A DNA stretch of 64,000 bases from Acidimicrobiia bacterium (GTDB taxonomy: Bacteria; Actinomycetota; Acidimicrobiia; IMCC26256; PALSA-610): the NCBI GenBank assembly GCA_036501845.1, contig DASXZO010000102.1:16284-80283 (forward strand), written 5' to 3'. Shown one piece after another: positions 1 to 64,000 of the stretch. Numbering within the stretch: position 1 is the first letter of the stretch; each line of letters starts with the position of its first letter. Made by a program: the position numbers and the translations under genes. Below the pieces are notes generated by a model. That model saw nothing but the letters and a program-made list of their open reading frames with translations, had not been told where the DNA came from and made no database searches.

Positions 1-299
1 GTCGCTATGTCGAAGCGCTCGAGCGTTTCGGCATCCACGCGGCCGTGCCGTTCTACGACGCGCACGTGTCGGCCGACCAGTGGCACCAGGTCATCGCGCT
101 CGACGACATGGTGGGCGGGCTCGTGGCGAGCGAGCCTCAACTCGCAGCGGACATCGTGTTCGGAGCTCGTGCGCTCGACATCGTCGAGAGAACGTTCGCG
201 CGTGAGCTCCTCGACGCATGGTCGCACGGTGAGAGCTCATTGCGAGCCGCCACGACGCATCCGGGCCTCGCACCGCAACGCGCCGCGGTGCGGTCTTGA
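1..299 (+). CDS. 3' end of an unidentified protein-coding gene (start lies left of the window)
   Basis: Frame 3 is open from the window edge (RYVEALERFGIHAAVPFYDAHVSADQWHQVIALDD...) to TGA at 297-299. It has high GC3 and its stop overlaps the TTG start of the next gene (TTGA). I do not recognise a family. Confidence 0.5.
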   Translation, partial: RYVEALERFGIHAAVPFYDAHVSADQWHQVIALDDMVGGLVASEPQLAADIVFGARALDIVERTFARELLDAWSHGESSLRAATTHPGLAPQRAAVRS

Positions 300-1300
300 T
301 CACGACCTCGCGGCCGGCAACGTACGTGCTGCCGATCCGTCGCGCCGCCAACACGCCGGTCGATGAGCTCGCCAGCTACTTGGCGAGGATTGCGCGCCGT
401 TGCGACGTCATCGTTGTCGACGGTTCGGATGCCGTGGCGTTCGACCAGGCCCACATCGCCTGGTCGCAGATCGCGCTTCACATCGCACCCGAGTCGTCGA
501 TTGCGGGCCAGAACGGCAAGGTTCGTGGCGTGTTGACCGCACTCGGACGCTCGCAGCACGACAGGGTCGTCATCGCAGACGACGACGTCCGCTTCGGCCC
601 GGCCGAGCTCGAACGAACGATCGCGCTGCTCGACGACGCCGATCTCGTGCGCCCGCAGAACTACTTCGATCCTCTGCCATGGCACGCGCGCTGGGACACC
701 GCTCGCACGCTGTTGAACCGGGCGATTGATGGCGTCGACTTCCCGGGAACGCTCGCCGTGCGCCGCGATGTGATCGCGAGTGCGGGCGGTTACGACGCGA
801 ACGTGCTGTTCGAGAACCTCGAGCTCATCCGCACTGTCGAGGCGGTCGGTGGACGGACCGTGAGCCCACTCAATCTCTACGTGTCGCGCCGCCCGCCCTC
901 GACCCGAGCGTTCTGGTCGCAACGCATTCGCCAGGCGTACGACGAGTTCGCTCGCCCGCACCGACTCGTCATCTTTCTCTTGATCGCACCTACCGTCGCC
1001 GGCGCACTCGGTCGGCGTCGAGTGAGTCCCGTTGCTCTCGCGGCGTTGCTGTCGGTCGCGATCGCGGAGGCCGGACGACGGCGTGCTCGCGGTGCCTCAG
1101 TATTTCCCCCATCCGCGTCATGGTGCGCGCCGCTGTGGCTGCTCGAACGATCCGTCTGTTCGTGGTTCGCTCTGGCGGCGCGACTCACCGGCGGCTGCCG
1201 ATACGCGGGCACCAAGCTGCAGGTCGCCGCGACGCCGGCGCGCGAGCTTCGCCGGCGCATCGCCGCGCGGTTACCGGAGCAACCGAGGCTGACCGCGTGA
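296..1300 (+). CDS. family 2 glycosyltransferase with C-terminal membrane segments
   Basis: 334-aa ORF. The N-terminus has a GT2-like layout (YVLPIRR...CDVIVVDGSD...VVIADDDV, a DxD-type motif). The C-terminal stretches are hydrophobic. Stop/start overlaps on both sides indicate an operon. Confidence 0.8.
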   Translation: MITTSRPATYVLPIRRAANTPVDELASYLARIARRCDVIVVDGSDAVAFDQAHIAWSQIALHIAPESSIAGQNGKVRGVLTALGRSQHDRVVIADDDVRFGPAELERTIALLDDADLVRPQNYFDPLPWHARWDTARTLLNRAIDGVDFPGTLAVRRDVIASAGGYDANVLFENLELIRTVEAVGGRTVSPLNLYVSRRPPSTRAFWSQRIRQAYDEFARPHRLVIFLLIAPTVAGALGRRRVSPVALAALLSVAIAEAGRRRARGASVFPPSASWCAPLWLLERSVCSWFALAARLTGGCRYAGTKLQVAATPARELRRRIAARLPEQPRLTA

Positions 1301-2034
1301 CAGAGGAACACGATGCCAGCGCGTACGGCGGCCACGTCGCAGGCGATTACGACGCGATCTATGAGGACGCATTCGACACCGAGAGTGCCGTCGACTGCTT
1401 GTTCGACCTCGCTGATGGTGGACCGATCCTCGAGCTCGGCGTCGGCACTGGCCGCCTGGCACTCCCGCTGGCTGCACGCGGCCTCAGTGTGCACGGCATC
1501 GACGGTTCATCCGAGATGCTCACGATCCTGCGTGACAAGCCGGGCGGCGAAGGCATCGCCACGACGCTCGGCGACTTCGCCGAGACCCGCCTGGCCGCAG
1601 GGCAATTCGCGCTCGTGGTGCTTGCGATCAACACCATCTACGCGCTTGCGGACCAGGACGCGCAGGTCAGGTGTTTCGCGACTGCTGCGCACCACCTCCG
1701 ACCTGGTGGCCGTTTCGTCGTCGAGGCGTGGGTGCCCGAACCACTGCCGCCCGGCGACAGCCTGCGGCCCAGACGGCTCTCGCCGGGCTACACGGGTCTC
1801 GTCGTCGCCAACCACGATCCGTCGACCCAGACACTGGCCACCACGCAGATCGTGATCGGCGGAACCCAAGGAATTCGTGCGTTTCCCGTGGTGCATCGCT
1901 ACGCGTGGCCGTCCGAGCTCGACCTCATGGCGCGCCTCGCGGGTCTGACGCGAGAAGCCCGATGGAGCGACTGGCGCGGCACACCCTTCGGCGCAACCAG
2001 CACGAACCACGTCTCGGTGTACCGGCGGCCCTGA
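1297..2034 (+). CDS. class I SAM-dependent methyltransferase
   Basis: The SAM-binding motif I is ILELGVGTGRLALPLAARG, followed by an acidic loop (HGIDGSSEML) and LRPGGRFVVE. I trimmed the track ORF (1120..2034) to the GTG at 1297, which overlaps the upstream TGA (GTGA). Confidence 0.85.
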   Translation: MTEEHDASAYGGHVAGDYDAIYEDAFDTESAVDCLFDLADGGPILELGVGTGRLALPLAARGLSVHGIDGSSEMLTILRDKPGGEGIATTLGDFAETRLAAGQFALVVLAINTIYALADQDAQVRCFATAAHHLRPGGRFVVEAWVPEPLPPGDSLRPRRLSPGYTGLVVANHDPSTQTLATTQIVIGGTQGIRAFPVVHRYAWPSELDLMARLAGLTREARWSDWRGTPFGATSTNHVSVYRRP

Positions 2035-2101
2035 AGAACCACTTCGCCGCTTCGGAGAAGTACGGTCGCCGCTGCGCATTGGGCCTCCGGGACGAGACGG
2101 G

Positions 2102-2983
2102 ATGCCACACAAGACACCGCGACTACTCGACGCCGCGACCGTGCAGGCGTTCGCAAGCGATGGGTTCGTCGTCGTTCCCGGCCTGCTGAGCAACGAGGAA
2201 CTCGATCGTTACGGCGTCGCAGTCACGAAGGCGGTTGCCGACCGCACCCGCAACGACGACACGCCGCTCGAGGAGAAGAGTCGCTATCAGCAATCGTTCG
2301 TGCAGTGCATCAATCTTTGGGAGGACCACCCCGAGGTCGCGCCGCTCGTGTTCCACCCGCGCGTCGGCCAGGCTGCGGCCGAGTTACTGGATGTGCCGGC
2401 GATCCGGCTCTGGCACGACCAGGCGCTCTACAAGCGCGCCGGCGGCCGCGTCACAGATCCGCACCAGGATCATCCCTACTGGCCGATCAAAGAGACCGCG
2501 TCCGTGACCGCGTGGATCCCGTTCGAGGGGTCGACGGTGGAGAGCGGCGCGATGTCGTATCTGCCCGGCAGCCATGCGATCGGGCTGCGGAAATTCGTGA
2601 ACATCTTCTTCGGCGAACCGGTCGACCTGCTCGCCGACCCCGAGGTCACCGGGATCGAGCCGGTGCTCGTCGAGGTGCCGAAGGGCAGCGTGGCATTCCA
2701 CCACGGGCTCACCGTGCACCTCGCCGGCGCCAACTCCACCGCCATCGATCGCGCGGTGCAGACGATGATCTACTTCCCTGACGGGAGCACTCGCGGCTAC
2801 CCGTTCCCGCACTTCGCGGTGGAGCGCAGCGGCATCGAGGTGGGCGAAGCGATCGATGGCGACGTCACGCCAATCGCATGGCCGCGCCCGCCCGACGCGC
2901 CGATCCCCCCGCTGCCCGCAATTCCCTTCGACGTGTTGCCAAAGATCGCCAACACGGGCGCGACTCCCGCACCGCGCGACTGA
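2102..2983 (+). CDS. phytanoyl-CoA dioxygenase (PhyH) family Fe(II)/2-oxoglutarate oxygenase
   Basis: The N-terminus FASDGFVVVPGLLSNEEL, the HxD motif (DPHQDHPYW) and the distal His (VAFHHGLTVHLAGAN) are typical of the PhyH family. Confidence 0.85.
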   Translation: MPHKTPRLLDAATVQAFASDGFVVVPGLLSNEELDRYGVAVTKAVADRTRNDDTPLEEKSRYQQSFVQCINLWEDHPEVAPLVFHPRVGQAAAELLDVPAIRLWHDQALYKRAGGRVTDPHQDHPYWPIKETASVTAWIPFEGSTVESGAMSYLPGSHAIGLRKFVNIFFGEPVDLLADPEVTGIEPVLVEVPKGSVAFHHGLTVHLAGANSTAIDRAVQTMIYFPDGSTRGYPFPHFAVERSGIEVGEAIDGDVTPIAWPRPPDAPIPPLPAIPFDVLPKIANTGATPAPRD

Positions 2984-2989
2984 GGCGCG

Positions 2990-3109
2990 TCACGTCGCGG
3001 CCGGCGCGCCGATCGGCATCCAATCAGCGAACTCGCGCAGGATCACGAAGCCATCTCGATCGAACGCATCTCGTTGCGAAGCGCTGAGACGGCCGTCTGG
3101 TACGGCCAT
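2990..3109 (-). pseudogene. 39-codon N-terminal remnant of a second PhyH-family gene
   Basis: The minus-strand translation is MAVPDGRLSASQRDAFDRDGFVILREFADWMPIGAPAAT*. The segment LSxxQxxxFxRDGFVILxxF is the canonical PhyH N-terminus. The ORF stops after 39 codons, right against the 3' end of the intact PhyH gene. It is too short to appear in the ORF track. Confidence 0.4.
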
Positions 3110-3131
3110 GTGCTCAACGCTACGCCGCGGG

Positions 3132-4145
3132 TCAGACGCGAACGCCTCGATTGCTCAGAGCCATGAGGGCCTCACTCGCGCGGATTTGCGTCCCTGTATC
3201 GAGGAACGCGCTCTGCACTATCTCGTGACTGGCCTGTTCACTCATGAAATCGAACGACATGTGTTCCAACACTTCTTCGCCAGGCTCGATCACCACGGCT
3301 GGTATCCCCCGCTTTCGCAGCAATCGCAGTTCTGCGTCGAGACTCTGGCGGCACAACCGACGGATGAGCTGCGGCACAGAGCGCCGCCGACCGGTGCCCG
3401 TCATCGGCGAGACGACGATTGCGAGATCGATCTGCTCACGGCCGAGCACATCGGCATTCGTCGGCGAGACCACGCCACCGTCGATGTAAAGCTCTCCATC
3501 GATATCCACACCTGCGAAGTAGCCGGGAACTGCACATGATGCCGCCAGCGCCGCCGACAACCGGGGCTGAGGCTTGCTCGTCGATCCGAACACAGTTCGG
3601 TGCCAATCGCGGCGACGGACAGCGCACACCCGGAGTGCGCTCGACGGCCACTGGCCCTCGTCACCGTCGAAAAGAGCGAGGTGCGGCTCCAGCGCGTGGC
3701 GACCTTCGGGCAGCATCATGGACAGAGCCCCCAACGACACAGACCGCTGCCGCGCCGAAACCTTCAACAACCCGAACAGCATGGCGTAGGTCGGCGGCCG
3801 CGGCACCCGGAACACGCTGCCGAGGGTGAGCGGCAGAAATTCCGGTCGGTCGAGCAGCGCCTCGACCAGATCCGCCCTCGCATCGCGAGTGCTCGCGCCA
3901 ACCGTGAGCGCAGCCATGTCGGAGGCCGGCACGCCCATCCGCAGCAGAGCTCCCACAAGGGATCCCGCGGAAGTACCCACGATCACCGAGGCGTCGCGCG
4001 CATCCCAGCCGAGGTCCTGCTCGAGCGCGGTGAGGGCGCCGGCGTGGTACGCGGCACCCACGGCGCCACCGCCACCCAGCACCAAGCCGATGCGTCGCGT
4101 CGTCTTGCTCGGCTCGACGGGCTCGATGTGGCGCGTGCCGCTCAC
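3132..4145 (-). CDS. patatin-like phospholipase
   Basis: The oxyanion motif GLVLGGGGAVGAAYHAG and the nucleophile elbow GTSAGS are present, with a downstream DGG catalytic Asp region (YIDGGVVSPTN). I trimmed the track ORF (to 4418) to the GTG at 4145. The start remains uncertain; alternatives are 4274 and 4313. Confidence 0.85.
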   Translation of the reverse strand: MSGTRHIEPVEPSKTTRRIGLVLGGGGAVGAAYHAGALTALEQDLGWDARDASVIVGTSAGSLVGALLRMGVPASDMAALTVGASTRDARADLVEALLDRPEFLPLTLGSVFRVPRPPTYAMLFGLLKVSARQRSVSLGALSMMLPEGRHALEPHLALFDGDEGQWPSSALRVCAVRRRDWHRTVFGSTSKPQPRLSAALAASCAVPGYFAGVDIDGELYIDGGVVSPTNADVLGREQIDLAIVVSPMTGTGRRRSVPQLIRRLCRQSLDAELRLLRKRGIPAVVIEPGEEVLEHMSFDFMSEQASHEIVQSAFLDTGTQIRASEALMALSNRGVRV

Positions 4146-4311
4146 CCCTTCGCCATACCCGTGGCAGGAGCCAGGTGAACGGCCGGCGGTGGTGGCGGTG
4201 TCCAGTGAACACGACCTCGCACGGTGGGCGTACCAGGCACGAGGCCGGGGTACCAGTACGGCACCGCGGAGCATGCGTTGATCGCAGTTCCGGACGACAC
4301 CTCTCGCGAGC

Positions 4312-5043
4312 ATGGACGCACGTATGCCTGGAGGCCGACAGCTGACGGCACCCGAAATCGATCTCGTCGCACCGAGCGCAGCGGCACGGCGCCGCTCAGC
4401 ACGTGCCTGCCGCCACAAGTTCCTCGAGTTCTTTCCCGATGGTTTCCGCGACCCGACCTACATCGATACCGAACGCGGTTACAAATGGCAAGCGCACCGG
4501 CGTTGGCGCACCGAGATCGCTCCGGTATTGCAATCGCGTCGACCTCTGAGCGGGGAGTTGTGCCTCGACATCGCGCGGCAAGTCGTGCGCATCGAGGCGA
4601 CGACGAACCTGCTGTTCTCGTTCGAAAAGATGGCGTTGCGTGACGCGCTCGCAGATCCGATCGGCGCCCAGAGCTTCATCGCGGGGCTGCGCGCTTGGCT
4701 CGGAAGCGAGCGACTGGTGCCCGAGCGATTCGCGGTGTGGTGCCAGACCCTCGACTCGCTTCCTCGGCGCCAGACCCGTGTTGCCACCTGGCCCGTGGCG
4801 ACAGTGTTCGGGTTCCTCGCCAAACCGCGCACACACATGTTCCTGAAGCCGAACGTCATGCGCCACGCCGCACGCGCGTACAGCTATCCGCTTCACTACA
4901 CGTCTCGGCCGAACTCCACCACATACGCGTCGCTGCTCGACTTCGCCGCGACCGTGCGGCGTGACCTGCACGATCTACGACCACGCGACATGATCGACAC
5001 TCAATCCTTCTTGTGGGTCCAGGGTTCGGACGAATACTCATGA
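4312..5043 (+). CDS. hypothetical protein (no family recognised)
   Basis: 243-aa ORF with coding-like GC3. Its stop overlaps the next gene's ATG (ATGA at 5040-5043). The exact start is uncertain. Confidence 0.55.
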   Translation: MDARMPGGRQLTAPEIDLVAPSAAARRRSARACRHKFLEFFPDGFRDPTYIDTERGYKWQAHRRWRTEIAPVLQSRRPLSGELCLDIARQVVRIEATTNLLFSFEKMALRDALADPIGAQSFIAGLRAWLGSERLVPERFAVWCQTLDSLPRRQTRVATWPVATVFGFLAKPRTHMFLKPNVMRHAARAYSYPLHYTSRPNSTTYASLLDFAATVRRDLHDLRPRDMIDTQSFLWVQGSDEYS

Positions 5044-5729
5044 CGCAGTCGACCGGCCTGACGCATCACCGACTGCGCCCGGGTGTCCTGTTCGACGTGG
5101 ACGGCACCCTGATCGACTCGAACTACCTGCATTCGCTCGCCTGGTCGCGTGCGTTCCGTGACGCGGGCGAATGGGCGGCCATGAACGCGATCCATCGGCT
5201 CATCGGCATGGACGGCGACCAGCTCGTGAAAGAGTTGCTCGGGCACCCGTGCGAGGCGGCAAGCGACGCGCGGTCGCGCCGCTACCGGGAACTGTTCGAC
5301 GACATACGGCCCTTCCCTGCGGCGAAGGAGCTCCTTTTCGATGTGCACGCTGGGGGCCTCGCGGTGGTCCTCGCGACGTCGTCACCGGAAGCTGAGCTCG
5401 CCGAGGCGCGTCGAGTACTCGACGCCGACGACGTGATCGACTCGCAGACGTCCGCCGCCGATGTCGAGCACGCCAAACCTGCTCCCGACGTGTTTGTCAC
5501 CGCGATGAAATCGGCGTCGGTCGACCCCGCCCGAGCCTTGGCCGTGGGCGACAGCGTCTGGGATGTGAAGGCCGCGACGGCTGCGGGCATCGCCTGTGTC
5601 GCCGTGGAATCAGGTGGATTCAGCCGCCATGAGCTGAGCGAAGCGGGTGCCGTGGCTGTCTACCGCCACGTTGGCGACCTGAAGGCGCAGCTGCACACGA
5701 GCCCGATCCAGGCTCTCCTCACGAGGTAA
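5040..5729 (+). CDS. HAD-superfamily hydrolase (subfamily IA phosphatase / beta-phosphoglucomutase-like)
   Basis: HAD motif I is VLFDVDGTLIDS, motif II is VVLATSS, and motifs III/IV are K...AVGDSVWDV. I chose the ATG at 5040 because of the ATGA overlap with the upstream stop. Confidence 0.85.
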   Translation: MTQSTGLTHHRLRPGVLFDVDGTLIDSNYLHSLAWSRAFRDAGEWAAMNAIHRLIGMDGDQLVKELLGHPCEAASDARSRRYRELFDDIRPFPAAKELLFDVHAGGLAVVLATSSPEAELAEARRVLDADDVIDSQTSAADVEHAKPAPDVFVTAMKSASVDPARALAVGDSVWDVKAATAAGIACVAVESGGFSRHELSEAGAVAVYRHVGDLKAQLHTSPIQALLTR

Positions 5730-6615
5730 ATCTCAGAGCGCGCAGCGCGTCGACCAGCTCGCGGGTATGGGTGAGCGGGAACAAGTGACCCTCACCGGGG
5801 AGTATCCGCATGGTCAGGCTCGGTACCGCGTCGGCCCACGCCTGGTTCTCGGCAGCGGTGATGAAGCTGTCGTCGTCGCCTTGCCACAGCAATCCGGGCG
5901 TGGTGATCGACGACGCGTCGTAACCCCACGGCTGCATCTCGACGAGCAGGTCGTCGATCACGCCCACCGCGCCCTGGCGCGTTGCCTCCTCCAAAAAGTC
6001 GCAGAAAAGATCGGCCACTTCTGGGCGCGCCAGTAATTCGGTCTCGGTCACCGAGAGCCCGGCCGCGAACAGCTCGACCGCGAGCTTCGGATTGCGACGC
6101 GTCTCGAGCGCGAGCGCCGTGTAGATCTGGCACATCTGCCACGGATCGTCCCGAGCGAGCTGCCAGGCCCACGCTTTACCCATCAACTCCGCGCCGCCGG
6201 GTTGCTGTACGCCGATGGGCGCGGGCGCGAGGAGTGCGAAGCCGCGCACGCGGTCGCCGAGCACAGCCGCGCAGGCCGCGGCGTAGGGACCCCCCATCGA
6301 CCAACCCACCGAGTAGAAGCGGTCAACTCGAAGGTGGTTGGCGAGTTGCGCGACGTCCGCCACGAAATCGACGAGGCGACGATTGGGTTGCGGCCACGAC
6401 AGCCCGAGACCGGGTCGGTCCGTCGTGATCCACCGCACACCCCGATCGAGTTCGTGGGGCACGCACGACGGTACGAGACGGCAACCAGGACCGCCGTGGA
6501 AATCGAGCACCACGAACTCGCCGTCGTGTGAGCCCCACTCGGCGTAGCCGAGCTGCCGCCCATCACTGAGCATCATCGACTGCGCAGAACGGTTAATCAC
6601 CGGAGTGTCCATCAC
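5719..6615 (-). CDS. alpha/beta hydrolase
   Basis: The sequence has HGGPGC followed by the nucleophile elbow GWSMGG, and a C-terminal GEGH catalytic His region. Its start overlaps the stop of the upstream secreted-protein gene (operon). Confidence 0.85.
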   Translation of the reverse strand: MMDTPVINRSAQSMMLSDGRQLGYAEWGSHDGEFVVLDFHGGPGCRLVPSCVPHELDRGVRWITTDRPGLGLSWPQPNRRLVDFVADVAQLANHLRVDRFYSVGWSMGGPYAAACAAVLGDRVRGFALLAPAPIGVQQPGGAELMGKAWAWQLARDDPWQMCQIYTALALETRRNPKLAVELFAAGLSVTETELLARPEVADLFCDFLEEATRQGAVGVIDDLLVEMQPWGYDASSITTPGLLWQGDDDSFITAAENQAWADAVPSLTMRILPGEGHLFPLTHTRELVDALRALRFTS

Positions 6616-7727
6616 ACCACGTACTGCACCGCGAAGGGCGCGTCATTGGCATGGCCGAGGGCGTCGGCACAGGTCACGAATATCTGCGCGGTCGTTCCGC
6701 TCGCTCGCCATCGCTCGACGGCGCAATGGATCGCGGTGTCATTGATCACGGTGAGCTGCACGTCGCCGGCCCACTCGCCGATATGGGGCATCGTCACGGT
6801 GTAGCTACCCGTGCCGTCGTGCACGGAATGCAACGCCCCGCCCGCTGAATCGAACTGGTACGCGCCAACGAGCGGCCCGCTGGTGGACACCAGGTAGTTC
6901 TGGGCGTAACCGGTCTTGTGGCCGGCCACGCCCAGCACTCCCGCCGTGCCGTTCCCGATCGCCACGTCGAAGTCAGCGTCGGTCGCCGTGCCCGAAGGTT
7001 TGTTGCAGGCGACGTACACGTCATTCCCGGTCCATGCGCTGATCGAGCACAATGTAGGCGTACTGCCGTACGCCGTGACCTTGACGGTGCCGTTGCTGTT
7101 CGCAAGGTGCGGCACATGCAGGGTGTACCGGCCGGTGGATGCGTGCTGGCTCGTAATCACGCCGCCTTTGCCGTCGAACGAATAGGCGCGGCTGGGCGTG
7201 CCGTTCCACGACGCGTCGTCGTCCCAGGCGTAGCCGAACGCGGGCGTGCCGGCGCCGACCGCGTAGAGGATGTCGAAGAGCTGGTCGTGCAGGACACCGC
7301 CGGGAGCGAAGCACAGCACCGACGCGGTCACGTCGGTGCTCGCGTCCCACGACGCCACTTGGCACCACCCGTTGGTCTCGTACGCAGACACCTCGATGTT
7401 GCCACCATTGGAGCCTTCGAGGCCCGGGAATGTCACGACGTAACTCCCAGTTCCGCTCCTCGCGATCGTCACGTGTCGACCGTTCGACTGCCGCTGGTAC
7501 GACAGGTTCGGTGTGTAGTTCGCAGCGGTGGCGCGGTCGGCCCACGCGTATCCCCACTTCGGACCCACCGACGCCGAAGCGGCCGCACCGCGGGAGATCA
7601 TTGCGAGGCCGGGGACGCACACGATCACGGCCGCACAGATGCGGGCGGTGATTCGTCGGGCATTGTCACGGCCGGCCACCGAAATGAGACGGCCGATTGT
7701 GCGACTCCCGCAGTGTGATCGCTGCAT
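6612..7727 (-). CDS. secreted protein with three tandem ~100-aa repeats (orphan family 1, paralog A)
   Basis: There is an N-terminal hydrophobic signal region (ICAAVIVCVPGLAMISRGAAASA). It is followed by three related modules, each with GTGxY.VT.P, a conserved Cys pair and FDV/FAV. It aligns along its whole length with 10978..12102. Confidence 0.75.
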   Translation of the reverse strand: MQRSHCGSRTIGRLISVAGRDNARRITARICAAVIVCVPGLAMISRGAAASASVGPKWGYAWADRATAANYTPNLSYQRQSNGRHVTIARSGTGSYVVTFPGLEGSNGGNIEVSAYETNGWCQVASWDASTDVTASVLCFAPGGVLHDQLFDILYAVGAGTPAFGYAWDDDASWNGTPSRAYSFDGKGGVITSQHASTGRYTLHVPHLANSNGTVKVTAYGSTPTLCSISAWTGNDVYVACNKPSGTATDADFDVAIGNGTAGVLGVAGHKTGYAQNYLVSTSGPLVGAYQFDSAGGALHSVHDGTGSYTVTMPHIGEWAGDVQLTVINDTAIHCAVERWRASGTTAQIFVTCADALGHANDAPFAVQYVV

Positions 7728-7790
7728 ACCTGGCCTCCGTCGTGAGGGTCCGCATCCGTTGCGACCACGATCGTGAGTCGCACGCCCGCA

Positions 7791-7837
7791 GTTGTCGACA
7801 GTGGCGGCTACTGCATGCGCGGTCGGGTACTACTGAG
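7791..7837 (-). promoter_or_regulatory. composite element 1, copy A (upstream of 6612..7727)
   Basis: The plus strand reads GTTGTCGACAGTGGCGGC-TACTGCAT-N14-TACTGAG. In the gene direction this is CTCAGTA-N14-ATGCAGTAG-CCG-CCACTG-TCGACAAC. The element ends 64 nt before the start codon. Confidence 0.5.
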
Positions 7838-8051
7838 AGCCTGCTCGTGGCGGTGGCGCCGCCGCGTCCTCTTCGATGGCGGCGAGCTTCTCGTGGGCGA
7901 GTCGCAACAATGCTGCGACTGCGGCGTGGTCGACACCCAGATGCTGCGCGATGAGATCTGACGACTCGCCAGCCCGCTCGAGCCGCAGCGCGTGCGCGTA
8001 GGTCTGCGGCAGTCGCTCGAGCGCGTCGCCCGTGTCGCTCATCGTCCACAT
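7830..8051 (-). CDS. 73-aa helix-turn-helix protein resembling sigma-70 region 4 / LuxR-type HTH only
   Basis: The sequence LERLPQTYAHALRLERAGESSDLIAQHLGVDHAAVAALLRLAHEKL matches the sigma region 4.2 pattern (LP..x..L....G.S..EIA..LGV...TV...L.RA..KL). GC3 is high. No region 2 is present. Confidence 0.6.
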   Translation of the reverse strand: MWTMSDTGDALERLPQTYAHALRLERAGESSDLIAQHLGVDHAAVAALLRLAHEKLAAIEEDAAAPPPRAGSQ

Positions 8052-8070
8052 CGTGACGCACCGCCGAACG

Positions 8071-8117
8071 GCCGTCGTCGGTAGGCGCTACTGCATCTGC
8101 GAACCGGCGGTACTGAG
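8071..8117 (-). promoter_or_regulatory. composite element 1, copy B (upstream of 7830..8051)
   Basis: The plus strand reads GCCGTCGTCGGTAGGCGC-TACTGCAT-N14-TACTGAG. It overlaps the last codons and the TAG stop of the LAL gene, and ends 20 nt before the mini-HTH start. Confidence 0.5.
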
Positions 8118-10820
8118 CCGCCCTCCATGGGCTGCGTCAAGGGCAGCTTCGATGTCACGCCGGTGTTCGACACCCAGCTTCACGAACGCGCGATACAGGT
8201 GGCTCTCGACCGTGCGCACCGACAACACGAGCTTCTCGGCAATCGTCACGTTGCTCATGCCCTGCGCGGCCAGGCGCGCCACCTCCTGCTCTCGCGGCGT
8301 CAACTGCGTCACCGCCGGCGCGGCATGCAGCGCCGGCGTCGACGCGCCCTCGCACTCGGTGGTGAGGCGATGCATGTGAAGCTGCGCGGCGATGCGCGGC
8401 GCGCTGCGTCCGGCGTCGTCGTGAAGCGCGCCGGCCGCGGCCCAGGCCTCGGCGGCCAAGAGCAACATCCCGTTCGACTCGAACTCCGATGCGACAGTCT
8501 CGAGTGTGCCCGCGTCACCTCGGCTCACCGCCGCGGCGTGTTGCGCCAGCGTCGTGGTCACAGGACTGTCGATCTGGCGAGCAACGGCTTCGAGGTGCTC
8601 CACCGGTACAGGTCCGCCGAATCGGACGATGGCATGGAGCAACGTCGTCGCTGCGGGCAGCATGCCGACCGCCTCGGCCCGTGCTGCCGCGCTCGACGCA
8701 ACCGCGATCGCGCCGCGCTGGTCGCCACTCGCGGCGAGTATCCAGGCGCGCGCGAGCTCGATGTCGCTGTCGTAGAAACGTGTGCCGCGACGCAGACCAT
8801 CGGAATGCCTCATCGCGGCACTGGCGGCATCGACCTCACCCATGAGCGCATACGCGGTGGCGAGCATTGCGTAGCCCCAGCAGCGATTCTGCAGACCGTC
8901 GCGTTCGGCCAGCATCGCCACCATGTCGCGGAGGTACGCCGCGGCTGTGGCTACGCGACCGCGGTCGAGCGCGATCATTCCGAGCGCTCCTGCGAAGAGC
9001 GACAGGCCATCGGTCGATCCTTCGGTCGATGCGGCGTCGTGGCCGAACTGCGCGAGCTGCGCCGCTTCGTCGAGGCGACCCGTGAGGCGCAGCCCGTAGA
9101 ACTGCGCCACCACGAGGTCGGTGACTGCCAGCGCATCGTCGGCAGCAAGCGTGAGCGTGGTGGCGAGATGTTGATCGACCAGTTCGAGCCCGGCGCCGCA
9201 TTGACCGAGCAGCACTTGCGCACCCGCGGCCGTACCGGCCGCACGCGCCCGGTCGATCGGCCGCACCGCACCCTCGATCAGGGGCAGCACGATCGGCAAC
9301 GCGCCGCGTGGGTTGCCCACTTGGATCGTGAGGCCGGCCCGGAAGCAGTCGAGCGCGTCGTTCGGCTTCGCCGTGAGGCGTGCGACGGCCGCATCGAAAT
9401 CGCCGTGACCCCAGAACCAGTAGGCCGCGCGGGCGGACGCGACCTCGGCGTCGTCGCGCAACTCGGGTGAACGCTCGAGCTCGGCGAGGATGGCATCGGC
9501 CTCGTCGAGCCGGTTCTGCCAGATGAGCGCACGCGCGAGTTCGGCGGCCCCGGTCGCGTCAGCGCCGCGGTCGAGCGCGGCACGCGCAAGATTCGTCGCC
9601 ACATCGATCTCGGTGTCGGCGTCGGCCGAAGGCGGAACCGGCCGCGCCCCTGCGGTCTCGGCGTGCGGTGCCGCACCCCGCCGCAGCAACTGGCCGGCCA
9701 GGTCTTCGAAAAACCCGAAGTAGGCATGGCGCGCCGCGCCGATCAAGGCATCGCGATCGCTGGTGTCGCCCGCCTGCAGTCGCCACGACGCCAAGCGCAC
9801 GAGATCGACACGGCGGCGCGGCCCGTGTGCTTCGAGCGCCTCGACAAGCTTGCGGTGGATCGCCCGGGCGCGCAGAGGCGGTACCGAGCGGGCGAGCACC
9901 TCGCCGTAGAGCGGGTGCGCGAGCGCCACCGAGAGGCGCCGTCGACTCGGATTTGCCGCAACCAGCCCGAGCGCCTCGGCCGCCTCGGCGGCCGGGCCGA
10001 AACCGAGGCGATCGATCATCGGCAGTTCGAGACCGCCGCCGAGCGCGAGCACTTCGAGCAGTGCTCGCCCGGCAGCATCGAGTGCGCGAATCCGTCCTTC
10101 GACGAGATCGCGCAGCCGTGGCGTGGCGGCGAGCGCACCGGTGCGCCAACGCCAAGATGCGTGCTCCTGCACGAGCGTGCCGGTCTCGCGGGCACCCAAC
10201 ACGTACTCCCGCACGAAGAGCGGATTGCCGGCGGTCGCCTGCCACACGTGGCGCAACGCGCCCGCGTCGACGTCGCCTTCGAGCATGTCGTGCACGAGCG
10301 CATCGGTCTCCGCTCGCGATAAGGGTTGTAGGTCGACGCGTTCGGCGATGCTGTCGCGCCACAGGCGCGCGACGGCATCCGGCACCTGTTCGTCGCTGCG
10401 AACCGTCGCGACCACGAACGGACCCGCCGCTTGCGAGATGATCAGATGCAGCAACGCGGCGGAGGCTTCGTCGAGGAGATGCGCGTCGTCCACCATCAGC
10501 ACGAGGCGACGATCGGCCGTCGCGGCGAGCAACGTCGACAATCCCTCGTGGATGAAGTCGAGTGCTGCCGCCTCACCGCCGCGATGCGCGACAAGCGCCG
10601 CGAACGGAGCGAGTGGTACGCCGGCCGACGACGCCGTCGCAACGACCACCTCGCACGACCAGCCATCGAACTCCGCAGCCGCGAGCGCTTCGCGTGCAAG
10701 TCGCGACTTGCCGACGCCCGCCTCGCCTGCGAGCACCACACCGCGTCGACCATCGCGGCGCGCCGCGGCGACGAATCGAAGCTCCTCCGAGCGACCGAAG
10801 AGCGCCACATCCGGTCCCAC
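8088..10820 (-). CDS. large ATP-binding LuxR-family (LAL / MalT-like) transcriptional regulator
   Basis: The N-terminal P-loop is VVLAGEAGVGKSRLA and the Walker B is LVLMVDDAHLLD. A long helical (TPR-like) middle region follows. The C-terminal LuxR HTH is LTPREQEVARLAAQGMSNVTIAEKLVLSVRTVESHLYRAFVKLGV. Confidence 0.9.
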   Translation of the reverse strand: MGPDVALFGRSEELRFVAAARRDGRRGVVLAGEAGVGKSRLAREALAAAEFDGWSCEVVVATASSAGVPLAPFAALVAHRGGEAAALDFIHEGLSTLLAATADRRLVLMVDDAHLLDEASAALLHLIISQAAGPFVVATVRSDEQVPDAVARLWRDSIAERVDLQPLSRAETDALVHDMLEGDVDAGALRHVWQATAGNPLFVREYVLGARETGTLVQEHASWRWRTGALAATPRLRDLVEGRIRALDAAGRALLEVLALGGGLELPMIDRLGFGPAAEAAEALGLVAANPSRRRLSVALAHPLYGEVLARSVPPLRARAIHRKLVEALEAHGPRRRVDLVRLASWRLQAGDTSDRDALIGAARHAYFGFFEDLAGQLLRRGAAPHAETAGARPVPPSADADTEIDVATNLARAALDRGADATGAAELARALIWQNRLDEADAILAELERSPELRDDAEVASARAAYWFWGHGDFDAAVARLTAKPNDALDCFRAGLTIQVGNPRGALPIVLPLIEGAVRPIDRARAAGTAAGAQVLLGQCGAGLELVDQHLATTLTLAADDALAVTDLVVAQFYGLRLTGRLDEAAQLAQFGHDAASTEGSTDGLSLFAGALGMIALDRGRVATAAAYLRDMVAMLAERDGLQNRCWGYAMLATAYALMGEVDAASAAMRHSDGLRRGTRFYDSDIELARAWILAASGDQRGAIAVASSAAARAEAVGMLPAATTLLHAIVRFGGPVPVEHLEAVARQIDSPVTTTLAQHAAAVSRGDAGTLETVASEFESNGMLLLAAEAWAAAGALHDDAGRSAPRIAAQLHMHRLTTECEGASTPALHAAPAVTQLTPREQEVARLAAQGMSNVTIAEKLVLSVRTVESHLYRAFVKLGVEHRRDIEAALDAAHGGRLSTAGSQMQ

Positions 10821-10864
10821 GGCTGCGAGTGTACGGAGAGCGGCCGCGCCTGACGAGTGCCCAC

Positions 10865-10911
10865 CTCAGTACCGCGCCGCGCGACATGCAGTACCGCCCA
10901 CTGTCGACAGC
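10865..10911 (+). promoter_or_regulatory. composite element 1, copy C (upstream of 10978..12102, divergent from the LAL gene)
   Basis: The plus strand reads CTCAGTA-CCGCGCCGCGCGAC-ATGCAGTAC-CGC-CCACTG-TCGACAGC. It ends 67 nt before ATG 10978 and starts 45 nt from the LAL start codon on the other strand. Confidence 0.5.
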
Positions 10912-10977
10912 TCCGCCGTCACATTCGACGATTGGCATCGTCGCGATCCGCGCGGCGCCACCCGAAGGGAGCCCGGC

Positions 10978-12102
10978 ATGCACCACTCACCCTCAATGGG
11001 GCATCGGAGTCGCTCACAGACGGGCGCGCCACGCCGCGCCCGACCCCGTCGAGTCGCCGCGCACATCGCAGCCGGCGTGCTGGTCCTCGCTCCGGGCCTC
11101 TTCGTGGTCGCCCAGGCGTCCACCGCCTCGGCGTCCGGATCTACCGCCCCGAAATGGGCCTACGCATGGGCCAATCGCCCGACTGCCGCGCACTACACAC
11201 CGAACCTCGAATTCCAGCGGCAGTCGAACGGTCGCCGCGCCACGGTCACTCGCAACGGCACGGGCAACTACGACGTCACCTTCCCCGGCCTCGCCGCCCT
11301 CACCGGTGGGACCGTGGAGGTGACCGCCGAAGACTCGGCCGGCTGGTGCCAGGTGGACAGCTGGGGCGGGAGCCCCGACGTCACAGTGAACGTGCTGTGC
11401 TTCGGTCCGAGGGGCACCGCACGTATCGACGACGGTTTCGACGTCGCGTACACGGTCGGCGCAGGTTCACCCGCGTACGCGTACGCGTGGGACGACTACC
11501 CCTCGTCGAACGGGCCGCCGAACAACGACTACGCCTTCGACGGCAAAGGCGGCACGATCACCAGCCGGCACATCAGCACGGGCCGCTACGAGCTGACCGT
11601 GCCGCACCTCGCGGGCAACAACGGCACCGTCAAGGTGACGGCGTACGGCGCCATTCCGGCGTTGTGCTCGGTCGTCAGTTGGGGCAGCGGGTTCATCGAT
11701 GTTGCATGCAACCAACCTTCGGGCGCGGCGATCGACAGCGAATTCGACGTGTCGTTCGCCAACGGCACCGTGTCGATGCTCGGTGTGGCTGGCCACAAGA
11801 GCGGTTACGCCTACGACTACGAGCCATCGCGCACCGCAAACCTCGTCGGCCAGTACGAATTCGACTCGGCGGGCGGTGCGGTGCACGTGACGCATCGTGG
11901 TACCGGCCTCTATCTCGTGACTTTCCCCAACCTCGGGCGGACGAACGGCCACGTGGAAGCGACGAGCTACACGCGCACGGGAGACCACTGTGCCGCCGAC
12001 GGCACGAACACGAGCGGTTCGGGAGCGAACGTGTACCTGCTGTGTTCCGACGGCTTCGGGCACCTGGTCGACACCATCTTCACCGTGCAGTACTTCGTCT
12101 GA
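10978..12102 (+). CDS. secreted protein with three tandem ~100-aa repeats (orphan family 1, paralog B)
   Basis: I trimmed the track ORF 10123..12102, whose 5' part is antisense to the LAL gene, to ATG 10978, which is preceded by GAAGGGA. The signal peptide is AAGVLVLAPGLFVVAQASTASA. The protein is collinear with 6612..7727 (KWAYAWANRPTAAHYTPNLEFQRQSNGR... ends VQYFV, versus VQYVV in paralog A). Confidence 0.8.
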   Translation: MHHSPSMGHRSRSQTGAPRRARPRRVAAHIAAGVLVLAPGLFVVAQASTASASGSTAPKWAYAWANRPTAAHYTPNLEFQRQSNGRRATVTRNGTGNYDVTFPGLAALTGGTVEVTAEDSAGWCQVDSWGGSPDVTVNVLCFGPRGTARIDDGFDVAYTVGAGSPAYAYAWDDYPSSNGPPNNDYAFDGKGGTITSRHISTGRYELTVPHLAGNNGTVKVTAYGAIPALCSVVSWGSGFIDVACNQPSGAAIDSEFDVSFANGTVSMLGVAGHKSGYAYDYEPSRTANLVGQYEFDSAGGAVHVTHRGTGLYLVTFPNLGRTNGHVEATSYTRTGDHCAADGTNTSGSGANVYLLCSDGFGHLVDTIFTVQYFV

Positions 12103-12131
12103 TTCGCGGCGTCAATGTGCTGATACGTCAC

Positions 12132-12776
12132 TTACACCGAGACCGCGCCGCCGGTGATGTGGAACGACGAGAACGGGCCGGCGCCGCAACCTGGTCCCGG
12201 GAGCGTCGTCTTGAACTTCACCGCGTGTGGCGCGCCCGTAGGCGGAAACGCGAACGAGCCCGACTTCGTCACGCTGCCTGGTGTGTTCAGCGTGATCAGG
12301 TCGACGCCACCCGAGACGGTGACGGTGCCTGGGTTCCCCGCGTAGACGATGGTCGTCGGCGCGATCGGTGAACCACTCGTCGTCCAGTTGATCACCACTT
12401 TGATGTTGCCGACCTTGTCGCTGCCAGCGAAGTTGGCGCAACTGCTTCCGTTGCCGCTCGATGGCACCGGCAGGTAAAAGCCAGAGCCGGTGACGACGCC
12501 GCCGATCACCTTGGTGCCTGCGGGCGACGTGACCGCGCCGTTGCAGGACTTTGCAGCCGGCGCCGGCACGAGCTTGGCGGTGAAGTTGATCTTCACCCCA
12601 CCGGGCGACCCGTTCGGTGTGAGGCCCGGCGACACGGTGCCGCCGCCCCCGAGCGCCATCCGGCACGTCGCCGAACCGTGCGCAACCGGCGAAGCCAGGC
12701 TCGGCCCGGCGCCAACCACAAGCAGCGGCGCGCAGAGCGCTACACCGGCAGCGAGGACGATCATCGTCCGTTTCAT
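12132..12776 (-). CDS. secreted Cys-containing protein (orphan family 3, paralog A)
   Basis: The signal peptide is MKRTMIVLAAGVALCAPLLVVGAGPSLA. The mature part shares a four-Cys framework with 35666..36259 (C[RK]M...SP[GA]L...C[NH]G...SC[AS]..AGS...CGA[GA]). Confidence 0.75.
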   Translation of the reverse strand: MKRTMIVLAAGVALCAPLLVVGAGPSLASPVAHGSATCRMALGGGGTVSPGLTPNGSPGGVKINFTAKLVPAPAAKSCNGAVTSPAGTKVIGGVVTGSGFYLPVPSSGNGSSCANFAGSDKVGNIKVVINWTTSGSPIAPTTIVYAGNPGTVTVSGGVDLITLNTPGSVTKSGSFAFPPTGAPHAVKFKTTLPGPGCGAGPFSSFHITGGAVSV

Positions 12777-12850
12777 GTCAGCTCCTTCACCACTTCACCC
12801 GAACGCGACCCATGAGTCGCGTGCCCGCCATCGTGACGTGAGCCGCGGAC

Positions 12851-12897
12851 GCTGTCGTCAGTAGCTACTACTGCACCTACGCGCTAACGGTACTGAG
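12851..12897 (-). promoter_or_regulatory. composite element 1, copy D (upstream of 12132..12776)
   Basis: The plus strand reads GCTGTCGTCAGTAGCTAC-TACTGCAC-N14-TACTGAG. The core CAGTAG-CTA-CTACTG is a perfect inverted repeat. It overlaps the last codons and stop of the CYTH-CHAD gene and ends 75 nt before start codon 12776. Confidence 0.5.
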
Positions 12898-14367
12898 ACG
12901 GCGCTTGGCACGTGCCCATTGGGATTGCCAGGTGCGCCGGGCGTCGACCATGTCGAGCTCATAGCGAGCAGCGAGTCGACCGGCCGCGAACGCGATCGGT
13001 TGCGTGTCGGAGTCGCGCGCCGCGTCGGAAAGCCACGCGATCGCAACGACCGCGTCCTGATGCGCTCCGAGCACATCTTGCAGATCGGCCAACGCATCAG
13101 CCGCGCGATCGGCCTTCTTGCCGAGGATCGGCGCGACTGCCTCGAGCGCGTAGCGAGCCTTCTTCGCGCGCTTCCGCAGCTCGTGCAAATCGCTATCGGA
13201 CGGAGTCGACGAGAGGCTCCGCACCCCCTTGCGCATGCCCCGCGACTGGCGACGCGCCACGTGGCGCGCGGCGCGACGCGCGCCACGAGCTGGCATGCGC
13301 GGGCGCGTACGGGGCGCATTGGCCGCGTCCACCAACTGGTCGAGCAATGTCACGTAGCGATCAGAACGCATCGCTTCGAGCAGCACTTCGAAGTCGCGCC
13401 TGCGCATGGCGTCGAGCCGAGTGAGCAGCACGTCGGCGCGAAGCCGTTCGTCGCTCGGCAGCGTGTGCGCTTTGGTCGAGAGGCTGTCGAGCAACACGTC
13501 GGCATCACGCACCCGGCCCAGTTCGGCGCCGAGCCAGCGCAGCTCGGCCCGCAGGCTCTCGCACCATTCACGATCGAGCCAAGGGCGGAAGGTGCGAAGG
13601 TTGGCGCGCAGCCGGCGGACAGTCGTGCGCGCGTGGTGCACGCCTTCGATATCCGTATCGAGCCGAACCGCGGCGTCGTATTCGATCAGGCGGCGCGTGC
13701 CCGTGGTGATCGCAGCGCGCACCACATCCTCGAGCGACGCATCACGGCGCAGCAGTCGCGCCTCGGCCACGTCGGCCGGCGCCGATGCGGCACTCCCCAG
13801 CACCCGCGCCACCTTGGTCTGCGGCGCTCGGGCGTCACCACCCAACGCCTCGAGGCGCTGCACGGCCTTGCCGACCGCATCCGCCACGTTGTCTCGTTTC
13901 GACTCCACCTCGGCCTCGAGGAACCGGGTCGAGTGGCCACTCGCCATCGCGCGACCGTGCACCGCGTCGACGACCACCTCCACCGCCGCACCCTCCGAGT
14001 CGTCGATCACCGCGCGTTGGCGATGGGTGTGCAGGTACGCGATGGGAACCAGCGCATCCGAGCGGATCCATGCCCGAACCAGATCGACGGCACCACTGGG
14101 AGGTTCGCCCTCTTCGCCGCCGATGGTGTACTCGTCCCGGACCAGCGCCCGGTCGGTGGATTGCCCCGGGAGCTTCACGGTCCATCCGTCGTCGGAGCGA
14201 TACCGCAGGCTCGCGCCGGCGCGGGTCAGTGCCAACCGCTCGGTGTCGAAATAGGTCGCTTCCTGATCGACAGCGTCGATCGTGCAATGCCCGAGACCAT
14301 CGACCACATCCGCAATCCCGAGGGACAGCAGCGCATCGAACGACACCTTCACCTCGGTCTCGGTCAT
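12877..14367 (-). CDS. CYTH and CHAD domain-containing protein
   Basis: The N-terminus has a CYTH-type beta-barrel signature (TEVKVSF...ATYFDTERLALTRAGASLRYRSDDGWTVKLP). The C-terminal ~280 aa form a CHAD-like helical, His/Arg-rich region (VHHARTTVRRLRANLRTFRP...LHELRKRAKKARYALE). Confidence 0.85.
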   Translation of the reverse strand: MTETEVKVSFDALLSLGIADVVDGLGHCTIDAVDQEATYFDTERLALTRAGASLRYRSDDGWTVKLPGQSTDRALVRDEYTIGGEEGEPPSGAVDLVRAWIRSDALVPIAYLHTHRQRAVIDDSEGAAVEVVVDAVHGRAMASGHSTRFLEAEVESKRDNVADAVGKAVQRLEALGGDARAPQTKVARVLGSAASAPADVAEARLLRRDASLEDVVRAAITTGTRRLIEYDAAVRLDTDIEGVHHARTTVRRLRANLRTFRPWLDREWCESLRAELRWLGAELGRVRDADVLLDSLSTKAHTLPSDERLRADVLLTRLDAMRRRDFEVLLEAMRSDRYVTLLDQLVDAANAPRTRPRMPARGARRAARHVARRQSRGMRKGVRSLSSTPSDSDLHELRKRAKKARYALEAVAPILGKKADRAADALADLQDVLGAHQDAVVAIAWLSDAARDSDTQPIAFAAGRLAARYELDMVDARRTWQSQWARAKRRLSTVSA

Positions 14368-14440
14368 CCCCTTGTCTTACCCGACACCGCAGCGCCTCGG
14401 TCACTGCAAAGTTTGGCGGCGAGGGCCGACCGGTCGATGA

Positions 14441-16402
14441 TCAGTGGGCGGCGGTCGACAATCGGAGCTGATCCCAGAGGAACGGGCCGAGCTTGCTGGT
14501 CCACCACTGCCCGCCGATCGTGAGCGAGGTGGTGTGGCCGGTTCCCCCTTGCTCGACTTCGTAACAGGCATTGCCGGCGCTCCGCAGGGCGTCGCAGGTC
14601 TCGAACGCGTACGCGGCGGTGACGTGGCTCGCGGTGTCGTAGCCGTGCATGAACATCAACGAGGGCGCCTCGGTGTTGGTCAGCGTCAGCGCGGGCAATC
14701 CGGGCGTGAGGAACGCGCCAGTTGACACTGCTGTCGCGATCGACGGCGACACGTTCGAGAGCGGTCCCGTGTATGGCGAGTTTGCGGACACGGCCGAGCC
14801 GAGCGCGAGCGCGCCGCCGGCCGAATTCCCCAAGATCGCGATGCGCGCCGGATCGACGCCGTAGGTGGAAGCGTTGGCCTTGAGGTACCGGATCGACTGT
14901 TGCGCGTCGAGCGTGGCTGCGGTGGCCAGTGCAACCGCGTTCACGTTCCCGGCGTTGGCGACCGACACCAGTCGATAATCGATCGTCACACCCACATAGC
15001 CGTACATCGCGGCCTGTTGCGCGTCCCAATCTTCGTCGGTGCGGCTGCCCCCGACGAACGCACCACCGTGGATCTCGACGAGCGTGGGACGCGCGGCAGT
15101 CTTGGCGTCGGGCGGCACGAACACATCCATGAGGAGCGGCGAGACCACGCCGCTCGCGTTGGGCGCCGACGAGTACTGCACGGTGTGTTCGGTGATCTGA
15201 GCCGCGCTGTATTGCGGGGTGGCATACAAGCCGCTGGCCGGCATGCCCTCGGGCGCGGCGAGCACCTGAAGCGAGAACGTCGCGGTGCCCAAGTTCTGCG
15301 TGGCCGGGCCCGGCTTGATCTTGTCTTTCGTGTCGAGCGCGCGCACCGTAAAGGTGGAGATCCCGGCGACCGTCGGCTTCCCGAGGATGATGCCCGTCGT
15401 CGGCTGGATACGCAGCCCCTTCGGCAAGTGCCCGCTGATGACCGTCCAGCGGTAGGGCGCGTTGCCGCCGGCTGCGGTCAGCGTTGTCGAATACGCCTGT
15501 TTGACCGCACCCGCGGGCAGACCGGTCGTGTCGATCGACACGCCGTCGATCACGTGCTCGAACGCCGCTGCGATCTGGGCGTAACCCTGATCGTTCGGCT
15601 GGAGGTTCACCGACGACGTGCACACACCCGTCCACTGGCAGATGTTCGCCACGTCTTGCGGCACTGTGGCGCCGGCGTAGGTGGCGGCGGGGTCGGTATC
15701 GTCGGTGGCGAAGGCTGACGACACGTCGGCGGTCGACGCGCCCGCCGCCGCGTAGATGTGATCGATGAGCCCGTTGAGCTGGTCCGTGTTGCTGATGCTC
15801 TGGGTCGCAGCCGTTTGGCCCGACGCTCCGGTCAGCCACGACGCCAGGAACGGGTCGTAGTAGTTCATCCCGTAGATCGGCACACCTGGGCCGGCCGCGC
15901 GCAGCGCCGACAACTCTTGGGGCAGGTTGGTCGAGATCGCGTTGAACGCGTTCGCAGCGCACGTGGCGTTCAGCCCCGAGGCCGTCGCGCATGCGGCGAT
16001 ATCGGATGCGCCGACGTCGATCGTGACCAGCGCGACCTGATGACCGTGGGCCTTCAGGAATGCGACGGCGTCACCAAGCTGGGTACCGCTCGAGTACGAG
16101 CATCCCGGGCCGTTGGCCATCGACGTGGTGGTCGCGCCGCCGCAGCCGAGGTTGACCGTCTGCAGATTCGCGTAGCGCGTTGCCTCGTGCGCGGCGACCA
16201 GGTTCACGTAGCCGTTGGCCGCCGTGCTGGCGCCGATGCCGGTGGCGAGCCAGTCGCCGAGGGCCAGGTAGTAGTGCGGCGGTGGTGCGGCTTTCGCCTC
16301 CGCGGCAGGGATCGCCGCCTCGGCTGCCATTGCGCCGGTGGTGATGCATGCGACCAGTAATGCCCAGGCTCGCGCGTGCCGGTGCCGCGTTCCAGTGAAC
16401 AC
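14441..16402 (-). CDS. secreted bifunctional esterase: SGNH/GDSL hydrolase, Ig-like linker and alpha/beta-hydrolase (carboxylesterase) domain
   Basis: I trimmed the track ORF (to 17296) to the GTG at 16402, which is preceded by AGGGGG. The signal is ARAWALLVACITTGAMAAEA. The SGNH block I-like segment is YYLALGDWLATG. A 'putative Ig' segment follows (YSTTLTAAGGNAPYRWTV). The esterase part has HGGAFVGG and the nucleophile elbow GNSAGG. Confidence 0.8.
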   Translation of the reverse strand: MFTGTRHRHARAWALLVACITTGAMAAEAAIPAAEAKAAPPPHYYLALGDWLATGIGASTAANGYVNLVAAHEATRYANLQTVNLGCGGATTTSMANGPGCSYSSGTQLGDAVAFLKAHGHQVALVTIDVGASDIAACATASGLNATCAANAFNAISTNLPQELSALRAAGPGVPIYGMNYYDPFLASWLTGASGQTAATQSISNTDQLNGLIDHIYAAAGASTADVSSAFATDDTDPAATYAGATVPQDVANICQWTGVCTSSVNLQPNDQGYAQIAAAFEHVIDGVSIDTTGLPAGAVKQAYSTTLTAAGGNAPYRWTVISGHLPKGLRIQPTTGIILGKPTVAGISTFTVRALDTKDKIKPGPATQNLGTATFSLQVLAAPEGMPASGLYATPQYSAAQITEHTVQYSSAPNASGVVSPLLMDVFVPPDAKTAARPTLVEIHGGAFVGGSRTDEDWDAQQAAMYGYVGVTIDYRLVSVANAGNVNAVALATAATLDAQQSIRYLKANASTYGVDPARIAILGNSAGGALALGSAVSANSPYTGPLSNVSPSIATAVSTGAFLTPGLPALTLTNTEAPSLMFMHGYDTASHVTAAYAFETCDALRSAGNACYEVEQGGTGHTTSLTIGGQWWTSKLGPFLWDQLRLSTAAH

Positions 16403-16627
16403 GCCGCCCCCTGTTCTGCCCCAACCCTCGGATCCCGGAGGATCCGCGTCCGCACTTCTCGTTGGTGGTCCCAACAGTATCGAGCGCAGGCCGCCCCCGT
16501 CACCACCGTGAGTCCACCCGGACGGGTGGGGTTGACCCGCGCGGCCATGGGTACGTGCGGAGCGAGACGGCCGTCGCGACTGTCGCGACGTATCGCTGCC
16601 GTCGGCCAGCCACCGCGGGAGAGTTCC

Positions 16628-17320
16628 ATGAGCAACGACGACTACGCAGGGTGGATCGGTCGCACCGCCCGCGACAGCATCGGCGAGAAGATCGGCAAGA
16701 TCGACAACATCTACTCCGAAGGCGGAGCTCCCACGTGGGTGACGATCCACACTGGCCTGTTCGGCCACCACGTGACCTTCGCGCCACTCGCCGGATCGCA
16801 GCGCGACGGCCACGATCTCCGGCTCGCCTTCGGGAAGGCGAAGATCAAGGACGCGCCGCGCATCGATCCAGAGTCGGACCTGACTCCCGACGAGGAGACG
16901 CGGCTCCGCGAGCACTACCGCACAGGTACGGCGGAAGCAGGCGCCGACGCCACGGGCGGTGAAGGGGCTTCGATGACCCGGTCCGAGGAGGAGGTGCGCG
17001 TCGACACCGAGCGCGTCGAATCTGGGCGCGCCCGCCTCACGAAGCATGTCGTCACAGAAGAGCAGCAAGTGACCGTTCCGGTCCGTCGCGAAGAGGTGCG
17101 CGTGGAGCGCGAGCCCATCGACGCCGATCACCAGCCGGATGGCGCGCCGGAGATCGGTGAGGACGAGCAGGAGCTGGTGCTGCACGAAGAGCGACCTGTC
17201 GTACGCACCGAGGTCGTGCCCAAGGAGACCGTCCGGCTCTCGAAGGTGGAGAACACCGACGAGCGCGAAGTGGACGCCGAGGTCCGCAAGGAACAAGTCG
17301 ACGTCGACGACGGCTCATAA
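16628..17320 (+). CDS. PRC-barrel plus DUF2382 (YsnF/AvaK-like) stress-response domain protein
   Basis: I trimmed the track ORF 16376..17320 to ATG 16628 (GGGAGA upstream). The N-terminal PRC-barrel-like segment is GEKIGKIDNIYSEGGAPTWVTIHTGLFG. The C-terminal repeats are EEEVRVDTERVESGRARLTKHVVTEEQQVTVPVRREEVRVEREP, typical of DUF2382. Confidence 0.8.
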   Translation: MSNDDYAGWIGRTARDSIGEKIGKIDNIYSEGGAPTWVTIHTGLFGHHVTFAPLAGSQRDGHDLRLAFGKAKIKDAPRIDPESDLTPDEETRLREHYRTGTAEAGADATGGEGASMTRSEEEVRVDTERVESGRARLTKHVVTEEQQVTVPVRREEVRVEREPIDADHQPDGAPEIGEDEQELVLHEERPVVRTEVVPKETVRLSKVENTDEREVDAEVRKEQVDVDDGS

Positions 17321-17423
17321 ACGATCGCGCCGAGCCTGAACCTCGCTAGTGGTGTGTCGCCCAATTGATCGGGCGAGCCGAAGCCGCACAGATCGGATCG
17401 GAGCGGGCTGGAGCTTGAGGGTC

Positions 17424-18239
17424 TCAAGCGCTGTGACGTGTCGCCGTGACGACGACGGTGGAATACGAAACGGTGACATGGCCGCCGAAACGGTCAATGG
17501 CGCTTGCGGTTGCCGAGCGCATCTCCACTAACTGGTGATCGTTGAGCGCGCTCAAGCCGCCAAAGGTCGGTAACTGATCGATCCACTCGTCGCGGCTGTA
17601 TGTGTGTTCCCAGTCGAATCGCCACTCCTCGGGCTCAGCGAACACGGCGGCGTTACGGATGCCGTCGGCGATCGTGTCGAACAGTGGTCGATAGACATCC
17701 AGCGCTGGCTTCGTGAGCATCGCACCGAGATCGACAGCCGACTCAGGCATGACCTGCCGGTACGCGTCGCCCATGGCCTCCGCTATCACGAGAGGTACTT
17801 GAAACACGTGATGAAACGGTGCCAGGCGACCATGAGTACGCAAGACTCGCCCCGCCTTCACCGCGCCAGCGCGCGGATCCACCCAATGCCATGCAGTTCC
17901 AGCAACGACCGCATCGAACGAGCGACCCGCGGCATCCCAGTCCTCGAACCGCGAGACTTCCACCTCGACGCCGCTGCGGCGAGCGAAGTCGGCCATGCGC
18001 GGATCCGGCTCAACACCAACGACCTTGCACCCCGCAGCCTGGAACTGGCGAGCCGCGATGCCCGTGCCACAGCCCACGTCGAGCAGGTCGACGCCCGGGC
18101 TCGCAGACAGAATCCGATTCACCAACGCTTCGGGGTAACGCGGGCGCGTGCGGTCATATCGCTCGGCGTCGACCCCAAACGATTCGGCAACATCTCGGTT
18201 CCTATGAATCGGCTGGCCAGAGCCGGGCATGTCAGACAC
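17424..18239 (-). CDS. class I SAM-dependent methyltransferase
   Basis: SAM motif I is LLDVGCGTGIAARQFQAAGCKVVGVEPD, with post-I and post-II features following. Confidence 0.85.
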   Translation of the reverse strand: MSDMPGSGQPIHRNRDVAESFGVDAERYDRTRPRYPEALVNRILSASPGVDLLDVGCGTGIAARQFQAAGCKVVGVEPDPRMADFARRSGVEVEVSRFEDWDAAGRSFDAVVAGTAWHWVDPRAGAVKAGRVLRTHGRLAPFHHVFQVPLVIAEAMGDAYRQVMPESAVDLGAMLTKPALDVYRPLFDTIADGIRNAAVFAEPEEWRFDWEHTYSRDEWIDQLPTFGGLSALNDHQLVEMRSATASAIDRFGGHVTVSYSTVVVTATRHSA

Positions 18240-18305
18240 CCGCCCGATTGCCCGATCCGCGAGCGTTATCGCCGGCGGACCACCCAGCTTGTGAGCGACA
18301 TTCCA

Positions 18306-18683
18306 TTAGAGCGCGGCCATCACGCCGATGCCGGCGAAGGCAGCGGCGAGACCGATCACGAAGCTGGCTGCGGCATAACGGAGTGCTTGGTCGACGGCAC
18401 CTTCCTCGGCGAGGCGGACCGTCTCGAATGTGAAGGTCGAGAACGTGGTGTAGGTACCCACACCGCCGGTACCGATGATGGTCTTCGTCGTCGGACTCAG
18501 CCCGTGGTACAGCGACAGGCCCGTGAGCAAACCCAGCACGAAGCACCCGCTGATGTTCACGACGAAGGTGCCAAAGGGAAACGGGCCGCTCGTGTGGTCC
18601 TGCACCCAGCCGTCGAGCAGGTAGCGCGCCGGCGCGCCAATCCCTGCAGCCACCAGGAATGCGACCCATGCAGCCGAGCTCAT
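18306..18683 (-). CDS. crcB: fluoride ion channel CrcB (second subunit)
   Basis: 125 aa with four hydrophobic helices. It carries the CrcB signatures FPFGTFVVNISGCFVLG and GGVGTYTTFSTF. I trimmed the 303-aa track ORF; the ATG overlaps the upstream crcB stop (ATGA). Confidence 0.9.
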   Translation of the reverse strand: MSSAAWVAFLVAAGIGAPARYLLDGWVQDHTSGPFPFGTFVVNISGCFVLGLLTGLSLYHGLSPTTKTIIGTGGVGTYTTFSTFTFETVRLAEEGAVDQALRYAAASFVIGLAAAFAGIGVMAAL

Positions 18684-19189
18684 CGCCGCGCACCCAACTG
18701 GCGTGGCGCCAAGCGCGCGGCGACGATGCCGAGATACGCCACTGCGAAACCGGCAACAAGACTGCCGAGGCCGTAGATGATCGCCACACCCACGTGGCGA
18801 TCCTTGAGCAGCAGCGCGGTCTCGACCACGTAGGTACTCATCGTGGTGTACGCGCCGAGCACGCCCGTGGCGAGGAAGGGCCGCACGAGACGCGTCGGAG
18901 GGAAACGCTCGAGGATCAACACGAGAAGCGCGCCGAGCACGAAGCTCCCCGAGATGTTCTCCCAGAATGTTGCCCACGGAAAGCCACCGGCAGCGGTCGG
19001 AATCGCCTGCGACAGTTCGAAGCGCGCCGATGCACCGAGCATCCCGCCGAGCGCGATCGCGGCAATCACGGCCGGCTGCGCGCGACTCGCACCACGGCGA
19101 GGAGCATGGCGTTTCTGTGCAGTCGTCGGCTCGGCGGGATCGGATGGAGCCAGGTCGGGATCGATCGGAATGACGTTGTCGTCGTCCAC
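18680..19189 (-). CDS. crcB: fluoride ion channel CrcB (first subunit, with N-terminal extension)
   Basis: The CrcB signatures FPWATFWENISGSFVLG and GVLGAYTTMSTY are present. A fluoride riboswitch lies directly upstream. Confidence 0.85.
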   Translation of the reverse strand: MDDDNVIPIDPDLAPSDPAEPTTAQKRHAPRRGASRAQPAVIAAIALGGMLGASARFELSQAIPTAAGGFPWATFWENISGSFVLGALLVLILERFPPTRLVRPFLATGVLGAYTTMSTYVVETALLLKDRHVGVAIIYGLGSLVAGFAVAYLGIVAARLAPRQLGARR

Positions 19190-19253
19190 ATCTGCTCCTC
19201 GACCGGCCCCGGCTCACCGAGCGCGCTCAACTACCAACGCATACGTGCGAATT

Positions 19254-19304
19254 GGTAGGAGCCATCAGCCTTGCGGCGGTTCCGGCGAGCCCCATCGCCG
19301 ATCT
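19254..19304 (-). promoter_or_regulatory. fluoride riboswitch (crcB RNA motif)
   Basis: The minus strand reads GAUCGGCGAUGGGGCUCGCCGGAACCGCCGCAAGGCUGAUGGCUCCUACC. This matches the conserved GGCGAUGG...C.CC...CCGCC...GGCUGAUGG/A.CUCCUAC architecture of fluoride riboswitches. It lies 65 nt upstream of the first crcB. Confidence 0.8.
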
Positions 19305-19373
19305 CAAGGTAACAGAACGGCATCGACGGGGCGGACTTGAGTCGGCGCGGGACGCGGACCCGCGCGGATGCCG

Positions 19374-20600
19374 TCAGGCGGCGGCGCTGCGCTTGGTGGC
19401 CTTGAGCAGCGCGGCGTTCGGCTTGTCGGGCAGCTCGGTGAGCGGTGTCGCGAGCTCCTCGATCGTCGGGCCATACTGCGCGGCGAGCGGCGCGAGCGCG
19501 TCGAGGTCGAAGTCGTAGCAACGGGCCGCGTTTCCGGCCAGCACGTCGCGCAACTCCGCTTCGGGCACGTTGTGGAACACCGCGCGCAGTGTCTCGCGTG
19601 TGAACGGCGGCGAACCCTCGTCGTGCGGGTAGTCGCTCCCCCACATGAAGCGATTGGGCGCGAGCACCTTGCGCGCCTCCCAGTCCTCGGGGCCGGGGAA
19701 GCTCGCGCCCGACCAGAGATTCTGCTTCACGTACTCCGAGGCCGAGCGCGCGAGCGCGTTGTCGGCGGTGTACTTGAGCTCGCCGATCTCGCCCTTGCGC
19801 ACGTTGGCGATGATGCCGTCGAGCTGCTTCAACATTGGAGGCAACACCGACACCGACGCTTCGGTCATCACGAACTTGAGTCGCGGGAAACGCTCGAACA
19901 CGCCCGAGAGCAACATGTGCACGAGCGGGCGCAGTCCGTAGAAGCCGACCTCGCTGATCATGATCATCGGTACCGACGCATACTTGCCGTAGTTCGGCGA
20001 GCCCGTGCCGCCGTGCAAGTTCACGGGGATCTCGAGATCCTGCAGCACCGCCCACAACCGGTCGTACTCCGGGTCGTAGAGCGGCTTCACCCACTTCACG
20101 TCGGGCGCGACGGTGGGCAGCAGCGCGCCGCCGCGCAAACCGTTCTCCTTGATCCACGTGACGTCGGCGATCGCGTCGTCGATGTCGTTCAAGAAGAACT
20201 GTCCGACACCGGCGCGTTGCGCGGGCTTGCGCCCGCAGAAGTCGACGAGCCAGCGGTTGTGCGCGTGGATGCCCGCGCGACGGTGCTCGTACTCCTCGGG
20301 CTTGGGCGGGCCGGCGAACAGAACGAAGCCGGGGTAGAACGGCGGCACGGTGTTCGGGAAGATCACCTCGCCCACCACGCCGTCGGCGAGCTGGTCGGCG
20401 TCGCGCCGGTCGTCGTCCCAGTTGCGCACACGCAGGTCGGTGTCGCGCAGGTCCTTCCACGGGTTCTTGTACCTGTTGCGCCACGCGTCGAAGTCGTCGA
20501 CGTACTTCGCCTCGAGGAACTGGCGGTAAGTCTCGTGGTTCGCGCCGGCGTGGCAGTCCGACGAGATCAGGGTGTAGCGGTCCGAGGCTTCGGTCGTCAT
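19374..20600 (-). CDS. amidohydrolase-2 (metal-dependent hydrolase/decarboxylase, ACMSD-like) family protein
   Basis: The family is indicated by an N-terminal SSDCHAG (metal-binding His), VNLHGG and FMWGSDYPHDEG near the C-terminus. The gene is divergent from a TetR gene. Confidence 0.85.
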   Translation of the reverse strand: MTTEASDRYTLISSDCHAGANHETYRQFLEAKYVDDFDAWRNRYKNPWKDLRDTDLRVRNWDDDRRDADQLADGVVGEVIFPNTVPPFYPGFVLFAGPPKPEEYEHRRAGIHAHNRWLVDFCGRKPAQRAGVGQFFLNDIDDAIADVTWIKENGLRGGALLPTVAPDVKWVKPLYDPEYDRLWAVLQDLEIPVNLHGGTGSPNYGKYASVPMIMISEVGFYGLRPLVHMLLSGVFERFPRLKFVMTEASVSVLPPMLKQLDGIIANVRKGEIGELKYTADNALARSASEYVKQNLWSGASFPGPEDWEARKVLAPNRFMWGSDYPHDEGSPPFTRETLRAVFHNVPEAELRDVLAGNAARCYDFDLDALAPLAAQYGPTIEELATPLTELPDKPNAALLKATKRSAAA

Positions 20601-20613
20601 AGTCCTAGACTAT

Positions 20614-20628
20614 AACCAGATTCTGGTT
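20614..20628. promoter_or_regulatory. candidate TetR operator (perfect palindrome AACCAGA-T-TCTGGTT)
   Basis: The palindrome sits in the 41-bp divergent intergenic region between the amidohydrolase and TetR genes. The flanks extend the symmetry imperfectly (CTAGACTAT / CTAGAATC). Confidence 0.55.
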
Positions 20629-20641
20629 CTAGAATCAAGCC

Positions 20642-21241
20642 GTGGTGACCGTCACCGATCCGTCGACGCTGCCTCGTGGCCAGCAGGAGCGGCGGGCCCG
20701 CATCGTGGAAGCCGCCATCGACCTGTTGCGGGGCGGCGAGTACGACGCCATCCAGATGCGCGACATCGCCGACGGCGCCGGTGTGGCCCTGGCCACGATC
20801 TACCGCTACTTCACCTCCAAGGAGCACCTCTACGCGGCCGCGCTCGTCGAATGGTCGGCGGGCTTCCCCACCCTGGGCCGGGCCGGGCGGCCGAGCGGGA
20901 GCACGCCCGAGGATCGCCTCCGGGCGCTGATGCGCCGCGCGGTGCGTGCGTTCGAGCGCTACCCGCAGATGATGCGCGCCGAGATCATGCTCGAGAGCTC
21001 CCACGATGCCAACGCGCACGCGCTGTTCCAGCAGTTCGCATCGCAGAACACCGCGGCGTTACTCGACGCGCTCGACGGCATCGAGCCGTCCGTCGCCGCG
21101 TCGATCATCGATGTGGTGAATGCCGTGTTGGCCACACGCTTGCGGTCGTGGGCGCTCGGCCGTTGCTCAATCCGCGGCGTCGATCGCTCAGTGCAACAAG
21201 CGATCGACCTCGTGTTCGCGCCGCAGCCACCGTCGGCCTGA
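20642..21241 (+). CDS. TetR/AcrR family transcriptional regulator
   Basis: The N-terminal TetR HTH is RRARIVEAAIDLLRGGEYDAIQMRDIADGAGVALATIYRYFTSKEHLY. The start codon is GTG. Confidence 0.9.
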   Translation: MVTVTDPSTLPRGQQERRARIVEAAIDLLRGGEYDAIQMRDIADGAGVALATIYRYFTSKEHLYAAALVEWSAGFPTLGRAGRPSGSTPEDRLRALMRRAVRAFERYPQMMRAEIMLESSHDANAHALFQQFASQNTAALLDALDGIEPSVAASIIDVVNAVLATRLRSWALGRCSIRGVDRSVQQAIDLVFAPQPPSA

Positions 21242-21300
21242 TCGCCGGCGCACGGCTCCATTCGCGCACCCCCCGAATGGGGGATGACAACCACAATCAA

Positions 21301-21328
21301 TTGACACGCTCCGTGGCGCGGGTAAATC
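21301..21328 (+). promoter_or_regulatory. candidate sigma-70-type promoter for the radical SAM gene
   Basis: A TTGACA (21301-21306), a 16-nt spacer and TAAATC (21323-21328) lie in a locally AT-richer patch between the TetR stop and the radical SAM start. This rests on sequence pattern only. Confidence 0.3.
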
Positions 21329-21363
21329 ATGGGGTGATTGCGCGGTGGGATGTGCGTTGGGGA

Positions 21364-22476
21364 ATGGGGCAAGTGGTGAGCGTTACCGGTAGGCCGGCAA
21401 AACTGCTGTCGATGGCGCCGGTCGGCGCGCGGCACCTGGAGTCGTCGATTCGCGATGCGCTCTACGTGGTGTCGCATGGTCGGCTCGACACCACGAAGCC
21501 GCACCGCTTCTACGGGATCTTGAACGACCGCTGCAATCTCCGTTGTCGAAGCTGCCCAGCGTGGCGGCTCGACCAATACCCGGTGGAGCTTCCATCGGCC
21601 GAGTGGATACGTGTGCTCGGCGAGATCCGCGACTACGTCGGGGCCTTCTACATCAACTTCGCCGGCGGCGAACCGCTGCTCAAAGAGGGCCTTTTCGACA
21701 TCCTGAATTACTGCCGCGACAACCAGATACTCGCTGGCATCACCTCGAACGGCGCGATCCTTCGTGACCGCCAAGCAACGCAACTCGTCGATGCTCGGGT
21801 GTTCAGCCTCAACCTCTCGCTCGACGGCGCGACCGCCGCGACCCACGACCACCTACGGGGATCACGCGGTTCGTTCGACCGTGTTCTCCGCACGATCGCA
21901 CTCATGCAGGCGCACGCCGACCGCGAGCACGTCAAGCTTCCGCTCGTCGTCAAAGCCACCGTGAGCCGTCCGAATCTTCACGAGATGACGGACCTTGTGC
22001 GCCTGGCCACCGACGTCGGCGCATCGGGTGTGCTCTTCCAGCCGCTCTCGGACTGGGGCACTCCGGAGCTTCCCGAGATGTGGATCGACGACATGAGCGC
22101 GCTTGACGCGACCGTCGCGACACTCGTCGACATGAAGCGCGCCGGCCACGCGATCTTGAACACCGAGGAAGAGATCCAGGATTGGCCTCGCCACTTCCGC
22201 GGCGAATCCACGGTCGCGAACGACGGCTGGGTGCAGTGCTGGGTGGGGATTACGACGCTGCGCATCGATGCCGACGGTTCCGTATCGCACTGCGGACCGC
22301 TCGACCAGATTGGTCACGTCCGCGACCAGTCGATCGCCGAGATCTGGGAAGGCGAGACCGCGCGCCAACGCCGTCTCGAGTCGACGGTGTGCACACGCGG
22401 CTGTGGCCTGTCGTGCACCAAGCACCGTTCCATCCGCCGCGAGATCACCGGCGCGGTGCACTTCCTGCAGCGTTGA
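21364..22476 (+). CDS. radical SAM enzyme with C-terminal SPASM/twitch-like Cys cluster
   Basis: The radical SAM motif is CNLRCRSC (CxxxCxxC), followed by a GGEPLL glycine-rich SAM motif. The C-terminal cysteines are CWVG...SHCG...CTRGCGLSC. The 5' part of track ORF 20851..22476 overlaps the TetR gene, so I rejected it. The start is uncertain (21277, 21364 or 21373). Confidence 0.8.
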   Translation: MGQVVSVTGRPAKLLSMAPVGARHLESSIRDALYVVSHGRLDTTKPHRFYGILNDRCNLRCRSCPAWRLDQYPVELPSAEWIRVLGEIRDYVGAFYINFAGGEPLLKEGLFDILNYCRDNQILAGITSNGAILRDRQATQLVDARVFSLNLSLDGATAATHDHLRGSRGSFDRVLRTIALMQAHADREHVKLPLVVKATVSRPNLHEMTDLVRLATDVGASGVLFQPLSDWGTPELPEMWIDDMSALDATVATLVDMKRAGHAILNTEEEIQDWPRHFRGESTVANDGWVQCWVGITTLRIDADGSVSHCGPLDQIGHVRDQSIAEIWEGETARQRRLESTVCTRGCGLSCTKHRSIRREITGAVHFLQR

Positions 22477-22493
22477 ACCGCTACACGAGCGGC

Positions 22494-24572
22494 TCAACTC
22501 GAAGTGCCGGCGAGTACACCGTCGACCACTTCCATCAACTCACGTACTTCGAACGGCTTGGTGAGATACGCGGTCGCGCCGGCGGCAAGCAGTCGATCGA
22601 TCTGGCTCTGTGTGGCGTCGGCGCTCACGATCACCACCGGCGTCGACGCGGTCGCCGGGTCATCACGGAGTTGCTGGAGTACCTCGCGACCGGAGATGTC
22701 GGGGAGGTGGAGATCGAGCAGGACCATGACCGGTTCGTGTTGGTGCGCAAGATCGAGGCCGACGCGTCCTTGCATAGCGGGAATGATCTGGATGTCACCT
22801 CGGTGCTTGGTGATGCGCTGCACGAGCTTGAGGTTCGCAAGGTTGTCCTCGATGTAGAGAATGCTGTGCCGCCGGTCCTCACCGCTGGGGGTCGGGTCGC
22901 TCTCCGCAGGGGGCGCGGAGTCGTCCGGGTGGAGACGCTCGTAGCGTTCGACCGGTCCTTCTGCGAAGGGCAGCACCACCGAGAACGTGCTGCCTTCGCC
23001 AACCTCGGTGCGAACACTGATCGTCCCCCCCATCACCTCGACAAGTTTGCGGGACAACGCGAGACCGATGCCGGTTCCCTCGGTCTCGGTTCGCTCCGCG
23101 CCGAGCCGTTCGAACGGCGTGAAGAGCCTCGACACCAAGTCGGGCGAGATACCAAGCCCGGTGTCGGTCACCCCGATACGCACCTGCCCAGGCTCGGGCT
23201 GGTCGCAGGTGAGGGTGATCGTTCCAGCCGGGCGGTTGTATTTCACCGCGTTCGAGAGCAGGTTGATGAGCACTTGCTTGAGGCGCTGGCGGTCGGCGGA
23301 CACATAGTTCTCCGCTTCGCTACCAAGATTCGACACGAACTCGATGCGGCGTTCGGCGGCGAGCGGCGCGATGAGGTCCTGCACTTCGCTCACGACCTCG
23401 CCGACCCGGACGGCCTCGGTCGACAACGCGAGTTCGCCGGTCTCGATGCGCGAGATGTCGAGGACTTCGTTGATGAGCCCGAGAAGGTGCTTGCCACCCT
23501 TGAGGATGTGATCGACCACTTCTTGCTGGTCGTCGTCGATACCTTCGATGTCGAGCACCTGCGCGAACCCGAGGATCGCGTTGAGCGGCGTGCGCAGCTC
23601 GTGACTCATCCTCGACAAGAACTGGCTCTTCGACCGGTTCGCGGCCACTGCGTCCTCGCGAGCGACTTCGAGCTCGGCAAGCGTGCGGCGGAGTGCGACG
23701 GTCCGTTGTTCCACGAGCGCCAGCGCGTAGGCGCGCCTGCGGGCCACGATCAACACTGCCCCACCGGAGATGAGTGCACCGATCAAGCCGCCGAGGAGGA
23801 TGATCCACGGCACGTTCCCGGCCAAGCCGCCGGTCAACGTGGTCTTCGCGCTCGTGATCATCAACCATCGGTCGGCGCCGAAGTCGATCACTCGCGAGTA
23901 CGAACCCCGCGTCGGTGTGAGGCGGCTGGTGGTCGTCAAGATGAGCTGGTCTGGCTGCGCCGTCGGCGTGCGGTAGAGCACGAAGTTGAGTTCGCTGTAC
24001 GCGGAGTCCTTCGGGGTCGCGATCGGCTTGGCCGGCAGGATCGGGGATGCTTCGAAGATGACGAAGCCGTGTGGGCGGCTCAAAGCGACGATCAGGCTGC
24101 TGATGCCCTTCGAGTCGGTCGCACCGCGCGCGGTCACGAGTTGTTGCGTCTTCAGCGCGCGGCTCGCGAGCGCCGCGTCAATACCCGTGAGCTTCTGCCC
24201 CACCGCCACACCCACGCCTTGCGCGCCGTGCACAACGAAGCCATCGCCGGTTTGCTGCGCGACCGCGATCGCGGTCATCGCGCTCCCGCCTCCGCTGCCG
24301 AGCGACGATTTTGCCGCCGCGTTGAACCCCTTATGCGGAGCTTTGCTGCCCGCGTACGTGTCGCCGAGCAGTCGGAGCGACACTTCCGCAGTGTTCAGCG
24401 ACGTCTGCACCGTGCCCGCGATTTCGTTCACGCGTTCGCGAAGCAGGGCATGCTCCTCGGTCGTGTTGGCGTTGCGTGCCGCGGCCCAGCCCGCCACGCT
24501 GAGCCCCGCGAGCACGATCACGACGGCCGGCGCCAGCAGGTGGAGCAGCAGTTTGGAGCGGGCGGTATCCAT
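22494..24572 (-). CDS. hybrid sensor histidine kinase / response regulator
   Basis: From N- to C-terminus: a TM helix, a periplasmic-type sensor region, a second TM helix, HisKA (FLSRMSHELRTPLNAILGF), HATPase_c (GTGIGLALSRKLVEVMGG) and a receiver domain (ILYIEDNLANL...VLLDLHLPDISG...TKP). Confidence 0.9.
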   Translation of the reverse strand: MDTARSKLLLHLLAPAVVIVLAGLSVAGWAAARNANTTEEHALLRERVNEIAGTVQTSLNTAEVSLRLLGDTYAGSKAPHKGFNAAAKSSLGSGGGSAMTAIAVAQQTGDGFVVHGAQGVGVAVGQKLTGIDAALASRALKTQQLVTARGATDSKGISSLIVALSRPHGFVIFEASPILPAKPIATPKDSAYSELNFVLYRTPTAQPDQLILTTTSRLTPTRGSYSRVIDFGADRWLMITSAKTTLTGGLAGNVPWIILLGGLIGALISGGAVLIVARRRAYALALVEQRTVALRRTLAELEVAREDAVAANRSKSQFLSRMSHELRTPLNAILGFAQVLDIEGIDDDQQEVVDHILKGGKHLLGLINEVLDISRIETGELALSTEAVRVGEVVSEVQDLIAPLAAERRIEFVSNLGSEAENYVSADRQRLKQVLINLLSNAVKYNRPAGTITLTCDQPEPGQVRIGVTDTGLGISPDLVSRLFTPFERLGAERTETEGTGIGLALSRKLVEVMGGTISVRTEVGEGSTFSVVLPFAEGPVERYERLHPDDSAPPAESDPTPSGEDRRHSILYIEDNLANLKLVQRITKHRGDIQIIPAMQGRVGLDLAHQHEPVMVLLDLHLPDISGREVLQQLRDDPATASTPVVIVSADATQSQIDRLLAAGATAYLTKPFEVRELMEVVDGVLAGTSS

Positions 24573-24789
24573 GGCGGCTTATCGGCACACTCGATGCAGA
24601 GCGTGATCGTTGTGAAGCTCCAGAGACACAGCGTTTGCACAACGAAGCGCTCGTGCCGCGCGGAGGCTCAGGCGTTGCGACCGACGAGTCGACATCTCAT
24701 ACGGGGAGACCGCGCGTTGCTATTCGGAGTCATCGAGTGAGGCACGGGCCGTGAGCCGCACTACATCAGATCACGTGGAGAAAGCGCCG

Positions 24790-26538
24790 ATGGACGCGCG
24801 TCGCATGGTGTTGGGGCGAAGCGCGATCGCGGTGGTTGTGGTCTGTGTCGTTGCCGCGCTCATTCTCGTGCCGTTGGTCTCGGCTCGACGACACGCCCAG
24901 ACCCTTTCGACTCGCGGCGTCGTGTTGCAACGCGAGGTCGACGCCCTACGCACGACGCTCGGTGACTGGGGCATCCAGATCAATGCGCAGCTGGGAAGCG
25001 CGAGCCCCGGTGCTGCGATCGACGCTGACGCCTTGTCGCACGGCGTGCAGCTCTTCTCGAGCGAGAAGTTGGAAGCCACCGCAGCACTGAAATCGCTACG
25101 TACGTTCGGCCTCGACGACCTCGCCGACCGACTCAGCGCCGCGCGCAGCGCGTTCGACTCGTCGGTGTCTCGGTTCACGAGTCTCGTGAACTCATCGGGA
25201 TTGTCGACTGCGCAGGTGGCGACCATCGTCGACTCGGAGCGCGCCGCGTACAGCACGATGTGGGATGCGGCGGCAAGCATTAGTGCGAGTGTGCAAGACC
25301 GTGTCGTCTCACCGGCGGCGCACGACGCAGTTTCGGATGCGAATCTCACCATTTTTGCCATCCTGATACTCGATGGCATTGTCATCGTCGCGCTGATCGC
25401 TTCCGCGTTTGTCACCGCTTCCCGTGTGCATCACGAAGATCTCGTGCGCCGGGCGGCCGAAACCCGTGGCGAATTCGAGCTGGGCCTGCAAGTTGCGCTC
25501 GACATGGCCCATACCGAGGCGTCGGTGTGGGGCGTGGTGAACGACGCCACCCGCGAAAGCGTCCCGCGCTTGGACGTCGATGTCCTTGTCGCTGACTCGA
25601 GCCACGCGCACTTCGCGCGAGCGCTCCAGACACCTGACGACTCCGCTGATGCATTGCGCGGTTGCGATGTGGGATCGCCGCTCGACTGCCCAGCGGCGAT
25701 CCGCGGCCAGACGATGTCGTTCCGTTCCAGCGAGCTCCTCGATGCCTGCCCGCACCTCAAGAACCGTCCCACCGGTGCGTGCTCCGCCACGTGCGTGCCG
25801 TTCGGGATCGCCGGTCGCGCGCTTGGCGTGGTGCACGCGACGGCACCCGCCGATCAACCTCCGACCGAGAGTGAGAACGGGTATCTCCAGCTCATCACGC
25901 GGCGCGCATCGGAGCGTGTCGCTATGGTGCGCGCGTTCGACGAATCGGAAGTGCGAGCGAGCACGGACCCGCTCACAGGTTTGCTCAACCGCCGCAGCCT
26001 GGAGAATCAGGTACGCGAGCTGCGCGCGTCCAACGCCTCGTTCGCAGTCGCCTACGCCGACCTCGACCACTTCAAGCAGCTCAATGACGTGCATGGGCAC
26101 GCCACCGGCGACCGAGCGCTCCGCCTCTTCGCCCGAGTGCTGCGTGACGCCGTCCGCCCAAACGATCTGGTCGCCCGCTACGGCGGCGAGGAATTCGTCA
26201 TCGTCCTGCCTCATTGCAGCAACGATCACGCCGTCGCAGTGTGCGAACGCGTCCGCGAACGCCTCGCGCTCGCACTCAACACCGGCGCAATGCCAGCGTT
26301 CACGGTCTCGTTCGGCGTGAGCGGCACCATTGGTGACGACGAATTCGACGATGTCGTCACGCGCGCCGATCAGGCGCTTCTCGAGTCGAAACGCGGCGGC
26401 CGCGACCGTGTCACCGAAGGCGCAAGTCACTCGAATGGGCGGTCACGCGGGATGCCCGCCACCGCGACCAACCGCGACGGCACCCCAGCGCCGCAGCAAC
26501 CCCTCGAAGACGTTGCCGCATTCTCCTCGCGGTCGTAG
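24790..26538 (+). CDS. membrane-anchored diguanylate cyclase (GGDEF domain, GGEEF active site)
   Basis: The GGDEF domain has DPLTGLLNRRSL...DLDHFKQLNDVHGHATGD...ARYGGEEFVIVLPH. The N-terminus has a TM helix, then a helical region, a second TM helix and a GAF-like segment. I chose ATG 24790 (GGAGAAAG upstream) over the track's GTG at 24751. Confidence 0.85.
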   Translation: MDARRMVLGRSAIAVVVVCVVAALILVPLVSARRHAQTLSTRGVVLQREVDALRTTLGDWGIQINAQLGSASPGAAIDADALSHGVQLFSSEKLEATAALKSLRTFGLDDLADRLSAARSAFDSSVSRFTSLVNSSGLSTAQVATIVDSERAAYSTMWDAAASISASVQDRVVSPAAHDAVSDANLTIFAILILDGIVIVALIASAFVTASRVHHEDLVRRAAETRGEFELGLQVALDMAHTEASVWGVVNDATRESVPRLDVDVLVADSSHAHFARALQTPDDSADALRGCDVGSPLDCPAAIRGQTMSFRSSELLDACPHLKNRPTGACSATCVPFGIAGRALGVVHATAPADQPPTESENGYLQLITRRASERVAMVRAFDESEVRASTDPLTGLLNRRSLENQVRELRASNASFAVAYADLDHFKQLNDVHGHATGDRALRLFARVLRDAVRPNDLVARYGGEEFVIVLPHCSNDHAVAVCERVRERLALALNTGAMPAFTVSFGVSGTIGDDEFDDVVTRADQALLESKRGGRDRVTEGASHSNGRSRGMPATATNRDGTPAPQQPLEDVAAFSSRS

Positions 26539-26558
26539 TCAGTTCGACCGCGCGCCGG

Positions 26559-28949
26559 TTAGTGGCCTGTGAGCGCGAGGAGAAATCCGACAAGCGACAC
26601 GGAGAAGGATTGGGCTTCGGACGGCGAGAGGCCGTACTGACGCATCACGGTGACCAGCGCGCTCTGTTCACTCGTCGAATATGGCGAGGTGTATGTGTGC
26701 GGCCCGCTGCTGACCGGCGGCGTCACAGGCGACAACGTCGGCGAGTTCACGACTCCCACGAGGAACGCGAGGATGCCCACCGACGTCTTCTGCGCGGTCG
26801 CCGCGGTCTGCTTGTAATAGGTGGCGTTCTTCAGCAGCCGGGTGTTGTCCGACGCGTTGTACGGCGTGGTCACGTTGACGGACGCGGCCTTCGGGGTGAA
26901 CGACGCCGACGGTGGCGATTTCGGTCCCGATCCGGAGAGGTTCACCGCCGCAACCGTTGCCCGCTGCGCGGTGCCGTTCGGAACGGACACGACTGCTCGC
27001 GACGCGCCGGCCGGAACTGTGATCGTCTGGCCACCCGGGGTCGTCGTGATCACATAGCTCGAGACGGCTGATGTCCCCGACGACGATGGTGGTGACCACC
27101 CAACGGTGACCCATCCCGAGCCGCTGCTGACGAACGAGATCGTGGGCGCGCTCGGACATCCGGAACACGGGCCGCCGGACGTCGCAGTCACTTGTAACGC
27201 CTGGCTGAACTGACCCGACGTCGTGGGATTCGAGTATTGCGGCCGTACGTCGATGGCGTACGTACCGGCGCTCGGTGGGTCGAAGTTGAACGAGGGGTTT
27301 GCGACAACTCCGCTCAGCGTCGGCGAACCCAATTGCTGTGTGTTGCTCAGTGCGACGTTGTCGAAGTACCACGCCGCGGAACTGCAGAGGCACACTGCAC
27401 CACCATCGAAGGCGTACGACGTCGCGAAGCGAATGTTGATCTGCTGTCCGGCGTACGGCGCGAGCGACACGGTCTTGTGCGTGAACGAAGTCTCGTCGCC
27501 ACCCGCCTGTTGGAATGGCGCCGACGACCAGGTAGCGCCGCCGTCCGTCGACACTTCCACGCTCGCATCGAGGTGGTCGAAGTTGGCCGCCTCGCTGTCG
27601 AAGCTGAGTTGGCTGCTCGCGCCGGGCAGGAACGTGGGCTTCAGCGTCAGCGTGTCGGGATTGTCGAACTGTGTGATGTAGAGCTGGAACGCGTTGCTGC
27701 CGCTCACGACATGCGTGCTCTCGATGGGGTTGTAGCCGTCGACGTTCGCAGTCCAGTTCGTCAAGCCGTTCTCGGCACCGTCGTTCAAGGCCGAGATGGT
27801 GAGCGGCGTGGTGCGCCACTGGTAGCCCGTCGCGTTCGGGATCGCAGGAACCGTGTACGCGCTGTTCTGGCCCACGGGCAGCGTCGTGGGACCGCTCGGC
27901 GTGTGCGCGCTGTCGCCCTTCGACGGATCGATGACCGTGACGTTGTACGTGGACGGCGCCACGACGTTGCCGTTCACGGTCACATTGCTCACGGTCACCG
28001 TGTAGGTCGTGTCGGCGCCGGGCTTCGGCCACGGTTGACCGTCGGTCACGCCGGCAACCGTTGGGATCCAGATCAGGGCGGGGTCGCCGTAGGGACCGTT
28101 GCGACCTTCGACGGTCACGGGCACGCTGCTGCCGTTGCTCGACATCGTGACCGTCGCGTTCGTGAAGTCGGCGTTGGCGAGGCTGAAGCTCCAGCGCGGA
28201 TACACGATCTGGTAGGGCACAAAGCCCTTCGGCGGCCACGCCATGAACCCGTCTCGAGGCGTCGGGATCGGGCTCACCGGTGGAGTGATCACGTATTGGG
28301 CTTCTGCCGCGGGGCTCGTGCCAGTGGCGGGCACGCTCCCCGACCCCATCACGTCAGTTGCCTCGTACAGCATGTTGCGCCGATGCCCGAGCACGTCGTC
28401 GTCGAACATCAGTTGGTCGATCGAGTCCGGGCCAGTGTTGCCGAGCGCGAGGTTCGACGCCGACGCACCGTCGGAGCCGTCCTGGCTCCAGCACGCCCAC
28501 GAGGTGGGAGGCGCGTGGCTGAGGTCGCCTTGCGCGCTCATGATGAGCGCGGCCGCCTGTGCCTTGGTGTTGTAGGTGGAGTTCAGCGTGACGTTCGACG
28601 GCACGCCCGCCATCGCGCGGAAGTAGTTGATCCGCGTCAGCGTGGCGTTGAGGTAGTCACTCGACACGGTGCCGGGATTGCAGGCGGCGATGCTGCCCGT
28701 CCACCCGGGGTCGACGCCGTTCGACGACTCGTGGACCCGGTAATAGAACTGCCGCACGTCCTCGCGGTTCGACATCGTGACCGTGAACGGGCCTTGTGGA
28801 GTGGTCGACGGCGTGACGGCGCGCCCGGCCGCAGCGTGCGGCGGCGCGACCGCGTTCGCCGATGTGATCGCCGCAACTCCGGCGGCACTCACGAATGTGG
28901 CAACGATCAGCGCGACGCGCGCCGACCAGATCGCGACGCCACGAACCAT
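26559..28949 (-). CDS. secreted multidomain protein: CAP/SCP/PR-1-like domain, jelly-roll-like domain, fibronectin type III, hydrophobic C-terminal tail
   Basis: I trimmed the track ORF to ATG 28949 (GAAGGGG upstream). The signal is VALIVATFVSAAGVAAITSANA. The CAP-like region is LTRINYFRAMAGVP...AQAAALIMSAQGDLSHAPP...VLGHRRNML. The FN3-like region is PSAPTISFVSSGSGWVTVGWSPPSSSG...YVITTTPGG. The last ~70 aa contain two hydrophobic stretches. Confidence 0.8.
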   Translation of the reverse strand: MVRGVAIWSARVALIVATFVSAAGVAAITSANAVAPPHAAAGRAVTPSTTPQGPFTVTMSNREDVRQFYYRVHESSNGVDPGWTGSIAACNPGTVSSDYLNATLTRINYFRAMAGVPSNVTLNSTYNTKAQAAALIMSAQGDLSHAPPTSWACWSQDGSDGASASNLALGNTGPDSIDQLMFDDDVLGHRRNMLYEATDVMGSGSVPATGTSPAAEAQYVITPPVSPIPTPRDGFMAWPPKGFVPYQIVYPRWSFSLANADFTNATVTMSSNGSSVPVTVEGRNGPYGDPALIWIPTVAGVTDGQPWPKPGADTTYTVTVSNVTVNGNVVAPSTYNVTVIDPSKGDSAHTPSGPTTLPVGQNSAYTVPAIPNATGYQWRTTPLTISALNDGAENGLTNWTANVDGYNPIESTHVVSGSNAFQLYITQFDNPDTLTLKPTFLPGASSQLSFDSEAANFDHLDASVEVSTDGGATWSSAPFQQAGGDETSFTHKTVSLAPYAGQQINIRFATSYAFDGGAVCLCSSAAWYFDNVALSNTQQLGSPTLSGVVANPSFNFDPPSAGTYAIDVRPQYSNPTTSGQFSQALQVTATSGGPCSGCPSAPTISFVSSGSGWVTVGWSPPSSSGTSAVSSYVITTTPGGQTITVPAGASRAVVSVPNGTAQRATVAAVNLSGSGPKSPPSASFTPKAASVNVTTPYNASDNTRLLKNATYYKQTAATAQKTSVGILAFLVGVVNSPTLSPVTPPVSSGPHTYTSPYSTSEQSALVTVMRQYGLSPSEAQSFSVSLVGFLLALTGH

Positions 28950-29083
28950 GGCCCGCACCCCTTCGTATTCACTCGGTCCCCAACCGGTCCCGAGTGTGCC
29001 AGTTCGCGCATTCTCCGTCAACGCACGGCCACCGGAGAGAACCGCAGCGTCCGCAACGCCGGGCCGTTTGACGGCCGAATGGC

Positions 29084-30103
29084 CTACCGTGCGTGACGAC
29101 CGATGGCATCTTCCGGCATCTTGCCAGGTGCCCGACACGCGGAATCGGTACTCGGACTCGAGCGCTTCGGCGGTGCGGCGATCGCCGACCCGAGCTCGGC
29201 GAGATCACGCTCGGCATGACATTGACGGCGATAGAGCGTGAGCGCGTCGAAGCGCTCGATCACGTCGGCGTCGAACGCGAGCGGCCGAGGGCCGAGCGCG
29301 CGTCCGAACCGATCCTGCACCTCGCCGCATCCCGCATCCACGAGGTGACGAACGGCAAGGGCCCGCGTACGAGCGAGCCTGGCGTCGTCGGGATGGCGGT
29401 CGGCTTCGGCTCCAGCCGCATCCAAGATGGCCTCGAACGACCACCCGATCGCGGCCATCGCACCGAGGTGCGCCAAGTCGTGCGCATCGGTGCGACTCGC
29501 GCCGAGCGCATGGTCGATGAGTCCCTGCGCGGCACCCGCCCAACACGCGGCCGGACCAATCGCACCATGCCAAAAACCAGGTCTGTCCAGGTACCAGCCC
29601 GCGTCGCCAACCTGCGCGCGTGCAGAGATCGTGAGCCCGTCGAAATCGACGAGCGCAGTGTTGGTGTCACGCATCGCGAACCCGCGCCATGCAGAAAGGT
29701 CGATCCGACTCGCGTTCAGCGCCTCGCCTGGTACCAGAAAGAGGACCGGACTCGCGCCGCACGAGGCGGTGACAAGTGCATCGTCGACGATTCCTGCGCC
29801 GGTGCAGAAGCCCTTCGACCCGTAGAAGGTCACCGTGCCGTCGCGCACCTCGAACCGAAGCGTTTCGCGCGCGCTCTCGGACGCCCAGACACCGAGCACA
29901 CGCCCGCGTGTCGGGACGCAACCCGCCTCGTGCAGGATCTGCGTCGCGTCGATGTGGGCCTCGGCAAGCCGCGCCGTTGCAACATCGGCGCGCGCAATCG
30001 CGGCGAGCCGTCGCCAGCGCTCGCGCGTCTCGCCGTGTCCGATTGCCGGAAGCACGAGCTCGCCCTCATCGAGGAGACGGCGGACTCGGTCGCCGGCCTT
30101 CAC
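29084..30103 (-). CDS. acyl-CoA dehydrogenase-like protein
   Basis: The fold has the ACAD layout (ARLAEAHIDATQIL...GSKGFCTGAGIVDDALV...). I trimmed the track ORF to GTG 30103, which overlaps the upstream stop (GTGA). It is the last gene of a three-gene operon. Confidence 0.75.
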   Translation of the reverse strand: MKAGDRVRRLLDEGELVLPAIGHGETRERWRRLAAIARADVATARLAEAHIDATQILHEAGCVPTRGRVLGVWASESARETLRFEVRDGTVTFYGSKGFCTGAGIVDDALVTASCGASPVLFLVPGEALNASRIDLSAWRGFAMRDTNTALVDFDGLTISARAQVGDAGWYLDRPGFWHGAIGPAACWAGAAQGLIDHALGASRTDAHDLAHLGAMAAIGWSFEAILDAAGAEADRHPDDARLARTRALAVRHLVDAGCGEVQDRFGRALGPRPLAFDADVIERFDALTLYRRQCHAERDLAELGSAIAAPPKRSSPSTDSACRAPGKMPEDAIGRHAR

Positions 30104-30825
30104 GACGACACTGTGGCGGGCAGCGCCTCGAGCGCGTCGAGATACGCGGCAAAACCATCCGGCGCGCGGCTCCGGCGGCGGCTGCTCGTGGTCACTGGGG
30201 CAAGTGTCGTGGAGACGACGGGATAGCCCGCCGCGCGCAGACCGGCCCAAAGATCGTGATCCTCACCAGTGGCCAAGTCTCGCCAACCGCCGATCGCCGT
30301 GTAGGCGTCGGCGCGGACGCCGAGGTTCGTGCCGTGGAGATGCGGATGCCATCCCGCGACCTTGACCGCGTAACGCCGCTCGAACAGCGCTCCAAGACCG
30401 GTCGGCCGGTCGCCGAAGGATGCGATCGACACGGTGCCCGCTACCGCTGCGGCACCACGCAACGCTGCCTCGCGATGCACCGTGATCCACTCCGCGGGCA
30501 CCGTCGAGTCGGCGTCGGTCGAGAGCAGCCAGATGTCTCGCGTCGATCGCGACGAGAAGTGCTCGAGTGCCAGCGCGCAGCCCGTTCTCCGTGCCGCGCC
30601 GACGATGCCTTCGTCGATCACACACACTTCGCCACGATCGCCGAGCGTTCGCCGGGCGCGGTCCGCCGTGCGGTCGAGGCAGCGATCGGCGACCACCACG
30701 ATCCAGGCGCCCACCTGTGCTGATTCGACCGCTGCGATCACAGAATGGAGGCACGTGTCGATCACGGCCTCCTCATCACGGGCCGGGATCACGATCCCGA
30801 CCGACCACGGCGGCGCGCCGCTCAC
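30100..30825 (-). CDS. family 2 glycosyltransferase
   Basis: The sequence shows VGIVIPARDEEAVIDTCL...VVVADRCLDRT...STDADS (DxD) and HGTNLGVRADAY. It has 4-nt overlaps with both neighbours. Confidence 0.8.
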   Translation of the reverse strand: MSGAPPWSVGIVIPARDEEAVIDTCLHSVIAAVESAQVGAWIVVVADRCLDRTADRARRTLGDRGEVCVIDEGIVGAARRTGCALALEHFSSRSTRDIWLLSTDADSTVPAEWITVHREAALRGAAAVAGTVSIASFGDRPTGLGALFERRYAVKVAGWHPHLHGTNLGVRADAYTAIGGWRDLATGEDHDLWAGLRAAGYPVVSTTLAPVTTSSRRRSRAPDGFAAYLDALEALPATVSS

Positions 30826-31400
30826 ACGCGCGTCCAGACGTCGACCACGTACTCAGGACGCGCGAGATGTCTCACGTGCTTGCACTTCGCCGACAGGGCG
30901 TCGGAAATCACCTCGTGCACGACCGACCCGTGGAGCTGGTGGTCTGCACTGTCGCCGAGCCAATGGCACGCGAGGAGGTCTCCGGTGGGCTCGAGCGCGT
31001 CGGCAAGACGAACCACGATCGCGCCGAGTTCGCCGACATCGAAGTAGTAACCCAGCTCCGCGAACACCACGAGGTCGAGGCCACGCGGCGGTGGATCGAC
31101 CACAGACCCAACTGTCACGTTGACGTGGGGGTACTGCGCACACCGCCGTCGCGCACACTCGACCGCGGTCGGCGACACATCGTTCGCGTCGAGTCGCGCA
31201 CAGCGCGGCGCGAGACGAACACTCAACGCGCCCACCGAGCAACCCGGTTCGTATGCCCGCGCGTCACCACGCTCCGGTAGCTCGGCCAAGATGTCGTCGT
31301 ATCGCTGCTGCTCGAACGCAGATTCCGCGAAGTTCCACGGATCCTCATTCGCGCGGTAACGAGCCTCGAATGCTTCCGGGCTCCACGGTTCACCGGACAC
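30822..31400 (-). CDS. SAM-dependent methyltransferase (NodS-like)
   Basis: The N-terminus FEARYRANEDPWNFAESAFEQQRYD is typical of NodS-like methyltransferases. SAM motif I is AYEPGCSVGALSVRLAPRC. Confidence 0.8.
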   Translation of the reverse strand: MSGEPWSPEAFEARYRANEDPWNFAESAFEQQRYDDILAELPERGDARAYEPGCSVGALSVRLAPRCARLDANDVSPTAVECARRRCAQYPHVNVTVGSVVDPPPRGLDLVVFAELGYYFDVGELGAIVVRLADALEPTGDLLACHWLGDSADHQLHGSVVHEVISDALSAKCKHVRHLARPEYVVDVWTRV

Positions 31401-31426
31401 TCAGGGCCACCCGTCTCATCGGCTCG

Positions 31427-33577
31427 TCACCGTTCCCAGTGCCGATGAAGCGCCAGCGCGGCGAAGAATTCTTCGGCCGAGCCAGCGACGCCGGATGCAC
31501 CGGGATCGATGCCGAGTGGCTCACTCCATGCCGGGTCGAGCAGCGCCACGGTCTTGTGATGGCGGTACGCCTCTTGGACGAAGACCCCCAGCGTGGGATC
31601 GGGCGCGGTCGCGAGGATGACACCGTCGTATTCCACCGGATCTGTGATGTGCACAGACCGATCCACTGCCACATCCTGTTCGAGCTGGCCGAGATGCGGG
31701 CCGACGACGACGACTTCCACTCCGTCGGGATCGGCGGCGGTCCGCCACGCCGAGACCGCGCGGCGCGTCGTGTCGTCGCCGGCAAGCAGCGCGACGACGC
31801 GGCCGGCCGACACTCCGGGTTCGTCGCTCACAAGCGAGAGCGCCGGTGAGAGCTGCGCGGGTTCGAACGGGCGACCGCGCGGCGCGTCGATTCCGAGGTG
31901 CTGCGCCACACGCGTCGCGAGGTCGGCGTCCACATTCGCGAGTAGGCCGACGACCCGCGCGCCGACACCCTCACTCACGCACTTTGCGAGTTCGAAGCTG
32001 AACGCGGCGACGATGTGGTCCCGCTCGACATCGGTCAGTGATCGATAGAAGAGCGTGGCCTGCGTGAAGTGATCGTCGAAGCTCGCCGGCCGCAGCTTCA
32101 ACTTCGGACCGTTCACGGCGTGAGGGCTATGCGTGTAGACGCCCTCGCCAGGGCGCGCGAACGGGCAGCCGCCTCCGAGACTGTTCGGCGAGTACGCCGT
32201 TGCGCCTTCGTGCACGGCTTGTTGCATGAACCCGTCGCGATTGTTGTCGTTGACGTCGGCGAGCGGCCGGTTCACCGGGATCTGGGCGAAATTCGGGCCA
32301 CCGAGCCGGGTGAGTTGAGTGTCGAGGTACGAGAACAGCCGGGCCTGGAGCAGTGGATCGTCGACCAGACCGATCCCCGGGACCAAGTGCCCGGGATGGA
32401 ACGCAACCTGCTCGGTCTCGGCGAAATAGTTCGCAGGATTCCGATCGAGCGTCATGGTCCCGACCAGGCGAACGGGACACAGCTCCTCGGGCACGAGCTT
32501 GGTTGCGTCGAGCAAGTCGATGCCCTCAAAAGTTTGGTCCGGCGTGTCGGGCATCACTTGCACACCGAGTTGCCACACCGGGAAATTGCCCGTCGCGATG
32601 CGCGCGTGCAGATCGCGCCGGTGATAGTCGGGATCGATACCGCCGAGCTTCTGCGACTCTTCCCACACCAGGCTGTGCACGCCGGCCGCGGGCTTCCAGT
32701 GCCATTTCACCAAGCGCGTCGACCCGTCGGGGGCCGTCAAGCGGAAGGTGTGGACGCCGAAGCCCTCCATGGTCGCGAACGAGCGAGGTATCGCACGATC
32801 GGACATGATCCACATGAGCATGTGCACGGACTCGGGCTGAAGCCCGACGAAGTCCCAGAACGTGTCATGGGCCGATTGCGCCTGCGGGATCTCGCGATCG
32901 GGTTCGGGCTTGACCGCGTGGATGAGATCCGGGAACTTGAGACCGTCTTGGATGAAGAACACCGGGATGTTGTTGCCGACGAGATCGAAGTTGCCCTCGT
33001 CGGTATAGAACTTCGTCGCGAAACCGCGAACGTCGCGCGCGGTGTCGGCCGAACCCCGCGAGCCGGCGACGGTGGAGAACCGTACGAACGTTGGGGTGCG
33101 AGCGCCCGACCGAAGGAAGGCTGCACCACAAATGTCTTCCAGGCCCTCGGTGACCTCGAACACACCGTGTGCGCCTGCACCACGCGCGTGCACCACCCGC
33201 TCGGGGATGCGCTCATGGTCGAAGTGCGTGATCTTCTCGCGGAGATGGAAGTCCTCGAGCAGCGTCGGCCCGCGGTCCCCCGCTTTCAACGAGTTGTCCG
33301 CGTCGTCGACCGCCAACCCTTGCGCTGTCGTCAGCCGATCTCCCGCCTGAGCCCATGCGAGGTCCGTACCATCCGCAGCCGGCGTATCCGGCGAGAGGCT
33401 CACGAGTTTCCCCTGCGCACGCGCCCGTTCCGCCTTGGCTACAGACGCCGCCTTCTGCGACGGCTGGTTCGGCGTCGGATTCTCCCGCTCCGCCGCGCTC
33501 GTCGCTTCGTCGCGATTCGGGGAACGAGCGCCGTCTTCGGCAAGCGGACCCTTTGGCTTTCGCGCTGCACGCGCCAT
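31427..33577 (-). CDS. katE: large-subunit (HPII-type) monofunctional catalase
   Basis: The catalase core is FDHERIPERVVHARGAGAHGVFE...RFSTVAGSRGSADTARDVRGFATKFYT, with the proximal Tyr region RLFSYLDTQLTRLGGPNF and a C-terminal flavodoxin/DJ-1-like domain. I chose ATG 33577 (GAGGAG upstream) over the track start at 33703. Confidence 0.95.
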   Translation of the reverse strand: MARAARKPKGPLAEDGARSPNRDEATSAAERENPTPNQPSQKAASVAKAERARAQGKLVSLSPDTPAADGTDLAWAQAGDRLTTAQGLAVDDADNSLKAGDRGPTLLEDFHLREKITHFDHERIPERVVHARGAGAHGVFEVTEGLEDICGAAFLRSGARTPTFVRFSTVAGSRGSADTARDVRGFATKFYTDEGNFDLVGNNIPVFFIQDGLKFPDLIHAVKPEPDREIPQAQSAHDTFWDFVGLQPESVHMLMWIMSDRAIPRSFATMEGFGVHTFRLTAPDGSTRLVKWHWKPAAGVHSLVWEESQKLGGIDPDYHRRDLHARIATGNFPVWQLGVQVMPDTPDQTFEGIDLLDATKLVPEELCPVRLVGTMTLDRNPANYFAETEQVAFHPGHLVPGIGLVDDPLLQARLFSYLDTQLTRLGGPNFAQIPVNRPLADVNDNNRDGFMQQAVHEGATAYSPNSLGGGCPFARPGEGVYTHSPHAVNGPKLKLRPASFDDHFTQATLFYRSLTDVERDHIVAAFSFELAKCVSEGVGARVVGLLANVDADLATRVAQHLGIDAPRGRPFEPAQLSPALSLVSDEPGVSAGRVVALLAGDDTTRRAVSAWRTAADPDGVEVVVVGPHLGQLEQDVAVDRSVHITDPVEYDGVILATAPDPTLGVFVQEAYRHHKTVALLDPAWSEPLGIDPGASGVAGSAEEFFAALALHRHWER

Positions 33578-33777
33578 CTTGCTGCTCCTCGCGCCGCGCT
33601 CACTGCGCGACCATCCGCTCGCGGCGACCGGTGATCCGGCCACCGGCGCGTCTCGTACCCGACGCGGCGGTGATCCATGCGGCGCGGCCTGGGCGCGCAG
33701 CAATCAGCGCGCACGCGCGTCGGGGAGCAACGAGGGCCCCGCAGAAAAACAGCAGCCCTATCGAACGGACGGTTTGG

Positions 33778-34392
33778 CTACGGCACGCACGGACTCGTGC
33801 ACGTGTACTTCACGGTCGCGCCGTGGAAGATGCCGCCGCTCGCCGCGTCGCCGGGATAGTCGGTGATCACGCTCGCCTTCCAGTCGATCACGTAGCGGCG
33901 GCCGTCCACCACGGTCGCGATCGGGTTGCCGGTCTTCGTGAACGTGCCCCGCACGCATGCCCCGAGGTGACTCGGTGTGGTGAACGACACGTTCGTCGTC
34001 GTGATGGCGCTCTGCGGGACGTACGACCCGAACGACAGCGACTCTCCGAAACAGCCGGTGCGATTGGCGGGGGTGACCGTGAAGCTCACGGCAGTGACCT
34101 TGGCGCCCTTGGGCAGGTCGATGCCGGCCTCGAACGTCACGTGCGTCGAGTTCGGTGCGGCTCCGCCCTCGAACGTGGCGGACACGCCACCGCCGCTGTT
34201 CGGAACGAACTGCGGAGCAACTCGCTCGTCGAGCGAATGCATGTCGGTTCCGGCGATCGTGCGCGTGAAGCTGGTCGGTGCGGCTGCGCTTCGCGCGGTG
34301 GTGGCGCCTGATGACGACGTCACGGCCACCAGTCCGGCTGCAGCGGCGACGATCGGGACAGCAATGAGTGCGATGCGACGAAGCGTTGTCAT
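33778..34392 (-). CDS. secreted protein (orphan family 2, paralog A)
   Basis: The signal is MTTLRRIALIAVPIVAAAAGLVAV. The protein is collinear with 49479..50087 and shares blocks such as AGTDMHSLD.RV.PQ, NLPKGA.VTAVSF, TKTGNPIATVV.GRRYV and the C-terminus GIFHGATV.YTCTSPCVP. Confidence 0.75.
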   Translation of the reverse strand: MTTLRRIALIAVPIVAAAAGLVAVTSSSGATTARSAAAPTSFTRTIAGTDMHSLDERVAPQFVPNSGGGVSATFEGGAAPNSTHVTFEAGIDLPKGAKVTAVSFTVTPANRTGCFGESLSFGSYVPQSAITTTNVSFTTPSHLGACVRGTFTKTGNPIATVVDGRRYVIDWKASVITDYPGDAASGGIFHGATVKYTCTSPCVP

Positions 34393-34466
34393 GCGGCGCA
34401 GTCTCTCACTGTCCGCGACAGTCCACCACCCAACGACGCACGCCCGGCTTGCTGGCTCGCCTCAGA

Positions 34467-34706
34467 TCAGCTTGGCGCGGCGCACGCTTGGAGCAGCTTG
34501 ATCTCTCGAGCCGCGGCGGCCTCGAAGTCGTCGCGCCCGGACCCTGCGGCCGTGACCGCGTCGACGAGCGCGTCGATCTTCTGCCGTACCTCGTCCGCGC
34601 TCTGCGACGACACCAACGTCACGGTCATACGGGCGGAATTCCCGGCGCCACCGCGCGCAAAACCCCCGAGCCCGGGCGGCACGCGGCATTGTTCGATCGT
34701 CGACAT
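34467..34706 (-). CDS. small hypothetical protein (possible 53-79 aa)
   Basis: The ORF has strong GC3 bias downstream of the cyclase gene on the same strand (…MTVTLVSSQSADEVRQKIDALVDAVTAAG…). I see no recognisable family or RBS, and the start is ambiguous (34706 or 34628). Confidence 0.3.
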   Translation of the reverse strand: MSTIEQCRVPPGLGGFARGGAGNSARMTVTLVSSQSADEVRQKIDALVDAVTAAGSGRDDFEAAAAREIKLLQACAAPS

Positions 34707-34738
34707 TTCGCCGCGCTCGCGCCGTTTCGATCCGCGGC

Positions 34739-35464
34739 CTACGACCCAGGCGCAACGAGGGCAGGAAGAGTGACGTCGTCAGCGAGCACGAGCTGTTGCG
34801 CGCGGCGCACCCGGCCGAGGCCGGGCAAGGTGAGCTGGCGGGTGCCACTCACGCGGATCCAAGGCGGAAGCGAAGTTGCGCGATAACCGACCGCGAGAAG
34901 CTCGCCGGGCTGAGCTGCGTCGCAGAGACGTGAGGCGAGATTCGTCGGGCGGCCGATGTAATCGTCACCGTCGATGATCAGCACTTCGCCGTGCGCAACG
35001 CCTCCACGTAGGGCGAGCGGCTGCTCGGCGTAGCGGGCGATGAGCTCGGTCGCGGTGGCGATTGTGGGCCCCACCTCCACGCCCACGATCATTGCGCCGT
35101 CGCCAAGCCATTTCGCGACGCGCACACCGCGCCGCGTCACCAGAGCCCGGGTGAGCGACCGGAACTGCGTGACGGTCGCGATCGCGGCGTGTTCTCCATG
35201 GCGGGCGGTGAACGCAGTGAAGCCACAGAGATCGACGAACGCAAACGCGCGCACCACATGAGGTATGGCGTCGGCGACCTCGTGCGGCGCTTCGACCCCG
35301 CGCACCGCGCCGGCAGTGCCGAGCGTGCCTGCCAACGCCCAATCGCTCTCGTCCGCGGAAGCGGCTCGGCTGAGCGTTTCCACGCCCTTCGCCCGAGCCC
35401 GTTGCACGAAGCCGGCGCCGCCTACATCCTCGTCGGTGCTCGCGCTTCGCTCATCGGACGACAT
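34739..35464 (-). CDS. class III adenylate/guanylate cyclase domain protein
   Basis: The catalytic core is AFAFVDLCGFTAFTARHG...KWLGDGAMIVG...RGGVAHGEVLIIDGDDYIGRPTNLASRL. Confidence 0.85.
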   Translation of the reverse strand: MSSDERSASTDEDVGGAGFVQRARAKGVETLSRAASADESDWALAGTLGTAGAVRGVEAPHEVADAIPHVVRAFAFVDLCGFTAFTARHGEHAAIATVTQFRSLTRALVTRRGVRVAKWLGDGAMIVGVEVGPTIATATELIARYAEQPLALRGGVAHGEVLIIDGDDYIGRPTNLASRLCDAAQPGELLAVGYRATSLPPWIRVSGTRQLTLPGLGRVRRAQQLVLADDVTLPALVAPGS

Positions 35465-35665
35465 CCGCGATGACGGTAGCCAGCCGCGACCCGATGCTGG
35501 TGTCGAATCGCCGCGCCCTCACGCCCTCGCCGGGCGAAACCGGCCAACGCCGATTTCACCGGTTCTTGTGACGGGTGTCGCACCAACCCCGTTCGCACTC
35601 GGCGATTGGGTAGGTCCGTGGCGGGGCGGCGGCACAGAGCTGCGGCACTGTCCACGGAGGTAGCA

Positions 35666-36259
35666 ATGAACTGGAAGTTGCGTGGTCTCGCGATCGTCGG
35701 GGCGCTCACTGTCGCGGCCGGCTTCGTCGCCGTGCCGGCGTTCGCCGCCGCGCCGGTGAACGGGGTCGGCACCGTCAGTAACTGCAAGATGTCGGGCTCG
35801 ATCGCCTTCAGCCCGGCACTGTCGAACACCACCAAGGTCGTGACCACCACGATCACCACGAACATCACCTGCCATGGCGGCACCGGCGATGGCGCCAACA
35901 TCGCCACCGGCTCGGCCAAAGGCGTCGAGAAGAAGAGCGAGAGCTGCAGCAGCCTCGCCGGCTCGACGCCCCACAAGCTCTACATCTCGACGAAGTGGGT
36001 CGTGAAGAAGGGCAAGCGTGCGTTGAACGCAAGCAACGGCACGCTCACGAAGGTGGCATCGAGCATCAGCAACTCGGGCGTGATCACGTTCAACGCGTCC
36101 GGGAAGGTGTCGTCCGGTTCGTTCTCCAAGGCGCCGAACAACGACATCCTCGCCCACGCCATCATCCAGCAGAACGCGTCGACCGTTGTGGCGCAGTGCG
36201 GCGCGGCGGGCGTGTCGAAGCTCACGATCCAACCGACCTCGGCCATTCAGATCAACTGA
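35666..36259 (+). CDS. secreted Cys-containing protein (orphan family 3, paralog B)
   Basis: I trimmed the track ORF to ATG 35666, preceded by GGAGG. The signal is MNWKLRGLAIVGALTVAAGFVAVPAFA. It shares a four-Cys framework with 12132..12776. Confidence 0.75.
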   Translation: MNWKLRGLAIVGALTVAAGFVAVPAFAAAPVNGVGTVSNCKMSGSIAFSPALSNTTKVVTTTITTNITCHGGTGDGANIATGSAKGVEKKSESCSSLAGSTPHKLYISTKWVVKKGKRALNASNGTLTKVASSISNSGVITFNASGKVSSGSFSKAPNNDILAHAIIQQNASTVVAQCGAAGVSKLTIQPTSAIQIN

Positions 36260-36283
36260 CGCACGTCGGCATTGCGCACGGGA

Positions 36284-36314
36284 GGAGGGCCAGTCGCCGA
36301 GCGGCTGGCCCTCC
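36284..36314. terminator. bidirectional intrinsic-terminator-like hairpin between convergent genes
   Basis: GGAGGGCCAG (36284-36293), an 11-nt loop and CTGGCCCTCC (36305-36314) form a perfect 10-bp GC-rich stem. It lies between the stops of 35666..36259 (+) and 36337..36801 (-). Confidence 0.7.
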
Positions 36315-36336
36315 CTCGCGCGCAGTCATCGCTCGC

Positions 36337-36801
36337 TCACCCGAACGTAAGCGACCCTTGCAGCTCGACCGTGACCGCCACGTTGCTCGAGCCACTCTTG
36401 TCGTTGCACTGGGTACCGATGCCGTGGATGCGGTAGGTGCCGTTGCCCGACGCATGCTTGTACGCACCATTACCGCTCGTGATCGTGTACGTGCCCGTCT
36501 GGTCGAACTCGAACGAGCACGTCCGAGGATCGTGGTGTTGGTTCGTCTTGCCCCCGTGGTGCTTGAGCATGATCGATCCCTTGGGGAACGTGAAGCGATC
36601 GGCGGTCTGGCCGAGCTCGGTGTCCGTGCCCTTCGCCGAAATCGGGCCGGCCGCGACCACCGTCTGCGCTCCCGACGACGTCGACATCTGAATTCCGGTG
36701 AAGTACTGGGTGGGCGGGTTCGCGGCGCCGGCGGTGGTGGCGATGTTCGCCATTCCCAGTACGCCGATGACGGCCACGCCGAGCAATGCGCGCAATTTCA
36801 T
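36337..36801 (-). CDS. small secreted protein (no family recognised)
   Basis: I chose ATG 36801 (AAAGGAA 5 nt upstream). The signal is MKLRALLGVAVIGVLGMANIATTAGA. Element 2 lies 71 nt upstream. Confidence 0.7.
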   Translation of the reverse strand: MKLRALLGVAVIGVLGMANIATTAGAANPPTQYFTGIQMSTSSGAQTVVAAGPISAKGTDTELGQTADRFTFPKGSIMLKHHGGKTNQHHDPRTCSFEFDQTGTYTITSGNGAYKHASGNGTYRIHGIGTQCNDKSGSSNVAVTVELQGSLTFG

Positions 36802-36871
36802 GAACATTCCTTTCATTGGATGTCACTCGTGAGGATCGAACGCAAGTGTCCGCCAGCTGTCGCGTTCGCAC

Positions 36872-36888
36872 ATCCGGCACCTGACGGA
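36872..36888. promoter_or_regulatory. element 2, copy R1 (17-bp near-palindrome)
   Basis: The plus strand ATCCGGCACCTGACGGA is the reverse complement of TCCGTCAGGTGCCGGAT. All 17 of 17 positions are identical in the four copies. Confidence 0.55.
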
Positions 36889-37075
36889 CGTTCGCCCGCC
36901 CGTCACGGTGATCCTGATGAGGTGATCCTCGATCGATCTCGCGCTGCCGACGCACAGGGCCGCGTGGCCAAGCCTGGCCCCCGTCGTGACTTTGGTGAGC
37001 CTAACCTAAGTAGTGAGGAAGCGGACCTGGGGTACGCTCAGGGGCCTTGCGTCGCAGAAGGAAGCCCATATACAG

Positions 37076-37409
37076 ATGAGTACCCGCACACCGCAGCGTC
37101 CGCCTTCGAGCGCCACGGCGCCGACGCTGTCGACGTTGTTGTCGCGCCGAAGCGCCGGCCGCCTGCACGGGCTACGCCATCACCCTCGCAGCGCACCAGC
37201 TCGGGCTGGGCGCGATATGGAAGTCAACTCCGTTCACCACAGGCAACGCACTCTGCGGCGCGCTCGACATCACCGCCGACGATCAGTTTCTCGGTTGGAT
37301 CAATCTCGGCCAATCGAGCGACGCATTGTCGTCCGAGCCGCGACCCGAGATCGACCTCGCGAAGATCGTCCGTCATCTGAGCCCGAGCGGAGTTCCCACG
37401 CGCTCATGA
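37076..37409 (+). pseudogene. nitroreductase-family gene with an internal out-of-frame deletion
   Basis: Frame 2 from ATG 37076 gives MSTRTPQRPPSSATAPTLSTLLSRRSAGRL, the typical nitroreductase N-terminus (L..LL.RRS.R). Around 37155 the sense switches to frame 3: AACTGYAITLAAHQLGLGAIWKSTPF...DDQFLGWINLGQSS...*, the typical C-terminus. The central ~100 aa of the fold are missing. Confidence 0.55.
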
Positions 37410-37465
37410 ACCGCGCGACGGGCTGATACCGGGCGCGTGCCGGTGGCGGGTCGAACGCGAGACGC

Positions 37466-39619
37466 TCAGTTGACGAGCGGGTCGCGCGGGAGACCGAGGA
37501 TGCGTTCGCCGATCTGGTTGCGCTTGATCTCCGAGGTGCCACCCGCGATTGACATCCCGCGGTGGAACAGCACGAGCATGTTCGACGTTGCGCCCGCGCC
37601 CTCGAAGAACAGCGAGTCGGGCCCGTTGAGCTGGGTCATGATCGCGGCGGCGTCGTGGCCCACCTCGGAGAGCACCAGCTTGGTGATCGCGCCTTCCGGC
37701 CCCGGGCCGGCTGCCAGCACCGCGCGGTGCACACTGCGGACGTTGAGCAATCCGATCGCGCGCTGCTGCGCGATGTAATGACCGATGCGCACCGCGCCGC
37801 CGGGCAGGCGTTCGGGGTGCGCGTCGAAGGGTGCGATCATCATTTCGCCCGGGAGGGTCATGCCGCCCTGGCCGCCGCCGATGCTCACACTCTCGTTGCC
37901 GAGCGTTGCCCGTGCCACGGTCCAGCCGCCATCGACCGGACCCACCACGTCATCGTCGGGCACGAACACGTCGTCGAAGAACACCTCGTTGAACTCGGAC
38001 TGGCCCGTGGTCATGCGCAACGGCCGCACTTCCACACCGGGCGCGTGCATGTCGAGCACCACCATCGTGATGCCTTCGTGCTTCGGCACGTCGGGGTTCG
38101 TGCGCACCGTGGCGAAGCCCATCCCGGCCACGTGTGCGCCCGAGGTCCACACCTTCTGGCCGTTGATCTTCCAGCCGCCGTCGACGCGCGTCGCGCGGGT
38201 CTTCACGCCGGCCGCGTCGGAGCCGGCATCAGGCTCGCTGAAGAGCTGGCACCAGATCACGTCTTGGCGCAACGCCGGCGCCACCCATCGCTCCACCTGG
38301 TCGGGCGTGCCGTGCTGGATCAGCGTGAGGATCACCCAACCGGTGATCCCGTAGGCCGGCTTCTTCACACCGGCCGCTGCAAACTCTTGCTCGATCACGA
38401 GCTGCTCCACCGCGCCGGCGCCGCGGCCCCACGGCGTCGGCCAGTGCGGTTGCACGTATCCGGTCTCGATCAACCGCTCGCGCTGCGCCTCGGCCGGCAA
38501 ATCCTTGATGCTCTCCGCGAAGGCGCGTACCTCGTCGCGGATCGACTCCGCCTCGGGCGGCAGCTCGACATCCGTTGCTCGCACCACGCCCCGCCGGGTG
38601 AGGTCGGTGAGATCGGCCGCCGCACTGTCGGGATCGAGCAGTTGGAGCAGCACCGTCGCGCGGCGCATATAGAGGTGCGCGTCGTGCTCCCACGTCATGG
38701 CGATGCCGCCCTGCACCTGCGTGTCGAGATTCGCGCAGAGGTCGGCTGCCGGTGCCGCGAGCGTGGCGGCCATCGCGGCCGCATACGAGAGCTGGTCGGC
38801 ACCCTGTTTCGCAGCGCGCGCGGCATCCCACACCGCACCGGTGGCGAGCTCGGTGGCCACGAGCATGTTGGCGCAGTGATGCTTCACGGCCTGGAACATC
38901 GCGATCGGGCGTCCGAACTGCTGACGCACCTTGGCGTACTCCGCAGCCTGATCGGTGCACTCGCGCGCCACTCCAACCGCTTCGGCGGAGAAGAGCAACC
39001 TCGTGAGATCGATGAGCGTCCGGCGCGCGCCGGAAATCACTGTCGCCGTCGCGCCGTCAAATGTGACGCGCGACGCGCGGCGAGTGGGATCGAGGTTGCG
39101 CGGCGTTTCGAGCGCAACTCCGTTGCCCGCTTCGACAATCGCCACGTCGTCGCCGGCAGGAACGAGGAAGAGGTCGGCCAGTGGTGCACCCACGACCGCG
39201 CCTGCCGATCCGCTCGCCTTCCCATTGCTGACCGTGACGTTGGCAGCCGCTGTCACAGCCGCGGTCGCCGAACCATCGGCGAGTCGCTTCAGATAGCTCG
39301 CTTTCGTCGCGTCGTCGGCGGCGGCCGCGATCACGGCACTGGCGATCACGGTGGGAACGAACGGCCCCGGCGCGAGCACCCGACCGAGCTCCTCGACCAC
39401 CACGACGAGCTCTTCGAGCCCGAATCCCGAACCGCCGTACTGCTCCGGAACGTGCAGGCCGAGCCAGCCGATCTCCACGAGGTCGGCCCAGAACGGCGGC
39501 CGCTCCTCGGTCTTCGCCTCGAGCAGCGCGCGAGCCGCGGCGAGCGCGTGGCGCGACCGGAGAACGTCCTGAGCCGTGTCGGCCAGAGCCCGGTGCTCAT
39601 CGGTGATCGCGATCGACAT
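37466..39619 (-). CDS. acyl-CoA dehydrogenase family protein with two tandem ACAD units (FadE-like, ~717 aa)
   Basis: The first unit has WLGLHVPEQYGGSGFGLEELVVVVEELGR. The second has an ACAD middle and C-terminal region (GWKINGQKVWTSGAHVAG...GGTSEIKRNQIGERILGLP). I chose ATG 39619 (GAGAGGGTGG upstream). Confidence 0.9.
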   Translation of the reverse strand: MSIAITDEHRALADTAQDVLRSRHALAAARALLEAKTEERPPFWADLVEIGWLGLHVPEQYGGSGFGLEELVVVVEELGRVLAPGPFVPTVIASAVIAAAADDATKASYLKRLADGSATAAVTAAANVTVSNGKASGSAGAVVGAPLADLFLVPAGDDVAIVEAGNGVALETPRNLDPTRRASRVTFDGATATVISGARRTLIDLTRLLFSAEAVGVARECTDQAAEYAKVRQQFGRPIAMFQAVKHHCANMLVATELATGAVWDAARAAKQGADQLSYAAAMAATLAAPAADLCANLDTQVQGGIAMTWEHDAHLYMRRATVLLQLLDPDSAAADLTDLTRRGVVRATDVELPPEAESIRDEVRAFAESIKDLPAEAQRERLIETGYVQPHWPTPWGRGAGAVEQLVIEQEFAAAGVKKPAYGITGWVILTLIQHGTPDQVERWVAPALRQDVIWCQLFSEPDAGSDAAGVKTRATRVDGGWKINGQKVWTSGAHVAGMGFATVRTNPDVPKHEGITMVVLDMHAPGVEVRPLRMTTGQSEFNEVFFDDVFVPDDDVVGPVDGGWTVARATLGNESVSIGGGQGGMTLPGEMMIAPFDAHPERLPGGAVRIGHYIAQQRAIGLLNVRSVHRAVLAAGPGPEGAITKLVLSEVGHDAAAIMTQLNGPDSLFFEGAGATSNMLVLFHRGMSIAGGTSEIKRNQIGERILGLPRDPLVN

Positions 39620-39736
39620 TGGCCACCCTCTCGTCTCGCGGGAAAGCGCCAAATGTAAGGGCGTCGTGGCACCGGCACACATTCCTGGCGACCGTGACGG
39701 CACTCAGCGCCTGCGGCCGGCGCTCGGGCGTGCCGC

Positions 39737-41590
39737 TCAGATCTCCATGCGGAGCGATTCGGCTTCGTCGGCCAGCGACAGCCAGTGGTCCTCGGCCGCG
39801 TCGACGCGCTCCTGGGCGGCGGTCAGCAACCCGCCGAGGCGTACCAGTTCCTCGCGGTCGTTGACGGCCGCTCCCAGCTCGGTCTGCAGCGCGTCTCGTG
39901 TGGCGATCGCGTCGGCGAGCGCCCGGTCGGCGCGACCTAGCTGGTGGCGAAGCGTGCTCGGGCTCTTCGTGGTCACTCGTGGCGCTTCGGTTGCCGTCGA
40001 GCGCGGACGCGCGGGAGCTGCAGATGACGCGGATCCTGCCGAGACGGGCCCACGAGTGGTGGTCGACGGCTGCGCGGCGTGCTGCGCCAACCAGCCCGCG
40101 ACACCGCCGCGTACCACCGACGTGCGGCCGTTGCCGTCGAGCGCCAGCACCTCGGTCACGGTGCGATCGAGGAATACGCGGTCGTGGCTGACCACCACCA
40201 CGATGCCCGGCCAGTCGTCGAGGAATTCCTCGAGCGCGCGCAACGTATCGAGGTCGAGATCGTTCGTGGGTTCGTCGAGCAACAGCACGTTGGGTTGTTC
40301 GAGCAACGTGAGCAACAGTTGGAGACGCCGGCGCTCCCCGCCCGACAACGTGCCGATCGGCGCGAACTGCGCGTCGCCGTCGAACCAGAACTGGCGCATC
40401 AGCTTCACGTCGTCGAGCGTCGGCTCACGCTTGTCGCGGGCCACGGCGTCGCGTACGCGCTGCGAAAGGTCGAGGTCGCGGCCGAGCTGGTCGTAGTAAC
40501 CGATCCTGACCGTGGCGCCGGTATCGATGGAGCCCTGCGTGGGCTGGAGTCGGCCGGCGACGAGGTCGAGCAGCGTGCTCTTGCCGGCGCCGTTCGGACC
40601 GACAACCCCGAGGCGATCGCCAGGTTCGAGCATGTAGTCGAACGGCTCGAGCACGAGCAGCGCTGATGCTTCGCTGGCCGCGCTGTCATTGTCGTGGGCG
40701 CGCGGCCACGAGAAGCCGACGCCATGGATCTCGATGCCCTTAGAACCCAAACGAGCACTCCCGAGCGACAAGCCGAGCTCACCGTCGCGCGCACTCGCTT
40801 GTGGGCGGCGAGCGAGCAGCGCGTTGGCAGTGTCGATGCGAGCCTTGGGTTTCGATGTGCGCGCCGGCGCACCGCGCCGCAACCACGCCAGCTCGCGGCG
40901 CGCGAGGTTCTTGCGGGTCTGTTCGGCCGTCGCGGCTTGGGCTTCTCGAACGATGCGAGCGACGAGGTACGCCGCGTATCCAGATCCTCCGGTCCGCTCG
41001 GCTGGCACGTGGAGGTAACAGGCGCCACGGTCGATCTCGAGCACCTTGTTGGTAACACGGTCGAGCACGTGACGGTCGTGGGTCACGAGGAGCAACCCGC
41101 CGGCGAACGCGGCGAGCCACGTCTCGAGGTACGCGATGGCATCGAGGTCGAGATGGTTCGTCGGCTCGTCGAGGATGAGCGCGTCCCACTGTCGTGCGAG
41201 CAGCGCGGCGAGCGCGACGCGCTTGCGCTGCCCGCCCGACAGTTCGTCGGTCGACGCGTCGAGCGCGCCTTGCATGCCGAGGCGCGACAGCATCGCCTCG
41301 CCTTGCCACGCCTGGTCACCGAGGCCGTTGCACACCGCCGCGCGCACCGAGCCGGGTGGCAACATCGGGAGCTGGGGCAGCACGCCGACCCGAGCCGCAC
41401 GCCCGCGCCGCACCACGCCGGCTTCTGGTTGGCGCTCGCCGCTCATCATTGCGAGGAGCGTGCTCTTGCCCGAACCGTTGAGACCCACCACGCCGATACG
41501 GTCGCCGTCGTTGAGGGTGAGCGACAGATCGGTGAACAGAGGGCGATCGGGTCGAGATGCCCGCAGCCCTTGTGCGTCGATCAGAATCAC
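39737..41590 (-). CDS. ABC-F family ATPase (two ABC cassettes, no TM domain)
   Basis: The Walker A motifs are GLNGSGKST and GPNGAGKST. The ABC signatures are LSGGQRKRVALA and LSGGERRRLQLL. The C-terminus is a coiled-coil tail. Confidence 0.9.
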   Translation of the reverse strand: MILIDAQGLRASRPDRPLFTDLSLTLNDGDRIGVVGLNGSGKSTLLAMMSGERQPEAGVVRRGRAARVGVLPQLPMLPPGSVRAAVCNGLGDQAWQGEAMLSRLGMQGALDASTDELSGGQRKRVALAALLARQWDALILDEPTNHLDLDAIAYLETWLAAFAGGLLLVTHDRHVLDRVTNKVLEIDRGACYLHVPAERTGGSGYAAYLVARIVREAQAATAEQTRKNLARRELAWLRRGAPARTSKPKARIDTANALLARRPQASARDGELGLSLGSARLGSKGIEIHGVGFSWPRAHDNDSAASEASALLVLEPFDYMLEPGDRLGVVGPNGAGKSTLLDLVAGRLQPTQGSIDTGATVRIGYYDQLGRDLDLSQRVRDAVARDKREPTLDDVKLMRQFWFDGDAQFAPIGTLSGGERRRLQLLLTLLEQPNVLLLDEPTNDLDLDTLRALEEFLDDWPGIVVVVSHDRVFLDRTVTEVLALDGNGRTSVVRGGVAGWLAQHAAQPSTTTRGPVSAGSASSAAPARPRSTATEAPRVTTKSPSTLRHQLGRADRALADAIATRDALQTELGAAVNDREELVRLGGLLTAAQERVDAAEDHWLSLADEAESLRMEI

Positions 41591-41697
41591 GACGCCTCAG
41601 GTTACGGGGCGACGCCGCCAACCCTCGGTAGGGACTGACCGCCGCAACCGCGCCAATTGGGGCTCCAGGCCGGGTCGCTTCGTGCCGATCCCCTGAG

Positions 41698-43743
41698 GTG
41701 ATGAGCGGGCAGGCCATCATCGACGGCCTCGCCGCGGGCATCGACCCGTTCGACCTGATGGCGGGCCTACCCGATTGTGTCGTCGTCACCGACGGCCACG
41801 GCACCGTGCGGTGGATCAACGACCAGGTCACTGACGTGCTCGGCTTCGCGCCCGACGATGTGCTCGGCACGAGCGTGTTCGACGTGGCGCACCCGGCCCA
41901 GCAGCACGACGCGGTGCAGTCCTTCACCACTACCGCGACGAGCCCCGGCTCGTATCCGCCCATCGAGATGCTGATTCGCGACCTGCGCGGCAACTACCAC
42001 TATTTCGACGTACGGGCGCGAACGCTGCAACGCGGCACCGAGTCGCTCATCGTCTTCGTGGCGCGCCCGACGCACGAACGCGACGCGCTTCAGCGCCGGC
42101 ACCGCTTGTACTTCGAGGAAGCGCCGGCTGCGCTCGGCTCGGTCGTCCCGGCACAGCGCGGGGTCGACGCCAACGGCCCGATGGCACAGCTGTTCGGACA
42201 CACCCGCGAAGCAATGCTGTCGATGGACGGCATGCAGCTCTTGCATCCGGATGATCGTTCCGACTCCCAAGGCGAGCTTGCCGCGCTGGAGACGAATGGG
42301 CAGCAGCGTGTGGGAGCCGAGCGCCGCTTCCTCAAGGCAGATGGATCAACCTTCTACGGCCGAGTGGTCACCACCACAGTTCGCACGCCCGTCGGTGCGC
42401 TCGAGCGACTGCTCTTCACGATCGCCGATGTCACGCCGGAGCGCGAAGCGCGCGAGCTCCTCGCGCGCAGCGAAGCACGATTCCGCGCGCTCGTCGAGCA
42501 CTCGCCCGACATCGTGGCCATCCTCCGCGCTGACGGCGATTGGGAGGCAAGCCAGCAAGGCACTCGTCTGCTCGGCTACCCCAAGGGATTCGACCCGCCT
42601 GGTGGTGCACTGTCACTCGTACACCCCGACGACGCCGAGCGTGCCGCCGAAGCACTCGCTGCGATCTTCGCCGGTCGCCGCTCGCCCGGGGAGCCACTCG
42701 AGCTGCGCCTGCGCGCCGCCGACGGCGACTACCGCGAATTCGAGTGCATCGGCCAGAATCTCGACGGCGAGCCGAGCGTCAGCGGGGTGGTGATCACCGC
42801 CCGAGACATCACGCAACGCCGGGCCGCAGAACGAGCACTCGGTCAGGCCGAGAGCCGTTTTCGCGCGACCTTCGAACGCGCGCCCATGGTCATCTCGATG
42901 GTCGACGCCAGCGGGTGCATCATCGACATCAACCCGACCGGTTGCCGGCTGTTGGGTCGTACTCGAGGTGAGCTCCTCGGCACCCCGGCCGAAGCAACCG
43001 TGCATCCCGAAGATCGGGAACTTGCGATCGATGCGACGTTGCGCCAGCTCGGCGGCGAGCAACTCCGGGCCGAATTCCGCATCGTCCGGGCCGACGGCAC
43101 CGAATGGTGGGCGCTCTCGAGTGCCGTCCAGGTCGACAGCGACGACCCGTATTTCCTCACGCTTCAAGTCGACATCACTGCACAGAAGCGGCTCGAAGAA
43201 GAGCTGCGCGTGCGCGCAACGCATGACCCGCTCACCGGCGTTCGAAACCGTGCCGCGGTGGTCGACCACCTCGAGCTGCTCCTCGCCCGCAGGGTCGCCG
43301 AACCCGTGACGGTCATGTTCGTCGATCTCGATGGCTTCAAGGCGGTGAACGACGCGCTCGGGCACAGCGCCGGCGACGCAGTGCTCACCGGGGTTGCGCA
43401 GCGCATCGAGAGCTGCCTCCGGCCCGAAGACGTGGTCGCCCGGATCGGCGGCGACGAATTCGTCGTTGTCTGCGCCACGCTCGACAGTCCCGATACAGCA
43501 CAGCGGCTCGGCGTACGCGTGCGGGAAGCCATCGCGGCGCCCGTCACCTTCGGCAACACATCGGTGCACGTCGACGCCAGCATCGGCATCGCGCGCAGCA
43601 CACCAAGCGACGACACCGCCGGATTGCTGAAGCGCGCCGACGCCGCCGCGTACCGTGCGAAGAGCAACGGGCGAGGCCGCGTCGAACTCGCAACGATCGT
43701 CGACGAGTCGAGAGTGGCGTCGATGAAGCCCCGGCAGCCGTAA
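41698..43743 (+). CDS. multi-PAS diguanylate cyclase (GGDEF)
   Basis: Three or four PAS-like modules are present (for example PDCVVVTDGHGTVRWINDQ and ISMVDASGCIIDINP). The C-terminal GGDEF domain is DPLTGVRNRAAV...DLDGFKAVNDALGHSAGD...ARIGGDEFVVV. Confidence 0.9.
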   Translation: MMSGQAIIDGLAAGIDPFDLMAGLPDCVVVTDGHGTVRWINDQVTDVLGFAPDDVLGTSVFDVAHPAQQHDAVQSFTTTATSPGSYPPIEMLIRDLRGNYHYFDVRARTLQRGTESLIVFVARPTHERDALQRRHRLYFEEAPAALGSVVPAQRGVDANGPMAQLFGHTREAMLSMDGMQLLHPDDRSDSQGELAALETNGQQRVGAERRFLKADGSTFYGRVVTTTVRTPVGALERLLFTIADVTPEREARELLARSEARFRALVEHSPDIVAILRADGDWEASQQGTRLLGYPKGFDPPGGALSLVHPDDAERAAEALAAIFAGRRSPGEPLELRLRAADGDYREFECIGQNLDGEPSVSGVVITARDITQRRAAERALGQAESRFRATFERAPMVISMVDASGCIIDINPTGCRLLGRTRGELLGTPAEATVHPEDRELAIDATLRQLGGEQLRAEFRIVRADGTEWWALSSAVQVDSDDPYFLTLQVDITAQKRLEEELRVRATHDPLTGVRNRAAVVDHLELLLARRVAEPVTVMFVDLDGFKAVNDALGHSAGDAVLTGVAQRIESCLRPEDVVARIGGDEFVVVCATLDSPDTAQRLGVRVREAIAAPVTFGNTSVHVDASIGIARSTPSDDTAGLLKRADAAAYRAKSNGRGRVELATIVDESRVASMKPRQP

Positions 43744-43828
43744 CCCGAGTCGAATTTCCGCGCCGTCCGGCGGAATCACCCGATCGTTGTGAGGCGCTTG
43801 CACCCCCGACGGGTGAGAGTCGCCGTCG

Positions 43829-44284
43829 GTGAACATGCCGCCCTCATCCGAGTCGACCGCCGACCTGGTGTGCATCTCGCCCCATCAAGCCCTCTTCGGG
43901 TCGTGGGCCGCGGCAGTGCTGATCGACATCGTCGTACTGAACCTCATCATCGAGTTCGTCCCGTCGATCACAATCGACTCGTTCTATATCTCGATCCTGA
44001 CTGCGTGTCTCTTCCGACTCCTGCTCGGCGTGACCCTCCAGATCGAACATCGCCTCACGCGATACTTCCGGTCGAAGCACGGACGAGCCATGCGCATCGT
44101 GGGTGCACTCGCTGCGTATCTCGTGCTGTTCGCGAGCAAGTTCGTCATCCTCGAAGCCGTCGACCGCGTCTTCGGCGCCCGTGTGGATCTCGGCGGCCTC
44201 GGCGAAGTCATCTTGATTTCGCTCACGCTGCACGCCTCGGAAATCGTGTTTCGGCGCGTATACGAGTGGCTCGCCAAGCACTGA
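43829..44284 (+). CDS. integral membrane protein (4 predicted helices, no family recognised)
   Basis: Hydrophobic helices include WAAAVLIDIVVLNLIIEFV, FYISILTACLFRLLLGV, IVGALAAYLVLFASKFVIL and LGEVILISLTLHA. Confidence 0.65.
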   Translation: MNMPPSSESTADLVCISPHQALFGSWAAAVLIDIVVLNLIIEFVPSITIDSFYISILTACLFRLLLGVTLQIEHRLTRYFRSKHGRAMRIVGALAAYLVLFASKFVILEAVDRVFGARVDLGGLGEVILISLTLHASEIVFRRVYEWLAKH

Positions 44285-44344
44285 TACGGGAGTGCGGCAG
44301 ACTCGTGCGGCACTACGACGCCTGAGGCGAGCTTTTGCCGTCGG

Positions 44345-44926
44345 TCAATGCGCGGAGTTCGTGATGTCCGTGGCGAAGACGGTGGTGGTCGTATGCGCAT
44401 ACGCGTCGACGGGCAGCGCGACTTGGAAATCCAGCGCCGTATTGAACTGCCAGTTCCCAGGCCCGAAGTACGCGGTGCGGGTCGTTGTGGCGCTGGTCTC
44501 GACGTTCGCCGGGAAGGCCGCGCGCTCGGGATACGAGTCGGTCATGCACGTCGGTCCTTGCGATGCCGGGCAGTAGAGCGAACCGCTGAGCGACGTGCCG
44601 CCAGGATTGGCGGTGACCGACGAGATCACCGTGACGAGGTCGTAGTGACCAGTCGGGACGGTCAGGGCCACCGAAGCGCAGGCCGTCCAGGTGTAGCTCT
44701 GAGTCACGCAACTGGATGTGGTCTCGATGGCGGTGTTGTGGAATGTCCACAGGTCGGTCGACTTCGCCGGCGTGACGGCACCAGCATGCAGGTCCTGGGC
44801 TTGGATCGTCCCGTCCACAATGTCAGACGAGCGCACGGTGTTCGCCGCATACGCCGTCCCACTGAGCGCGACGAACAGCGCCACGAACGCCACGAGGTTG
44901 TGCCGGAAGAGTGTCCGAAGCTTCAT
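44345..44926 (-). CDS. secreted protein (no family recognised)
   Basis: I trimmed the track ORF to ATG 44926 (GGAGGG 8 nt upstream). The signal is MKLRTLFRHNLVAFVALFVALSGTAYA. Element 2 lies 66 nt upstream. Confidence 0.7.
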   Translation of the reverse strand: MKLRTLFRHNLVAFVALFVALSGTAYAANTVRSSDIVDGTIQAQDLHAGAVTPAKSTDLWTFHNTAIETTSSCVTQSYTWTACASVALTVPTGHYDLVTVISSVTANPGGTSLSGSLYCPASQGPTCMTDSYPERAAFPANVETSATTTRTAYFGPGNWQFNTALDFQVALPVDAYAHTTTTVFATDITNSAH

Positions 44927-44991
44927 GAAGAACCCTCCATTGCGGTCGTCGTTGGATCGACCCCAGTTTCGGACCTTCGTCGCGCCCGCAC

Positions 44992-45008
44992 ATCCGGCAC
45001 CTGACGGA
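44992..45008. promoter_or_regulatory. element 2, copy R2
   Basis: The plus strand reads ATCCGGCACCTGACGGA. The ~97 nt from here to the ATG align with the R1 leader. Confidence 0.55.
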
Positions 45009-45063
45009 CGCAGCCTCTTCGACCTCAAGGTCTTGGAGTGCGCCCACCGCGATTCGAGCTCGC

Positions 45064-45480
45064 CTACTCCCCCAGCGCCGCGCGTAGATCGCGGACATGC
45101 TCTTGCGTTTGGGTGAGCAATGGACGCAGCGCCTCCGCGACGTCGACCAGCCCGAGTTCGTTGGCCTGCTGCACGCGCTCGCGGTACCGCTCGAGTTGAG
45201 CCGTCTCGAGTTTGAGATCGTTGCCGAGCGCTTCGCGTGCGTCGGAAGCAGGCGTTGCGTGTGCGGAATCGGTGGTTGGGACGCCACCGAGGAAGTCGAC
45301 CTGCTCGGCCAGAATCAAAGCGTGTGCAACCTCCTGACCGACGTGGACTCGCAGTTCGTCGACCGTGCTCAGGTATTCGGCCCCGCTGATGACCGCGATG
45401 TGCTGGATGTACTGCACGATCGATTGGTATTCGGTCGCGAGGTCTGCGTTCAACAGATCAATGAACTCTGGCTTCTCCAT
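45064..45480 (-). CDS. ferritin-like (four-helix-bundle, Dps/bacterioferritin-like) protein
   Basis: The sequence LNADLATEYQSIVQYIQH...GQEVAHALILAEQVDFLGG...LKLETAQLERYRE shows the paired E..H and E metal-ligand helices of the ferritin-like superfamily. Confidence 0.75.
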   Translation of the reverse strand: MEKPEFIDLLNADLATEYQSIVQYIQHIAVISGAEYLSTVDELRVHVGQEVAHALILAEQVDFLGGVPTTDSAHATPASDAREALGNDLKLETAQLERYRERVQQANELGLVDVAEALRPLLTQTQEHVRDLRAALGE

Positions 45481-45531
45481 AGCCAGCGCGATTACCCGAA
45501 GCTCAGCCTGGCTACGCCTCCCGCGTTTTCG

Positions 45532-48507
45532 TCAGCTGAGGAACACGAACGCGTCTACGTCGATGCGAGCGCGTCCCGCGGTGGCCGGGTTCGTGATCAC
45601 GATCGTGTGCTTGCCGACCCCGAAGGCCCGGACGAACATGATCGCCTCAGTACTAGTCGACGAACTCTTGGTGTCGACTGACACCGGAGCTGCCGCGTCG
45701 AGCTTGATCGACGCCACGCCGCGGTTCGGGGCGCGCGTCGTGACCCACGCCAACTCCTTGCCAGTGAATGTGAACGTCGCCGTCCGACCCTTCGTCGTCG
45801 AGAAGTCAACCGAGCCGCCTGACGAACCGGCGAGCGCCTGATGCGTCCAGCCGGCCGAGTAGATGACGCCCGCACCGTTCTCCTGCACAAGGTTCACTTT
45901 GAATGCGCTGCCGGAAACGAACGCGCTGGCGTTGCCGGCTACGTCGGTCGCGAGCACCTGGTACTGGTACATGTGGCCCGCGGCGAGCGTCTGGGTGATC
46001 GATGTGGCACTCGATCCCTGCGAGACGATCGCGTATGAGCCCTTGTCCACCTTGCGTTCCACTACGTACGAGTTCACGCCGCTTGCGCCGTCGACGGCGT
46101 GCCAGGTGATCGTGACCGGTACGCCCGCCGTAATGAGCCTCGAGCCGATCGCGAGGGTCGCCTTGGGCGCAGCGTCGACAACGGGTGGGTACGGGTCGTA
46201 ACACATCGGGCCGTAGTACTGGTCGCCACTCGAGAGGCCCTCGTTGTCCCACGCCAGGATGTGGATCGTGTGGCAACCCTGGCCGACGTCCGACATGTGG
46301 ACCGTGCCCGTCGTGCCGTTCGGCACCTGCGGACCGTCGTAGAACACGCCACCGCTTCCGGGATGCGGTTCCGAGACCGGATCGGCGACGGCTTGGTCCC
46401 ACGCCGAACTGAACCCGGCGACGCCCGTGGGCGGCCCGCTGCCGCCGGTATCGGCAACCGTCCACGTGATCGCCGGGTTCGTGCGCCACCACACGTTCTT
46501 CTCGGGCGTGTTGGTGAGCGACACGGTGGGCCTGCCATTGTCGTAGCCCGTGAACCAGTTGAGATCCCAGGCGAGCTGCAGCATGTTCACCGAACCCCAC
46601 CCCGTGACGAGGTCATAACCAGGCGTTGCGCAGTAGCCGGTGCCGACGTTGTTGCTGTTGCAACCGCTCGTGATGTCGTAGAACGGGGAGTGAGTGCCCG
46701 TGAGCTTGCCGGCGGCCCACACCGGGAAGTTGGCGTCGCCGACAGGCCCTTTACCGTATGAGAGCTGGTAGGCGTTTTCTTGCGCGAAGAAGCCGGCCAT
46801 TTCGGGCGCGGCGATGCTCGTGCCTCCCCACGTCCCAGCGCCGCCATTCACGTAGATACGTTGCGGCGTGTTGAGCCAATCGGCGTTGAGTGCGAGATCG
46901 GGAATGCTCCGCGCCGTCCCGCACTGGTGCAGCGTGTCGTACGAACCCGCGCTGAAGTGCGAGCTGCATCCGCCACCCGAACCGCCGCCGTTGTTTGCGC
47001 AACCCTGCGAGTTCGCACCCCAGGCCACTTCTGACACGAACGTGTCGTTCGCGGTGAGGGTCAACTGGGTGCCGCCGACGGCGAGGACGTCCGGGTCGGA
47101 TTGCGGGTAGCCCACACTCGCGTGTGAACAGTCGTCGTATGCGCCGCGATCGCCCGACGCCGCCATGAGTGTCCAGCCCTGACCGAGCATCGAGTTGAAG
47201 ATGCTGTGGCGTGTGTCCATCGCCGCGTCGCTGCACCCGTAGACCTCGGTGCAACTCCAACTGGTCTCGAAGACGCGCGCGAAATTGTCGTTGAGGATGT
47301 GGTTGTACAGATCGGCGACGGTGGCGTCGTTGCGGTTCACCCCGTCGTACATGATCACCTTGGCGGTGTCACACCCGCAGCCGAAGCTGTTCGAGGTGGC
47401 GAGGGCCCATTCGCCGTCGGCGGTCCCCTCGATGTCACCCGCGGCGGGAGTGCCGTCGATCCAGTACTCGGCGATGTTGCTCGCGAGGAACGGGAAGAGC
47501 CCGAGAAAGCCGCTGAAGTCGGCGCCCGACTGGCTGCCGTACGAAGCGATCGCGATGGTCGCCTCACGCGGCGACGCGCTCCCTGTATGGAATGGATTGC
47601 AGCAGTGGCCCTGGTTGCGCAAGGCGGCGTAGTCGTATGCCTGCGACGTGTAGAAATCGGGCGGCGTGTACACCCCGTTGTCGATGCGACGTTCCGCGCC
47701 AGCCGACGCGGTGCTCGCAGGCGAGGTTCTGCTCGTCCCGCTCGGCGCGGCCCCGGGTTGCAACGACCGCGGCAACTTCGCGGGGTCGCCATCCTTGTAC
47801 ACGGTGGGGCCCGCTGCTTCGGCCGGACCCGCGACGTACGTTGGGTTCGCGGTGGGCGCGTCACCGCCGGCCGGGTGCATCTGCTGGATGTCGTTGAGCC
47901 CATCGACTGAGCGGACGATGGCCCCGACGTCGGCGGGCATCACGGGTTCAGAGTCATTGGCGAAGTATGACTCCCCGCGATCGGTGTAGTTGCGTAGGTG
48001 CACACTGAACGCTCGATCGATCGTGGCCACCGTGCCACTCACGTCGACGATCAGCCGGTTCGGATAACGGTCGGTGATCGTCAGTCCCATTGATCGAGCC
48101 CACTCGACGACTGCGCGCTCCGACGCGACGCTCGGCGAGAACCGTGCGTTCCACTGCGCCGGCGTGAGGAAGTGATGAAAGGACGGCGACGAACGATCCT
48201 CGAGCGCATCGATGAATCGTTGCTCACCTGCAGGGTCCGGCGTACGCAAACCGAGCGCGAGGCGGAGCGTTTGTTGCGAGTCGACGTCGCCGCGCGAGAT
48301 GGCTTCGCCCGAACGCACCTGGGGCGGGACTTGCGATGCCGTCAGCGCGTCGTCGCGAGTCTCGGATACGGCCGGCGCGATTGTGTGACCGCGGTCGGAC
48401 GTCAATGCAGCGTCTGATGTCTGTGGGAGGCCGATCGCTCCGGCGACCACAATTACCGCAAGGCCGGCACCGACCCGATGTAACCCGAACAGCCTCTGAT
48501 TCAGCAC
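45532..48507 (-). CDS. secreted S53 (sedolisin/kumamolisin-like) serine peptidase with long C-terminal Ig/FN3-like extension
   Basis: The pro-kumamolisin activation domain is FHHFLTPAQWNARFSPS...VVEWARSMGLTITDRYPNRLIVDVSGTVATIDRAF. The S53 catalytic Ser context is WGGTSIAAPEMAGFFA. About 400 aa of beta-rich domains follow. I chose GTG 48507 (signal LHRVGAGLAVIVVAGAIG); the start is uncertain. Confidence 0.85.
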   Translation of the reverse strand: MLNQRLFGLHRVGAGLAVIVVAGAIGLPQTSDAALTSDRGHTIAPAVSETRDDALTASQVPPQVRSGEAISRGDVDSQQTLRLALGLRTPDPAGEQRFIDALEDRSSPSFHHFLTPAQWNARFSPSVASERAVVEWARSMGLTITDRYPNRLIVDVSGTVATIDRAFSVHLRNYTDRGESYFANDSEPVMPADVGAIVRSVDGLNDIQQMHPAGGDAPTANPTYVAGPAEAAGPTVYKDGDPAKLPRSLQPGAAPSGTSRTSPASTASAGAERRIDNGVYTPPDFYTSQAYDYAALRNQGHCCNPFHTGSASPREATIAIASYGSQSGADFSGFLGLFPFLASNIAEYWIDGTPAAGDIEGTADGEWALATSNSFGCGCDTAKVIMYDGVNRNDATVADLYNHILNDNFARVFETSWSCTEVYGCSDAAMDTRHSIFNSMLGQGWTLMAASGDRGAYDDCSHASVGYPQSDPDVLAVGGTQLTLTANDTFVSEVAWGANSQGCANNGGGSGGGCSSHFSAGSYDTLHQCGTARSIPDLALNADWLNTPQRIYVNGGAGTWGGTSIAAPEMAGFFAQENAYQLSYGKGPVGDANFPVWAAGKLTGTHSPFYDITSGCNSNNVGTGYCATPGYDLVTGWGSVNMLQLAWDLNWFTGYDNGRPTVSLTNTPEKNVWWRTNPAITWTVADTGGSGPPTGVAGFSSAWDQAVADPVSEPHPGSGGVFYDGPQVPNGTTGTVHMSDVGQGCHTIHILAWDNEGLSSGDQYYGPMCYDPYPPVVDAAPKATLAIGSRLITAGVPVTITWHAVDGASGVNSYVVERKVDKGSYAIVSQGSSATSITQTLAAGHMYQYQVLATDVAGNASAFVSGSAFKVNLVQENGAGVIYSAGWTHQALAGSSGGSVDFSTTKGRTATFTFTGKELAWVTTRAPNRGVASIKLDAAAPVSVDTKSSSTSTEAIMFVRAFGVGKHTIVITNPATAGRARIDVDAFVFLS

Positions 48508-48541
48508 CCGGCCATGATCCGCCGGCGACGATGCCCGAGCA

Positions 48542-48558
48542 TCCGTCAGGTGCCGGAT
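48542..48558. promoter_or_regulatory. element 2, copy R3
   Basis: The plus strand reads TCCGTCAGGTGCCGGAT, 35 nt upstream of the proposed peptidase start. Confidence 0.5.
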
Positions 48559-48630
48559 ATGCCGGTAGAATCCCACAGGCGGCCCCCGTTTGTCACCGGG
48601 CTGCACGTGTACGAGAGTGGGCGCGATCGG

Positions 48631-49197
48631 TTAGCCCGTCGGGGTGTGTTCGTGGTGGTGGTCCACTGCGGTGAGCCAGCTTTCGTGGCGATAGCCGGCG
48701 ATCGCGGCGCGCACGACCTCCTCGACGTGTTCGGTGTCGATTCCCAGCGCGTGCCCGATGTGCACCGACCAGATCTCGGCGCGCAGGTTGTTCTCGAAAT
48801 CGATGTCGCTGCGCACCTCCGAGCGCGCCGCCTGGCGGTTTTGGCTCACCATGACGAACGTGGCGAGGAAGATCGCCTCGAGGCTGACCACCATCGTCAG
48901 CAGTCCGTACGGGAACGCGTCGAACACCAGCTTCGCTCCGAGGAGGCCCGCATTCATGGCGATCCAGACGCCGAACCACACGGCGTGGATGTATACGAAG
49001 CTGAGTGATCCGGCGAACGTAGTGACTCTGTCGGCGACGCGGTCCTGGGTGCGGCGGAACGCGGCGATGACTCGTCGTTCGTTACCGACGGCGTACGGAC
49101 CGGACTTGAACAGCTTGCCGTCTTCGACGCCATCGGCGCGATCGATGACGCGACAGGCCGGACACGCGAGGGTGGGTTCGTCCATGCGACGAACCAT
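48631..49197 (-). CDS. DUF1003-family membrane protein
   Basis: The sequence FAGSLSFVYIHAVWFGVWIAMN...FDAFPYGLLTMVVSLEAIFLATFVMVSQNRQ is the DUF1003 two-helix core. I trimmed the 290-aa track ORF to ATG 49197. Confidence 0.8.
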   Translation of the reverse strand: MVRRMDEPTLACPACRVIDRADGVEDGKLFKSGPYAVGNERRVIAAFRRTQDRVADRVTTFAGSLSFVYIHAVWFGVWIAMNAGLLGAKLVFDAFPYGLLTMVVSLEAIFLATFVMVSQNRQAARSEVRSDIDFENNLRAEIWSVHIGHALGIDTEHVEEVVRAAIAGYRHESWLTAVDHHHEHTPTG

Positions 49198-49478
49198 GCC
49201 ACGACCGCGCTCGACACGGACGGATCGCCAGCAGTCGCGACGAGTAGCCGGGCGACATCCTCCGACCGGGGGGTCGACGCCGCCGGTGTGGTCGTGCACC
49301 GTAACGACTGGGTGGGTCGGTGCGTGTCCCACCCCGCACCGACTCACTCCAGTGAGCCTGCCCGACCTCAGCGATGCTGCCTCGCATTCTGTGATCCGAG
49401 TGAACCTGGTGGTGACAGGAGAACACCGTGCGGCGCGACGTAGCGGGCGCAGTTTGTCGGGTCCGTTGACGTTGCCCG

Positions 49479-50087
49479 TTATGGCACACAAGGGCTGGTG
49501 CACGTGTACTGCACAGTCGCCCCGTGGAAGATGCCGCTGAACTCGCCGCTACCCGGATACGGAGACGTCGGCTGCGGCCGCCACTGCACCACATAACGGC
49601 GCCCGTTCACCACCGTTGCGATCGGGTTGCCGGTCTTCGTGTAGGTGGCGCGGTGGCACGGTCCCGCGTAGTACGGCGTGTCGAACGACACGTTCGTCGT
49701 CGTCATCGCATCCTGAGGCACGTACGAACCGAACATCAGCGGTTCGCCGAGACAGCCCGTGCGGTCGCCGGGAGTGAGTGTGAAGCTCACCGCCGTGACC
49801 CTCGCGCCTTTCGGCAGATTGATCGCGGCCTCGAAGGTGATCGGGCCGTTCGGTGGCTGTTCGCTGCTCTCGTACGAGGGCGTGACACCGCCTCCCGAGT
49901 TCGCGACGGCCTGTGGGGTCACTCGCGCGTCGAGCGAATGCATGTCGGTGCCGGCAACGGTGACAGTGAACGAAGTCGGAACGGCGGCCGCGGTGCTCGC
50001 CGACGACGATGCGGCCACGAAGATGCCGCCGCCACCGGCGGCAACGACAGTGACGGCGACGAGCGCAATGCGCTGGTGCAACGTCAT
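49479..50087 (-). CDS. secreted protein (orphan family 2, paralog B)
   Basis: The protein is collinear with 33778..34392 and has the same C-terminus, GIFHGATVQYTCTSPCVP. Its ATG overlaps the stop of the upstream gene (ATGA). Confidence 0.8.
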   Translation of the reverse strand: MTLHQRIALVAVTVVAAGGGGIFVAASSSASTAAAVPTSFTVTVAGTDMHSLDARVTPQAVANSGGGVTPSYESSEQPPNGPITFEAAINLPKGARVTAVSFTLTPGDRTGCLGEPLMFGSYVPQDAMTTTNVSFDTPYYAGPCHRATYTKTGNPIATVVNGRRYVVQWRPQPTSPYPGSGEFSGIFHGATVQYTCTSPCVP

Positions 50088-51256
50088 GAAGGATTGACCT
50101 GCTGGTGCCAGAGGCCTGCGCCATTGTTGATCACGATGTCGAGGGTCCCATTGGAGGCTTCACCCGCCACCTTGTAGACGCCGGATGTGCCCGACGGCGG
50201 CGTGAGATTGTGCACGGCACCGAACCCCGTCGCCGCGGTGTTCGTCAGCGCCGTGTAGACGTGGTTGGACTTGGTCCAGATCACCCACATCTGGCCGCCG
50301 GGCGCCGGGGCGATCGCCACGTTCGCGGTCGCGCCTGCGCTGCTCGGGACCGCGATCGACGACGTCGCACCGACCTTCCAGAGCCGCACGCCGGTGCACG
50401 TCGGGTAACCGACGCAGTATGCCTCGTACAGCCCGCCACCGACTCGTGCGGCGAGCGCGACGCGCTGGTCCGTCATGATGAAGTCACCCTTGCTGTTCAC
50501 CGATCCTGGCACGAACGCCGGGCTGCTCGCAGTGGGGAGCACGCGCTCCACCCACAGCCCCGGCTTCGACCCGTTGCTCGACCAACCGACGTAGGTGGCT
50601 CCGGTTGCGGAGTCTCGGACCAACGCGGTGTGGTACAGGCAACAGGTGCCGTTCGTGACTGTCTTGTCAGGTTCGGTCGCGGGATTCTTTGCGCTCACCC
50701 CGGAGTGGACATAGATCGACTCGTTGAAGGCGAATGCGCCGATCGGCGTGGTGCCGTTCATGACCGCATCAGCGCCGTAGTCGGAGTACGCCGTCTTGGC
50801 GTGTGACATCGCCCCAGCGTTGAGCGTGTAGCTCGTTCCGTTCGTGCTGAGAGCCGTGTAGAGCGCACCCGAGGTGAACGGATCCTTGATGTTGGTGCTG
50901 CGCAGCCCGCTGAACACGAGACGCAAGCGGCTGCCGTCGCGGATCAGCACGGGCATGTGGATGAGCGACGACCATCCCCCCAGCACGGTCGCAGGCGCCG
51001 TGCTCACACCCTGCCGTGACACGACAGCCTGCGCGTACGACTCGCTCGAGCCGGTGTCCTGCTCGTAGATGACGTGCAGGCTGCCGTCGGAGGCGCGCGC
51101 CATGCCAGGCGTATCGCTCAGACTCACCGCGCCCGCGGTGAGTCGCGTCCACTTACCTGGAGGGCCGGCCTTGGCCGGAGCCGCGAGTCCGGCGACCGTC
51201 AACGTGCCGACGGCACCGATTGCGAGAAGTCGACGCGCGCGTCTGTGCATCTTCAT
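50084..51256 (-). CDS. secreted protein, beta-rich / possibly propeller-like (no family recognised)
   Basis: The signal is MKMHRRARRLLAIGAVGTLTVAGLAAPAKA. I chose ATG 51256 (AGGA 5 nt upstream). Repeated motifs of the type 'G.L.V.Y/W' are present. Element 2 lies upstream. Confidence 0.75.
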   Translation of the reverse strand: MKMHRRARRLLAIGAVGTLTVAGLAAPAKAGPPGKWTRLTAGAVSLSDTPGMARASDGSLHVIYEQDTGSSESYAQAVVSRQGVSTAPATVLGGWSSLIHMPVLIRDGSRLRLVFSGLRSTNIKDPFTSGALYTALSTNGTSYTLNAGAMSHAKTAYSDYGADAVMNGTTPIGAFAFNESIYVHSGVSAKNPATEPDKTVTNGTCCLYHTALVRDSATGATYVGWSSNGSKPGLWVERVLPTASSPAFVPGSVNSKGDFIMTDQRVALAARVGGGLYEAYCVGYPTCTGVRLWKVGATSSIAVPSSAGATANVAIAPAPGGQMWVIWTKSNHVYTALTNTAATGFGAVHNLTPPSGTSGVYKVAGEASNGTLDIVINNGAGLWHQQVNPS

Positions 51257-51326
51257 GGTCATCCTGTCCAATCAACACGGCGAGGTGGTGCGCTCCCATC
51301 ATCACTCCGAAGCCGGAGGGCGGACA

Positions 51327-51343
51327 TCCGTCAGGTGCCGGAT
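51327..51343. promoter_or_regulatory. element 2, copy R4 (divergent region)
   Basis: The plus strand reads TCCGTCAGGTGCCGGAT. It lies between 50084..51256 (-) and 51572..52009 (+). Confidence 0.5.
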
Positions 51344-51571
51344 ACGTGGGGGCGTTCCGTAGACGATATTCGCTTCCGCGTCAGGCGACGCCGACCCACG
51401 GACTTCACCCTCGGCCGGACGTGCAAAACCAACAGCGCCGCGCGCGGTTTCCGAACATCAGGCTGCCAGACCCAAGTGCAAAACGAAAGTAAAAAGGTGA
51501 GACAGACCGCACGATTGGGGGTACCGGATTCCATGTAGCGGTAGGAACCGACTCGAAGGGGTGTACTGAAG

Positions 51572-52009
51572 ATGGGTCGTCTGGTGAATCGCGTCCTCGT
51601 GGTCGCAGTACCTTTCGCATGTGCGGCAGGAATGTGCGTCGGAACTGCCAACGCGGCGACGAGCGTCGTCAGTTGCAACAAACTCACCTACAACAAGACC
51701 ACGCACGCTGGAACGGTGACCGGCTGCACAGGGCAAACCGGTAGCTCCGGAACGCTCGCAAACTTCACGCCAAATGGCGGGACGGTGCACTGGAAGAACA
51801 AGACGACATCGACGTACACGACCAGCGCGTCCGACGAAGGCCCTGGTACGTGCCCATCGAAAACAGCCAAGTTCGTGCTACAGGGCAAGGTCACGAAGAG
51901 CACGAACAAGTCGGCCCCTAAGGGCTCGACGGTGTCGATGACGTTGTGCGACCCCAACGGAAGTACCGGGAACATCACGAACGCGACAGGAACGAAGGTC
52001 AAGATCTGA
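51572..52009 (+). CDS. small secreted Ser/Thr/Lys-rich Cys-containing protein
   Basis: The signal is MGRLVNRVLVVAVPFACAAGMCVGTANA. The mature part has four Cys. A GAAGGGG lies upstream. Confidence 0.7.
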   Translation: MGRLVNRVLVVAVPFACAAGMCVGTANAATSVVSCNKLTYNKTTHAGTVTGCTGQTGSSGTLANFTPNGGTVHWKNKTTSTYTTSASDEGPGTCPSKTAKFVLQGKVTKSTNKSAPKGSTVSMTLCDPNGSTGNITNATGTKVKI

Positions 52010-52081
52010 CCTGCGCGTTTGCACGGGACAACTCGGCCGCGAGTTCCGGTCGAGATCATCATGCTGCCCCAAAAACTCGAG

Positions 52082-52112
52082 GCGGGGGGCCGGCGGATCG
52101 GTCGGCCCCCGC
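52082..52112 (+). terminator. terminator-like GC hairpin after 51572..52009
   Basis: GGGGGCCG (52085-52092) pairs with CGGCCCCC (52103-52110) around a 10-nt loop. Two more base pairs are possible past a 1-nt bulge. Confidence 0.5.
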
Positions 52113-52156
52113 TTCGAACCGCGATTCTGGGCGGAATCATCCGCGAGGATCGTCGC

Positions 52157-52202
52157 CTCAGTACCGCGACGCCCAAGTGCAGTAGCGCCCACTGAGGACA
52201 CC
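52157..52202 (+). promoter_or_regulatory. composite element 1, copy E (distal copy)
   Basis: The plus strand reads CTCAGTA-N13-GTGCAGTAG-CGC-CCACTG-AGGACACC. It points at 52338..53012. The spacer is one nt shorter than in copies A-D. Confidence 0.45.
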
Positions 52203-52337
52203 TGTCTCGCCGTGCGTCAGGATGCTGAGACTCACGACGCTCATCGTCGCGCTCGTCATTGCGGTCAGATATCCGCGTCGCCGCCGACGCCGCCCCGTAT
52301 GCCGTTGCCCGTCGCGAGGCAAGGCTCTCTCACCGGC

Positions 52338-53012
52338 ATGACGGAGGTTCCGATGCGTCACGAGGATCGCCTTATCCACCAGGGCGAACTTCCCAAGCGC
52401 CGACGCGAAGGGCGAGGCTTGGGACCGTTCACAAGTGGTCACCTCACGATCATCATCGTGACGCTCGCCATGATCATCGCCTTCCCGTTCGCCGCGTTCG
52501 CCGTCACCGGTAACAACGTCTTCGTCACTGATGCCACGAGTGGCGTACACGCGAAGGTCAACAACCTCGGGCAGCTCGACACTACGGCCGTTGTGAGCGG
52601 CGCGGTAACTGCCCCGCCAGCAGCACCGTCCAGCATGGTTGCGCTCTTCCCGGTGCAGGTGACCGCCTCCGAAGACGACTGTGCGTTCTACACGCCACCA
52701 GCAGGTCAGGCCCTCGTCATTACTCGGATCGACGCGTACCCGTACGCCCCCTCCGGAACTGTCTACATCGCGCTCTCCGCCAGCAACCGCATCAATGCGA
52801 GCTCTGGTTGCACACCGAACAAGCCGTTGTCGTACGAGGATTTCGTTGCCGGCAACCCGCCGCACGTCATCGATCTCGGTGCCGGTGTCGCCCTCGCGCA
52901 CGGTCACTACCTCAACCTCACGGCCCGCGGCAACGGTGGTGGCGGCGGCGCCACGTTGAACATCTACGGTTACCTCGTGCCGGCAAGTGCATGCGCAACG
53001 GGATGCTGGTGA
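52338..53012 (+). CDS. membrane-anchored (N-terminal TM) extracytoplasmic protein, Gly-run near C-terminus (no family recognised)
   Basis: The TM helix is HLTIIIVTLAMIIAFPFAAFAV. I trimmed the track ORF from 52212 to ATG 52338 (52353 is also possible). The C-terminus is ARGNGGGGGATLNIYGYLVPASACATGCW. Confidence 0.6.
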   Translation: MTEVPMRHEDRLIHQGELPKRRREGRGLGPFTSGHLTIIIVTLAMIIAFPFAAFAVTGNNVFVTDATSGVHAKVNNLGQLDTTAVVSGAVTAPPAAPSSMVALFPVQVTASEDDCAFYTPPAGQALVITRIDAYPYAPSGTVYIALSASNRINASSGCTPNKPLSYEDFVAGNPPHVIDLGAGVALAHGHYLNLTARGNGGGGGATLNIYGYLVPASACATGCW

Positions 53013-53047
53013 CGAGCTGCCATCAGGCATCGGCGTTTCGAGGTTCG

Positions 53048-53653
53048 CTACTCGACGCGACTGGAAGTGAGATGGATCGGCCGGATGTCGATGATCGGCT
53101 GCACGTCCTCACGTCCAAGGATTGCGTCCAGGCGGCGTAATGCTGGCTGCACGACTTGGGAAAGCACGTCGGGTACGGGCGTCGATTCGTCGATATCGAG
53201 GCGCAGCCGGATCGGGTCATCGGGTGCACCGACTTCGGCTCGGGCGCGCCGGACGAGCGGCGACGCTTCGAGCTGTGCCTGCAGAGCACGGCTCAACGCC
53301 GAGCCGGCAACGACATTGCGGCCTGGCAGTTGCGCGTCGGCGCTGTTGGGTACCGCAGCGTCACGCTGGCTGCGCACAGGAGGCAGATGTGTCGCGAGCC
53401 AGCGGACGCCGAGTGCCGCGAGCAGCAGTCCGACCACGAGCGTGCCGATCTGGAAGGCCAGTTCGTGGCCCCGCAACAAACGGTCGCCGTGTGTGTTCAG
53501 AAGAGCGGTGTGCGCGTCGAGCGCGTCGCCGAACGTCCGCACCGCCTTCGTCGCCAGAAGAAGCCCGGCTACCGACACGACGACAAGCGCGACGCCGAAG
53601 ATCACCAAGCCGACGCGGCCGGCACGGAGCCGTGCGTTCCGTATCCGCTTCAT
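53048..53653 (-). CDS. alkaline-shock-response membrane anchor protein AmaP-like
   Basis: It has an N-terminal TM helix (VGLVIFGVALVVVSVAGLLLA), a second TM helix and a C-terminal region resembling AmaP. It is the last gene of the Asp23 operon (4-nt overlap). Confidence 0.7.
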   Translation of the reverse strand: MKRIRNARLRAGRVGLVIFGVALVVVSVAGLLLATKAVRTFGDALDAHTALLNTHGDRLLRGHELAFQIGTLVVGLLLAALGVRWLATHLPPVRSQRDAAVPNSADAQLPGRNVVAGSALSRALQAQLEASPLVRRARAEVGAPDDPIRLRLDIDESTPVPDVLSQVVQPALRRLDAILGREDVQPIIDIRPIHLTSSRVE

Positions 53654-54180
53654 GACGTACGCGGGGGTGCGTGCACTTCGACCTTCGGATCGAGTTGCAA
53701 TTCGTTCGTCGTCACCGCATCGACGAGGAGCTCGTGTGCGGCGACTCGTACGTCGTCGTCGGACCTACGGCGATTCGTGTCGACGGTTGCGCGCACCCGG
53801 CCGCGATCGATTCGCACACGAGCGCGAGTCACCCCGTCGAGCGCTTGGAGGCGACGACTGAGCGATACTTCGAGTGGATGCCGTTCGATCGCAATGTCGG
53901 AATTATCGAGGGGCACCGTGAGCGGCGGACGCGGCCACGAACCCACTAGCACCGACACCAACCCGACCACGCCGAGCGCCACGAAGGTGAGCACAACGCT
54001 TCGGTCATCCCAATGCCAGTGAGCGAATCTCGTGTGGAGATCGGCCGGCAAGATCACCCACCCGTGACCGACCCATGCCGAGACCACCTCGATCACGAGT
54101 ACGACACCTGCGCACAACATCGCGATCGCAAGAATCGCGGAGATCAGGCGCGCAGCGACCGGAAGGAGCACTCGCATCAT
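53650..54180 (-). CDS. DUF6286-like membrane protein of Asp23 clusters
   Basis: It has two TM helices and then an Asp23-like soluble segment (HPLEVSLSRRLQALDGVTRARVRIDRGRVRATV). It has 4-nt overlaps on both sides. Confidence 0.65.
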   Translation of the reverse strand: MMRVLLPVAARLISAILAIAMLCAGVVLVIEVVSAWVGHGWVILPADLHTRFAHWHWDDRSVVLTFVALGVVGLVSVLVGSWPRPPLTVPLDNSDIAIERHPLEVSLSRRLQALDGVTRARVRIDRGRVRATVDTNRRRSDDDVRVAAHELLVDAVTTNELQLDPKVEVHAPPRTS

Positions 54181-54560
54181 CGTGAGACTCGTCCCTTCCG
54201 TAGGTTTGGTCCGACATCGAACTCCGCGACGGTCAGGTCGAGTACCGCGAGCCGGCGTCCGGTCTGGCGCTCGAACTCGATCGCTACGTTCCGCCGCATT
54301 GCGGCGAGGGCCTCGACAAGGGATCCGTCGGGTAGATAGAGCGAGACATCGGCACGAGCCTCGACGGCACGACGTTCCTGCGCGGTGACCTGCACGTCCG
54401 GCTTCGCCGCGCTCGCCGATTCGCGTCGCAGCATCTCGGTCAGCAGCCGTGCGAACGCCCGGTCGGACACGGTGAGCGCACCACGCCCCGCCGCGCCGGT
54501 CGCGGACAAGCCCGTCGCACCAGGGTCACGCGTCGGGGCCAGCGCGCTCGCCGTGTTCAC
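54177..54560 (-). CDS. Asp23/Gls24-like protein
   Basis: The sequence is LTVSDRAFARLLTEMLRRE...VEARADVSL...VEALAAMRRNVAIEFERQTGRRLAVLDLTVAEF. GTG 54560 overlaps the upstream TGA. Confidence 0.6.
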   Translation of the reverse strand: MNTASALAPTRDPGATGLSATGAAGRGALTVSDRAFARLLTEMLRRESASAAKPDVQVTAQERRAVEARADVSLYLPDGSLVEALAAMRRNVAIEFERQTGRRLAVLDLTVAEFDVGPNLRKGRVSR

Positions 54561-54754
54561 GGACGCCGGCTCGGCCCAGTGGCGTTGCGGCCGCCGATGT
54601 ACTGCGCAAGATCGAGATCGCCCTCGACCACCCGAGCCACGACCCATCCGATCAGCGCGATCAGCGCCACCACGAGCATGTCGCCGAAGCTCTCGAGAAC
54701 AAGGGCGAGACCGAGGATCGCGCCGAGGAACAGTCCGACCTGTGACGGTCTCAT
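54557..54754 (-). CDS. small membrane protein (DUF2273-like)
   Basis: The 65-aa sequence MRPSQVGLFLGAILGLALVLESFGDMLVVALIALIGWVVARVV contains two TM helices. This gene position is typical within Asp23 operons. Confidence 0.65.
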   Translation of the reverse strand: MRPSQVGLFLGAILGLALVLESFGDMLVVALIALIGWVVARVVEGDLDLAQYIGGRNATGPSRRP

Positions 54755-55017
54755 AGCTTTCCCTCCATTAGTCGTCGCCACCAGCTCCGACGTTGTGTAA
54801 ATGAGCGGGGTCGGGACACGCGAGTTTGGGATTGCCCGGCGCGCAACAAGTGGTCGCGCGCCTCGACAACGAGGCGCGCGGCGTCGGGCGAACCCCCAGC
54901 GTCAGGGTGCGCCGCGGCGATCGCCCTGCGAAACGCCGCCTGTACCTCCGGGGCCGACGCGCCCAGAGGCAGGTCGAGGATTGCGGCCGCGCGCGATGTT
55001 GACATCGTCATCATCAC
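54751..55017 (-). CDS. small J-domain-like protein (HPD motif)
   Basis: AAAILDLPLGASAPEVQAAFRRAIAAAHPDAGGSPDAARLVVEARDHLL follows the DnaJ J-domain pattern (ILG...AS..EIK.AYR.LA...HPD.GG......I..A...L). It has 4-nt overlaps with both neighbours. Confidence 0.55.
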   Translation of the reverse strand: MMMTMSTSRAAAILDLPLGASAPEVQAAFRRAIAAAHPDAGGSPDAARLVVEARDHLLRAGQSQTRVSRPRSFTQRRSWWRRLMEGKL

Positions 55018-55310
55018 TTGAAGACGCCCGAAGGCATCTCGATGTCGTCGATCACCAGGTCGACCGCTTGGAAGCCTTCGGCTCGCACGGCGCCGACGAC
55101 GGCTCGCTCGACCTCGTCCACAGTCGTTGACCAGGCCATCACTACGTGCGCCTCGACGGTGCCTTCGCGCAAACGGACACCGACGAGCCGATCACCGGGC
55201 ATATACGTCGCGACGGCGTCGGCCACACCGCCGGAGCGCCGCACCACCTCAGGCAGGGCGTCGATCCGCTTCGCGGCCGCGCGCAGGCGCTCCACCCGGT
55301 CGTCGCTCAT
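55014..55310 (-). CDS. Asp23/Gls24-like protein (short)
   Basis: 98 aa. The segment VGVRLREGTVEAHVVMAWSTTVDEVERAVVGAV resembles the Asp23 core. It sits in the operon. Confidence 0.6.
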   Translation of the reverse strand: MSDDRVERLRAAAKRIDALPEVVRRSGGVADAVATYMPGDRLVGVRLREGTVEAHVVMAWSTTVDEVERAVVGAVRAEGFQAVDLVIDDIEMPSGVFK

Positions 55311-55804
55311 TGCACCCGGGGTTCGGAACTCTCGGCGTCGCCGAGGTACACATCGTCAACCGTGACGTTGACCTCGGTGACCTCGAGACCGGTCATCGCT
55401 TCGATCTTGCCGATCACGTTGCGCCGAATCGCCTCCGCGACATCAACGATCGCTGCGCCGTAGTCGACGACGATGTCGAGGTCGATTGCGGCCTGCCGCT
55501 CTCCCACCTCGACGCTCACGCCCTGGGTCGGCGAAGGATCGCTGCTGCCGAGAGGCAACTTCTCCTTGATCGCACCGAACATCCGCGAGGCTCCGGTGCC
55601 CATGTTGTACACGCCGGATACTTCACGGCACGCGAGCCCGGCGATCTTGCCGACCACAGAGTCAGCGATGGACGTTCGGCCCTGATCGCCGACGAGTTCC
55701 GAGTGCCTCGCGGTCGTGTTGGTCGCACCGTTGCGTCGCGGTGCGAGCGCGCCGCCGGGCGAACTCGTTTCGCCCGTCGTCTCCTGCTGCATGTCGGTTG
55801 TCAT
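55307..55804 (-). CDS. Asp23/Gls24 family envelope stress response protein
   Basis: The sequence is TSIADSVVGKIAGLACREVSGVYNMG...GVSVEVGERQAAIDLDIVVDYGAAIVDVAEAIRRNVIGKIEAMTGLEV. I chose ATG 55804 (AGGAGG upstream). Confidence 0.85.
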   Translation of the reverse strand: MTTDMQQETTGETSSPGGALAPRRNGATNTTARHSELVGDQGRTSIADSVVGKIAGLACREVSGVYNMGTGASRMFGAIKEKLPLGSSDPSPTQGVSVEVGERQAAIDLDIVVDYGAAIVDVAEAIRRNVIGKIEAMTGLEVTEVNVTVDDVYLGDAESSEPRVQ

Positions 55805-55960
55805 TCGTCCTCCTAGCGCACCCTGCGCGAACACGGGGCCTACCCATCCTGGCCCCGTCGCCACACGACCCGAACGGGTGTTTCGCGACTCGGTTCGGAT
55901 GTCAGAAAGGACGGAAATGTGAGCGCCGGAGGTGGCAGCGCACTTGGCGCTACCTCTTGC

Positions 55961-58711
55961 TTACGGCGTATGCGCGCGAAAGATGGTGAACGGACTGCCG
56001 TTCGCGGGATGCGTTCTCGTAGCGCCGAGGTAGATCTGGCTCTTCGATACTGCGAGGTGATTGATCGCGAGCATGAAGGTCATCGAGGTCGCGCTCGGTG
56101 GCGGCGTGAATTGGATGCCGTCGACGTAGGCCGCGTTGGTGAACGAGAAGGTGATGGTCGAGCCGTCGGGGCTCACACTGAACTTGTCGGCTCCTTCGAG
56201 CTCGAACCCCTTCACGTTCGTGAACACACCCGCCTTCGCGACGATCGTGCCGCTGAACACCACGTACGGCGGCACATTGGGCTGGGTGACTTGCAGCTTC
56301 CAGATCCCAGCGCCGCTGTTCGACTGACCGATGTAGAAGCCCGTCGCAGAACGCGCCGGCACGTTCGTGAAGCCTCCCGCCGCGGGACCCGTCCATGGCT
56401 GCGGATCGACCGTGAGGTGGAACAGAACCGACGACGCACCCGGGGTGCTCGCCGACACCGTGACACTCCCCGGAGCGCCGCCAGCGAGCGGCCGTGGACC
56501 GCTCGCAGTGCCGTCGTTCGCGGTCGTGCGGTTGACGGTCGTGCTGTTCCCAAAGAACGTCGCCGGGCCGTGCACGACGAACTTGACCGATACACCCGGC
56601 ACGGGGTTGTTCTCCGCGTCGGTGACCGTCACGACCAACTGCGCCCCGAAATAGCGACCCGTCAGCGCATGCTGGTTGTCGCCGCTGGTCACTGCGATCG
56701 TGTTGGCGGCGCCGGCAGTCACGGTGAAGCAGCCGTCGCTACCACCAGCGTCGGAGGCATCCGCGTAGTTGCCGCCGCTACTCGCCGCATAGCTGGCCGC
56801 GAAGCAATACACGCCGGGCTGCGTCGGTGCCACCGCGGTTGAGGTAGCCGTCGCCGCGTTGTCGCCCGAGTCGCTCAGCGGCACCGCAGAAGTCCCCACT
56901 TGCGAGCCACCGGTGCAATCCTGCGCCGCTGTCGTCGGACCGCACAGCGCGAAGCTCACCGAGCCCTGCGGATTTCCCGCATCCGCCGTCCCGGACACCG
57001 TTGCCGTGTCGGTGACTGGTGTCCCCGGCTGCACGCTCGAGCTCGAAGGGGATGAAGTCACCGAGGGCGCGACTCCGCCGACGCTGAAACATCCGTCCGT
57101 CTTCGAGTCACTCGTGTGGAAGTAGTTGCTGTCTCCGTTGTACGACGCCACGAAGCAATAGGAGCCCAGTTTTGGCGTATACGACAGAGGATCGGTGGCC
57201 GACGATGCTCCTGAGCCCGCTTGCAACGGTGCGCCGGACGCAAGCGTGCCGACGTCGCTGCCGGAGTTCAGGCAATCCGCATACGACGACGACCCGCATC
57301 CCAGAATCTCGATGTCGATCGTTCCGGTGGGTGGCGTACCTTCCAGCCCGCTGACCGTCACCGTGTCGGTGACGTTGTCGCCGAGGGTGGGCGTCGACGA
57401 GGAGAGGCCCTGCGACACTGTCGCCTCGGACCCGTCCGAGAAGCACGCGTCACCGCCGCTCGCCGTCGGTCGATAGCTGAAATCCCCGGAATATGTGGCG
57501 TACAAGCAATAGAGCCCGACGGTGGTCGGCGCGGTGAACGGCACGATCACGAACGCTTCCTGTGGCTGCGACCCGAGCTCTGTGGTAGCTCCGACTTGGG
57601 TCGTCGTCGATGAGCACCCCGACTTACTCGACAGCGGCCCGCACACGTACACGCTCACCGTCCCGGTCGGGATCGGCGCACCCGCGCCGACAGTCATCGA
57701 CACGATCGCATTGGTCGAAGCCCCCGACCCGACGTTCCCAGCGTCAGGTTGCACATTCAACGTCTGCAGCGAGCGGCTCCAACTGATCACGACCGACGGT
57801 CTCCCCGACGTATCGATGGTGCTGGTCGCCGGCAAGCTGTAGCCACCGCCGCCACCACCACCGTTGGCGTCACCTTCGCCGCCGCCACCGCCGCCACCCA
57901 CACCGCCGCCGCCGCCACCGCCGCCGGTGTTCGAGATCTCATTGCTGCCGCCGTCGCCTCCGGCGTTGGCTGTGCCTTGCGCGCCCCCCGAGAATTCGTC
58001 TGGGAAGCGGGACGCGATCCCGCAGACGGCACCGCCAGGAGCGGTCCCTCCAGAGGTGCCCGCCTTGCCCCCCTGACCGACGCATTCGGCTTGCCGCCCG
58101 TCACCTCCTGCCGCGCCGCCGTCAGCCGCGTCGATACTCATGACCCCGGCGCCCCCACCGCCGCCGCCCGCGGCCACAACCAACGCAGTCGAGCCGGCGT
58201 ACACGCTCGACGCGCCGCCCCCGCCGCCACCGCCGCCGTTGCCCCCCGCTCCGCCGCCGCCACCGCCGCCGGAGCCAGGCGAGCCGCCTGCGGCGGCGCC
58301 GCCATCTCCTCCATTGCCGGCGACGGTGACCGTAAGCGTCGAGCTGCTCGTGACCGACGCCGTCGTCGTGACATTGGCACCGTTACCGCCGGATCCCCCG
58401 GCCGGCAGGTTGTTGATGTCGGTTCCCCCGCCCATGCCGCCCTTCCCGCCGACCGCCGTCACCGCGACGCTGGTGACTCCCGCAGGCACGCTGAACGAAT
58501 CGGTGCCGGTGGTCGAATAGGTGCACACGTCATTCCCCGTCGAGGAATCGGTCGAGAACACTCCCGTCGAACCGCAGATCAAAACAGGTGCCGCCCCGGC
58601 ACGCGCGGTTCCGATCGCTAGTGCTGCGCCCGACGCGGGTAGCAGTGCCACCGCGAACAGCGTCGGAAGAAAACGTCGCGTGCGCGACGACCGGTGGGAA
58701 CTTGCGCCCAT
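55961..58711 (-). CDS. 916-aa secreted surface protein: glycine-rich N-terminal domain, three Cys-paired Ig-like repeats, Big_1-like domain, C-terminal beta domain
   Basis: I trimmed the track ORF to ATG 58711 (AAGGGG upstream). The signal is RRFLPTLFAVALLPASGAALA. The N-terminus FSVPAGVTSVAVTAVGGKGGMGGG, followed by long Gly runs, resembles the bacterial/ALK-type glycine-rich domain. There are three repeats of the type V.V..CGP....C......Y.P...G.YCF.A.Y.G.....S.....CF.V. An invasin-like segment is AVTSGDNQHALTGRYFGAQLVVTVTDAENNPVPGVSVKF. Confidence 0.8.
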   Translation of the reverse strand: MGASSHRSSRTRRFLPTLFAVALLPASGAALAIGTARAGAAPVLICGSTGVFSTDSSTGNDVCTYSTTGTDSFSVPAGVTSVAVTAVGGKGGMGGGTDINNLPAGGSGGNGANVTTTASVTSSSTLTVTVAGNGGDGGAAAGGSPGSGGGGGGGAGGNGGGGGGGGASSVYAGSTALVVAAGGGGGGAGVMSIDAADGGAAGGDGRQAECVGQGGKAGTSGGTAPGGAVCGIASRFPDEFSGGAQGTANAGGDGGSNEISNTGGGGGGGGVGGGGGGGEGDANGGGGGGGYSLPATSTIDTSGRPSVVISWSRSLQTLNVQPDAGNVGSGASTNAIVSMTVGAGAPIPTGTVSVYVCGPLSSKSGCSSTTTQVGATTELGSQPQEAFVIVPFTAPTTVGLYCLYATYSGDFSYRPTASGGDACFSDGSEATVSQGLSSSTPTLGDNVTDTVTVSGLEGTPPTGTIDIEILGCGSSSYADCLNSGSDVGTLASGAPLQAGSGASSATDPLSYTPKLGSYCFVASYNGDSNYFHTSDSKTDGCFSVGGVAPSVTSSPSSSSVQPGTPVTDTATVSGTADAGNPQGSVSFALCGPTTAAQDCTGGSQVGTSAVPLSDSGDNAATATSTAVAPTQPGVYCFAASYAASSGGNYADASDAGGSDGCFTVTAGAANTIAVTSGDNQHALTGRYFGAQLVVTVTDAENNPVPGVSVKFVVHGPATFFGNSTTVNRTTANDGTASGPRPLAGGAPGSVTVSASTPGASSVLFHLTVDPQPWTGPAAGGFTNVPARSATGFYIGQSNSGAGIWKLQVTQPNVPPYVVFSGTIVAKAGVFTNVKGFELEGADKFSVSPDGSTITFSFTNAAYVDGIQFTPPPSATSMTFMLAINHLAVSKSQIYLGATRTHPANGSPFTIFRAHTP

Positions 58712-59135
58712 AACCACGCCCCTTGTTTCGACGGCAGTGCCGCAGACCACCGAAACCCACATTACGTGGATTGAAGGACCCGGTGTCCAGTCCGTCGCCC
58801 CTGAGAAGGGTTTGTAAAGCACGCGGCGCGCCCTGCAGAACGAGGCCGTTCGATGCAGGTGACCTCAGCGCGGCAATCGCTGGGGATCGAGTCCAAGGCG
58901 CGGAAGGCTCTGGATCGTCAGCCCGACGTCTGCTGCGTTGGCACAACGCTCAACGTCTCCGCGGCTACCTGCCGCGCGGAGAGATCGACAAGCATGCCGT
59001 GTAGGTCCGCGGCACTGAAAGACCGATCGGTGCGGGCACTTGCTCGTGGCCAGGCGGGTCCGCAGAATTGCCGTCATGGGGTTGGAGGCGATCGGCCTGC
59101 GGGCTGGTCGTCGGAGAGTGCGCGTCGAGGACGAG

Positions 59136-60725
59136 TTACACAGAGGGCTTGGCGTCGGCCATCTCGCGCAGCTTGTTCTTGAGCAGCTTGTCGAGGGTTC
59201 CCAGCGGAAATTCGTCCACGACGTAGACGGCGCGCGGCACCTTGAAATCGGCGAGCGTCTCCTTGCACGCGGCGATCACACTGGCTTCGAGCGTGGCCTC
59301 GTCGGGTGCCCCGGGTGCGGTGATCACGAACGCGACGACCACTTGATCGAGAAAGTCGTGGTGCTTGCCCACGACGGCGGCCTGGGCGACTCCGGCCACC
59401 GTCGTGACGCGCTCTTCGACTTCGCGGGCCGAGACGTTCTCGCCGCCGACCTTCAGCAGGTCCTTGTCGCGCTCCTGGTAGAAGACGTTGCCGCCCTCCC
59501 CCATCTTCACGATGTCGCCGGTCTTGAACCAGCCGTCTTCGAACGACGCGTCGTTGGCTTCGGCATTGTCGAAGTACTCGAGGAAGAGTTGGATGCCGCG
59601 GGTGCCGCGCATCCACAGTTCGCCCGATTGTCCTTCGTCGCACAGCTCACCGGTGTCCTTGTCGACCACGGCGATCTCGTAGCCCGGCGACACATGACCC
59701 ATCGAGCGCACCGGAAGTTGTTCGACCGGCTTGCCGGTGATCGCGTGCGTGACCGTCTCGGTCATGCCGTACGCCGCGTACACCGAGATACCGAACATCT
59801 TGTCGAGGTCGGGCATGATGAGCCCGAACACGCCGACGCGCAGCGTGTGCTCGGCCGGACGGTCGGGCGCGCCCAATGCCCCGAACACAAACGGCATCAG
59901 CGAGATGTGCGTGACACCGTGCTTCGTGATCATCTCCCAGAAGCGGCTCGTCGACCACTTCGGCATCAGCACGGCCGTTGCACCCACGCCGAGCACCGAG
60001 AACAACGACCAGCTCTGCGCGTTCACATGGAAGAACGGTAAGTAGATGAGGTAGCGGTCATCGGAGCCGAGGTCGATGTTGCGCGGTCCGAGCCGGCTCG
60101 CCCAGACGGCGTTGGCGTGCGTGTGCACCACTGCCTTCGGCCGATTCGTGGTGCCCGAGGTGAACATGATGCCGAATGGCAGCATCGGCTCGGCCGGCCG
60201 GCCGCGCCAGGCCGAAGGTTCAGCGGCAAACAGACCGTCGAACCGCTCGAAGGAGCTTCCATCACCCTCGATCGCATCGGTGTCGGTGACCGCGATCCAC
60301 TTGAGTGTTGGCGCGGCCTCGGCCACCATCGACGCGAACCGCGCCTGGACGATCGCCGCGACGCAGCGCGCCTTGCTCGCGAAGAACGCGATCTCGCTCG
60401 TGACCGACTTCGTGTTCGTCGTGACGGCAACCGCGCCGGCCACCGTGCACGCGAGGAACGCGAGCACCATCTCGGGCGAATTCTCGGAGTGGATGAGCAC
60501 CTTGTCGCCCTTGACGATGCCGCGACCGTCGAGGCCGGCCGCGAGCCGGTGCACGTCGTCGCGCAACTGCGCGTACGTCCACGTGCGGGTGGTTCCGTCT
60601 CCCGGGTCCCACACGAGCGCGTGGTGATCGGGCTTGCGTTCGGCCCAGTGTGCGAGCAGCCAGGGAATGTCCTGGCCGTGCATCTGGAAGTCGAGCAAAC
60701 GGTCGGCTGATACCTGCGCTGACAT
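59136..60725 (-). CDS. AMP-dependent synthetase/ligase (acyl-CoA synthetase, carnitine/crotonobetaine-CoA-ligase-like)
   Basis: The AMP-binding signature is MFTSGTTNRPKAVVHTH, with YGMTET, GELWMRG...GYF-type and KTGD motifs and a C-terminal K (PLGTLDKLLKNKL). I chose ATG 60725 (GAGGAG upstream). Confidence 0.9.
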   Translation of the reverse strand: MSAQVSADRLLDFQMHGQDIPWLLAHWAERKPDHHALVWDPGDGTTRTWTYAQLRDDVHRLAAGLDGRGIVKGDKVLIHSENSPEMVLAFLACTVAGAVAVTTNTKSVTSEIAFFASKARCVAAIVQARFASMVAEAAPTLKWIAVTDTDAIEGDGSSFERFDGLFAAEPSAWRGRPAEPMLPFGIMFTSGTTNRPKAVVHTHANAVWASRLGPRNIDLGSDDRYLIYLPFFHVNAQSWSLFSVLGVGATAVLMPKWSTSRFWEMITKHGVTHISLMPFVFGALGAPDRPAEHTLRVGVFGLIMPDLDKMFGISVYAAYGMTETVTHAITGKPVEQLPVRSMGHVSPGYEIAVVDKDTGELCDEGQSGELWMRGTRGIQLFLEYFDNAEANDASFEDGWFKTGDIVKMGEGGNVFYQERDKDLLKVGGENVSAREVEERVTTVAGVAQAAVVGKHHDFLDQVVVAFVITAPGAPDEATLEASVIAACKETLADFKVPRAVYVVDEFPLGTLDKLLKNKLREMADAKPSV

Positions 60726-60855
60726 TTCCGGTCTCCTCGACGTCCTCGCCAACATGCGACCGCGGTGCACCGTGGTGGCGTGTCAAGGTACTCATCGCCG
60801 CGGGCGCGGCCAACGGGCACGCGCGGTTCTTTCCATCTCGTGACATGATTGGCCG

Positions 60856-61224
60856 ATGTCGTCCGCGCGCATTCGCTCGGTGGTCCTCGACTGCCCCAAT
60901 CCTCGGGCACTCGCCGAGTTCTATCTGGGTGTCCTGGGCGGAGAAGTCGATGCGGACGCGGACGACTGGGTCGTGCTCACGGTCAACGGGCTGCGCTTGG
61001 CGTTCCAACTCGCCGACGACTTCGAACCCCCGACTTGGCCCACCGGTGAGCGGCCGCAGCAGTTCCACCTCGATATGACCGTCGACGACGTGGACGCCGC
61101 CGAGCAGAGCGTGCTGGCCCTCGGCGCACGGAAGCATGCGACGCAGCCAGGCGAGGACACCGGCGACCGGTTCCGGGTGTACCTGGATCCGGCCAGCCAT
61201 CCCTTCTGCCTCTGCTGGGACTGA
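60856..61224 (+). CDS. VOC (glyoxalase/bleomycin-resistance/dioxygenase) family protein
   Basis: 122 aa. The sequence is IRSVVLDCPNPRALAEFYLGVLGG...FHLDMTVDDVDAAEQSVLALGA...YLDPASHPFCL. Confidence 0.8.
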   Translation: MSSARIRSVVLDCPNPRALAEFYLGVLGGEVDADADDWVVLTVNGLRLAFQLADDFEPPTWPTGERPQQFHLDMTVDDVDAAEQSVLALGARKHATQPGEDTGDRFRVYLDPASHPFCLCWD

Positions 61225-61267
61225 CACACCCGCCGTCAGCTCGCGGGTGGTGAACGCGCTCAATCGT

Positions 61268-61990
61268 TCAATTCGCGATGAACCAGCCGACTGCCACCGC
61301 GGCGGGCGCAGGTTTGTTGAGATTGATCGTGAACTTGCTGTGCGCGATGTCGACCACGACCCCTTGCACCCACAGCCCGGCCACGTTGCCCTGGATCGTC
61401 GCTAACACAAGGCTGTCCTGGTTGAACACCATTGGTGTGACTGCCTTCGCGGCTTGGCCCTTCGCGAACACGAGCTTGCCGCTGCGAGTGAACTGGGCCC
61501 GCCCCTTCACCCAGAGCGCGTAGCCGCCCGGGCATTCGGCAAGCACTCCGACGCCGTTCTTGGAGATGCCGTACACACTGATGCCGTCGCCGGCGCCATG
61601 CGTCGTGTCACCCTTGACGCCGACTTGGCTGGGGTCGCCGGACGTGGTGGTCAGGACACCGATGCTGTTCGCGTTGCTCACATTCGCCTGGATGACGTTC
61701 GAACTGTTTTGGTAGTTCTGGGCGAGCACCGTGTATGTGGTGTTCCCGCCAAGGAACAGGTCGCTATATGTGCTGCCGATCCTGGTGGCAGTGGGCGCCT
61801 CGTTGCGCGCCCCCAACAACACCGGATCGCCGTCGTCGGCACCGGCCGCTGACGGCCCCGTAACGGCGGCCGCAGCTGCTACGGCGGCACCGCCCAACGC
61901 GACCTTCATCAGATGACGTCGCGACCGCTGCTCGTGATCGTCGTGCACGGCACACCTCCCTGTGGCGGCGCCGAACGACGCCGATGCCAT
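61268..61990 (-). CDS. secreted protein with twin-arginine-like signal (no family recognised)
   Basis: The segment EQRSRRHLMKVALGGAAVAAAAAVTGPSAAGA looks like a Tat signal (RR followed by a hydrophobic core). The mature part is Gly/Val/Asn-rich and beta-type. The start is uncertain. Confidence 0.7.
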   Translation of the reverse strand: MASASFGAATGRCAVHDDHEQRSRRHLMKVALGGAAVAAAAAVTGPSAAGADDGDPVLLGARNEAPTATRIGSTYSDLFLGGNTTYTVLAQNYQNSSNVIQANVSNANSIGVLTTTSGDPSQVGVKGDTTHGAGDGISVYGISKNGVGVLAECPGGYALWVKGRAQFTRSGKLVFAKGQAAKAVTPMVFNQDSLVLATIQGNVAGLWVQGVVVDIAHSKFTINLNKPAPAAVAVGWFIAN

Positions 61991-62046
61991 GATCTCCGGC
62001 GCGCGTTAGCGGAGGAATAACCGGCGCTCTCCTACGGTGGGCGGCG

Positions 62047-64000
62047 GTGCCAGGTCCGTTTCGCTACTCGCCGCCGGTGCTCAGGGATGGCGCGTTGTTG
62101 CGGCCCCGCCTGCTTGCGCGCCTGGTCGGTCGCTGGGACAAGCGACTGGTGCTGGTCACTGGCGGCGCGGGCCTTGGCAAGACCACGCTGCTGGCGCAGG
62201 CGCTCGCCGACAACGCATTGGCGCCACGCGGGTTCGATGCCTGGCTCGGCGCAGCTCCGGCCGATGTCGACGCGCGCCATCTGTGTGCCGGGCTGCTGGA
62301 GGCGCTGGGCGCGACCGTCCCGAGCGAAGCGACGCCCGCGGCGGTGGCCGACGCGGTGTGGGCGCTCGCGCCGACGCAAGTGAGCCTGGTGATTGACGAT
62401 GCGCACGTCATCACCGCCAACTCGTCCGCGGCGCTTGCCATCACCGAGCTCCTCGACACCATGCCGGCCAACGGTCACCTCGTGCTTGCGAGCAGGACGC
62501 GTCCGGCGTTCGCGGTGGCTCGGCTCGTGGCCCACGGCGACGTCATCGAGGTGAGCGAGCACGCATTGCGGTTCGACGACGACGAGCAAGCCGCGTTCGC
62601 GCGTCTGCGATCCGTCGCCCCTGATGTGGTGTCGGCCGCGGGTGGATGGCCGGCGCTCGCTGCACTACGAGTCGAATCCTCGACCTCGGTCGGCGACGAC
62701 TTCTTGTGGGAGGAGGTCCTGCGATCGCTCGACGGCGACCAGCGCGCCGCGCTCAGCGTGCTGTGCGACCTCGGTGGTGGCGACAACGACTTGGTATCAG
62801 TCACCTTGGGCCGCGATATCGACCTCGGGCTGCTGTCAGACGTACCGCTCCTCGCACGCACTCCTGACGATTGGATCGAACCTCACCCGTTGTGGAAGCC
62901 CGTCGCCGCTGGGCGTCTCGCGCTCGACGACCGTGCCGCGACGCGGGCGCGCGGCGTGGCGCGACTGATCGAGCGAGACCGGTTGAGTGAGGCATTCGAC
63001 CTCATTGCGTCGATGGATTTGTGGGACCAGGCTCCCGCGCTGCTGCGACACGCGTGCCTCATGGGCGCGCGCCCGTCCGCTGGCGAACTCCGACGATGGC
63101 TTGACCGGTGCCCACCGGAGATGTTGTCCACGCCGGGCGGCCTGCTGGCCGAAGCGGTGCATGCCTTGATGGTGACACCGGCAGCGGCGATCGACGCGCT
63201 GCGCACGGCGATCGCCGCATGTCGTGCGGTCGGCGACGATGACGGCGAGATTGCTGCGGTGGCCCACCTCGGGCGAATCGCACTCTGGCATCAGGATCTC
63301 GCGTCAATCGTCGAATTCGCGCCGCGCGTGTCGGGGCTTGCCGCTGCCGGGAACGAAGCCGCTCGCGGGCTCGAGCGTCTCGGGCTCGCGATGTATCACG
63401 ACATGAACTCGAATGATGCCGGTGTGCTCGAGGCCCTGTCGGGGATTCCGAAGGATGCTCTCGACGCTCCGTGGCAGGCGGTCGCAAGCTGGTATCGCTC
63501 GGTCGCGCTGCACACACTCGGTGACCCGACGGCTGCGCTGGCATCGATCGAAGCCGGCGTGGCGCAGGCCGATCCGGTGCTCGCGCTCACCCTGGCCTAC
63601 TCGCGGCACCTCTCGCTCTGGGCGCTCGGCCGCATCGAAGAGGTCGAGAACACCGCATCTGAGTTGCGAGCCGCCACTGTCGCCGCGGGTGTGACGCACA
63701 ACATCACCGGTGGTTTCGCAGACGGATCACGCGAAGCGTCTCACCTCGGGCACGACGATGAGGCAGCAGGGCGGTTACGACGTGCCCGTGACTCGCTGCA
63801 GCCGAACCAGGCGAACGCCGCGGTTCGTATTGCACTCGCGGATGCGTCGCTCCGAGTGCTGCGAGGCGACGAAGAAGGCGCTCGTGCCGTGCTCGTGGGC
63901 GCTCTCGCCGACTATCCGCTCGAGACCGGACCGCCGCGGCGCGCGTGGCGCGATGCCTTGGCACTCACCTACGTAATGGTTGCCGACGCGCGCGCCGAGT
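62047..64000 (+). CDS. STAND/MalT-like P-loop NTPase regulator, 5' part (continues beyond the window)
   Basis: This ORF is not in the track because it never reaches a stop. Frame 1 is open from 62020 to the window end. The sequence is VPGPFRYSPPVLRDGALLRPRLLARLVGRWDKRLVLVTGGAGLGKTTLLAQAL (Walker A) ... VSLVIDDAHV (Walker B) ... GGWPALAAL, followed by a helical repeat region. The start is GTG 62047 or 62077. Confidence 0.8.
   Translation, partial: MPGPFRYSPPVLRDGALLRPRLLARLVGRWDKRLVLVTGGAGLGKTTLLAQALADNALAPRGFDAWLGAAPADVDARHLCAGLLEALGATVPSEATPAAVADAVWALAPTQVSLVIDDAHVITANSSAALAITELLDTMPANGHLVLASRTRPAFAVARLVAHGDVIEVSEHALRFDDDEQAAFARLRSVAPDVVSAAGGWPALAALRVESSTSVGDDFLWEEVLRSLDGDQRAALSVLCDLGGGDNDLVSVTLGRDIDLGLLSDVPLLARTPDDWIEPHPLWKPVAAGRLALDDRAATRARGVARLIERDRLSEAFDLIASMDLWDQAPALLRHACLMGARPSAGELRRWLDRCPPEMLSTPGGLLAEAVHALMVTPAAAIDALRTAIAACRAVGDDDGEIAAVAHLGRIALWHQDLASIVEFAPRVSGLAAAGNEAARGLERLGLAMYHDMNSNDAGVLEALSGIPKDALDAPWQAVASWYRSVALHTLGDPTAALASIEAGVAQADPVLALTLAYSRHLSLWALGRIEEVENTASELRAATVAAGVTHNITGGFADGSREASHLGHDDEAAGRLRRARDSLQPNQANAAVRIALADASLRVLRGDEEGARAVLVGALADYPLETGPPRRAWRDALALTYVMVADARAE

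Follow-up and report, generated by a model that had tools for sequence, protein, structure and literature searches.

An 18-bp near-palindrome at a fixed distance from -10-like hexamers: a predicted activator site at promoters of secreted-protein genes in an Acidimicrobiia bacterium

MalT boxes, with the core GGA(T/G)GA, take the place of the -35 region in promoters without such an element; they are asymmetric, and a promoter has several of them, direct or inverted, whose positions vary. Promoters in Actinobacteria often have no recognisable -35 element. Operators of repressors are normally located at variable positions over the -35, the -10 or the transcription start site (TSS), and near-perfect conservation of operators is frequent where a dedicated repressor has few targets. 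The lux box is a 20-bp inverted repeat that is centred at -42.5 and overlaps the -35 region, and both of its arms are required (PMC3376562). NtcA sites have the form GTAN8TAC and are centred at about -41.5 from the TSS, in promoters that have a -10 box but not a -35 box (PMC3898017).

In this article, we describe an 18-bp near-palindrome (the 18-mer) found in a 64-kb stretch of DNA of an uncultured Acidimicrobiia bacterium from soil; we refer to this stretch as the window. The 18-mer resembles the lux and tra boxes of the LuxR-TraR proteins (GerE helix-turn-helix) in that it is an 18-bp repeat with an inferred centre at -42.5 and with both arms always present, and in that the site is found at a LuxR-family (AAA_16...GerE) regulator locus of L137, an ENA contig from a relative. 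It differs from them in its unrelated sequence, in its host (an Acidimicrobiia actinobacterium, not a proteobacterium), in the lack of a LuxR of the acyl-homoserine-lactone type, and in that the position of the centre is deduced here from the -10 hexamer and one leaderless start. The likeness to the class II promoters of NtcA, CRP and FNR consists in a palindrome followed by a spacer of ~21–22 nt and then by nAnnnT; however, the half-sites (ATCCGnCA) and their spacing differ, and no gene of the CRP/FNR family was found among the window proteins scanned. With MalT boxes the 18-mer shares its proximal arm, CGGATG, a resemblance to the core over five bases, and a regulator lead that is likewise a large LuxR-family gene. 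Unlike the MalT boxes, it is a single 18-bp near-palindrome.

A scan of the window allowing up to 3 mismatches detected the 17-mer TCCGTCAGGTGCCGGAT in four exact copies, at positions 36872–36888 and 44992–45008 on the minus strand and 48542–48558 and 51327–51343 on the plus strand, and no variants with 1–3 mismatches. In shuffled sequences of the same 64 kb the mean number of matches at up to 3 mismatches was 0.34, and none of 100 shuffles reached four, which agrees with the first-pass annotation of this DNA, where the same four identical loci were reported and a chance origin was considered very unlikely. All four copies are intergenic. With one more base the motif becomes the 18-mer, (A/G)TCCGTCAGGTGCCGGAT, which reads ATCCGTCAGGTGCCGGAT in its plus-strand form at the third and fourth sites (R3 and R4) and GTCCGTCAGGTGCCGGAT on the minus strand at the first and second (R1 and R2). 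Direct reading of the sequence ATCCGnCAnnTGnCGGAT confirms the earlier description of an imperfect palindrome with 14 of 18 symmetric positions; its half-sites are ATCCGnCA, and ATCCG and CGGAT are 13 bp apart, centre to centre. No further copy of the 17-mer is present in ~15 kb of the same contig beyond the window (L132 and L135), and the four sites are therefore clustered locally, within 14.5 kb. A coding interpretation of the motif (HIRHLTD) was rejected, the open frames across R1–R3 being interrupted and devoid of a coding signature.

Site R1 (36872–36889, minus strand) is in the F orientation towards the gene G1 (36337–36801, minus strand), which starts with ATG at 36801, 71 nt away, and encodes a 154-aa all-beta protein with a signal-peptide-like N-terminus; its AF2 model is of low confidence (pLDDT 52), too poor for a fold search. 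The predicted -10 element of G1, GACACT (36845–36850, minus strand), is located 21 nt past the 18-mer, which would put the TSS near 36838. Site R2 (44992–45009, minus strand) has the same F orientation towards G2 (44345–44926, minus strand; ATG at 44926, 66 nt from the site), a gene whose 193-aa product begins with a signal-peptide-like segment and matches no Pfam family, and the predicted -10, GAAACT (44965–44970, minus strand), again follows the 18-mer after 21 nt. R2 is situated just downstream of the 3' end of a ferritin/Dps-like gene (45064–45480).

Site R3 (48541–48558, plus strand) serves a promoter on the minus strand (R orientation), that of G3 (45532–48507, minus strand), which encodes a 991-aa secreted S53 (pro-kumamolisin) peptidase. 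The start codon GTG at 48507, 35 nt from the site, is backed by the signal peptides of homologues, and the database start of this peptidase is 63 codons too short. The predicted -10, GATCAT (48514–48519, minus strand), is found 21 nt past the 18-mer and 6 nt before the GTG; the gene thus appears to be leaderless (GATCAT-N6-GTG), which would place the centre of the palindrome at -42.5. R3 lies between the end of a DUF1003 gene (48631) and the S53 start.

Site R4 (51326–51343, plus strand) is located between divergent genes. On one side, the predicted -10 GATGAT (51298–51303, minus strand) follows the 18-mer after 22 nt and would serve the G4 operon (49479–51262, minus strand; ATG at 51262, 64 nt from the site), which consists of the gene for a 392-aa secreted protein (50084–51262) and that for a 202-aa protein (49479–50087), with a 4-nt overlap between the start of the latter and the G4 stop. 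On the other side, the predicted -10 GATATT (51365–51370, plus strand), 21 nt past the 18-mer, faces a possible second target at 51572–52009 (plus strand), whose 145-aa product also has a signal-peptide-like N-terminus; the leader would be long (~195 nt), which makes the assignment of this -10 less certain. The JGI start call for the 145-aa gene is 51632 rather than 51572. For the minus-strand targets in the window the predicted leaders measure 0–37 nt, and a Shine-Dalgarno sequence is present wherever there is a leader.

The first-pass annotation had placed the copies 35–71 nt upstream of minus-strand genes for exported proteins, with R4 also facing the plus-strand gene at 51572, and this arrangement is reproduced by the distances given above and by the N-termini of G1–G4, all of which are signal-peptide-like as judged by eye. 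Its description of the targets as secreted-protein genes holds for G1–G4 and fails as a general rule: the site is absent at the window's secreted esterase gene (14441–17314) and CAP-domain gene (26559–29204), and its carriers in L137 include a small-ORF/LuxR-type regulator locus as well as the gene of a membrane protein.

A hexamer of the form (G/C)AnnnT begins at +22 or +23 after the 18-mer (a spacer of 21–22 nt) in all 11 gene-facing cases from the window and its relatives, in both orientations of the core, compared to 16 of 274 directions (5.8%) in the controls, which were 138 chance occurrences of the 17-mer in unrelated DNA. Because several of the promoter modules are homologous over 50–130 nt the sites are not all independent, and they amount to ~7 independent cases. 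The promoter-proximal arm CGGAT is invariant in 11/11 and the next base is G in 10/11, and the sole change in an arm affects the outermost distal base. The combination TGnCGGAT-N21-22-(G/C)AnnnT was seen only at full 18-mers; no half-site-only promoters were found, both arms being present at every site. The first T of the consensus is missing from all of the -10 hexamers, and five modules have a GTG, which would be leaderless, exactly 6 nt beyond the -10. The hexamer also occurs at +21 or +22 in two directions that face no gene (the reverse side of R1 and the forward side of the L137 copy at 8537). No TTGACA-like hexamer is found 17–18 nt upstream of the -10, a poorly discriminating result in Actinobacteria, which often have no -35; its absence is therefore no proof of dependence on an activator.

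The contig L137 encodes an ortholog of G1 with 78% amino acid identity and is otherwise non-syntenic with the window. It contains four more exact copies within 8 kb, all of them upstream of gene starts and all direct repeats. One of these, at L137 position 9467, is orthologous to R1, with a 58-nt core promoter that is 96.6% identical and an identical -10 hexamer. Sites with one mismatch were found upstream of the G1 homologue in L142 (56% identity; ATCCGTCAGaTGCCGGAT) and, with the same spacing to the hexamer, upstream of the S53 homologue in L143 (57% identity; cTCCGGCACCTGACGGAT). The site is absent in the distant homologues of G1 in L138–L141 (45–48% identity) and of the S53 peptidase in L144 and L155; its taxonomic range is narrow, and the copies found do not make up a graded series of variants. 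Conservation at orthologous promoters, to which the first-pass annotation had pointed as informative, thus extends to three related lineages, with an exact or one-change site and diverged flanks. By these sequence comparisons, conservation in relatives and the fixed -10 spacing make the 18-mer a probable functional promoter element. Eight sites in two species are identical at all 17–18 positions, including the four positions that break the symmetry, and such exactness over 17–18 positions goes beyond what transcription-factor sites usually show.

We consider that the 18-mer is probably the site of a homodimeric activator of class II type, which is predicted to control a small, clade-restricted regulon consisting mainly of secreted proteins. 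The features of class II activator sites can be compared with what was found here: 1) the dyad is 18 bp long, within the range of ~14–22 bp, with both arms everywhere; 2) the phasing over the -35 position is fixed in all the cases that were counted; and 3) the centre, for which ~-41.5/-42.5 is typical, would be at -42.5 if the S53 gene is leaderless. This geometry (a centre at ~-42.5, a weak -10 and no -35) speaks for an activator more than for an operator of a generic kind. The earlier suggestion of a predicted dimeric transcription-factor site, whose palindromy would explain the two orientations, is supported by the promoter position of every copy, the fixed spacing either way, the lack of half-sites and the conservation in three lineages.

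The 18-mer would form the upstream half of activator-dependent promoters, occupying ~-51 to -34 with its centre at -42.5, in place of a -35 element. The weak -10, (G/C)AnnnT, after 21–22 nt would keep the essential A(-11) and T(-7) without the usual first T, and RNA polymerase may be recruited through direct contact with the bound dimer (class II activation). A dimer would present a two-fold symmetric surface for this contact, so that the site could work in either orientation and could serve divergent genes, as at R4. The predicted targets are the S53 peptidase, the G1 family and several orphan proteins, and in the relative they may also include a leaderless small ORF and the locus of a large LuxR-family (LAL) regulator. 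The transcription starts, the binding of a protein, activation in preference to repression and the identity of the regulator are what we infer.

A different emphasis is that the 18-mer and the -10 constitute a portable promoter module that this Acidimicrobiia clade has copied repeatedly to places upstream of secreted-protein genes, either newly acquired or orphan, wiring them into one regulon of a single regulator of very high specificity. We regard this as a tentative and rather unlikely account. Under it, the strict identity of the asymmetric bases would indicate asymmetric or unusually stringent recognition, for example by a heterodimer or by a large LuxR-type oligomer reading 18 bp. Homology over 50–130 nt in front of different genes implies that promoter modules have been copied, and in this respect, with homologous site-bearing modules preceding non-homologous genes, as in L137-16506 (small ORF/LuxR-type regulator) and L143 (S53 peptidase) with 103 nt at 86% identity, the system is similar to putative mobile promoters. 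In contrast to these, most sites have only the 18-mer and the spacing in common, and there is neither transposition machinery nor terminal repeats. For most pairs of copies the shared stretch is only 17–32 nt, and the longer ones are explained by orthology or by a common downstream small ORF. The modules look as if they had spread by being duplicated now and then, with selection acting on the 18-mer afterwards.

A dimeric repressor bound to the same palindrome over the -35 region, blocking RNA polymerase and silencing the secreted-protein genes until a signal arrives, is unlikely in our estimate. The palindrome in promoter position, overlapping -51 to -34, would suit such an operator; eight out of eight exact copies would match the near-perfect conservation of few-target operators; and the missing -35 consensus, being weak evidence in Actinobacteria, does little against it. 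However, a spacing to the -10 that is fixed within 1 nt in 11/11 cases and in both orientations suggests stereospecific contact with the polymerase, and the uniform lack of the first T in the -10 hexamers is as for weak, activator-dependent promoters.

It is highly unlikely that an alternative sigma factor reads the promoter directly, recognising CGGATG in the manner of a -35 element and needing no transcription factor besides. The invariant CGGAT, the G that follows it in nearly every case, a distal end that tolerates changes, the unusual GAnnnT type of the -10 hexamers and an ECF sigma gene 3.3 kb from the L143 site would all be in line with this possibility. Nevertheless, CGGATG and the hexamer are separated by 20–21 nt, a spacer too long for known promoters of the sigma-70 family, compared to the ~16–18 nt between the directional -35 and -10 elements of ECF or other alternative sigma factors; the distal half is as strictly conserved as the proximal one, with no proximal-half-only promoters; and one asymmetric core serves promoters both ways. 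In addition, a tblastn search with the L143 ECF sigma factor found no orthologue in the window or its extensions.

Matches to the motif outside this group of relatives are at the level expected by chance. The exact 17-mer gave, among the matches listed from 185,579 species genomes, only single matches in unrelated taxa; a 20-mer gave ten matches in the JGI metagenomes, all ten in coding DNA of unrelated organisms; and the 10 singleton matches in viral contigs are about the number expected by chance. The JGI coding matches include a ParB gene and a gene common to L123, L125 and L129, and L127, considered as a further site, was rejected since the motif falls inside a real ORF. Rfam has no family at any site, and a literature search for the motif string returned an unrelated human primer as its only match. 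The possibility that the 17-mer belongs to a high-copy dispersed repeat, which the first-pass annotation had kept in view, is not borne out by these counts or by the DNA hairpin, which is weak (minimum free energy -3 to -4 kcal/mol, z -0.2 to -1.3 relative to shuffles) where REP/BIME elements have a stable one. Nor are there many copies dispersed at gene 3' ends, as for REP/BIME; in the ~79 kb of the source contig covered there are four, each upstream of a gene start with the fixed -10 spacing. Likewise, a whole shared element with terminal repeats and target duplications, as in a MITE, was not found, and in place of the rearrangements of a hix/sfx-like inversion site four other, independent assemblies from this population match the window collinearly at 99.9–100% identity. 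A repeat or recombination element with no role in transcription (a REP-like palindrome, a miniature mobile element or an invertase/recombinase target) is accordingly most improbable, for while the copies are identical even at non-symmetric positions, are clustered both in the window (14.5 kb) and in L137 (8 kb), occur in both orientations in the window and in some modules share 50–130 nt before different genes, the inversion-free assemblies, the weak hairpin, the short stretch of 17–20 nt common to most copy pairs, the exclusively direct copies in L137, the chance-level and mostly coding matches listed elsewhere, the unexpected fixed spacing, and the lack of any recombinase or transposase domain among the proteins scanned near the sites or in the L137 and L143 gene tables all speak against it.

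Returning to the activator, no regulator gene adjoins a site among the Pfam-scanned or annotated genes of the window, which across its length contains a TetR gene, a LAL-type LuxR gene, a hybrid histidine kinase and two GGDEF proteins. The sole lead is a candidate from L137, a large LuxR-family gene with a copy of the site; the AAA_16...GerE regulator locus there is directly downstream of this copy. The nearest such gene in the window (8088–10820) is 26 kb off, has no site and shows 37% identity over just 60 aa to the L137 regulator, for which tblastn found no orthologue in the window.

Acidimicrobiia are a widespread class in soil and water, most of whose members are uncultured, and to our knowledge nothing is known about transcription control in them. 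The present analysis offers a testable promoter architecture and a first predicted regulon, an S53 protease together with orphan secreted proteins, for one Acidimicrobiia clade. The 18-mer is specific enough for fishing out its regulator, for listing the regulon in full genomes and for annotating start codons. It is probably a fresh example of a familiar type of genetic switch, and its strict conservation at 18 positions, in both orientations and across species, poses a small puzzle about how much information the site of a regulator needs.

The 17-mer TCCGTCAGGTGCCGGAT has exactly four copies in the 64-kb window, at 36872-36888 (R1) and 44992-45008 (R2) on the minus strand and at 48542-48558 (R3) and 51327-51343 (R4) on the plus strand, and no further match appears there at ≤3 mismatches. 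Shuffled sequence yielded on average 0.34 matches at that threshold and never four. The first-pass annotation, which had listed four exact copies, two per strand, and judged them unlikely by chance, is thereby borne out. Extended by one base it becomes the 18-mer (A/G)TCCGTCAGGTGCCGGAT, in which 14 of 18 positions are symmetric, the same count as in its earlier description as an imperfect palindrome. Beyond the 17-mer, R1 and R2 have CG...GTGCG in common plus a looser likeness up to the start codon, and R3 and R4 only CA...A; relative to the gene downstream, R1 and R2 have the asymmetric core in one orientation and R3 and R4 have it reversed. Rfam gave no match at R1-R4, and a literature search for the sequence string gave none in a relevant context.

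The window genes (locus tags VGO03_137xx) lie on a 96.6-kb contig of a metagenome-assembled genome (MAG) of an Acidimicrobiia bacterium; window GC is ~66-70%, and genes were called from GC3-rich frames and Pfam. All four downstream genes are on the minus strand: G1 (36337-36801, 154 aa) starts 71 nt from R1, G2 (44345-44926, 193 aa) 66 nt from R2, G3 (45532-48507, a 991-aa S53/pro-kumamolisin peptidase with a GTG start) 35 nt from R3, and G4 (50084-51262, 392 aa, whose stop overlaps the start of a 202-aa gene) 64 nt from R4. Judged by eye, all four N-termini are signal-peptide-like, as is that of the 145-aa product of the plus-strand gene at 51572, which R4 faces on its other side; the earlier placement of the sites 35-71 nt upstream of exported-protein genes, with R4 facing two ways, thus holds. 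R2 and R3 lie directly past the 3' ends of a ferritin/Dps-like and a DUF1003 gene, respectively. In the public annotation, the S53 peptidase (P0019, 928 aa) begins 63 codons late and lacks the signal peptide; signal peptides of homologues align from the GTG at 48507. Three large multi-domain minus-strand proteins, presumed secreted on the basis of their domains, have no 18-mer (an esterase/GDSL lipase, 14441-17314; a CAP-domain/fn3 protein, 26559-29204; a Big_1 protein, 55961-58864), so the motif is not a general mark of secreted-protein genes. It is also absent from the general-stress-type genes around the cluster (large catalase, Dps/ferritin-like, DUF1003 and an Asp23/DUF6286 set, at 31427-33703, 45064-45480, 48631-49503 and 53650-55800). 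Elsewhere in the window, a fluoride riboswitch (Rfam RF01734, 57.9 bits; 19249-19308, minus) lies directly upstream of the CrcB fluoride-channel gene (18680-19213, minus), an ordinary, known arrangement.

Assemblies of the same population (JGI 3300036780; Logan SRR11833492 and SRR11832710) are 99.9-100% identical to and collinear with the window, and the ~15 kb that they add hold no extra copy. Scans of species-representative genomes (among the matches listed), of JGI metagenomes with a 20-mer query and of viral contigs gave single matches in chance-level numbers, in the first two collections in unrelated organisms and mostly within genes. In these scans and in the ~79 kb of source contig covered, the site does not behave as a high-copy dispersed repeat, the possibility raised at first pass.

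Conservation in orthologous promoters, proposed earlier as a check, is found in relatives. An orthologue of G1 with 78% identity lies on a 179-kb ENA contig (L137), of which the 20 kb fetched have no synteny to the window except G1 and its promoter. These 20 kb carry four exact 17-mers, all direct, at 8537, 9467, 13448 and 16506. They precede genes for two secreted proteins (219 and 356 aa), for a 121-aa membrane protein with the G1 orthologue after it and, at 16506, a leaderless ORF of 59 aa behind which lies the gene of a large LuxR-family (AAA_16...GerE, LAL-type) regulator. The orthologous pair R1 and L137-9467 is 96.6% identical over 58 nt, from just 5' of the 18-mer to shortly past a -10-like hexamer, with no similarity further up- or downstream. 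Single-change variants precede a G1 homologue of 56% identity (ATCCGTCAGaTGCCGGAT, L142) and an S53 homologue of 57% identity (cTCCGGCACCTGACGGAT, L143, from the same ENA sample as L137); the G1 and S53 families both retain it across lineages. The more distant G1 homologues (45-48% identity, L138-L141) lack the site, as do the S53 homologues of a 73%-GC organism (L144) and of a further Acidimicrobiia MAG (L155). Exact or one-change copies thus occur in relatives and none in more distant homologues, which indicates purifying selection on the element, confined to a narrow clade. Three of the 45-48% homologues have another conserved leader in common (…GGTGGCGATCCTyGGGGGCG…GGTGGGGCGCTCyCTCC…; L138 3230-3460, L140 40-272, L141 400-631), whose 3' stretch can pair with the ribosome-binding site and which may be an undescribed cis-regulatory RNA.

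With every site oriented towards its neighbouring gene, the alignment shows a hexamer (G/C)AnnnT beginning 22 nt past the end of the 18-mer (23 nt in two) in 11 of 11 gene-facing cases. With the core pointing forward relative to the gene, it reads GACACT at R1 and L137-9467, GAAACT at R2, GATATT at R4 and CACACT at L142; in reverse, it is GATCAT at R3, L137-16506 and L143, GATGAT at R4 and L137-13448, and CAAGAT at L137-8537. As a negative control we re-used the chance matches from the collection scans (138 17-mer occurrences in unrelated DNA, 274 directions), where 16 of 274 directions (5.8%) have such a hexamer; the probability is ~2e-9 even with only ~7 promoters counted as independent. Gene-less directions mostly lack it, the exceptions being L137-8537 forward (+22) and R1 reverse (+21). 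The side of R1 away from G1 (36889-37465) holds a vestigial module copy, GATCCT-N6-GTGATCCTC…, followed by an open frame without coding signature and, nearby, a frame with a weak nitroreductase C-terminal match; this region has likely decayed. The -10 element of sigma-70-type promoters is marked by A at -11 and T at -7, and the hexamer retains both. No TTGACA-like -35 element is seen in the aligned promoters. The proximal arm CGGAT is invariant in them, the following G is present in 10 of 11, and the sole arm change among sites affects the outermost distal base. The combination TGnCGGAT-N21-22-(G/C)AnnnT was never found without the full 18-mer.

A -10 element, six nucleotides and a start codon form the classic leaderless layout, and the S53 gene has GATCAT-N6-GTG. 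Since homologues align from this GTG (48507), 6 nt past the -10-like GATCAT, the gene is probably leaderless, which would place the 18-mer at -51 to -34, with its centre at -42.5. The other minus-strand promoters of the window have predicted leaders of ~29-37 nt with a Shine-Dalgarno sequence.

Across two species, eight sites are identical at all 17 motif positions, among them the four at which the 18-mer departs from symmetry, and one asymmetric core serves both orientations. Upstream of different genes, homology between several modules extends over 50-130 nt (L137-16506 is 86% identical to L143 over 103 nt and 74% to L142 over 131 nt), and five modules have GATCMT-N6-GTG in common. Such homology in front of different genes indicates that promoter modules were duplicated and re-used, and part of the strict identity of the site reflects common descent; module flanks have diverged to 74-86% identity with the 18-mer intact. 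The conserved leaderless small ORF (VIFTVDLKLPETPGAPPTGTVTDAAGE…; L137 16295-16471, minus, 59 aa; L142 2-76, minus) starts 6 nt past the -10 of an 18-mer promoter and in L137 overlaps the start of the LAL regulator gene; no homologue was found in the window. L137 also contains a CsbD gene without the 18-mer.

A dyad always present with both halves, in either orientation, with a predicted centre at ~-42.5, a -10 that looks weak and no recognisable -35, suggests that a dimeric activator binds the 18-mer, and the layout is best described as a predicted class II activator-dependent promoter. The bound dimer would recruit RNA polymerase. Binding by a dimeric repressor is unlikely. As Actinobacteria frequently do without a -35 element, its absence here leaves this reading some probability, but a spacing held to ±1 nt in 11 of 11 cases favours stereospecific contact. 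Direct recognition of the motif by a sigma factor is very unlikely, since the site works in either orientation, the spacer is long and half-site-only promoters are lacking. An origin as a repeat, mobile element or recombination site is hardly credible, as folding shows weak hairpin potential, most copies have only short sequence in common, no recombinase domain occurs in the scanned proteins or gene tables of fetched relatives, same-population assemblies are collinear, the L137 copies are all direct, and fixed promoter geometry is unexpected for such elements.

The putative activator site has close parallels. In the lux box, a 20-bp inverted repeat that needs both arms, the centre lies at -42.5 (PMC3376562), and NtcA sites (GTAN8TAC) are centred at ~-41.5 (PMC3898017). 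The dyad described here has a predicted centre at ~-42.5, and both of its halves are always present. The first-pass reading of a dimeric transcription factor site, with palindromy accounting for both orientations, is supported by the conserved dyad and the fixed -10 spacing either way, and is sharpened to a putative activator-type site at -42.5. The only lead to the regulator is the LAL-type LuxR protein downstream of the small ORF at L137-16506; no equivalent lies near R1-R4 in the window. In L137 (region 12313-16320, minus) separate AAA_16 and GerE parts make up this gene, and the frame of the GerE part stays open across the 18-mer and continues into the gene of the next secreted protein. 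Several other genes of the contig are fragmentary, and taken together this suggests indel errors from long-read assembly and not genuine fusions. The system belongs to a well-known kind; the cis-regulatory motif and putative regulon are previously undescribed, and in their host, an uncultured Acidimicrobiia clade, the regulon would comprise a small set of genes, mainly for secreted proteins.
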